DNA of 63,568 nucleotides, filler included, from Collodictyon triciliatum (GCA_043381765.1; 9 parts of 9 records of this genome joined end to end with filler, not necessarily neighbours in it); one strand, 5' to 3'. Shown: positions 1-63,568, counted from the first letter of the whole stretch. Notes: generated by a model from the letters alone, not told the origin. Made by a program: numbers and translations.

Positions 1-12229: not shown

Positions 12230-12688
12230 TTCTTGTTATTCTTGTTATTCTTATTCTTATTATTGTTGTTTATGTTGTTGTTGTTTATGTTGTTGTTGTT
12301 TTGTTGTTGTGAATTATGCATTTTCTCAATTATTTTCAGGGTTCGGAAACACACCGACATCTAGGTGCGTAGATTCGTATATATCAACTTGTATATTTAA
12401 ATATAGTCGTAATATCAAAATAGGTCTCAAAGCCATTTGTCAAAAATAGACCAATTAGTCTATCCTGAAGCACGGCCACATCATGAGAGCAAAAATGTAA
12501 TTACCATTTCATATATTTCAAAAGTTGAAAGATATACATATTATATTTTCTCTTAAAATTATAATCAACATCACTTACATGTATTTATCATGAAAATTTT
12601 TGAATGCATTCATTATCTCTAATTGCTAGTACTTTATAAAAGAATAAATTGGGTGAACGGTCTTATTCTTTTACAGGATAGAAGATAC

Positions 12689-15030
12689 ATGCCTCTCAGT
12701 TTGTTCAGAAGGTCCACATCACCATCTTTTGCTTCAACAGTCTCCAGATTTCCTGTAATCGATACACATACAACCCTTTTGTAATCATATGTTATCCTCA
12801 TTTATCTACATGGGGGCATGGAACTTTTATGTGATAGTCACTCTCATGCAGAAACAACCACGGAGTATAGCACCAGATCCAGGATATTACGAGTACATGA
12901 TTGAATTGTTACCACGAATATATATACATTTATATACGAAAAAAAAAAGTATTATGAGCTTAATTTTCTCGGAAGGTATTCCAAATCATTATTGGATTGA
13001 AGTAAAAAAATAATAACGAAAAATCAGGTACTGGAAAGCTGATGATTTTGGAACATTACAGAAACAAGACATAGTCAAACTTACCCGCTCAAAAAAGTAC
13101 GTCTGATTATACAAAGCAAGCTGTAACCATTCAATCGAATATATAAGTGTGTTATACAGTGGGACGCAACAGATACATGATTTATTATCCTCTAAACTAT
13201 TATGACCAAGTATAGTTTTTATGAAACAGTTGCTTTCTATTCAATAGAAAACCTCAGAGCCCCAATCAATCAAAAAGCGGATCTCAGAGTGTTTCCACAA
13301 TACCACGGGACTCAACTGAGGAAACAAGCTTCTTCTCGACACCAGGTTCATGGTCATTTATAAGAGTTCCTATACTCATACCCCATCCATTTTATTTAAA
13401 GAGTTACACCATGAAACCCCATTTCCGTGCACCAAATCTCGTAGTCAATTCGATTAGAAGTATCATAACCAATATGAGAGCTTACATCCGCGGTCCTTAT
13501 TTTTGGTGATGTTATTCCTATTCAAAACCTGATGAACCTCTAGATATGATCCACTTGAGAATGAGTTCCAACTTCGCGTCAAGAGTGAAGCGTATGGAGA
13601 GTCCGACAAGGTTTATAACTGACTTTTTCACGGGTGTCCTACCATTTCCTCTATTTTTTTATGCTACCATTCATATAATTATGCAGGCTACAAACATCAG
13701 AGTTTATCGGGCCTGGGACATATCACCATGAAGTTTACCGACCAAAGTCTGCTTCTATCGCACCGTTTGGAAGGCCGGTCAAGGTAGATACAGACGAGGG
13801 ACCAAAGTCTTCATCTCCTGCCAAAAATGTTCATACCACAGGTACGTTATATATAAAATTTTAATTCTATATGAATATTGCATACATGCTCAATTTTTCA
13901 ATTCATTTTCTTCGTAGCAGAGAACAATTATTCTCTATCCATAACATCTCATTACCCTCACTCCCCTTTTTTTCTTCTCTTTTGTATTTCTTTGTATTTT
14001 CTTTACAACATTTCTGTTTCTCTCCACAGAAAAATTGAATCCATCTATTGAGCAGCTTTTAAATCGTGGAGTCAAGGAAGTTACGCCAGAAACTAAAGTA
14101 GCTATACTATGAGCATTTACCAAGAATTTGGTGTTTCTGAAAATTTCAATATTCGACTTCCCTTGCTCCATCTCTTAACTTTGAAAAAGAGAATATACAA
14201 CAATCGCTGATGTAAACTTGTCATCGGTCTGAAAACTTTAGAAAAAACAAAGACCATCCAGCGCGTTCGCCTCAACCACGTCTAGATTTCCAACAACAAA
14301 AACACCTTCCATAGATTTTCGAGGTGTTGAGGAAAACCAGAAAACGTTTAAATCAAAGGTATGATTAATAATTCCGTATGTGGCATATCTTATGAATTTA
14401 CAAAAAAAAAAAAAAAATCCAACCAAACTCATGGATTATTTGTTTGCCCTGTCTGTATTGACAGACTGGGATAAGTGTTCCAGAATTCGTACCATCCAAC
14501 CCAGGAGGACAATTCGGACTTGCCTCACGGTCAAGCAGGGAAGTGATCGTTAATTGCAAGAATGGAGTCCATCTCATAAGGACTTTTTATGCAAATGCCA
14601 CATAACGCGAGCCTTCAGGGTATTAGCTGTAGACTTTGTATTCCCTTTCACCAAGAAGCTGATTATAACTCTACCCTTCCTCTCACCTCGTCTTTCTGTC
14701 TTCCCACGCCAAAGAAATCAAATCATCTTAGAAATGTCTATGCATATAGATAAAATAAATTATTATGAATTTGTCAAAAATAAAATAAAAAAGGAGACCA
14801 AGAAAACCAATATAAATAACTCTTTTATTCTTTTTCTTTCCGGCTGGAACGTTTGTTCGCTTACGGCTCACATTCCCTCCAAGATACGAAATTGAATGCG
14901 CACAAGTTTTCACCGCTATATTCCATCATACAACTAACTAATGAGTTTTTCTCTTCATTCTGTCGCCCTGTTCAGGGTTGTATCTTTTAGATTCTTGCAA
15001 GTAGACCAGGAAGAATATTCTGGGTGATTT
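12689..15030 (+). CDS. STPG/ODF3-like (SHIPPO, PG-rich repeat) protein, multi-exon; 3' end approximate
   Basis: Spliced exons read SPSFASTVSRFP|KQPRSIAPDPGYY, SSNFASRVKR..FIGPGTY, PSSAFASTTSRFP; phases consistent for the first eight exons. Confidence 0.6.
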
Positions 15031-15037
15031 GGGGTAG

Positions 15038-15535
15038 TTTTTTTTCTTTTGTTTTCTTATTCTTCCTTTCAATTTTGTGCAGGATGATAGGAAATGTTGG
15101 CTTTGGTTCGCTAGCCATTGTTTGCACTGATGCTACTTGTTGGCCGGGTGGTGGAGAAGTAGTCGGTAATCAGGAATTGCATCCTGCGACTTGGCCTGTA
15201 GCCTAGGCCTTGTGCTTGCATGAGAGATACAAGGCGAGGTTTAATCTCCTTCTCAGCTTCTTTCCACATATCTCTTCTCACGGGGTCGGAGTAGTAGAGA
15301 ACGTGCAGGTGGCGAAGGAAGCTGTTGAGGAAAGAGATTTGTATGATGTCATTCAGCCCGTTATCAGGAATGGGTGGCTGGTTGTTGAGTCTTGCTTTGC
15401 GTGAGTATATGCGCGCTATCCACATAGTCCATAGCAAATGGCCTCGCGTCACTGCCCAGAATGTTTTTGCATCTGGACGCAGCTGTTGCAGAGGCCCAAA
15501 TATCGCCTGGATTGGGCCAACAGCTGCAGCCGTCT
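15038..15535 (-). mobile_element. 3' end of a non-LTR retrotransposon, family B (copy B1; ORF2 C-terminus ending at 15111, short 3'UTR, A-rich tail), cut by contig end
   Basis: Intronless, GC-richer ORF with LWTMWIAR (resembles the W..W..RN motif of L1/Tx1 ORF2 C-termini); 3'UTR CATCCTGCACAAAATTGAAAGGAAGAATAA recurs at 29227-29278 and 53474-53519 between TSDs. Confidence 0.8.
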
Positions 15536-15635
15536 NNNNNNNNNNNNNNNNNNNNNNNNNNNNNNNNNNNNNNNNNNNNTTAATTAATTAANNNNNNNNN
15601 NNNNNNNNNNNNNNNNNNNNNNNNNNNNNNNNNNN

Positions 15636-15736
15636 AGTGAAGTGAAGTGAAGTGAAGTGAAGTGAAGTGAAGTGAAGTGAAGTGAAGTGAAGTGAAGTGA
15701 AGTGAAGTGAAGTGAAGTGAAGTGAAGTGAAGTGAA
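15636..15736. repeat. (AGTGA)n pentamer microsatellite at contig start
   Basis: About 20 perfect copies visible. Confidence 0.95.
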
Positions 15737-15878
15737 GATGATAACGGCAGGGTTTTTTTTTTTTTTTTTTTACCACCGGCGTTGTTTCTCCAATACACGC
15801 GTTTTGTAAATATGCAGGGAAGTTGAAACGACTTCAATAAAGTTGTATGAGACCGTCTGTATAGATTAATAGATTCAT

Positions 15879-18800
15879 TTATATATATAAAGAGGCGATT
15901 GGCGCGGTACAGTTCCTGAATATTGGGCATTGAAAATAATTCGAGGAGCCAGAATCAAATCGATATAGACAATCCATATATGCTGGGGGCATAGGTACCA
16001 AGTCTGTCTCGTCTTCTTCTAGCAAGCGAACGAACTCTCCATAAGTCTCAGCTATGAAGTCAAAGATGGACTACAGACGCAATCCCGTTAAAACAAGAAG
16101 AAAAACGAAAAGTTGTTGAAATCAAGGCATCATTTTTTTTTTGTTTACATCACTATCTTCTTCAATCATTCCAGTGGCCGCACAAAAAGCAAAGCAAAAC
16201 AAAGACAAAAAAAAATAATTACATACATTACACATATATACAATCAAAAGGATTAACAGAATATCAATATTAATGATAGAAAGTTACAAATGCATCTCCC
16301 ATTATTTCTCCAAGTCCAAAATGTGCAAAGGACAGCGGGTCGGAATCAGACGGGGGATTCTGTTATCAACGACGATGAAGCAAAGTTACTACAAATTCTA
16401 AGCCATCGATCATTTTGTGTATAGAAAAAAACATTTTTTTCCAATAGTAATTAGGACAGGACAGGGTATAATTGTTACAAACCACTATTTGGGCTATATA
16501 CTCTTTCATCTTTGGTACGTTTGAATCCATTAAAAGATTGAATGCGCTCATATATGCTTCGCGGTAATATTTCTGGAAAATGCACTTCGTTAAAACGAAA
16601 ATCAAACATGTCATCATATAATCAAATGAAAACATAGCGGGGCTAACCAAGAGCAAATACACTAGCGGCAAACCTTGGTGGCCATATTAATCAGCATTTT
16701 TGACACCATTGCGAGGCCACGCTTTGCACTTTTTGGAATGCTTTCTGAAAATTCAATAAGTTGGGTGATTGTCCCTTATTCCACCATATATTTGTATTCT
16801 ATAAAAAAAAAAAGAAAGAAGAAATAGTTCAAAAACAAAAACAAAAAACAAAAACATACCTATGGAAATGCCGTGAGAATCTGGAGATGAAATGCATGGG
16901 CAAATATACTCATTGAGAATAAAAGAGGCCACCATAACAACAGACTCGTCTTCCCCAAATTTTTTTACGGTTTGCGTCCACAAAATACGTAATGCATGCC
17001 TCATGATTCTATATTATTTCAGAGTTTAAATAAAATGTAGATACGTCACCTATCACCAACATCTCATACTTTTTATTAAGGAAAACTTACAACGGCATTT
17101 CAGAGTGGGAAGAAAAAATGCGGAGCAGTATCTCTTGAATAATCTCAGCGATGTCATGAACATGTTTGTTACCTTCTACCCCAGCATTTTGGTCAACCTT
17201 AATTTTCAATTGTTTACTAGATAAAATCTATGAGGCAACAAAAGTGATGATGGTATAACAATTCAACCATATCCTTTTATATTTTTTCTTCCGGGTCATA
17301 TTCCTTACAATAAATGGCTGTGCGGATGATACAATTTTCTGAATTATTGGTGATATTAATTCCTTCAAGTATTGCTTTCCTTCCAATGAAAAGCAAATGC
17401 CAAGAAGAATTTGGGTTGCACTGTTAGATAAGACCGCCTGACATGTAGCTGAATAAATTAAATATTAACGAATGCAAATGGGTATGACATCTTCTAAAAA
17501 GCTCTATTATGAACCATTCATTCCTCAAATGGAGTTTATTTTTTCCGTCTCAACCATCAAATCTTAACACACATCGCTAGAGATAGTAAATCATACTCAA
17601 ACGCTCAATTTCATTCCGAATGGTGATATTCAACAAATGAAGTAAGTGTCCATTCGACTAAAAGAAGTAAATTGTTACAAATTCATCGATTGTTTGTCTG
17701 GTTTATTTTCTCTCTCTCAAAAATGTATACAAGTATTGAAATACAAATAAAAAAATACTTGATAAAGTTTATAAAGAGATTTCACAACAGATTCGAATTT
17801 TGTAGTTCCTTTCACCAGGTAAAGTTGGCTTATCAAGATGATAAGGATTTTATCGCTTGGACAAAAAAGCATCTAATACAACACACGAGTCAATGTAAGT
17901 ACCAAAAAGTAACCATGTAAATAATATAATGTAAAAAAATAACTAGTCAACGATTGTGCGCTTACATCAACTACATTTGCGAGCGGCTCGACAGTCATCC
18001 CTGGAAATGGGTCAGGAAAATTAACCCGGACTTTGTGTTGTGAAGCTTTTTTTGAATGTTGGATAGACGCATGCAGGCGGTCTAGCGTGCGATAGGACAC
18101 ATTCTATATGGTTATATCGTAAATTAATATATTGGAATATTCATACTTTAGGGGAATTATGTAACATCTTCATTTATTCCTAATAGAAAACAAATAAAAT
18201 AAAGAATCATGGCTCTTCTATTTAAGAATTCCAAAATTACAGCCATAACACGCTTCTTCCCGATTCTTAAAGATATTTGAGGAAGATACCTATGCTCGCA
18301 AAGTGATTCAAGAGTTTTCAGTCAAATTGGGCATGATGGGCTCATAATATCATAGGAAAATGTGTTATTCTAGAAAAGATGACTTCATATTACTTTGCGA
18401 TACACACAGCAAGGTGGTCCATACATTGGTCAAAAACAGGCTTTGTTATGGTATACCGCACTTCTGTTGGGATTACCGATTCAGAGACGGGATTCTGCAA
18501 ATAAATTACACAAATTAATATCCCATGACGAAAAAAAACAACGTTCAAATCAATTTAGTCAGATAATAGAATTGAAAGTAAATCGAGATTATTTATACCG
18601 CAAGAAGTGTACAAAAGTCTTTCATCTTTGTATCATTTTCAATAATGAATGAGTTCATATCAGCCATCCATGGCTCCTTAGATCCAAACTCGGTCCCATT
18701 TGCTAAGTTTTGCAGCACCTTGGATATTAACACAAGAGTTCTTTGACTTTCATCGGGAGGGGGTTCTACAGTACGCAAAAGGAAACGAATTATAGATGAG

Positions 18801-20151
18801 AAGCACGACAAAAAATTTTTAAAAAAAACGTTACTACTTTTTAAGTCACAAAGTGTAAGTGATGTTAATGTAAAATCTTAATGGCTTTTGTCAAGACTTC
18901 TGATTACTTTTTAAGACACCAAAAGCGTGTGGGGCAACAATGGCAGGGCAGAAAAAGCGCAGGAAGATGAAGCTACTGATAGATACGTATTTTTTTTCTG
19001 GGAAGCGCTTGCTCACTTCTGCTCTTAAATGATTGCATATAATCCGAAACGGTCTAAAAAATCAATTGTTTGAATTAGAATGTCTAATAATGGGATGTTG
19101 ATAAAATAGCAAAGTGGTCTAATAGATGTATGCGATATTGAATTGTGATATAGGTGTGGACTTATTATGGTTGCAATAAGAAAAGAAAAGAAAAGAAAAG
19201 AAAAGAAAAGAAAAGAAAAGAAAAGAAAAGAAAAGAAAAGAAAGCGCCTTATTTAATTAGTATTAATATATCTATTGTCATCTATCATATGTATTGCTGC
19301 TGTAAATATCATTACTGGGGACACTCGTTGATGGAACAAACAATGGAGTCTAGAAATGCTTGCGCCCACATCTTAAGCTCCTTCATGTTAGACTCAATTT
19401 GTTGCTTGTCTTTCAATTTATATGGGTCAATCTAGATAAAGAAAAACTTTTGGCATTCTAGGTATGAAAAAAAAATCGAGATTTAACTTTAAAATTAGAT
19501 GGTAACAGACTCAAGAATAGGATGTTCAAACGTTATTTGCAGTATGTGGTTTAAATACTTCTAGGTTGATATTTCTGGTGCAGATAGTTTGTATATGCTG
19601 CTTCAAAACGGCCTCCAGGTACTTCGAGCCAATCATTCGACTGAAATGCGACAAGAGCTTGCACGACATGCTATTGCTTCGAAACAGAGTATTCCCGCTT
19701 TCTGGTGTATCATCATGAAATTGATGTAAATATATAATGCAACACGCTATAATGATGGTTCATATCGGAATCGATGCAGCCATATCAACCTGTTACTGCC
19801 ACCTCCCTTTTGACCGCAACTTTAATCAGGCGGATGCTATCATCGTATCTGGTTTGGTAATACATAATTCATTGAAAATAAGAAAACATTCAAATTGTTT
19901 ATTTTACTTAGGAATTACATTCTCAGGCCAGGGTGGAGGAAATATATCAAAAGCGGAAAAGTGCATAAACCTCTGAAATACACGAACAAGTGCCTTCGCC
20001 ACTTCCTCGGACTCTGTTACAGGGACAACTCGACAAAGGGCAGTTGCCAGGATTAGATCAGGAGCCAAAAGAACCTTTCCATGTTTGTAACATATTATTA
20101 CAAGATAGATAGCATTATTAAACACAATAATCAAGCATTATCATTATCATG

Positions 20152-20246
<95 letters not shown>

Positions 20247-21653
20247 CATAATAATATTCATCATAATGATCTATTCCTCTATCAAACCAGAGATTTTGCT
20301 TTTGGATGGTGGATAAAAGGGAGGTCTGAAAAATACAAACCTCGTGGAACGGAATTTCAGGTGATATATCCGCATTTTGAGATAGCCAGAGACTCAAGGC
20401 CCATTTAGGAGTAACATCGTTGACAAAGCCAAAATGTGATTGTGCCATTTCTTTCTTGCTTCGTTGTGAATCCTATTTTATTTGTAATCAAACTGGTGGC
20501 TTTCATTTAAATCGACTCAAACCATGACAATAGAATTTTCTTGCATCCGGTAGAAATCATCAAAAGAATATTCATATGTGAGTTAAATAAAAGAATGCTA
20601 AAAAAACCTCTTCCTTGACTAGGATTTGGGGTATGGAAGGAGCCTGCTCTTGGGTCTGTCCGTCGTTTTCCTAATTAAACACAAGGATTATTAATACACT
20701 AGAAGATCGTGCATTTTAGAACATGTATAATTTTCCTTCCCCCTTTTCCTTTTCCTTCTTTCTTTTACCTTTCCTACTTTTGATATTTGTTCGAGTTCAG
20801 CCTGAGAAAAAATTGCACTGAATCGTGATTCTCCTCGGGCGATGGGTTTAGCAGAAGAATCACCAGAGGTTGCAGAGCGTGGAGATAGATTTGTATTGAG
20901 TTGAGATGCAGCCAAATCAGGATCAACTATGATATTCATCCCTTGAAAAGCATTCTGAAAGGTGGCTGGGATGGCCTCTCCTATCCAAAAAAAAAAATGC
21001 TGATTAGCGGGATATGACTAAACATGCGGGAAAAAAAATACATACATGAAGAACAGGATGCGATTTCATGAAAAACATGAACCAATAAAGATTGAATATT
21101 GCTTTTTAATACGTGGAGAATTGGGGGTAATTCCATATATATCCTCGAGTGGCAGAGAGGGAAAGTTGATTGTAAAGCGCCGTGTGGTCTAAAATTTACG
21201 AATATTGTTATTGTTGATTAATTAATTATTATTTCTTTTAAAAAAGAAGACACTACATAAATCAAACACACGATTCTTTAGAATGTTATTTATATGGGGA
21301 TGAAATAAGATCGAAAGAGATTGTCATTCTTGATAATATAGGAGTATCACCAACAAAAAAAAAAGGTATCCAGAAAAGTAAAAAAAAAATGAAGAAAAAA
21401 ACAACAATAAATTTAATTCTTTCTTTTAATCCTATGCGAGATAAGAGAGGCAAGGATAGATAAAATAATTAAAATAGAAATACATGTGAATGAAATGCCA
21501 AACCATTTTCTCTGTGGTTGATGATTCGCCTGTGACCTCTTCGATCTCCAGGTCGTCATATTGGAAAAGAGACGGATCGTCCAACTCCTCGTCTTCGGCA
21601 CCTTTGCGAGCCCCATGCAACGGCCGTGGCGTGATTGGTGCCTGCGAGTCCAT
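15879..21653 (-). CDS. Multi-exon protein with two tandem RasGAP domains (ends approximate)
   Basis: Domain 1: GNTLFRSNS, LE|IDP, VSSFIFLRFFCPAIVAP, RTLVLISKVLQNLAN..F..KE.WM..MN.FI. Domain 2: AVLSNS..G.QYL..LI.P, ASFILNEYICPCISSP, RGLAMVSKMLINMA, REAYMSAFN. Linking exons stay in frame. Confidence 0.8.
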
Positions 21654-21979
21654 TGTCTATGCACAGTGCGATGGAGCTTTGAGCCAATAAAATCATAGTA
21701 TGTGTGGAGCGCAAAGCGCACGATCGGCGAGACGCTCTTTGGCCCTTGTTGACAGATCGCGCTGCTCTTGGGCAAGAACTGAATTGGTTTCAGAGACTCT
21801 GCACTGATCTCGTCCATGTTTGATGTTTTAGCGCGGCGGTTACTGGGGCATGAACGACAAGTCGAAGCGCTTGTGTGACAGTGTCAACCCGTGCTGATCA
21901 TATACCTTTCCATCAGGCTCGCTTCGATTGTGTTTTTTTTTTTGTTTTGTTTTGTTTTGTTTTGTCTTGTTTGTTTTGC

Positions 21980-22064
21980 TTGACTGATTTGACTGATTTG
22001 ACTGATTTGACTGATTTGACTGATTTGACTGATTTGACCGAATTGACTGATTTGACTGATTGAT
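21980..22064. repeat. (TTGACTGAT)n nonamer repeat in the divergent intergenic region
   Basis: About nine copies visible. Confidence 0.9.
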
Positions 22065-22268
22065 TGTGGATAAACAAGAGCGAAGTGTCTTAAACGAGCA
22101 TAAATCCTAAAACGAAGAGAATAATTCAATACGGCCTCAATCAAACACTTTTTGTGGAAACTATCATAATTTAATTATCATGCATTACATTAAGGGTATT
22201 GTCGATATTATTTGCTGAATTAGTGGTATATATATACACAATTGTCATAAATATGTTTTCTCAAACAC

Positions 22269-22293
22269 CTTTGAATCGAATAAAGGAAAAAAA
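22269..22293 (+). mobile_element. LINE family A 3'-end remnant (copy A4, 25 bp)
   Basis: CTTTGAATCGAATAAAGG(A)7 between perfect 16-bp repeats ATGTTTTCTCAAACAC (22253-22268, 22294-22309). Confidence 0.9.
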
Positions 22294-22571
22294 ATGTTTT
22301 CTCAAACACAAAATCGAGATTGGGACTTGGCGGTTCGGAACACACCCAGGAAGTCTCAAATAGACACAGATTGCAGGTATAAATAGCGCTAGGCAACCAG
22401 GCCATATCAGTGCCATCAAAGCAATATGGTTCGCACAGAGTAAAGCAGAACAGCAGAGGCAGGCGATTATTGCGAGGGATGAGGTAGATTAACGACACGT
22501 ACCCCCCAGAGATTACAAGCTGAAGTTTTTTTTTCTCTATATTCAATCCACAGTAGGTGTCAAAAAAGAGA

Positions 22572-23113
22572 ATGGAAAATATCACTGCAAACCCGACGTT
22601 ACCTCTTCAACCCCATGAATCAAAGGAAAACTCACAAAACGAATATTTCCTGCTATTTGCAAGGTCTATTATAGAGGGGGTTATCAACCAAGTGACGTGT
22701 GCTGATGAATGGCTATGTTCTATCGAAAGTCAACAAATCATTGACACGTCGGTCAACCCGAAGATGGAAGAAGCAGATTCTGGTTTCTGTGTGTTTCCAC
22801 CAAAAAAGAAAGAAACGGAGAGATCGAAACTCCCTGTCGTTTGCTATGGGGTCATTGACAATCTGGAGTTGGTCAAAGAAAGCCTGGGTTGCTGCGGAAT
22901 TCGATTAACCCAACATCATTGCTATCAGCAAGTGCAAAACTCTTCGTGTGGATATTATGCGCTACACAACACCATGGTATTTCTGGAAACATATGAGCAA
23001 CAAAGAAACATGTATAATCCAGACGTTCTACATCGCCGACTAGTAAATGGCGCATCATTTGTCAAGACATACAAAAGATTGAATGACGAGTTGATGGAAA
23101 ATGGAATGACGAA
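22572..23113 (+). CDS. First exon of an uncharacterised protein, possible papain-fold cysteine protease; 3' part missing
   Basis: Open 180 codons to donor AAG|GTAATA; motif QQVQNSSCGYYALHN resembles Q..N..CG nucleophile motifs; no His/Asp partner visible. Confidence 0.45.
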
Positions 23114-23272
23114 GGTAATATACCCATTTATTTTATTTTATCTCCATGTAACACAACTTAAAATTCGTTTCTTGTTTCATATTGTCAGTATTTTTTTTTA
23201 TTTTTTTTGGTTCTGTCATGTTTTGCTTTTTTCTGTTTTTTTTTCTGTTGCTGTCGTGTTGTTTCTTTTTCT

Positions 23273-23346
<74 letters not shown>

Positions 23347-23446
23347 NNNNNNNNNNNNNNNNNNNNNNNNNNNNNNNNNNNNNNNNNNNNTTAATTAATT
23401 AANNNNNNNNNNNNNNNNNNNNNNNNNNNNNNNNNNNNNNNNNNNN

Positions 23447-23551
23447 TAAAAGAGAATAAAAGAGAATAAAAGAGAATAAAAGAGAATAAAAGAGAATAAA
23501 AGAGAATAAAAGAGAATAAAAGAGAATAAAAGAGAATAAAAGAGAATAAAA
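23447..23551. repeat. (TAAAAGAGAA)n decamer repeat at contig start
   Basis: About ten copies visible. Confidence 0.95.
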
Positions 23552-23592
23552 CATCATATTTAGCGTTACTGATTAAATGGTAACAAATAAAC

Positions 23593-23614
23593 TTTGAATC
23601 GAATAAAGGAAAAA
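23593..23614 (+). mobile_element. LINE family A 3'-end remnant (copy A5, 22 bp)
   Basis: TTTGAATCGAATAAAGG(A)n between perfect 18-bp repeats AAATGGTAACAAATAAAC (23575-23592, 23615-23632). Confidence 0.9.
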
Positions 23615-23716
23615 AAATGGTAACAAATAAACAAAGAAAGAAAAGGACTAAATCGAAGGAAATGCCTCTTCATTCACATTTCAATTCACACCAGATGTAT
23701 GAGAAGTGATAAGTTA

Positions 23717-26700
23717 CCGTCAGCGTATTTCATTCTGCCTTTTCCATGGCGCTGCAAATACATATGTTTTTTTTTTTTTTTTTAAAAAAAAGACAGTGAC
23801 GTTATATATATATTTTATAAGATTCATATATTTTTCTTGCCATAAAATAAAGAAAAGATGTAAATTGGTGTTTACCAGCCCAATATGAAATTCGCCATTG
23901 TACACGTCTCCGTTGGCATATTTATACTCCGAACCCCGAGTATCTTTTGAAATTGATCAATAAGTATATATCATACTATGGTCGATATTTAACCAAGGCT
24001 ATTATTCTTGACGTCAAATGGAACAAAGAAACAACGATGGCCTTCAAAGTAATTTTGGGTTACCCTCTAGTCCCAATTCGTTTAATCTCTCCGTAAAGTG
24101 GCTCAAAAGCTGGAGTTTGGCGTCCAATACAAGGAATTTAAGAGAGTAAACAGACTCTGGGTCTCGAAGAATGAGTGAGAACTGCTTTTCATCTAATAAA
24201 AAATATATAAACTTAAATCATGAACTATTATTGAAAACACAAATAAAAAGGCAGGAGAAAATACCAAACCTTGGCTATATTCAGATATCCACACATGGTT
24301 TAAGTTGATTTGCTTCAGAATGGTTCGGCCTAGTTTAAAAATCATTTTGGGGATGATTTTTCGCTAGAGTTGTGGCAGGTGATTCATGAAGGAATAAAAA
24401 TACATACGAAAGCATACCTGCACAGACAACGATGATATCTGAAAATACAATAACGGTTCCTGGGCCGACTTCGTTATTCTGTTCGGCACTATGAAATACG
24501 CAAAGTGTTGTTTTTTATTTTATATATTTTTTTCATCGACAAAAGTATGAGCCCGTCCTTGAGCAGTTGGGATAAAGTTTTTACTCATCGAATAGAATGA
24601 CAGATGCCTCCCCAATATAGTGGCGTGAAGGAAGAAAAAGCGTCTGATGGTTTGTTGGAAATGTGTAAGAAACAACTGGACAAAGAACGATGACAAAGGT
24701 AATCATGACGAGATTTAAAAAATAGAAGTTACATCGCAGTATTTCCATACCTCAAATCCTTCAATTTTGCCAATCTTATCACGAATATTAGATGTTTTTA
24801 TTTGCCTAATTCGATATTCATTAGTATTTCAGCAATATATGATGCATACCACATAGTTGAAGTGGGCTATTTTTATCTCCTATTTTTCGGTTCGTTCAAT
24901 ATAAAGCGTAATCTAAAGGCGACTTGTTTGTTATCATCGCGGTCTTTTTAATTATCTCGATAGCTTGTTGCAGGTCCTACCAACAGATGAGCATAAAAGA
25001 AAACAGACGTTACAAATGAATCAAAGGAATCATATGATAAAGAGAGACAAAATATAAAAATATAAAAATATTGTTTTCCTTTATTCGATTCAAAGAAAAT
25101 ATAACAAAATATAACAAAATATAACAAAATATAACAAAATATAACAAAATATAACAAAATATAACAAAATATAACAAAATATAACAAAATATAACAAAAT
25201 ATGATATAATTAAATGCCAGGATACTTAAAACAAAGGAATACACTAATTCTATAGTACATTTCGCTAACATACATAAAAATCCGGGTGTTCATGGGGAGT
25301 TGATTTTGCGAGCTCCTAACGTTGCACCAATATACTTTAGAATAAATCTATTAAGATTCGAATCATAAATTCCGGGTGCGATAATTTCATTTTCACCTCC
25401 AAGAGCAATTTATATCGCGGAAGTCTTTGCACAGGCTGAATAAGAAAGGATGGCAAATCGAGACTGGATGACTGTGGGTCCTTGAGACACTCCTGCATTT
25501 CATTTGAATCAAGGTTAAAATGTAACTAATTGTCTCTTCGTTTTTGTTTCTAATTATATTTTTAAATTACAGCCATTATCCTGCTAAATAGGTAAATGAG
25601 CAATAACCTTCAAAAACTGCGAATACGAAGCATGTGACGAGCACTTCTTATATGTCTCCAAGGCATTCTCAAAGTTGTCTACATATCCGCTGTAAATCTT
25701 GAGAAAGTGTTGCTATTTCGAGAGTATTTCTCTTAGTGTATTCTGAAGCAATTATTTCACCTTCCGTGAAAAGAAGTAACAAATATTATTATTATTATTA
25801 TTATCATTATTATAAAATAACTCTAGCCTTACCGCTTTTATAAAAATATGCCCAATTTTCGATTCATAGCTCAGTGATTCAGCAACTTTATGAAGCTCAG
25901 GCAAAATGATTTCCTAAGCAATGCACATTTTAAAGAATCAACAAGAAAAAAAAGCATCCTTTAAATGTTGACTTAATAAACATATTTGGCATAAAACCCA
26001 TTCGTGTTAGCTAAAAATATAAGGTTTGATGGATTCGATGGGGTTTATGGCTTAAACAATTTACTCACAAAGTGTAGCTTAAATATTGACTCGAGTAAAT
26101 AAAAAATAGATCTATTTAATTTTTTATTTTAGATTTAAGCAAAGATGCGAAACAATAGTTAATAAATGCTTTGCTTCCATAGAAATTATACATCGCATAT
26201 GATAAAGTCACATAGTAATCATTGCAAATCAAACTTAATTTCTTCCTCAGAGATTATCTTCTTTGAATTAGCAAGCCTTCGTTTCAGGGGCTCCATGTGT
26301 TTCTTAAATTGAGATAAAATCGCCTTTTGTTATGATTAATTTATTCATATCGGTTGGGCATGGAACATCGGTAATGAATCGATCGAAACCTCTAGCACGA
26401 ATTTCAGATTTAAAACGTAAGTTTTTTCAGTAGAGTACAGCTCTTTGATGACATTCCTTCTCTTTAATTTCATTCGTTGTTTCCTTGCATCTTCCTCGGA
26501 TTGTTCTAAGATAATTTCGAAATATTCACATATTCCTTGGTAAATTTATCGTATTCATTTAATTCCGAAATGGAGGATTCAAAATTACGCTTTGTTTCCA
26601 GTTCCTGTTGCAGAATTAATTCTTGCTCTTCTCGGAGGCGTTTCATTTTCTTCTTCCAGGGTTCAAACTAAAATTCCATAGTATGAGAAAAGAGAAAGGA

Positions 26701-29700
26701 CATCGATGTGGCATTACAGTTAGTAAATCATAAAAATAAAAAAAAAAGAAGAAAAAAGTAAACCATAATATTGAATATTTCATTTAAACGAAACATATGA
26801 AAAATTAAAGCAAACTTCCCCAAGGTTGAGTGTAGCCATTTTTGATCCAGTTTCAACAGTCTCAACTAATGTTTAATGAGTGATTCATTAATTTTTTTTC
26901 TAAACATAGAATTCGGAAACTGAATATTATAAGAATAAAACAACATCACATTAAACGAGCTCATAGTATATCTCATTACTTGTAAACAAGGTATCTTGTT
27001 GCGATAAAAACTCAGCCAAAGGACCGTAAGTTTGCCCATACATAGACAACCATTTTGAATCTGAGTGACATATATTTATGATAAAATACCACTAAGCAAA
27101 TGATTTTTGGTATATCTTGTCAAGTCGCTTAATTTAATATGATATTCTGAAATATATTTAGCACATTACATTAAAATTTCAGCAAAAAAGATAGGCAATA
27201 TTCTGAGAATTTTGCTTACTCGTTAGCTCATAAAAACGAGAAGCTAGTTCTACGGTGTACATTTTTGAGTCTACAGCACGTTCTTGCATAATTCCAACCA
27301 ACACAAGTACCAGTTCTTCAAGAAGAGGGTCATATCTGATAAAAAAATCCATTCAATGGTAGTTAATTCATTACGGGGCAGGTTTGTGCAAATGTATGAA
27401 CAAAAAATAATCAAACATTGATTAGATCTTAGATAAAGCCATTCTTATTGTGATATTAATTATTGCATATACATGATTTCGTCATAATGCTCAAGATGGT
27501 CGCTCAGATTAACGGCATCCTATGAGTATAATAAGTTTCGAAAAGGCTGATAAATATAATTGAGTCTGGATTCAAATCAAATGAAGCTACGTACCACGCA
27601 CTCTGATATTTCTACCGTAGTTTGAAAATGTTCTCTAATAAAAAAATATTCAAAGCTTAATGCAACCACATCAGTATACCTGCCAATTTTTATTCAGTAC
27701 AAAATAAAAGACGCTTAAATTCGAAAGAATATTCATAAACATACTTATGTATTGTAGATTCCTGTTGATTCGATAAGACCTGCTAATGTTTGGATAAATG
27801 CTGTCAATACTCGACGTTGTTGTTATAATATTTGAACTTTAAATAATTCAATTATATTTATTGCATAAATAGTACTTTTCTTTCATAAACGAAAAATAAA
27901 CCTCATCAATTCCAGCACTGGTATTTACAGGCTCGTCATTATCTATCACGTATTATCGAAAGGTTTTGATATATATCACTTAGTCCAATTAACTCGTATA
28001 CAATTTGTATAATAAATATTTATGTATTTTGACTCACGATGAGGTTTCAAATCACCAAGCAGGTCTTCAGATATTTCGTTAGGATCAAANNNNNNNNNNN
28101 NNNNNNNNNNNNNNNNNNNNNNNNNNNNNNNNNNNNNNNNNNNNNNNNNNNNNNNNNNNNNNNNNNNNNNNNNNNNNNNNNNNNNNNNNNNNNNNNNNNN
28201 NNNNNNNNNNNNNNNNNNNNNNNNNNNNNNNNNNNNNNNNNNNNNNNNNNNNNNNNNNNNNNNNNNNNNNNNNNNNNNNNNNNNNNNNNNNNNNNNNNNN
28301 NNNNNNNNNNNNNNNNNNNNNNNNNNNNNNNNNNNNNNNNNNNNNNNNNNNNNNNNNNNNNNNNNNNNNNNNNNNNNNNNNNNNNNNNNNNNNNNNNNNN
28401 NNNNNNNNNNNNNNNNNNNNNNNNNNNNNNNNNNNNNNNNNNNNNNNNNNNNNNNNNNNNNNNNNNNNNNNNNNNNNNNNNNNNNNNNNNNNNNNNNNNN
28501 NNNNNNNNNNNNNNNNNNNNNNNNNNNNNNNNNNNNNNNNNNNNNNNNNNNNNNNNNNNNNNNNNNNNNNNNNNNNNNNNNNNNNNNNNNNNNNNNNNNN
28601 NNNNNNNNNNNNNNNNNNNNNNNNNNNNNNNNNNNNNNNNNNNNNNNNNTCCCCGTGTCGTTCTTTAAATGCTTTCTTCCATCTGAAATCAGTTATATCC
28701 TTAAACTTATCAGCCAGTTCCAAATCTGATAATCCATCCTTCTCACCATGAATTCTAAATATTTTTGCAAATACTTGAAGCAGCCACTGCTCGTTCATTA
28801 TTTTGTAGTTTACAATCTTTTTGTTTTGCTTTGGATGGACGCCAGTTGGATCCTTCTGTTCCTTGGAACTTACGATGGGTGCATCCAATCCTGTTTCATG
28901 GGCGTTCATAGAAAGCTGAAGTGACTTTCTCCTTTGGTTCAAGATTGTAAATGTCGAGTTTCGGCGAGTGTTGGGACTGGACACCTCCAAAGACGTAGAT
29001 GTACTTGATGATAAGTTAAATACTGCTGACTCTGGAATCTCGACACTCAAGAGCTCAAAGTTAGAGGAGAACGACCCACGTAAATCAGATTGCCCGTCTG
29101 AGTTGAATGACCGAGACTTGCTTCGGTTGCGTTCAATTGGAATATCCGGGCCTACCGATATTTCAAAAGGAAAGGCCAGAAGTAAATTAGAATAAAATAT
29201 AAAATGGGAGATTTATACGATTAGTTTTTATTTATTCTTCTTTTCAATTTTGTGCATGATGGTGGATATGTTGGCTTTGAGATTTATACGATTAGTTAAT
29301 TGTAAAGAGAACACACTCGCAAAGATACATTTAATAGATTTATTTTTAACAGATTTCTTATTTTTCACCCGCACCGAGCTCTATTTCGTGGATGTCGTTG
29401 AAATATTTTTGAGAGATGCCGTAGTCTCCTCCAAAAATATACCTTACCATCAGAATTTATTGTTTAAAAAGTACTTAAAAAGTGATTGAAACAACTTTGC
29501 AAGATTGTGTGAATGACCTGTCCCTAGGAACTTGAAACCATTACACAAACTCTCTAAAAATACATAATTGAGATCGATGGATGACAAATTAATTGGGATA
29601 TACATTTTGCCTTGATGAAGCACGGCGCTGTGTCCACTTCTTGGTTGAGGCATGTTTTGTTCAGTAGCTTTCAAATTGACCTTTTCCCATGCATTCGTTG

Positions 29701-31152
29701 CTAAAGTGTAATTCATGTTCGTTCATTTCTAGATTTATCAACTGTAAATTTTGATCGCCATGTTTCACTCTTTTTCATTAATATAAACAATTAGAATCGA
29801 AATGCAACCTGGCTTATAAATATGCACATCATTGTAGCGACGAATGGCCCCGTCTCCACCTTTTGATACAAAACATACCATCTCAAAAAAAAAGTGAACT
29901 TGTCCGTGCATACGAATAAATGCTTTAAATATTAAAACTTTGTAGGGTTTGATATCATACCAAATATATAAACCCAGTTGTTATAAGAAACCGCGGAATG
30001 GCCTTTGCGTGCGCCTGGAGGGTGACTCATTTCAATCTCAGTCCACTCACCGCCAACTAGAATAATTGTTTTCATCAATTGTTTGAATGATTTTTTCTTT
30101 TTACATGCTGGTTCTTTTCAGAGATAGGACGATATATATGCTGGCAAGTTAAGATGGAAAAAAGAAACGAAAAAGGAAAAATAAAAGAAAGTGCTGTAAT
30201 AATGCATAGTTAGGTCTCAATAGATGAGAATTTTAATTAGAAAATTTTGTGAATGTCAGCGTGCCTGTATTGTATCTTTGCAAGCGATGCGTACAACCAC
30301 CTAGAAGAGCAAATCCCACACCAAGTCCTCCAAATACATATAAATAATCGCCAATCGTTGTAACACTGATATTATAGATGAATTTAAATTTGATTTGCGC
30401 TTAAATCAAAAGATGTTTCATGATAATGCCTTGAAGGGTATGTCATTTTAAAATTCAATCATATTGCATAGTTTAAGGTCATTACGTGTGTTCTGATACT
30501 GGTTTGGGTATTGACGCGACCAGTTTCCATTCGTGAGACTCTAAATTTAAAATTTAAATGAGTTTTTTTTTTTTGGTTATTAGAATAACCTCATAATTGT
30601 ATGATAACATATAATAAAAAGATCAATTTTCGTTTAATGATTCACCAAAGTGATAGCGGAACGTCTTTGATAGTTGCACAGGTTTGAGAGGGTCTTTCGA
30701 GCCTCCGATGACATACATATAGTCCTTGTGCACAACGGATGCTGTAAATATTTTTCGTAAGACAATACACCACTTATACGGACGCAATCACACCAGAACA
30801 TATTACGATCATCAATTAATTGATGCGGTGTAGTTAAAAAAACCGTGTCGGAATCGCGGAGAGGGGACCTCGCCAACAGCCCTGACCTCAGTCCAAGTCT
30901 TTGAAGCTAAATGAAATCACGAAAGGAATAAGAATAAAACAACTAAAGGGGGTTGTTTTATACAAAATATGATAACTATCTGACAGAAAAACCAATAATT
31001 ATAATCCAGTATCAATATATAGCACTTTGATACTATTTGACTATGAAAATAGACGTGTGTATTTATTTATTCCTAATTGATGGTCTTACCAAACGAGAAT
31101 TCATAAAGAGAGTTTGAGACCTTTCTTTCAGACTCTATGCCTCCAAAAACAT
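23717..31152 (-). CDS. Kelch repeats - low-complexity/helical region - DH (RhoGEF) - PH - MORN protein; truncated at both contig ends
   Basis: Kelch: YVFGG, YLYVFGG, PPGARKGHSAV..WVYIFGG, PQPRSGHSAV. DH: RRNVIKELYSTEKTYVLNL, LDLPSFLIQPVQRLPRYKLLLE. MORN: YKYANGDVYNGEFHIGL|RHGKGRMKYADG. An N gap at 28090-28649 interrupts the link between Kelch and DH parts. Confidence 0.7.
25074..25095 (-). mobile_element. LINE family A 3'-end remnant (copy A6)
   Basis: Reverse complement CTTTGAATCGAATAAAGGAAAA; flanks AAAATATAAAAATA and AAAATATAACAAAATA are related but imperfect. Confidence 0.75.
25096..25202. repeat. (AAAATATAAC)n decamer repeat abutting copy A6
   Basis: About ten copies visible. Confidence 0.95.
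29227..29278 (-). mobile_element. LINE family B 3'-end remnant (copy B2, 52 bp)
   Basis: Minus strand AAAGCCAACATATCCACCATCATGCACAAAATTGAAAAGAAGAATAAATAAA between perfect 19-bp repeats GAGATTTATACGATTAGTT (29208-29226, 29279-29297); matches 3'UTR of B1. Confidence 0.9.
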
Positions 31153-31252
31153 NNNNNNNNNNNNNNNNNNNNNNNNNNNNNNNNNNNNNNNNNNNNTTAA
31201 TTAATTAANNNNNNNNNNNNNNNNNNNNNNNNNNNNNNNNNNNNNNNNNNNN

Positions 31253-31371
31253 AAAACACAATAAAACACAATAAAACACAATAAAACACAATAAAACACA
31301 ATAAAACACAATAAAACACAATAAAACACAATAAAACACAATAAAACAAAATAAAACACAATAAAACACAA
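31253..31371. repeat. (AAAACACAAT)n decamer repeat at contig start
   Basis: About twelve copies visible. Confidence 0.95.
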
Positions 31372-31577
31372 TTTTCATCATATCGGTTCATAACAGTCAT
31401 TTTAACTCTGGTCGGTGAATTGTGCAGGGCGCGGGTATTTTAAAATTAAAATTTCTGTGTGGTTCTTATACATCATTGTATTCTTGCTTTTCAGGTCACA
31501 TAGTAGGCTTTAAATATAAACAAGTAGAAGTACCGCTGATTTTTTGTCAATAATTCAAGGTGAACCTATTTTTTCGT

Positions 31578-34500
31578 ATGGGTGCAAGTAATTCATCTCC
31601 TGAGAAGCGTTTACCCAACTCTCAGGTGGGGTTGGAGCCAAGCTCGAAATATTCTCCTTCAACAGTTTCGTCTGTGGGCTTGATGCAGCAATCATCAGAA
31701 GACCAATGTTTTCTTCTCCAAAAACCGCAGATAGCCCATCAAAAAGCGTATAACTCTTACGACACGCTTGCATCATCAAGAGCAGTTGCAAATGCTCAAA
31801 GTGTAATACCACCTCAGTCATCATCGCAGCAAAAAGCGTATACTTCTTATGACACACTTGCATCATCAAGAGCGTCTACAAATGCACAAAGTGGGATGCC
31901 ACCTCATCCATCATCGCAACAAAAAGGGCATACTTCTTACGACACACTTGCATCATCGAGAACAGTTGCGAATGCGCAAAGTGGGATGCCACCTCATCCA
32001 TCATCGCAACAAAAAGGGCATACTTCTTACGACACACTTGCATCATCAAGAGCGTCTACAATTGCACAAAGTGGGATGCCACCTCAGTCACCATCGCAGC
32101 AAAAAGGGCATACTTCTTACGACACACTTGCATCATCAAGAACAGTTGCGAATGCACAAAGTGGGATGCCACCTCAGTCACCATCGCAGCAAAAAGCGTA
32201 TACTTCTTACGACACACTTGCATCATCAAGAGCAGTAACAAATACACAAAGTGGGATGCCTCAAAATTTCACATCAGACCATGAAAGCAAAAAAGAAATT
32301 CGAGATGCTGAAACAGGCTCTATCTCGGTACTAGTAAATCGCAGAATGGAAGTAGATATCGACGCCAGTGGAAATAGGAAAGCAGGCTCCGCAAACACAC
32401 AAGCGACTTCTAGAGCCGTCTATAAAAAAGATCTACGAGATAACAAACATGGCCAAGTGGAGGACAAAAAGGATAAAGGAACAAAGTACACCGACGATCA
32501 AATTACAGTGAAAGATTCAAGCTCGATGAAATACACAGGTGATGCCTCAGCCAGTCTTACTGCGTTATTAGATATCGAAGAGGAGGGTTCCCTTGTCCAT
32601 TCAAAGGAAAGTTCAAAAAGCAATACACTTTGGAGAATTAATAAGCCTTTTCGGCACCATGGTGATATTAAAATCTTTGTACGATTACTTGGTGAAGAAA
32701 AAGATAAAGAATTGCTTTTAGATGATTTTAACCGTAGGACAAAACAAGCATCTGAGAACCTTACAGTGATATTAGATGCTAGAATAACCATTGAAAAAGG
32801 TGTAAGCCTACAGTCTGTTTGCTTTTTTACTGTGATTGTTCCTTTTTGTGCCTTTATTGGAGACAAGAACCTACAGAATTCTCCAATGAGAAAGCAGGTG
32901 GCTTATTTGAACAATTTAGTGTTAAGCGATGGAACTTTCGTGGAAAAAATATTCAATGTTATATCTCAGTTGAGTTCATATCATTCAAGAGACAATATAC
33001 CAGGATTTTTGGAGTACAAAAGGTACAATAGCGGTGCAAACTTCAGTGATGTTATCATACCAATATTAGAAGTATGCGATGTGTACATGAAAAAAGTGTC
33101 GGATTCAGCAGCAAATCAAATGATATTTAAATGGTTTGACTCTATGAATGCGCTAATATTGAGTTGCAATGGGAGTTTAAAGTTGCAGCGCCTTTTGAGC
33201 GATTTACAAAACCTCGCTCGGATATCTCAGCCAAAAAAAAGAGTTCAAAAAACAGAAGTTCGTAGGGAAGGTACAGTCTATGATGAATCGCTGGTAATAG
33301 TTCCGATGATTTCGTCTGAGGGCCCAGGTCAACTGAGACTCAAAGGTCCGCGCCATGATAACGACTATGCTGACTTTAGAGAAATAAGCATCATGCCGAC
33401 TCAAAATGAAATGCTGTGTGAATTGTACGACTACTTACCGCATCCAAATCGGCCCGATGGAATTTTAGCCACAGAAGAAGACACATATTTGGACAGACAG
33501 TTTCGTTTAATGAGACACGATATGACAGCATCCATTCGCAAGACGGCACAACTATTAATGCAGAATTTAGCAAAGTTCACAAGCAACCCAAAAGCGACGC
33601 ACAATATATCTGGAATCGTGGATGATGAAAAGATTACATTATCGCTTTTTCGAAACGCTCAATTAGTTGAAGTAGTTGCACGTAATAAGAAGCTGCAATG
33701 TGTTGTCAAAATCGAACACCCAGTACAAGCAGGAGGAAAAGGGGATGAAAAATCTAGTGTTTTTTGGAAAAGCGCAGTAGGCAGTAAATTGCTAGAACAT
33801 GGACAGCTAGTTGTAGTTGTCCTAGGAATAGTTAATTTGCCATCAAATGGAATCACCTACGAAAATATGTTATTTGCAAATATCTCTGGTGATCCAAGAA
33901 TAGATAAAGCAGGAGTCGAGTTGTCGCTGGACTTTGTGAATTCAAAAGAAACATTCAACTATCTTGAGTACTCTACACATATCAATGCATTTAATAGCAC
34001 TAAAAAATGTGTGATTGCTGTAACTCGTAATAACAACGTAGAAATATACCAACCGATTCTCAAATGCTTAAAATCAATGACACATATGGATATACCTTTC
34101 TCTTCCATTATTTGCCACGAAGATTCTGATGATATTTGGCAATCGCCATTATACAATACAGGAAACAGTTTCGCAATCGTCAAGTCGATTTTCAATGACG
34201 GACAGCCCAGAAAAATACCTTTGAGATCTTTTGAAGAACTCAGAAATTACCTTTTTGACCTGCGAGATAAAATAAATCTAGATGATACACAAATCGAATC
34301 ATATGCCATAGGGATGACTAGAAAAATCGGGTTGATACAAGGACCACCAGGCACAGGGAAAACCTACGTCGGGATAAAGCTGATAATGAGTATGGTTGAA
34401 AATAAAACCTTCTTGAAATTAAAACAAAAAAGTCACACAGTTAGAGGTGTGGTAGACTCGTGGGAAGGTTGGACACAATCAGATCCGAAGCTGCCAATTT

Positions 34501-37500
34501 TATGTATTTGCTACACAAACCATGCCCTAGACCAATTTTTGGAGGGTCTTTTAGATGCAGGAGTGCCTTTGGATAAAATTGTAAGAATTGGTAGCCGAAG
34601 TAAGAGTGAAAGATTAGTTCCTTGCAGTTTATTAAATATCAAATCAGTTAATGCGAAAGGAAGCGACAGATTATTTCGCCGGTTTTTTGCTATCATGAAA
34701 GAAGCAGAGAAAAGTTTGTTAAAATTCATTGACGGAATGAAGGATATGGACAGATTGCTCTATCAATACCTGAACACCATGGAGGATGAAACATTCATAT
34801 CCTTGTTTCCCGATGAATTAATCAGTGCTATTGTTGAATTGAATGGAAAAAAAGAAGCAAAACCAAACGAAAAAGAATCACGCCCAAAATTACTAGATGT
34901 CGAGGAAAAAACAAAAAGTGCAAAAGAAGGGCTATTCTTAGCTTGGACGAAAGGACATGCCTTGGAAGATGTGTTCAAGGAATACAGTGAAAATCATAAG
35001 CTGATTCTGGATCAACTCGAAAGGAAGGCTAAATTATATATATGGAAGACAACCATGAGGGAGAGGAAATTAATAATTGACAATTGGTACCTTTTGACAA
35101 ATGAATGGAATAAGAACGAATTTTCTCGACTTTTCTCTGCATACGAATCAAGTACAACAGACCTTCGAAATTATGAGAATAAGTTTAATTATGAGTTTTT
35201 AAAATCATCATATATCATCGGGGCAACCACGTCCGGATGTGCTAGATTTCACGATTTGATTAGAAGTATCAGTCCACAAATAGTTATGTGCGAAGAAGCC
35301 GGTGAGGTTTTGGAAAGTCACATCATTTCATCCATATCCCAAAATGTGATGCAGTTGATTATGATAGGAGACCATCTGCAATTGCGCCCAAAGATTAATG
35401 AACATGGATTATCGATGGACCATGCTTCAAAATATGGACTGGATATGTCTTTGTTCGAAAGACTAGTTCATAGGTATGAGAAATTAAAGCGGTTGAATCG
35501 ATTAGAAAATAGAACTTTTCTCACCACGATGGACCAACAAAGAAGAATGACGCCTAGTGTATCGAGTTTGATAAGGAGTACACTCTATCCAATGCTTAGA
35601 GACAGCATAGAGGTGACAAGATATCCCCTTGTGGAGGGAATGAAGGAAAGATTATGGTTTTTTAATCATACAAACAGAGAAGATGGATACAATTGTTCAG
35701 GAAGTATGGCAAAGTCAGCCTCTAATTCTGCCGAGGCATTCATGATTGTAGAGTTGTTGAGGCATTTAGTCCGACAAGGTTACGCCTCAAATGATATTGC
35801 AATCCTAACTCCTTATCTTGGACAGCTTTTCACAATCAGAAAAATGCTGCAATCACAAAATATTCAACTCTACCTCAACGACTTGGATTTGAATGACCTC
35901 AGTAAATATGCAGAGGATGAAAAGGACCTCTCTGAAGATTCTGACGGTGATGAAACCGAATCTGAAGATGAAAGTAATAGCGAAGAGGAAGAAAACAGAG
36001 GAGCACCAAGGAAATACGACGATAATTCTGATTGGATAGAAGTGCATAAAAAATCTGGGAAGGAAAAAGGCAAGAAGAAAAATAAATCTAAGCTCAAGCT
36101 CGTAAACAAGAATATGAAAGATAGTGCAAGATTGGCTACTGTAGACAACTTTCAAGGGGAAGAAGCCAAAGTTATCATTTTATCAACAGTGAGGAACAAT
36201 CCTGATGGCCGTGTTGGCTTTCTGAGAGTATTCAATAGAGTTAACGTCATGCTCTCAAGAGCTAAGCATGGTATGTATATCCTTGGGTCTGTGAGTACAA
36301 TTAGAGCGTCCAAGAAGGCGGTCATGTTCAACCAGGTTATTGATGAAATGGAGAGGAATAAGAAAGTTGGTTCATATATAGAGCTGTATTGTCAAAGGCA
36401 TAAAAAAGAGTGTATTGTTACAAAGCCCCAAGATTTCAAGACATATGCCCCCGATGGTGGCTGTGATGCGTTGTGTGACTACGTTCTAAAATGCAGACAT
36501 AAGTGCCCGAGGTCGTGCCACCCTGATGACATTCACCATGAGGCTACTATATGCAAAGAAAAGTGTAGCAAGGCATTGACATGTGGACATCCGTGCCAAA
36601 AATACTGCTCCGAGCCTTGCGGTCCGTGTAATGTGTTTGTCCCATTCACAAATAAATGCGGGCATCATTCGAAGATTAAATGCCAACATTTATTTAAAGG
36701 AGACGAGGTACCTTGTTTTGAAGAAGTCGACTTTGTAAATCCCTACTGCAAGCATATCATGAAGATAACGTGCGAAGAATCACAGAGCCTGATGGAAATG
36801 TTCGAAAATCTATCGAATATGGAGATACCTTTATTTAAGGAGCAGTTCAGCAAAACTCATGCTTTATTCTCGTGCAAAGCAGAGTGCGGAAAGATTCAAG
36901 AGGAATGCAACCATATTTGCCAAGGTAGTTGTGGTTCATGCTTTCACAAATCCTGTGAGAGTTCACACTCAATAATCCCCAAAAAGATATTTCATGCGAG
37001 CAAATGCAAAAGCAAGTGTTTAAAATCCATGATATGTGGTCACTCCTGCGCTAGTGAGTGCCATAAATCTCAAGACTGTCCTCCGTGCCAGAAAAAATGC
37101 GTTACAAAGTGTGAGCATTTCACGTGCAAGCAACCATGTGCAACTTTGTGCAACATCTGCCCAAAAGAATGCGATTGGTCTTGCAAAGGAGAGCACCCAA
37201 ACAAGAAATCATGCAATCTTCTATGCGCTATGCCATGCGAGAGGCTTCCTTGCGACGAAAGATGCCCCGAAATACTCAGCTGTGGGCATCGATGCCCAAC
37301 AGTATGTGGAGAGCCATGCCCCACTTCCCAATATTGTCAACAGTGTGGAATTCACAAAGAAGATGTGATTGACATGATTGGAGGACAAAAATACAAAGAA
37401 GTGAGTTTGGATGAAAGCAGGATTTTGGTTTTGGACTGTGGACATTTGTACACTGTTGATTCTCTCGACATGACTTTTGGCATCGGTAACTTTTATGAGC

Positions 37501-38663
37501 ATGATGGCCAGAGCTGGGTAGCAATCAAGGAGGTTTCTGCATTACATGATTATCCGGTTCTGCGGTGCCCGGGTTGTCAGGTTCCATTAAAAAAAGTAAA
37601 AAGGTACGGACGAATCGCTAAGCATGAGACCTTGTTGTATTCACAAAAACAGTATCTCTTGAGAGAACAAGCCTCAGTCGAGAAATTGAGGAAAGATGTC
37701 GTAAATCATACAAAACCAAAGAAACAAAAAAGAAAAGGTGGAAAACAAAAGACAGATAGTAGCGAGAATGATATCAACTTGGTTGAGATTTCTAAAGAGC
37801 TGTCCAAAAACCAAACGATTTTAAGAAACATTCCTCAAAATTCTCCTTACGCAGCGTTCCTTAAAAGCTACGATATAAGAAAAAGATTGCTGGGAATCAA
37901 AGGAGACTCCATAGAAATAGAATCAATTGTGATGACTTTGAATCAAGTGCGCGGGCAAACACTAGAGTGTTGCATCGAAAGGATAAGGTATTGTCTCGAA
38001 AAACTTGCTGTTGCGTTGAGATCCAAACTGCAAAAAACCTCAACCGATTCAGCATTAGTAAATCCCGAAAAGTGTGAAGCTCCAAAGATAGACAAAAGTA
38101 GTGGCAGCAGAGCACAGGAAATTCCTATCACAGCGGAAAACATATTGCAGATGATATCTGACATTCTGGAATCACAATATTCGGATATGATGCAAGAATT
38201 GGAGTCATTTTGTCAGGAGAAGAAACTTTTTACCAGAGTTTGCTCGACAAATTTATCATTTCTAGTACCCATGCTAAAAATACAAGAGGAATTGCGCCAA
38301 TCGGCACAGCTTACTTCAGGTCTCAACCAACAAATTGAGAGTGTGATACAACGAACATATCTAATTCGTTTAGGACTATTGCACAAGATTTCGTTGGACA
38401 ATACGTCTATGTCGAGGGAATTCAGCTTACTTTGCCGTGAAATGACAGAGAAAATTAAAGCATTGAGACCTGCAGGGTTGACAGAGAAGGATTTCGAAAC
38501 AATAGCAAAAATAATAGACAAAAGGTTCAAAAAGGAGACCAAAGCGTTTGGAGGAAGGTGGTTGCGATGTCCTAACAATCACACCTATTGCGTCTCTTCG
38601 AAGTCTGCAACGGTGAAGAAAGAAACGTTTTGCACAGAATGTGAATCGGAAAGCGCCGTCTGA
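31578..38663 (+). CDS. ZNFX1: ZNFX1-like SF1 (UPF1-like) RNA helicase with NFX1-type zinc fingers, RING-like region and C-terminal RZ-like finger; single exon
   Basis: GPRHDND..DFREISIMPT..E, YLDRQFRLMRHD, IQGPPGTGKT, CYTNHALDQFLE, IIGATTSG, EEAGEVLESH, IGDHLQLRP, SLFERL, TVDNFQGEE, RVNVMLSRAKHG, repeated C.H.C...C fingers, LDCGH..CP.C..RYG, WLRCPNNH..C..C. Confidence 0.92.
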   Translation: MGASNSSPEKRLPNSQVGLEPSSKYSPSTVSSVGLMQQSSEDQCFLLQKPQIAHQKAYNSYDTLASSRAVANAQSVIPPQSSSQQKAYTSYDTLASSRASTNAQSGMPPHPSSQQKGHTSYDTLASSRTVANAQSGMPPHPSSQQKGHTSYDTLASSRASTIAQSGMPPQSPSQQKGHTSYDTLASSRTVANAQSGMPPQSPSQQKAYTSYDTLASSRAVTNTQSGMPQNFTSDHESKKEIRDAETGSISVLVNRRMEVDIDASGNRKAGSANTQATSRAVYKKDLRDNKHGQVEDKKDKGTKYTDDQITVKDSSSMKYTGDASASLTALLDIEEEGSLVHSKESSKSNTLWRINKPFRHHGDIKIFVRLLGEEKDKELLLDDFNRRTKQASENLTVILDARITIEKGVSLQSVCFFTVIVPFCAFIGDKNLQNSPMRKQVAYLNNLVLSDGTFVEKIFNVISQLSSYHSRDNIPGFLEYKRYNSGANFSDVIIPILEVCDVYMKKVSDSAANQMIFKWFDSMNALILSCNGSLKLQRLLSDLQNLARISQPKKRVQKTEVRREGTVYDESLVIVPMISSEGPGQLRLKGPRHDNDYADFREISIMPTQNEMLCELYDYLPHPNRPDGILATEEDTYLDRQFRLMRHDMTASIRKTAQLLMQNLAKFTSNPKATHNISGIVDDEKITLSLFRNAQLVEVVARNKKLQCVVKIEHPVQAGGKGDEKSSVFWKSAVGSKLLEHGQLVVVVLGIVNLPSNGITYENMLFANISGDPRIDKAGVELSLDFVNSKETFNYLEYSTHINAFNSTKKCVIAVTRNNNVEIYQPILKCLKSMTHMDIPFSSIICHEDSDDIWQSPLYNTGNSFAIVKSIFNDGQPRKIPLRSFEELRNYLFDLRDKINLDDTQIESYAIGMTRKIGLIQGPPGTGKTYVGIKLIMSMVENKTFLKLKQKSHTVRGVVDSWEGWTQSDPKLPILCICYTNHALDQFLEGLLDAGVPLDKIVRIGSRSKSERLVPCSLLNIKSVNAKGSDRLFRRFFAIMKEAEKSLLKFIDGMKDMDRLLYQYLNTMEDETFISLFPDELISAIVELNGKKEAKPNEKESRPKLLDVEEKTKSAKEGLFLAWTKGHALEDVFKEYSENHKLILDQLERKAKLYIWKTTMRERKLIIDNWYLLTNEWNKNEFSRLFSAYESSTTDLRNYENKFNYEFLKSSYIIGATTSGCARFHDLIRSISPQIVMCEEAGEVLESHIISSISQNVMQLIMIGDHLQLRPKINEHGLSMDHASKYGLDMSLFERLVHRYEKLKRLNRLENRTFLTTMDQQRRMTPSVSSLIRSTLYPMLRDSIEVTRYPLVEGMKERLWFFNHTNREDGYNCSGSMAKSASNSAEAFMIVELLRHLVRQGYASNDIAILTPYLGQLFTIRKMLQSQNIQLYLNDLDLNDLSKYAEDEKDLSEDSDGDETESEDESNSEEEENRGAPRKYDDNSDWIEVHKKSGKEKGKKKNKSKLKLVNKNMKDSARLATVDNFQGEEAKVIILSTVRNNPDGRVGFLRVFNRVNVMLSRAKHGMYILGSVSTIRASKKAVMFNQVIDEMERNKKVGSYIELYCQRHKKECIVTKPQDFKTYAPDGGCDALCDYVLKCRHKCPRSCHPDDIHHEATICKEKCSKALTCGHPCQKYCSEPCGPCNVFVPFTNKCGHHSKIKCQHLFKGDEVPCFEEVDFVNPYCKHIMKITCEESQSLMEMFENLSNMEIPLFKEQFSKTHALFSCKAECGKIQEECNHICQGSCGSCFHKSCESSHSIIPKKIFHASKCKSKCLKSMICGHSCASECHKSQDCPPCQKKCVTKCEHFTCKQPCATLCNICPKECDWSCKGEHPNKKSCNLLCAMPCERLPCDERCPEILSCGHRCPTVCGEPCPTSQYCQQCGIHKEDVIDMIGGQKYKEVSLDESRILVLDCGHLYTVDSLDMTFGIGNFYEHDGQSWVAIKEVSALHDYPVLRCPGCQVPLKKVKRYGRIAKHETLLYSQKQYLLREQASVEKLRKDVVNHTKPKKQKRKGGKQKTDSSENDINLVEISKELSKNQTILRNIPQNSPYAAFLKSYDIRKRLLGIKGDSIEIESIVMTLNQVRGQTLECCIERIRYCLEKLAVALRSKLQKTSTDSALVNPEKCEAPKIDKSSGSRAQEIPITAENILQMISDILESQYSDMMQELESFCQEKKLFTRVCSTNLSFLVPMLKIQEELRQSAQLTSGLNQQIESVIQRTYLIRLGLLHKISLDNTSMSREFSLLCREMTEKIKALRPAGLTEKDFETIAKIIDKRFKKETKAFGGRWLRCPNNHTYCVSSKSATVKKETFCTECESESAV
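31740..32262 (+). repeat. Coding tandem repeat, 90-bp / 30-aa unit, about six copies
   Basis: CAAAAAG(C/G)G..TAC starts recur at 31740, 31830, 31920, 32010, 32100, 32190; unit QK(A/G)(Y/H)TSYDTLASSR....AQSGMPP...SQ. Confidence 0.95.
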
Positions 38664-38812
38664 ATAACAGGTTTAATTAACATACCAAAGTTTTTTTTTT
38701 TTAAAAAAAAAGCCATGATAATAGCCATGTTACACAATATGTCTTTTATTGACTTTTCTTCTGACCAAGGATCAAGGTCGCCCTAAATCTCAGCCGGGAT
38801 GAATCAAGTCCT

Positions 38813-38957
38813 AAGAATCCAAAGAATCCAAAAAACATAAAAAATCCGAAGAATTCAAAGAATCCAAAGAATCCAAAGAATCCAAAGAATCCAAAGAATC
38901 CAAAGAATCCAAAGAATCCAAAGAATCCAAAGAATCCAAAGAATCCAAAGAATCCAA
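38813..38957. repeat. (AAGAATCCA)n nonamer repeat at contig end
   Basis: Visible; degenerate copies inside, perfect copies toward the contig end. Confidence 0.9.
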
Positions 38958-39057
38958 NNNNNNNNNNNNNNNNNNNNNNNNNNNNNNNNNNNNNNNNNNN
39001 NTTAATTAATTAANNNNNNNNNNNNNNNNNNNNNNNNNNNNNNNNNNNNNNNNNNNN

Positions 39058-39164
<107 letters not shown>

Positions 39165-39183
39165 AGGAAACAACCACAACCAG

Positions 39184-41652
39184 ATGAGCTTCTCCGGGCT
39201 GCGAGACTCCCTGGCGCTGTCCTCTTCGCGACACTACGCAAGCGACCACCTCTGCACAGACGACAACAGCGACGCCGTCCACGCCTCCTTTGCCGACCCG
39301 GACAGCGAATCGCCCCCAAACGCCGGACGCAGCCGCCCCCGCAAACCGGGCCTGACTCTGCCCTCCACGGGCGAAGGCGACGCCTCCAAACCGCTCTCCA
39401 TGTCCACGGCCGTGACTCTCGCTTCTCCTCGGCCGATGACGACGGGCGACTCCGACCGCTCGTTTGCCACCGCACTTGCCCCAAAGACACCTTCGAAGGA
39501 CCCCGAAAGCGCAGAAGGCTCGGACGCCTCCGACGCAGACGGAGATTCGGACACCGACCATCACGATAATCACGATCGCCTTCCGGTCCGCGTGCGCCCT
39601 GCGCAATCGCAGCCTCATCAGACTCGCGCCCGCACAGCTTCTGAGCAGCAGGCGCAGTCGCAATCGCATGCGAATCTTGGAAATCCAGAGTCTGCAGTGC
39701 CGCCGGATCAGAGGCTGAGAGCCGCGTCCAATGCGCAGATATTGCCGGGATCACACGGATCACACGGATTACACGGATTACACGTTGCTGGGAGGGATTC
39801 GGTGCTGCCTGAAGTGGACATGTTTGAGGACTTTGTCAGGCTCGAGACAAACTCGCTGCCTCTGCCGCTCCATCCAAAGATTAAAAAGAAGCTCGAGAAG
39901 CATCGTCTCAAGTATGAGGTATGAGCTGTGTTTATTTGTAAAGATTCGTAAATTATGTTTTAGGGGCAACTGCATTTTTTTTTTTGGTTGTAGAGCATAT
40001 AATAAATGCCCTTTGCTCTTACTCATTTTCTTCTTATTAAATTAGAAAAAGTATGCAAAAAAGAGTAAGCACATGCTAAAGACCGCTGCGAAGCAGTTGC
40101 AAAAAACAAAGAGTCCTCAGTTGGACGTTTCAGATGCCGAGCTGAGCATGATTCCGTATCAAATATTCGAGTGTACATTTCTTGTTGAAGTAAATCTAAG
40201 CAATAATAAGGTAAATGTACGGTTGAAAGTGCAATTATGTAGTCTGATAGCTTCATCCTCTACCGACAATATACCATTCTATATGTTATTTTTTGAGACA
40301 CTGTGGTAATGATTAGCCTTTGCAATCATAGTTATCTTCCATTCCTGAAGCAATCTCATCCTTGAACCTTCTCGCCTCTCTTCATCTCGGCCAGAATGAA
40401 ATTACTGAGATTCCTCAGTCCATAACATCCCTGATGCATCTCACATTCATCGATCTCTGTTCCAATAAGTTGGTTGCAGTAAGTCCTTGTTTATATAACA
40501 AGAGGAGAAAAATACATCAAAATAAGATACCATCTTTATTTCTATGCATGAATTCTTTTTTTTTTCCCCTTATCTTTTCTCCGATATCTTATTCTGCTGA
40601 TTGTAGCTTCCAGAGTCCATTGGTGCACTTAACCAATTGAATGTACTTCTCATCAGACAAAACAAAATCGAATCCCTCCCACAGTAAGTAAATCGCATAT
40701 TCTCGCAACCGTGCACATACGAAGCCCCAAATGCCTGTTGATTGCACTCTGGCAAAAAAAAAAAAAAAAACCTTTTCAAACCCGATGGCCATTGTATAAT
40801 AGTCTATTTCATTATATGAAAATACAAGAGAAAGATTATCTTTCAATAATTTTTATTATTAAAAATAAAAAAAAAGTAAAAAATACATTTTGATCAAGCC
40901 CTATATTAACATACCTTTTATTGCAATCTATGACCTTTCTATTATCTCCTAGTTCTCTAAAGCACCTCAAAACGCTGCAAAAGCTTTCTGTCCGCTCCAA
41001 TATGCTCCAGATTGTATCGGACGAGGTTTGCGGAATGGAAGGTATCGCGCTCTTGGACATGCGCTCCAATCACATAAAACACGTCTCTCCGGCCATCGGA
41101 AACCTGCGCCATTTAAAGTATCTCGACCTGGGCAGCAATCGACTGTCCGACCTACCAAAGGAGCTTTTCCGTTGTCCAAAGATTCAGTATCTCAACCTGT
41201 CCCAGAACAGTTTCAAGGCACTCTCACCTGATATTACAAATCTAATGACCCTTGACACTATCGACGTGGAAGGGAATCAGATTGTCTCTATGCCTGACTC
41301 CCTGGGAGTCCTGACAAACATCCAGAATCTCCATCTAAGCTACAACTCACTCACATCGATTCCGGATTCGATAGGGTTTCTGCACAAGCTTCATGCTTTC
41401 CATGCAAACAATAATCTAATCGGAAAACTTCCGCACACATTTTCGAGACTGACTTGCCTAACCGTCATGAATATAAAATTCAATCGGTTAAAGGCTTTCC
41501 CGGAGAACACCGGTGCATTGACAGCCTTGCAGGAGCTGTATGCAACAGATAATGAAATTGAAAAGTAATCATTTATGATATATATGCCTTTGCGTGCATG
41601 AATACTTTTTCTTTGTAAATCGTTTGGTTAGTCTATTATCCTAACATTTACT

Positions 41653-41736
<84 letters not shown>

Positions 41737-43028
41737 TTCGTTTTATTTTCTACATCTCAAACTCTTTCCCTTCGTTACACTCCGTCAAACATTTTAATAT
41801 TCTAATGCCAAACATAGATTTCCGTCAGATTTCAGCAATCTGAAAAGATTAGAAATTCTAGAAATCGACAGCAACAACCTTTCTGAACTACCAACAGGCA
41901 TTTCTCATTTGACTTCTTTGTCCAAGCTGAATGCTGAGGACAACAAACTTTCAGTCATTCCACAGCAGTGGGGTGTTGGAATGTGTTTACGCGAGCTTTA
42001 TCTATGCGAGAATCGCCTCATTTCGCTGCCCTCTAGTCTATTCGAAATACAAAGTTTGTTTTTTTATTTTGATTTGATTTGTTTAGTTTGTTTTGTTTGT
42101 TNNNNNNNNNNNNNNNNNNNNNNNNNNNNNNNNNNNNNNNNNNNNNNNNNNNNNNNNNNNNNNNNNNNNNNNNNNNNNNNNNNNNNNNNNNNNNNNNNNN
42201 NNNNNNNNNNNNNNNNNNNNNNNNNNNNNNNNNNNNNNNNNNNNNNNNNNNNNNNNNNNNNNNNNNNNNNNNNNNNNNNNNNNNNNNNNNNNNNNNNNNN
42301 NNNNNNNNNNNNNNNNNNNNNNNNNNNNNNNNNNNNNNNNNNNNNNNNNNNNNNNNNNNNNNNNNNNNNNNNNNNNNNNNNNNNNNNNNNNNNNNNNNNN
42401 NNNNNNNNNNNNNNNNNNNNNNNNNNNNNNNNNNNNNNNNNNNNNNNNNNNNNNNNNNNNNNNNNNNNNNNNNNNNNNNNNNNNNNNNNNNNNNNNNNNN
42501 NNNNNNNNNNNNNNNNNNNNNNNNNNNNNNNNNNNNNNNNNNNNNNNNCGCTCAAGTTCCTTTTCATAGAGTAAGTTTACATTAAACCTCCTGACTTTCA
42601 TGTCTTTTGTTCATAAAAAAAAAAATTGACGAAATTTGGAAGCCGAGATATAATATATAATTTACATCACACACACAAACAAAATAAAAAAATAATGCGA
42701 CATTTGGCATTCATACCATAAAATAAATAGCGACAACAGACTCCAAAGACTGCCGAGTTCAATGTGCAACCTGACAAACCTAAAAGCGATGAACTCTGTT
42801 TGTATCCAGCTTATGACTGCCACCATCACCATGACATTGGCATTTTTCTGATGTTCTTAAACCTATTAGTAAATATGTGAATGATTGGTCGGTCTTACTC
42901 TAATATTCTCGCAGTTGAATAATCCATGGCTTCCCCCTCTCGATGCGCTGCAATCACCTGTCCGTGTCGTCCCTATTTTTCGCCATTTGAAGCGACTCCA
43001 AGCGATTCAGAAAACAGGAACATCGTAA
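39184..43028 (+). CDS. Leucine-rich-repeat protein (SHOC2/LRRC-like LxxLxLxxNxLxxLP repeats) with disordered N-terminus; internal N gap
   Basis: Repeats such as LRHLKYLDLGSNRLSDLPKEL and LTNIQNLHLSYNSLTSIPDSIG across exons; last exon LNNPWLPPL...KTGTS* ends 43028. Confidence 0.85.
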
Positions 43029-43560
43029 AGACACGGAGGGCATGTGTTCACATTTACAAGTATTTTCCGTCTTGTTTCCTTTCTATTATTCTAATTGCCA
43101 AACGACTTATAAGAACACGCCTCCCTTTCTCTTCATCTCATGTCCATTTGCGAAATATTGCTATCCATCTGTTTCTCTGGCCGAGTGCTGTGCTTCATCC
43201 GAAGAATGGACTCATAAAAGCTCAAAATAAATAAATGAATAATTGGGGTATTCAACTGATAATCTCCTTACATCACTGCATTATCGTCATATTGCACTTG
43301 AAAAGAAAAAAATCAAGATAACGTAGAATTATATATAATCTTTCAGCTACCCCAGTTCAATCATACATGCGAAAATAATCCTTCGAAGCAATTATACTTT
43401 AGAAGAGAATATTATGATAAAATTACATTTATTTCTAATGGCAAGATTGGCTGTCTCAGTAACCAAAAAGCAGAAAGCAAGTGTAAGGCAAATCTACAAA
43501 GGGGGAAGAACAAAAGAACACAATTCTTCCCTGTGATGCTTCTTGTCTAAGCACAAAGTA

Positions 43561-44515
43561 TCACAGGCTCCCTTTCAATCTAATCACAATCACAGAAATA
43601 TCGTCATGAAAATGTCTGCGGATTCGTGGGCTCATTTTTTGCAAGGACTCGACAGTCATTCCAGTTTTCATGGACAGCATTCGTAGGGCTTCATGTATCA
43701 GCAACTCCGCCACGTTGGGCGCACCAGCCTGTGATGAGCCATGCGATGTGAAAAAAAAGTGTTGCGGCTTTTCAAGATGATATAAAATAATAGGAAATGT
43801 GGCGTTTCCGGTTCAGAAGAAATAAAGAATAATCCAAATAAATTACGTTTTGTTCTTTTGACTGTGACAAGCCTTCGGGCATGGAGACAACTTCATACTC
43901 CTCCTCGTCAATGAAGACTTCGCAGCTTTGGATCTTTGGGCTCTCTGCAGCATAAAGCTGCGTTTCATATCCAAAGAAGCTCGAGGCTATCCAACTTGAG
44001 ATGGTGGAAAAGGATGTGAGACTGAACGAGTCTCTTGTGTGGTGAGAGGGTTCTGCTGAATCATAGTAACCAAAATAATCGTCATTGTTGTCCTCCTGGA
44101 GTGTCTCCACGCCCATCTTGTGAGTTTGAATTGGTCGCCTAGGTACAAATAAACACACTTCATTCATACATTCGAAGCTACTGGCACATACAGTCTGAAA
44201 TGAAGCAAACCGAACATGTAAGACTTATGTATATGATTACGATACATTTTTGTGCGGTCGTGTTCTTTCAACACATCGAAGACATAGTCCACCGCCTCTT
44301 GGTTTGTCATGAGTTCCCAAAACCCGTCGCTTGCCATGATGATAAATTCGTCCTCTCTCTGAATCGGTATCTCGGTTACTTCTGGTTCGCTTGTTATGTA
44401 ACAGGATGACTTGAGGCCTAAGCGCCTAATTGAAGGAAAGTTTAAAGTTTTTTTTTTTTGTAGAGAATGACCAATATATAAATATTGATACTAATAACAT
44501 AAAATAATGATGATG

Positions 44516-44611
<96 letters not shown>

Positions 44612-45899
44612 CTAATGCAAAGAATAAATATGATAGCCATTCCATCCAAACAAACTGGAATGAATTACAATAATTCATTATTTTTATACAAAGAAGAACG
44701 AATAGAAGATTGGTGTCAACCACATACGAGCAATAATCGGAATCCTTCAAGTAGAAATCACCAAGGCTTCGAGTCACTGTCAGATAACCACCAACACGCG
44801 GCAAAGAACATCCTATGAATAAAGAGAATGAGGCCTCTTCGAAACTAGGAGAAATATATTTGAATCCTTGCAGTAACTTGATTTCGTATATTGCATTATG
44901 CGGCGTGGATTACCTTCCCTGTACTGGATAATATCCTCATCGTTTGAGCTTGATATAACTCGCTGAATCTCAGTTTGGTCGTGGCATGTGTGCTCTTTTG
45001 TCAGCTGCATCGCACAGTGAGATGAAACATTTCGAGATCTACCCAAAAAAAAAAAAAGTAATCATTTTAAATAATTATGAATATTAAACAAAGAACAGCA
45101 ATAATTGGTATATAAATCATTCTGACACACAGATGCCTCCTCACCTGGTTCGAAGTTTCTTTCCAAGGACAATGCGACAATCGCCGCTGTTTGCAATCAC
45201 AATTTTCTCGTTGGATTCGTCAACATAACACGCTGCAACACAACAACCTGCAAAGACGGCTTCGTTCCAATGTGGAATCCCACTTCTAATCAGCTTGTCT
45301 GTTTTCAGGAATGCTTCTTTCATGGCAGCAGAGGGACTATTAACGGATCATCCCGTAATCTTCTTGTGAGTCGCTGATTCACCCATATGGATATATGTAT
45401 ACATACACAATGTTTGATGGTTATCACAAGGTAATTTCACCTCAGCTCTGTCAGAAAAGAGTCACGGAAATGAGTGTGAAGCATGTCCTTCGCAATGTCG
45501 GTTGCAAATCGTCCCCCGTGTCCATCTATGAATAAATCACAGTTTGTTTTGCCCATTTAGAACAAGAGAAGATAAGATAAGATAAGAAAAGAAAAGAAAA
45601 GAAAAAGAAAAGGAAAGAAGAGAAAAGAAGAGAAAAGAAGAGAAAAGAAGAGAAAAGAAGAGAAAAGAAGAGAAAAGAAGAGAAAAGAAAAGAAAAAAGA
45701 AAGAAGAGAAAAGAAAAAAGAAGAGAAAAGAAAAGAAAAAAGAAAAGGAAAAGGAAAAGGAAAGAAGAGAAGAGAAGAGAAAAGAAAAGAAAAAACCTAG
45801 TACTGCATAGAAACCATGTTGCGACTCGGCAATATAGTCGTCCTCACACAAAGGATAATTCCCCGCTATTTGAGCCACTGAGTACACCCCGCGTCTCAT
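43561..45899 (-). CDS. PP2C/PPM protein phosphatase resembling plant clade D / PDP-like members
   Basis: CED, YAVL|DGHGG, ANSGDCRIVLG, LTKEH, LTVTRSLGDFYLK, YITSEPEV, FIIMASDGFWE..TNQEAV, RRHFHDDISVIVI; in-frame stop just upstream of ATG 45899. Confidence 0.88.
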
Positions 45900-47039
45900 G
45901 CTTTATTTGTTGCGGCTTTTTCGCTTACTCTTGTCTTGCTTCCTTTCTTTTTTGCTTGATCCAAACACCAAAAGCTTATCCTTGTTACGTAATTACTGCC
46001 CTCCAGCAACCGAGATACTGCCCTACTTCGCGCCGTGGTTGATGCCGAAAGTATCCTTACTCTGATGAAAAAAGAATCCACCAATTAAAAAAACTAAAGT
46101 GAGCAGGAATAACAGATATAACTAGGACACATAACTTGAAGAAACAGGAGTAGGGGTTGTGAGTCGAGCGAATGGCCGCATTCTGATCTTTTCCAACCAA
46201 AGAATGGGGAAGTAATATAACAAAACAAAACAAAAAAAAAAAACTCTGGAGCCACTGTCCAACCCTTCCCAAAGAAAATGATAACAAAACACAAGAGTTT
46301 GAATATTGCGAGACAAGAATGGAGAGGATCGCTCTAGAAACGTTCCCAGAAACAACTCCAGAGCCGCGAAGAACAACAAGCCGTGCAGAAGCACAAAAAG
46401 AAGCGCAAAAAGACGGCGCGAAACAAGCAAGTGACGTGGACCGACGCACAAACGCGCTGTCCTTTTCACTCCCCTTCAAAATCAACATCGGGACATATCA
46501 ACAGCGAAAAAACATCCGCTATCGGGCTTCGGTCAAACAAACATCAAAAGACAAGCCCGTTCGCAGCACTGAACAATCATAACCATTCAAAAGCGTCAAA
46601 ACCAATACACAAATTGGGGGTATGTGAAAATAAACAAAAAAAAAAAAAAAAAAAAAAAAAAATAAAAAAAAAAAAAATAATAAAAAAAAAAATAAAAAAA
46701 AAAAAAAAAAAAAAAAAAATAAAAAAAATAATTCAAAGAGAAAATATTAAAAAAAAAAAAGCACNNNNNNNNNNNNNNNNNNNNNNNNNNNNNNNNNNNN
46801 NNNNNNNNTTAATTAATTAANNNNNNNNNNNNNNNNNNNNNNNNNNNNNNNNNNNNNNNNNNNNATTATTTTTATTATTATTTTTATTATTATTTTTATT
46901 ATTATTTTATTATTATTTTTATTATTATTTTTATTATTATTTTTATTATTATTTTTATTATTATTTTTATTATTATTTTTATTATTATTTTTATTATTAT
47001 TTTTATTATTATTGTTATTATTATGAGAACATATCGTAG

Positions 47040-47151
47040 AACAACGCCAGAACAGTCGCCCAAATCCGCCGATAGCCAAGTATTCTTCAATGACAATCAA
47101 GACCCATACGAGGACCTATGCGATAACTGGGACTTTTTGAAAGGCAGATGA
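47040..47151 (+). CDS. Possible terminal exon of a gene cut by the contig start
   Basis: TAG acceptor at 47037-47039 then TTPEQSPKSADSQVFFNDNQDPYEDLCDNWDFLKGR*; no homology recognised. Confidence 0.3.
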
Positions 47152-48674
47152 CCATCAGTAATTGTTGACATATTTTTTATCGTTTTATGTATTATATCAG
47201 CTTTCTCGTGAAGCACCCTTTTTCTTTGACGAAACATGATATATCCCCAACCTGACAAGGACAATTCCCTTAATCGCCCTTTAATATACCTTCAATAAAA
47301 AAAAATACCCAAACCAACTCCCGACCATAAAACGCACCGTCCTGCCTTCTTTTGCCGTGCATACGCCCTGACTTCATATAGTTTCTTTTTTATTCCATCC
47401 TTCACTTGCTACATAGTAGAGAAACCAAACCACGACTGATACGAAACACCCATGGGAAATAATGGTCAAAGTTATACCATCATATCGTACCCACTTGCTG
47501 CCGCACTCATAAAATTGACTACTGTCATTCACCTTCAAACACTTCTACCCAAAACGACAAAAAAAAAAAAAACATGAAACCAAGAGTGATGAAAATTAGT
47601 TAAAAACAAGGAAGAAAAGTTGGACACATGAATCCCCCTCGACGAGCTCCTTGTAGCCTGATTGCTGTTTGCTTCCGAAGTGCTACTTCGCATCGCGTCC
47701 TATGACTTTGACCGAAACGGAGTTCTCTTGGCATCGCCTCCTTTTGTTCCATATGCCTTTTCAACCAGCTCGTTGTATTTCTTCATCCCCGACGTCCGTG
47801 TGCGAATGACAGGAAGTCTCGACCTTTGTCTTGTCAACTTTTCATCATAAGGGGAATGCAACATGAGCGCATATATTGTCCACCATCAAGCGGCTATCAA
47901 CAAAATATGAGCATGTTGCAACAAAATAAAAGAGGGGAAAATAAAAATAAAAAAGAAACTCTTTCTCGTATTCAATTTTTTTTAATACTGATTACTCCAA
48001 GAGAATATCTACATGGGCTATGCACGGTAAATGTAATCCAAACAACTAAAAGAAAGGATGTACGTTTACTCCGACCTGACTACAATTTACACAACCTTAT
48101 GCACCCCACTATTTGTGCCTTCGACGAAGAGTTGTCAAGCACATAGGTATCTTAGGCTTATCGGCTGTAAGTGGGATATTTAGGTTGTAAAGACGAGTTT
48201 GTTGAGGCAGCAAACGTACAAAGCTTGTTATTTTGGTTTGTACTATGGCTTATAATTCAGTGAAATCAAAACATGGAGATACACCCAAGTTTTATTATAG
48301 ATCATAGGACATCTTAAGGCTTCACATAACCCTAACAAGCTAAAAATCATTGGTGCTGATGGGCAAAGTTAAACGGGTAGGGAAGAAACCGTGCAAAAGG
48401 ATGAGCTCGGCACGGTTTCCAACCACTCGAACCTTATCGATTGTGTTCAGGTGTTTCTCTAGAATAGATGAATCAGTCGTTTCATATAATCTCACATTGA
48501 TCAATCCATTCGCATCGAAGCAAGTGCTACAAGGAATTGGCTTTGAGATGATGAGACAGGAAATTTTATTGATTCGTAAGGCACCTTTCCATCTGAAGTG
48601 AAGCATTTAATTCAATAATGAAAACGCTTGTGAGAAAGGGCTTTGCACAAGCTCAGAGGGATGATTGTCAAGAC

Positions 48675-49393
48675 TTAGAGGCGGATGTCCACGGTCTTCT
48701 GGCAGCTCTCTCTCCCATAGCAGCCTTGCTGAATAGTTGGGGCAAAGCCGATGAGGCGAGTGTTGTAGCCGTTGCGCTCAGCGATGGTGACAAGCTGGTT
48801 GTAAATCTCGGGCGAGATAGAAGGTGTGCGGGAGATCATCCACAAGGCCAGGCGGCAAGGCTCACCGACAAGAGCGTAGCCGTAGTCACGGTCTGGGCCC
48901 AGGGCCATGATGTAGTAGTTTGGAATGGTGGCTGGAGTGCCAGTGAAGCTCACAGCGAGCTCTCCGGGCTTTGTGGGGTCCAGCTGGTCAGCGCGGCCAA
49001 ACACAACGCTTAATTGCCCGTCAACGGTCTTCTTGCGGCACTCGTTGCGGACCTCCACGTAGGGCCCGTTGCGGTCCGAGGTCAGAGTGTAGTTTGCGTT
49101 GGAGCAGACGCAGTCAATCTGGAAGTTGGAGCGGACGTAGCCGCTGGTGGCAATCTCGTACCAGCGGCCTGGTTTGGGAAATTGACTTAGGTATGTGACA
49201 TTCACCATGTGTTCGGCTTCTTTGCACGCAAATGGGCGGTGATGCTACTCTTTACTAAATCTGCAGACTTACCAGAGTATCGGTTGAGGTCGACTTCGGG
49301 GACAGAGTAGAGTGGGGTTGTGCAGAACTGGGCAAATGCCGCTTGCGAGAGGACGGCGAAGGCGAAGAGGACAATAACGGCAGTGCGGGACAT
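48675..49393 (-). CDS. Secreted lipocalin (apolipoprotein D / Blc-like), one intron
   Basis: Signal peptide; VDLNRYSG|RWYEIA, C..ANY, V.V.NEC, L.VSF, Y.I..L..DY.YALVG, LW.ISRTP. Confidence 0.92.
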
Positions 49394-51163
49394 CTTGAAT
49401 CCTATCTTTGTGAGAAATTAGTGCGCGCTTGATGTTTGGTGTTTGGCCTTGTTAGGATATTCATGTCCAGAGTTGGTTCTCTTTCCCTAGCCTTGTGACC
49501 CAGAGCTAACTAACGCTTTCATCGAAAAATTGCAGACTGGTCAATCTAACCAACTAAATAGGCTCAAAGGAAGTCTTGGAAGCTGTCGTTTAGTTCTGGC
49601 CACAGAAATTCTTGTCCAAGAAACTGACGCCACGAAAGTCGGTGATTAGGTTGCTCTTTTTTGGCATTTGTGTCCGTACACGGAAAGAAGGAGAACTATC
49701 GATTTTCTACTACAACGCGAAATTCATCGCTTAGTAATACTCTTGAAAAGGGATTGGCGCAGATTTAATAAATTAAATATAAATTTGTTGTGAGTTCCAC
49801 GTTTGAATATCTTATATGGCATGATAGCATCACACTTTTTTCGGCGTATCGTTTGCCAGCGTTGGCTCGAAGCAAAATCTACCACCAGTGACGCGCAATA
49901 TGCTAACAAAATATCTTCAGCTCAATGTTTTCAATTATTGTATTAATTAATTAAAAAAAACCAAGGACTCATCTAGGTATATATATTTGGATGACCAGAA
50001 ATGTTTGGTTTTAATGTGTTTTTCTTCTTCTTTTTGTGTGACTGAAGGAATAAAATGTTTGTTAGGACAAGGGTTCATGCTGTCTGTCCAATTGACGGTT
50101 CTAAGAAAGAAACGAAATTCGATTTTCCAAAATATCGCATGATATATCTATCAACACAAAATTAATTTCAATCTAAATGATTATATTCATGTAATCTGAC
50201 TTTATTTACACAAAATAATGCGTTCGAAATAGTTATCCTTTTGGTGAAATATTCCATCGATTTTCATCTAGCCAAAAAAGAATGGAATCCGTGCCAGTTC
50301 GATCAGAATCTTTCTTATCATTTGGGAGTTTCTTAAAAAAAATTGTTCAAAAAAAGGGGATATCTATCTGTTTTTCGTTTGCTGATTTTTGTATAAGGCC
50401 TGAGTCTTATCCAATTTATATATCTGATGAAAGTCCCAAAAACATTTGTCAATGCATTCTCCATTTCAATCCATTTCTATCCATAGTTGTGTGAATTCAC
50501 TTGTTACCTTTTGAAGTCAAAACAACACCCCATTAGCTTCTAAGAGCTCAAAGAATTTGCACAACCACGTTTATTGGAGGAAAAGATAGCATGAAGCTTA
50601 TGTTATAATCGATGATGGCTTTTCGTTCCTTTTATTTCCGGCTATGAATTATAGAATCCTATTGAATTTTTATTTTCTTGCCTACATTTGTGAGATTCAA
50701 TTATTTCATTTTCATACATATTAATGGTTCAAGAGCCTTATGGTCTCTTTCATCAGTCCTCCTCCCAATGGTCGGGATTTAAAGATTTATGACCAAAATC
50801 CGAACCGGTTTTCTTGTGGCAGGAAAGTTTGCAAAGACAGGTGCTGTCACAAATTCCAGAAAAGAGAAAATATCCAAACAGATAAGAAAATACAGAAAGG
50901 CCCGGGCGCCCTTTGGCATGCTTTTCCGTTCCCCTCTTTGCACGATTCTCTCGTCATCTTTCTTGACTTCCTGTCTGGTCTTTTTGTCTGGTCAGGTGTT
51001 CCAATGGGAATGAAGCGCACTCAAAGCTTCACAGCTTTGTTAACACTATCATTTTATTTTGACAATAGATAATCAATAATTGGTTGTTATTTTTTTTTTA
51101 TATATAAAAAAAAAAGAAAAAGAGCAAGAAAAGAACAAAAAGTCACCCGTTTGTATAGGGTAA

Positions 51164-53699
<2,536 letters not shown>

Positions 53700-53832
53700 A
53701 TACCGCATTCTCTGTGCTCGAACTGAATAAAAGATTTGGCTGCGTCATTAAAAATATTCAAATGACAATTTTGTGTATTTTAGTGGATATATATTTTTTT
53801 CATCGTATTTTTAGGCATAATTCATGTAATAA

Positions 53833-54561
53833 TCATTTAGTCTTTATTGTACCCGACCAAACTTTAAGAGGATTAGCTACACAAGATGAAGCTGTGTCGT
53901 CTGCATATTGAAGTAGCAGTTGGTTGCGCGCCTTATTTTCGTTTCGGAAGTGGTTTGCAATGCAGTCAGCGACGAAGTTGAAGAGCAGTGGTGCAAGTGG
54001 GCAGCCTTGATACACCCCGCTCTGTCTTTCAATTGCATCGGTAGGTCTGTGTGTTGTGAGTACCCTCGCTGATGCATTGTCGTGCAATTTCTTGATAAGA
54101 CCGGTGAATCCGTTACAGAAGCCTCTTTTGTGTAGGATGGTTTCCAGTGCTTTGAGGTTCACATAGTCGTATGCTTTCTCCAGGTCGTAGAAAATCATAG
54201 CGAGGGGTGTCCCGCTTACTTGATATTCCATGTACTCCTTGTTGACAACCCATATGTTTGTGTTGACGTTCCTTCCGTTCATGAAACCAATCTGCTCTTT
54301 GGATATGAGTTTGTCAGCGATGGGTGATATGCGATTTCTGAGTAGCGTCGTAAATATCTTGTAGTCGTTATTCAACAGTGATATTGGCCGCCAGTCTGAA
54401 AGATTGCTCGAGTTTCCTTTCTTTGGTATCAGCCGCACCGTGGCCTCTGTAAATCCTTGCGGTAGGTCGCCACCAGACATGATTCCATTCAGAAAAGTCA
54501 CTAAGGATGCCTTGACCTCATTAAAGAAAGCAGAGTATATTCTGTTGGGCAGCCTATCTGG
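53833..54561 (-). mobile_element. Non-LTR retrotransposon reverse transcriptase fragment (L1/Tx1-like)
   Basis: LIPKKG...WRPISLLNNDYKIF, EQIGFMNGR, DLEKAYDYV, SGVYQGCPLAPLLF, QYADDT; intronless; 5' part cut by contig end. Confidence 0.95.
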
Positions 54562-54661
54562 NNNNNNNNNNNNNNNNNNNNNNNNNNNNNNNNNNNNNNN
54601 NNNNNTTAATTAATTAANNNNNNNNNNNNNNNNNNNNNNNNNNNNNNNNNNNNNNNNNNNN

Positions 54662-55093
54662 AAAACAAAACAAAAACAAAAACAAAAACAAAAACAAAAG
54701 AAAACAAAACAAAAGAAAACAAAAGAAAAGAAAACAAAACAAAAGAAAACAAAACAAAAGAAAAGAAAAGAAAAGAAAAGAAAAGAAAAGAAAAGAAAAG
54801 AAAAGAAAACAAAACAAAAGAAAAGAAAACAAAAGAAAAGAAAACAAAAGAAAAGAAAACAAAACAAAAGAAAACAAAACAAAAGAAAACAAAACAAAAG
54901 AAAACAAAAGAAAACAAAACAAAAGAAAACAAAACAAAAGAAAACAAAAGAAAACAAAAGAAAACAAAAGAAAACAAAAGAAAACAAAAGAAAAGAAAAC
55001 AAAAGAAAACAAAAGAAAACAAAAGAAAACAAAAGAAAACAAAACAAAAGGAAACAAAAGAAAAGAAAACAAAAGAAAACAAAAGAAAACAAA
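54662..55093. repeat. (AAAAC/AAAAG)n pentamer-mosaic repeat at contig start
   Basis: Directly visible; explains the F-rich spurious ORFs. Confidence 0.95.
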
Positions 55094-55158
55094 GCTTCCC
55101 ACATACCGCGCCTCCATCCTGTGGGTCTGCTTGAACACGCAGACACGCCCCTGGGCAT

Positions 55159-58100
55159 ATGATCATTCGAGACTTCGAAGTTCTACAGCCACTCGGACGG
55201 GGGAGCTATGGGGCAGTATATCTTGCGCAGCGCCTTTCGGATGCAACACTGTGAGTCTTGTCCGGCGCACCTTTCGAATACTCTCCCGTTTGTGTTTTGT
55301 TTGTGCATTTTTCTGTGTTTATCCATTTTATTTTATTTTGCTCCATAATTATTCTATTTTGCCCCTTCCCTTACATGCCTTTTTTTTTTTCCTGTGCGAG
55401 GTTATTTTTGTCTGTCCTGATATGCATTGTTTGCAGTTGCGCTTTGAAAGTCATTGATGTGCGTGAGCTGAACAAGAAACAGAGGTATTTAGCCATTCAC
55501 ATATCTATATATCAAGTAACCCGTGGCCTATATTGAAATCATTCTGGTGTTTTACTGACAATTCCGGAGCATAAAGGAAGGACACTCTCAACGAAATCCG
55601 ACTTCTTGCCTCGGTTCGGCACGACAATATTCTGCGATATTATCAGTCTTTCGTCGAACACGGTCATCTGCACATTGTTTGTATTCGCATGCACTGCGTC
55701 TGTTGATTGAATTTTATATTATTAAAAAAATAGATTAGTTCAATGATATTTATGCAGATAATCGATACGCATATTCTAATCCGAAGTCCAAAATCATCCC
55801 TCTACCACAAGGCAACAGAATACGTTGACAAAGGAGATTTGGAGGCGGAGATTAAGTTGAGAAAACTGGGACTCGATTACTTTGAAGAGTGGCACATTTG
55901 GAAATATTACATACAGGCATACCTTTTTCTTTTTCTTTTTAATTTTTTCCAATAACATATATTATACATAGACAAGCCGAATTACACAAATGCTTCCCCA
56001 ATTAATTGTGTTGCGGCTATTCTAAAGATATCCATGGCATTACGGGTACTGCATCACGATAGAATCATACACAGGGATCTTAAGTCTGCAAATATATTAC
56101 TTACATCGGATGGAAGGGTGAAGTTGGCAGATTTTGGAGTGGCGCGCTCCTTAAAATCGAAAGATGATATGGCAAAAACTAGAATAGGTGATTCATCGTA
56201 CACATTCTTTCATTACTGCAGTTAGTGCACTTTCATTAAACATATATCAGTCCTTCTTAAAGGTCGCATCTCCGATGAAGAAATATATCTTGTTCATATA
56301 TTTATTTCACTATACTTTTACTCATTGAAGTGATTATGCATGGATGAAAAATTGCTTATGCTCAGGGACTCCGTATTACCTCAGCCCCGAAGTTTGGAGA
56401 GGCCAACCTTACAATTACGCGAGTGATATATGGGCTTTAGGTAACATATCTCATCGAAGCAATTTCCATAAGCATATGTAATAATGTATTCAATGCTATA
56501 TTATACTAAGAATTATACTTCTTTTTTTATTCGTAAATGATTTAATACCATTACAGGGGTTATATTATATGAAATGATTGCATTACAATATCCTTTCGAT
56601 GGATCTAATGTCAAGGCACGTTTGATGATGTTTTTATAGAAATAATTTTGATGAAATAAAGAGACTATCATACATTCAATACATGCATATTGAGCAAGAG
56701 TATGTGGGTATAAATATTTTGGATTTACCAGGAGCTTGCGAAAAAGGTTGTCAAAGGGGTGTTCAAAGAATTCACTCGCCCGGTTCATGAGGAACTACTA
56801 ATAACGGTCCAATCACTTCTGGGTAATATGCAGCGATGGTGTTCATTCATAATCTTACTAGTCAACAACATAAAAAATTCATAGCATTCCATTTCACTCC
56901 CTTGATGCACACTTTTTGTACGAATCCATTCGTTATAATGCTCGATATTCATCATCGTTAGTCTTTAATTTTTCCAATCACTGTTAGGAATAACTACATC
57001 CCAGACTAACCCCATTTTTCTTCTTCCTCATACACCACATCTGTTCAGTTCTAGATGCGTCAGCTAGACCAACAGCGGAGCAAATTCTGAAAACTCCGCA
57101 TGTGTACGAGAAGTTGCCAGTGTGTTTCATTCATATATTTAATATTATCTTAGTTAAGAATACGTGCTTTTTTTTTTTTTTTAAAAAAACACACTTTCTT
57201 TTGGTGATTGTAGTTATCTCCGTACATAACCTCATTATTTTCAATTAAGATGTATATCAATATATGATGAAAACACGAAAAGAATATCAGACCGGTAAAA
57301 ATAACGCAGGTATACATACATTAACTTAAGGTTGTATGGGCAGAGTTTGGCTACGAAGGCAGTATCGAAGATGAGTTGATGCTCACAACCTATGACCGAT
57401 GGAAATTGGGAGGGTCGAGGTTCAGTCTAGAAAATGTTTGAAGAAAGCTTTCCTTTTTGCCTCAAGAAGAGACGATCCACATACACATTTCATTTCAATC
57501 ACATGATTTTATCAGCAGCCTCATTACACACGTTTACTTGTTAATTTATTAGTTCATTGACACCCTTTTAATTGCAACAGACCCCGCACGATAATCAAGA
57601 TAATAATTTCAATGACGATGATACTAAGTGCGACATGGGTGACCCTGAACAAGTGGCTCCTGAGTCTGCACTTTACATGGTAAATACCGATACCTTTAAA
57701 TGATTCCATACGGTTAAAAATGAAATAAATAAAATGAAATAAATAAAATGAAATAAATCAATATGTTCATAGTATATGTGTACCTTACAATACGACCTAT
57801 CAAATTCAGAAACAGCAAGAATCCTTGTTAGACAGCGACCGCCATGTCAATACGCTTGTTATGGAGAACGCCAACATGTCTGAATATCCTGTTCAACAAG
57901 AGGTTCCAGCACAAGGGGTTGCTCATGAGCGAAACAAGAGTCCAAGTTTTTCTCGCTCAACGCACGCAGAGGCCAACCGCTTGAGTCCAGTTCTTTCTCA
58001 AAATGTCTCACTAAGCACAGTTGATTTCAAGTCCAATCTACTCAGACGCAAGCTTCATAAACCTCTGAGCAGTCTGATTGATGGTGGCTCATCAACTCTA

Positions 58101-59300
58101 TCAGGCTCAACTCTTCATCCAGATGCTCAGACACACAGGAAAGCGACAGCCCAAAATATACACTTTTCAGATGGTGGAGAATCAAGCTCATATTATACTA
58201 ACGGTAGTGTATATTTCTATTCGTGAACAACCTTTAAGTTTAATTAAACAGCGTAATAATCAATATTAATATTGAAGTAATGATAATTTTTTTTCTACAT
58301 AGAGCCCAATTCTACATTCTCTTCAACAAACAAGGCTGTGACGCATCGTCATTTTTGGCAAACTCAAATGAAATTCATGTATGTTCGTACTTCTTTTTGC
58401 TGTTATTGTTATTTAATGAAAGTAAGGGTATTATTTGGGGGCATTAGCTTCACACCCCAGCTCCCTTGTTTTTGTAATCGTGTGGGGTCATAACGTACTT
58501 GAATATTAGATTCAATTATTTCTACTACACCTGACTATTGGATGTATGGGAGAAATACACGTAAAATCATCTCATTACCTTCCTTTCCTATTATCCCAAA
58601 CTAATAGTGATGCAGGAGAGGGATGTTCTGATTCCCGATTCGAGTCCAGGGATGACTCACAGGATGAACACCAAGTTCTTCCCAAGCTTGCGACCAAAAC
58701 GACTGACAAACTAGTACCGTGGCTTTTAAAAGAAAAGAAGGTTTTGGCGGTCGTTTTGCTTCTTCCCTCGATGATTCTATTTTTTTAAAAGATAATTATT
58801 TGATGCGAAAACAACGAAACGAAAACGAAAACAAACATGAAAATGAAAACGAAAACAAACATGAAAATGAACATATGAAAATGAGTGCTGACCAATTTTT
58901 ATGTATGATAGGCCAAGAACTAATCATTACTTCCTGGCAGATATGGCCCCCTGACATCATAACAAATTGTGAGAGTGAGTCTGGTAAGAAAAATCTATGC
59001 TTGGAAATATTTCGGCACGATGATGAATTCGAATTAGGGGAGCCTATTGAGAAAAGTACAAGAGACTTGAAGTTAAATTGGATGATGCGTGTAATATTTT
59101 TTTTTTGTATCTTTCTCTCACCATAGCTCGCAGTGTTGTCAAGAAACATCCCCACCCAACCCCAATCTCGATTCCCACGGATTGGCTTCCTCGAGCTGTT
59201 GAAGCAATACCAAATTCTCTGTGTAATCAACCCAAATCTTCCTTTTCTTCCCCACATTGACCTGACACACGGTTTTTTTTTTCTATACCGAAGCAATCCT
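55159..59300 (+). CDS. NIMA-related (NEK) Ser/Thr kinase with long C-terminal tail; 3' end approximate
   Basis: [78 protein letters not shown]...[15 protein letters not shown]. Confidence 0.9.
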
Positions 59301-59702
59301 ATGAGAAGAAAAAAAAAAGCAGCCCTATAGATAGAGGAACCAAACCCAAAAACTTCTATACGAAAAGCACTAATCCAATATTTCTTTCTTGCACACAGCC
59401 AAATTCGCGNNNNNNNNNNNNNNNNNNNNNNNNNNNNNNNNNNNNNNNNNNNNTTAATTAATTAANNNNNNNNNNNNNNNNNNNNNNNNNNNNNNNNNNN
59501 NNNNNNNNNACAAAAAACAAAAACAAAAAACAAAAACAAAAAACAAAAACAAAAAACAAAAACAAAAAACAAAAACAAAAAACAAAAACAAAAAACAAAA
59601 ACAAAAAAACTTCTTTTCTTTGTTCTTTGTAACCCACACAAGTTCGGTCCACTTACTCTTTCATGAACTGGAACTGACACATGCTAACCCTTGATTCGAT
59701 AG

Positions 59703-61284
59703 ACGAAGGGGCAAAGATTAGGGACTGTGAAGGGGAATGCCCGCTCTCTGCTCGTCTCGGAAAGAGTTGCTTTGAATCTGATGCAGGTACTTTCTGTTTC
59801 TCACAATGCCGCCTGTATCCTTTACGATATGTAAACTGATGAGCCCCTACGCTCTCCAAAAATCCGCCTTAATCTAAACATTACGGACTGCAGTGCAGAT
59901 GTTCATTTGTCATCAGCATTTTTCCAGATAATCTCAACTCCCTCCCCCCTCCCTCCCTTCGTTCTATGTCATGTGAGAGTGGTCCTTTTTGAATATTAGC
60001 TCGAATAGCCGTTTGTAACTGTACATCTCACCATTTCAATTTGGATTTAGAGAATGAGTGGAGTTGCCACGCANNNNNNNNNNNNNNNNNNNNNNNNNNN
60101 NNNNNNNNNNNNNNNNNNNNNNNNNNNNNNNNNNNNNNNNNNNNNNNNNNNNNNNNNNNNNNNNNNNNNNNNNNNNNNNNNNNNNNNNNNNNNNNNNNNN
60201 NNNNNNNNNNNNNNNNNNNNNNNNNNNNNNNNNNNNNNNNNNNNNNNNNNNNNNNNNNNNNNNNNNNNNNNNNNNNNNNNNNNNNNNNNNNNNNNNNNNN
60301 NNNNNNNNNNNNNNNNNNNNNNNNNNNNNNNNNNNNNNNNNNNNNNNNNNNNNNNNNNNNNNNNNNNNNNNNNNNNNNNNNNNNNNNNNNNNNNNNNNNN
60401 NNNNNNNNNNNNNNNNNNNNNNNNNNNNNNNNNNNNNNNNNNNNNNNNNNNNNNNNNNNNNNNGTTAAGGTAGCGTCGATTCCTGTCCCCTCCTCATATA
60501 TCTGATAATTGTGGAATTCCCTACCGTTTTCCTAGACAGACTATATATGAGCATATTACAGAAAGTTCTTGAAAATGGACTATTCGTGCCTCATTTAATT
60601 ATTTGCATTACGTTACCCCACAAATAAACCTCACTTCAGGGCCACCGCAAAATTTCTTGAGGAAAGAAAGTACGCCGAAGTGAAAGTAGAAATCGAGACC
60701 CGAAACTTGGAGGAAGTCCGCTCGGTGCTTCGGTGCAAAGAGGTTTTTGAGCATTGAATAATTTCTAATTGGAGCCATTTATTTTTTTCGCGCACGACTG
60801 CCGCTGCTTCCAAGCAGCAACTTTCTATCAACCCCCAAGCATATTTTTCTTCTTCTTTTGATTGTCACCACTGTGTAATTCGGTTTATCAAGATTTATCC
60901 TCAAATTTGCCCTCACTGCCGATAGGAAGGAATACCTGTGCATCGTGTCATGTTTGACAACTTTGTCAAGATCGGTGCAGACGGAACACCAGACGTCTCG
61001 CTCCTTGCGGAAGCAGTCAAGCTGGTTGATGGACAGCTGGAAACAGAGGCAAGTCAATCGGCCACTTTCGACCATTATGAGATAACCCAGCCTCACGCAG
61101 CCGTGCCTCACATAGCCACTAACCACGAAAGAAAAACGATGCGTCTCAATAGGCCTCGGGGAATGTGACGCTCTCCACAGTCCCGTTCATCGCGTCTGCC
61201 GGCGTCGACTTCATCAGCAGCGGCGCTCTGACCCATTCCGTCCCTGCGCTGGACATTTCGATGAAAATCACGGTGTCCAAATAA
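59703..61284 (+). CDS. QPRT: Quinolinate phosphoribosyltransferase (nicotinate-nucleotide pyrophosphorylase); 5' part missing, internal N gap
   Basis: [75 protein letters not shown]. Confidence 0.92.
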
Positions 61285-61647
61285 AGCCGAAGAAAGTACC
61301 GTACAGAAACCGCCATTTCAGAAATACCACACCAGACTTGCTGCATCCGGCATCATTTTTTTAAGCCGTTTTCTCGGTGTTTTTTTTTTCTTAATCTGCC
61401 TTCTGTTGGTGATTGTTGGCGCTGCTAGAAGGACTCCTGCCAGGAACTGGGCTGCGTGGTGGGGGGCTGTGCCTTCGGCCCGTGCTTGTTTTGCCCTCGC
61501 GACTCCGTCCGTCTGCCGCCGCCTAAAGGCCGTTCTCTTGCTTGTGCTGTAATCTGACAGGCAACCACAACCCTTTTGGCCGAAGGTGTCTGCTTTGCGG
61601 TTCGACTCTGCTTGGATCCAGAACAGATCTGACTTTCAAGGCAGACG

Positions 61648-63568
61648 ATGGCGTCGGGACGGAGGCAGGCTGCGTGGGGTGGGTTCAGCGAGCGCGTAGT
61701 TTCCGACGACGACATCAGAGAAGTCCTCTGCCTCTCCTCCTCTCTTCTCCATCCTGCTCTCTCCTTGATTTCTTCAGCGTACATTTTTTTTTTTCAGCGC
61801 GCAAACTGTTGCTGCCAAACAAAGGCAGATCGCACCAAGGAAGTTGCTCGCCAAAATCAATGATGACACTTGCCCTTGTGACAACCGCAGGTGACCGAAT
61901 GCATCCACCAGTTGGAGGACGCAACTGCAGCAACCGTGTCGAAGAAGAACCAGACCGTTTGCCTTTTCACCTCGATGCATCCTCATATACTGGCTTTTCC
62001 TGGATAGCTTCTATTTTCCCCCTCTACCCTTAACTGTTTTGTTCTTTCCTCTTCTCTCCAATGTACTTGAATGCTATCTCTTTTTTTGCATCCCACAAGC
62101 ATTATCCTGTCCTAGTATTCGATTCCTCCTTTTTACCAAACAGTATTAATCGGGCCTCCTTTCATATGCCACAAAGATTCACGCACTATCAGACGAGATA
62201 CAAAAGTACCGAAGAATGCTCCGACAGAAAGAAGAAGAGGTATGTGTTTTCAAACTTCATCTCGAAAAAAAAAACACCCAGTCGTAAAGAAATATACCAG
62301 AATGTGTCGGCCACATTCTCGCACAAAGACACTTTTAGGTGACCCTTCACAGCAAAGAAAATCTTTTTGCAAAATTCTATTCAAGTTTTGAGGCTTATCC
62401 TTAAATACTCGGGGTGGACATTAGATACGCTCTATCTCATCATAAGTCTGTTTTTTTTTTTTTCACAAAGATACTATTTCCTTTCAGGTTGCAGCACTTT
62501 CCACACTTGTCAAGGCAGGTAAAATGCAGATCGATCCAGAGTCTACCGATGATCAAACACTTTGCGAATTGATCGAAAAGCAAAGGTAATGCGCTTGTCA
62601 TACCAAAATATCAATAAAATTTTTTTTTTTTATTAATTCCACTACCAACAAATAAGTCGTTTTGTATTGGATGCCATTTACAGTGATATATGCGTGCGGG
62701 GAATCTTAAAAATAATTGTTTTCCTAGAACCCTTGTTATTCAGCATGTGCAGAGAAAAAAAGACGAGTATGAGCATGCAGTTCGGACAATCAGGAACTGG
62801 GGAACAGATCGCCAAGAATTTGAAGTGCATATATCCAAGATTCAAAAAACAAACCAGGAAGTGAAGGAGCGTGTGATGAGACGTCTACTAGAGCTACAGC
62901 CAAATGTTTGTTATTAAGTTTTCTCTTTTTTTTCTCTCCAAAAAATAAAGAAAATCAGTGCAAGAAAAAACCGCAATAACGATTTCTTATAAGGAACACG
63001 AGCAATACAATTTTAAATGGATGAACGAGAAAACAAACACCTTTTTCTTTTCATTCAAGCCTGGGCACCCCTTACGACCACCGGGTGGATTTTCTCGGAC
63101 AATATACGACCGTTACGACTCCATAAGCGATGATGAAGTCAAATTCACGTTGCAAGCAAAGCTCAACTATTTCTTCCAAGTTCATCAACAGCTCGATTTT
63201 CAGGTCGTACGCCACCAATCTCAAATTGATGAAGTTCAGGCTGCTCTTGATCATGAAAAGGTTTCGTTAGTTCTGAAATTGAACCCTCGAATTAATATTC
63301 AAAATATTCATACACAAAGAAAAAACATCAATTAATATTCCTTTCTTAAGATAACGAAAGTGGTGGCTTTTCCCTCTTGCTTGCAATATCATCATCTCCT
63401 CACTTATTGGATGTGTAGAAATTGGGATTCTTTTAGTTTTCATTTTAAAACTATCGATGAAGGAAACTGCCTGAGTCCACTCCTTTTTTTTTTTTTTTTT
63501 GGATAATATTTTAGGTACTTGAGATTGAATTTCTTCTTTATATTCAAGTTGCCAAACAACATATGGTT
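61648..63568 (+). CDS. Uncharacterised coiled-coil protein, multi-exon, start uncertain, runs off window
   Basis: In-phase exons IHALSDEIQKYRRMLRQKEEE|VAALSTL..ELIEKQR|TLVIQHVQ..LLELQPN|PGHPL..AALDHEK; no family recognised. Confidence 0.55.

Follow-up and report, generated by a model that had tools for sequence, protein, structure and literature searches.

The enzymes of several mobile elements are known to dock on sliding clamps. PCNA co-purifies with human L1 ORF2p and retrotransposition needs PCNA (PMC10830420, PMC5371812), with PCNA binding itself reported to be required for L1 retrotransposition (PMC10830420). A consensus PIP sequence of human L1 ORF2p is located between the endonuclease and reverse transcriptase (RT) domains at residues 404-419, where it adopts a helix that packs onto the RT palm and fingers (PMC10830420). 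A study of 2025 predicted, and tested, a PCNA contact via a non-canonical wrist surface, the 'PUB' motif (PMC7617806). The manner in which human L1 ORF2p contacts PCNA is in dispute, the PIP sequence being buried on the one account versus a contact through the wrist surface on the other. The portion of a 2017 review at hand describes PIP boxes in the pogo, Tigger, Lemi1 and perhaps Ac transposases, the internal box of L1, and motifs for the beta sliding clamp in the bacterial proteins Tn7 TnsE and IS1634 transposase, with IS200/IS605 discussed alongside; that portion contains no mention of a C-terminal box in a non-LTR element (PMC5371812). No prior account of a C-terminal PIP box or degron in a non-LTR element was retrieved from the full-text literature outside subscription journals, in agreement with a sequence-only reading of the DNA described here, which had known of none.

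The window, by which is meant the whole stretch of 63,568 nucleotides that was analysed, is eukaryotic DNA with a G+C content of 26-46% in 2-kb windows. It contains host-gene fragments with intron-like interruptions that belong to the actin family, cyclin, SF1 helicase, LRR, PP2C, kinase, RasGAP, kelch and lipocalin. The window consists of ~4-8 kb pieces, each assembled separately, that are linked through eight joints of the form N44-TTAATTAATTAA-N44. The joints are located at 7723-7822, 15536-15635, 23347-23446, 31153-31252, 38958-39057, 46765-46864, 54562-54661 and 59410-59509. Features that reach a joint are cut by assembly and not by biology. LINE fragments are found directly at two of the eight joints (15535 and 54561), as if repeats broke the assembly.

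Three other regions of the window were recorded. An unbroken frame of 2,369 codons at 31554-38660 (+) is unusually long, the other genes of the genome appearing intron-split; besides an SF1 helicase core (AAA_11 and AAA_12), it encodes tandem repeats of ~34 residues (YTSYDTLASSR...QQK) near the N-terminus and, around 37033-37365, a stretch rich in Cys. One open frame at 48678-49244 (-) encodes a lipocalin of bacterial type (Lipocalin_2, E 1.2e-27) and lies within the 2-kb window of highest G+C (0.456). The stretch at 39058-39921, richer in G+C and straight after a long A/T run at the piece start, has open frames on both strands in several phases (169-288 codons) that gave no Pfam matches.

Identity of the reading frame

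The ORF with the PIP tail is located at the extreme end of the second piece (7823-15535). On the minus strand its frame is open between the end of the piece (15535) and a TAG stop (15113-15111) and encodes 140 residues, designated P0001. Positions 15179-15144 (-) translate to QFLITDYFSTTR, 22 residues ahead of the stop. The span had earlier been given as 15111..15452, but the frame runs on to the piece end at 15535. The copy belongs to a family designated B, and a second family, A, is also represented in the window. The features are as follows.

15111..15535, minus strand: family-B LINE ORF2, 3' end, from translation, with the C-terminal domain, a probably flexible tail and the TAG stop; 5' side cut by the joint at 15536
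15156..15179, minus strand: PIP box QFLITDYF; Q, I, T, D and both aromatics kept among six subfamilies
15144..15155, minus strand: STTR, the four residues that follow the PIP box (+1 to +4); with Arg at +4 (15144-15146) the PIP-degron consensus is complete
15040..15110, minus strand: short 3' UTR and A-rich tail of family B; the 3' end recurs at 53474-53523 and 29226-29278
8257..8533, minus strand: family-A coding copy of 277 bp, 5'-truncated, with an in-frame stop; tblastn match to P0005, E 4e-05
8382..8405, minus strand: family-A PIP box QLPITDFF, then PVLA, with position +4 lacking a basic residue
53836..54561, minus strand: L1-like RT fragment at a piece end; Pfam RVT_1, E 2.2e-26

An exhaustive phmmer search of 1.84 billion representatives with P0001 yielded eight relatives at E <= 0.001, and a profile search of 90% clusters yielded eight relatives among 2,493 candidates. 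The relatives comprise 20 members in eight clusters, all on environmental contigs of 2.2 kb or less, and may derive mostly from one host lineage. Six subfamilies are distinguished, with 23-53% identity to the family-B proteins P0001 and P0014 over the shared part. Residues 288-427 of P0014 (427 aa) are 88.6% identical to the 140 aa of the window, and in P0014 one unbroken frame links a CX2CX8HX4C zinc knuckle with the tail that P0014 has in common with the window copy. The knuckle of P0014 was identified as Pfam zf-RVT (PF13966) with an E value of 3.1e-08 and a score of 34.6 bits against the cut-off of 27.5, and zf-RVT scored over the Pfam cut-off in all four proteins scanned (P0014, P0019, P0021 and P0008). 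A single frame extends from knuckle to tail in P0014, P0015 and P0017 (family B), P0011 and P0021-24 (C), P0005 and P0020 (D), P0004 (E) and P0008 (F). The CX2CX8HX4C motif is invariant in the alignment of these relatives (A3); the corresponding region of the window copy falls beyond the piece end. No Pfam family was found with the 140-aa fragment of the window alone. The profile of A3 retrieved no PDB sequence below E 0.1, a weak RNase H row appearing at E 0.12, and a protein-atlas look-up of P0014 returned generic eukaryotic zf-RVT clusters only.

The AlphaFold model of P0014, for which the 12 rows of A3 were the input alignment, is poor overall, with pLDDT of 66-88 in blocks across residues 250-400. 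Foldseek against PDB found nothing at E <= 0.001, the L1 ORF2p row having E 0.29 and a probability of 0.77. On realignment the model, at its mean pLDDT of 54.9, matched human L1 ORF2p (8uw3_A) with Z 10.9 and an rmsd of 3.7 A over 170 residues, pairing residues 188-396 of the model with residues 1080-1266 of the chain. The runner-up was also human L1 ORF2p (9hdo_A, Z 9.9), and the next unrelated row had Z 5.8. The PIP box is at residues 406-413 of P0014, approximately 10 residues past the last fold-aligned residue. It lies in a region (401-427) of pLDDT < 50 with a short helix at 403-410, in a model that is without the RT part. The sequence and the model together identify the ORF as the C-terminal domain of an L1-type LINE ORF2 protein, because the sister copies contain zf-RVT in frame and the fold matches that of L1 ORF2p. 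The earlier assignment of this ORF to the 3' end of a LINE ORF2 is upheld by these two lines of evidence and by the A-rich tails and target-site duplications described below.

The search for longer proteins with P0001 produced P0002 only, an upstream walk with residues 1-210 of P0014 again produced only P0002, and no relative passes the region before the zinc knuckle. Scans of metagenome contigs gave 125 pattern matches with P0001 and 107 with A3, none of which was confirmed by tblastn, and no Exo_endo_phos domain (APE-type endonuclease) was found in the 150 window ORFs scanned. The RT fragment at 53836-54561 had its best PDB sequence match with human L1 ORF2p (~4e-27) versus 5e-15 with R2, a similarity by which L1-clade RTs are judged to be present in the genome. 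It gave no tblastn match to the tail-bearing proteins, and nothing found ties it to family A or B. The frame of this fragment stops 23 codons past the YADD active-site motif and is followed by AT-rich non-coding DNA, and a 50-bp insertion of the family-B 3' end is located ~300 bp beyond it on the opposite strand. The fragment may be a broken or rearranged element.

Insertions, copy number and environmental occurrence

Insertions of both families were found elsewhere in the window between direct repeats. The duplications that flank the family-A coding copy are included in the list.

8241-8256 and 8534-8549: 16-bp target-site duplication of the family-A coding copy at 8257..8533
22269..22293, plus strand: 25-bp insertion of the family-A 3' end; 16-bp duplications at 22253-22268 and 22294-22309
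23593..23616, plus strand: 24-bp insertion of the family-A 3' end; 16-bp duplications at 23577-23592 and 23617-23632
29226..29278, minus strand: 53-bp insertion of the family-B 3' end; 18-bp duplications at 29208-29225 and 29279-29296
53474..53523, plus strand: 50-bp insertion of the family-B 3' end; 14-bp duplications at 53460-53473 and 53524-53537

Perfect target-site duplications of 14-18 bp, A-rich ends and variable 5' truncation, the marks of target-primed reverse transcription, were present in these five copies. In a public sequencing run of a single organism (X6), 216 contig pieces aligned to a 496-base stretch of the family-B locus with a summed depth of ~700-4500. The element is judged from these sequences to be mobile and multi-copy because of the target-site duplications and the copy depth in X6. 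The very short insertions are real, with 24, 25, 50 and 53 bp between their duplications, and therefore the last few dozen bases suffice for priming. Each consists of a LINE 3' end and an A-run. LINE copies truncated at the 5' end are usually much longer, which suggests that in this host reverse transcription is aborted very early or the template is released early.

The 63 kb contain six copies of a 17-nt core from the 3' end of family A, on the plus strand at 3644-3660, 12207-12223, 22270-22286 and 23593-23609 and on the minus strand at 8265-8281 and 25078-25094. The cores at 12207 and 25078 are within or adjoining microsatellite arrays. A-rich arrays resembling the family-B tail were observed at 54700-55100, 19175-19243 and 6518-6620. 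The tails of these LINEs may seed, or target, simple repeats.

DNA near-identical to the family-B tail was present in 20 public runs from 16 studies, mostly metagenomes of freshwater or lake water; pieces were also found in subsurface and wetland metagenomes and in metatranscriptomes among the 20 runs. Either the host or a set of organisms closely related to it seems to be widespread in fresh water. Metatranscriptome contigs from a poly(A) library (X16) and a random-primed library (X15) gave partial cover of the locus, with none over the motif region at 15125-15209. Presence in an RNA library is not proof of transcription.

The C-terminal PIP box

The window copy (15179-15144) matches both a strict PIP pattern, Q-x-x-[ILM]-x-x-[FY]-[FY], and the full PIP-degron consensus, here Q-x-x-[ILMV]-T-D-[FY]-[FY]-x-x-x-[KR] (PMC8871960). 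Chance expectation was estimated by scanning the window and 100 block shuffles in six frames. The plain strict pattern occurred 15 times versus a mean of 9.19, the form containing TD twice versus 0.01 expected, and the full degron pattern once versus 0.0 expected (0 in 100 block shuffles). Both TD-form matches, at 15179 and 8405, are LINE ORF2 tails. The full PIP-degron pattern claimed for this family-B C-terminus is thus present in the translation.

Of 26 sequences in hand, 19 reach the tail. The tails of the six subfamilies read as follows at the aligned position, with the residue at +4 given last.

Family A: QLPITDFF PVLA, +4 A
Family B: QFLITDYF SATR, +4 R
Family C: QTVITDFF AV[PS]R, +4 R
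Family D: QTAITD[FY]F AVLH, +4 H
Family E: QSVITNFF SIIP, +4 P
Family F: QYFNTPFF YYSK, +4 K

The strict PIP box is present in 14 of the 19 tails and in five of the six subfamilies, the exception being family F, which has N and P at positions 4 and 6. The TD form is found in 12 of the 19 tails and in four of the six subfamilies, family E having TN and family F having TP. Outside the tail, none of the 26 sequences contains a strict PIP. The five tails that fail the strict pattern are P0003 and P0006, which diverge in an indel-like manner at or just after the box, P0019, which diverges before it, P0023, which has Leu at position 7, and P0008 of family F. Most of these look, from their sequences, like decayed copies. 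Frameshifted or decayed copies, as expected of a transposable element, are P0002, P0018, P0019, P0006, P0003 and P0025.

Pairwise identities were calculated with one representative per subfamily (six, or five for the folded part). The six defined positions of the PIP box (1, 4, 5, 6, 7 and 8) are identical in 71 of 90 comparisons (78.9%), and the two free positions within the box in only 2 of 30 (6.7%). The linker ahead of the box (33 columns) has 20.0% identity, the residues behind the box 19.0%, and the folded domain of five subfamilies 41.1%. The linker between fold and box varies in both sequence and length. By this signature the motif resembles a short linear motif under selection, with constraint confined to the consensus positions and drift in the flanks.

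These values bear on the reading that the box has no function and is a chance match retained through the recent common descent of the copies. Many copies are indeed close relatives, and plain PIP patterns are frequent by chance, with 15 in the window versus 9.19 expected. However, subfamilies with only 23-47% identity elsewhere keep the box in place, with the free positions and flanks at 7-20% identity, and two boxes of the TD type were found, both in LINE tails, with 0.01 expected per window. Absence of function is therefore considered very improbable.

Constraint at the level of RNA, such as a 3' recognition signal overlapping the coding tail, was also considered and is rejected. The boxes of families A and B differ synonymously in the codons for Ile (ATC/ATT), Thr (ACT/ACC) and the last Phe (TTT/TTC), and, by the insertions of 24-53 bp, priming does without the coding tail in cis; because of both, the constraint is taken to act on the protein and not on the RNA. 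Run X6 has 40 listed differences and twelve more outside the listing; of those listed, a single one is inside 15144-15179, and the Arg codon has none. This difference (15152 T>C) changes Thr at +2 to Ala, as in other copies; the Thr of the window copy is a minority letter, the other family-B copies having Ala. The variant pattern lends weak support to constraint on the motif, and contigs drop rare variants.

The tail is a probably flexible extension of ~30 residues past the fold, in which the only conserved feature is the canonical, high-affinity-type PIP box Q-x-x-I-T-D-[FY]-F, located 7-14 residues from the stop codon across the lineage. The reading that we prefer, with a probability of roughly 60% judged from the sequences, is that the exposed C-terminal box docks ORF2p of this L1-like lineage on PCNA. 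The conservation of the box points to selection for clamp recruitment in this kind of L1-like retrotransposition. Through its tail, ORF2p would be tethered to DNA-loaded PCNA during target-primed reverse transcription, and docking could help the enzyme to reach suitable 3' ends, at forks or at nicks. Alternatively, docking could recruit clients of PCNA for RNA removal, second-strand synthesis and ligation of the insertion.

As human L1 illustrates, fitting the consensus is not in itself proof that a LINE protein docks on PCNA by this sequence, because the PIP sequence of human L1 is a packed helix and PCNA is placed on the wrist; the tail described here could likewise fold back on the RT. The corresponding alternative is that the motif is not a ligand of PCNA and either packs on the body of ORF2p or binds another partner that reads FF, such as a Rev1-type or mismatch-repair hub. 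The structural helix that the human L1 consensus PIP forms on the RT, with PCNA predicted elsewhere, is a precedent, and the short helix at 403-410 in the model of P0014 would be compatible with packing. Against this alternative, the full canonical set is kept (Q, the aliphatic residue, TD and two aromatics), which goes beyond FF, and the linker to the fold varies in sequence and length at 20% identity. The extreme C-terminal location is also typical of PCNA clients. A role of the motif without PCNA is considered unlikely, and docking on PCNA remains the preferred reading.

The degron signature and comparison with known clamp-docking systems

The family-B box was earlier proposed to be a PIP degron that might explain the extreme 5' truncation of insertions. 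In this proposal the tail would dock on chromatin-bound PCNA, CRL4-Cdt2 would recognise it, and ORF2p would be destroyed while on DNA, with the consequence that copy number is limited or reverse transcription cut short. A PIP degron needs a basic residue at +4, and a basic residue at +3 also matters in human cells (PMC8871960). The full consensus (TD with K/R at +4) is found in 8 of the 19 tails, the window copy and seven others, and +4 is K/R in families B, C and F and His in family D. The motif is in a probably disordered tail, as in known substrates, and the one X6 difference listed within 15144-15179 leaves the Arg codon intact.

Several results argue against this proposal. The basic residue is missing at +4 in family A (Ala), as previously noted for QLPITDFF-PVLA at 8382-8405 (-), and in family E (Pro), and the family-B copy P0007 has Leu. 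K/R at +4 is found in three of the six subfamilies and the full consensus in only two (B and C), while a basic residue at +3 is found in no copy. The TD pair also simply raises affinity for PCNA, as in the high-affinity form of the box, and there is no evident reason for a selfish element to keep a self-destruct signal. A degron that limits copy number or reverse transcription is consequently considered improbable. The earlier interpretation survives in part: the PIP box is kept across copies and, with the deviation of family F, across subfamilies, and the full degron consensus is not. Judged from the sequences, what selection has kept throughout the lineage is the PIP box; the degron signature belongs to subfamilies B and C and may or may not be of consequence. 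Among the window ORFs scanned, none was found to encode Cdt2, DDB1, Cul4 or PCNA.

The proposed link to 5' truncation is not supported, because both families have short insertions, although +4 is not basic in family A. Those of family A are in fact the shortest, at 24 and 25 bp versus 50 and 53 bp in family B. Few copies enter this comparison, and family A is represented by a single tail, from a decayed copy that has a stop in frame. The family-B ORF of the window is cut by a joint and therefore its shortness is uninformative on 5' truncation.

The narrower possibility that the box of families B and C is a working PIP degron, by which PCNA-loaded ORF2p would be ubiquitylated by CRL4-Cdt2 at the integration site and removed, is considered doubtful at best. 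If true, a B or C element would time the destruction of its own enzyme to the moment of DNA engagement, and its protein would be the first known from a mobile element to use the replication-coupled degradation pathway. Families A and E, natural variants that lack the degron consensus, would be built-in controls, and sister subfamilies with and without the basic +4 residue allow a clean test of PCNA-coupled proteolysis of a retrotransposon enzyme. Docking of ORF2p on PCNA, if true, would have wider consequences, in that an independent L1-like lineage would be evolutionary evidence that clamp docking is generally required for L1-type integration and is met in various ways. The eight-residue tail is a simple experimental handle that can be deleted, mutated or transplanted.

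Among the closest systems already described is human L1 ORF2p, with which the lineage has in common an L1-type ORF2 and a matched fold of the C-terminal domain, PCNA being a required host factor for L1. The PIP sequence of human L1 is internal and packed on the RT, and the PCNA contact has lately been assigned to a non-canonical wrist surface, whereas the box described here is of the canonical TD type and at the very C-terminus, on an extension of ~30 residues past chain residue 1266 where the fold alignment ends. The substrates of CRL4-Cdt2 (p21, Cdt1 and Set8) resemble the tail in the TD PIP box, in K/R at +4 (families B and C only) and in a terminal region predicted to be disordered. They differ in being host cell-cycle proteins, whereas in the LINE lineage +4 is variable, +3 is not basic and the degron is a prediction from sequence. 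In pogo, too, the box is C-terminal. The pogo, Tigger and Lemi1 enzymes of transposition are alike in having a canonical PCNA-binding box (PMC5371812), which is a predicted one here, but they are cut-and-paste DNA transposases and not RTs; there is no protein homology, and the likeness would be convergence. Tn7 TnsE and the IS1634 transposase are likewise of mobile elements that dock a clamp via a Q-x-x-L-x-F-like peptide (PMC5371812), although the clamp, the enzymes and the domain of life are different. The PIP tail of this L1-like lineage, as read from its sequence, would extend the known theme of mobile-element enzymes docking on the sliding clamp.
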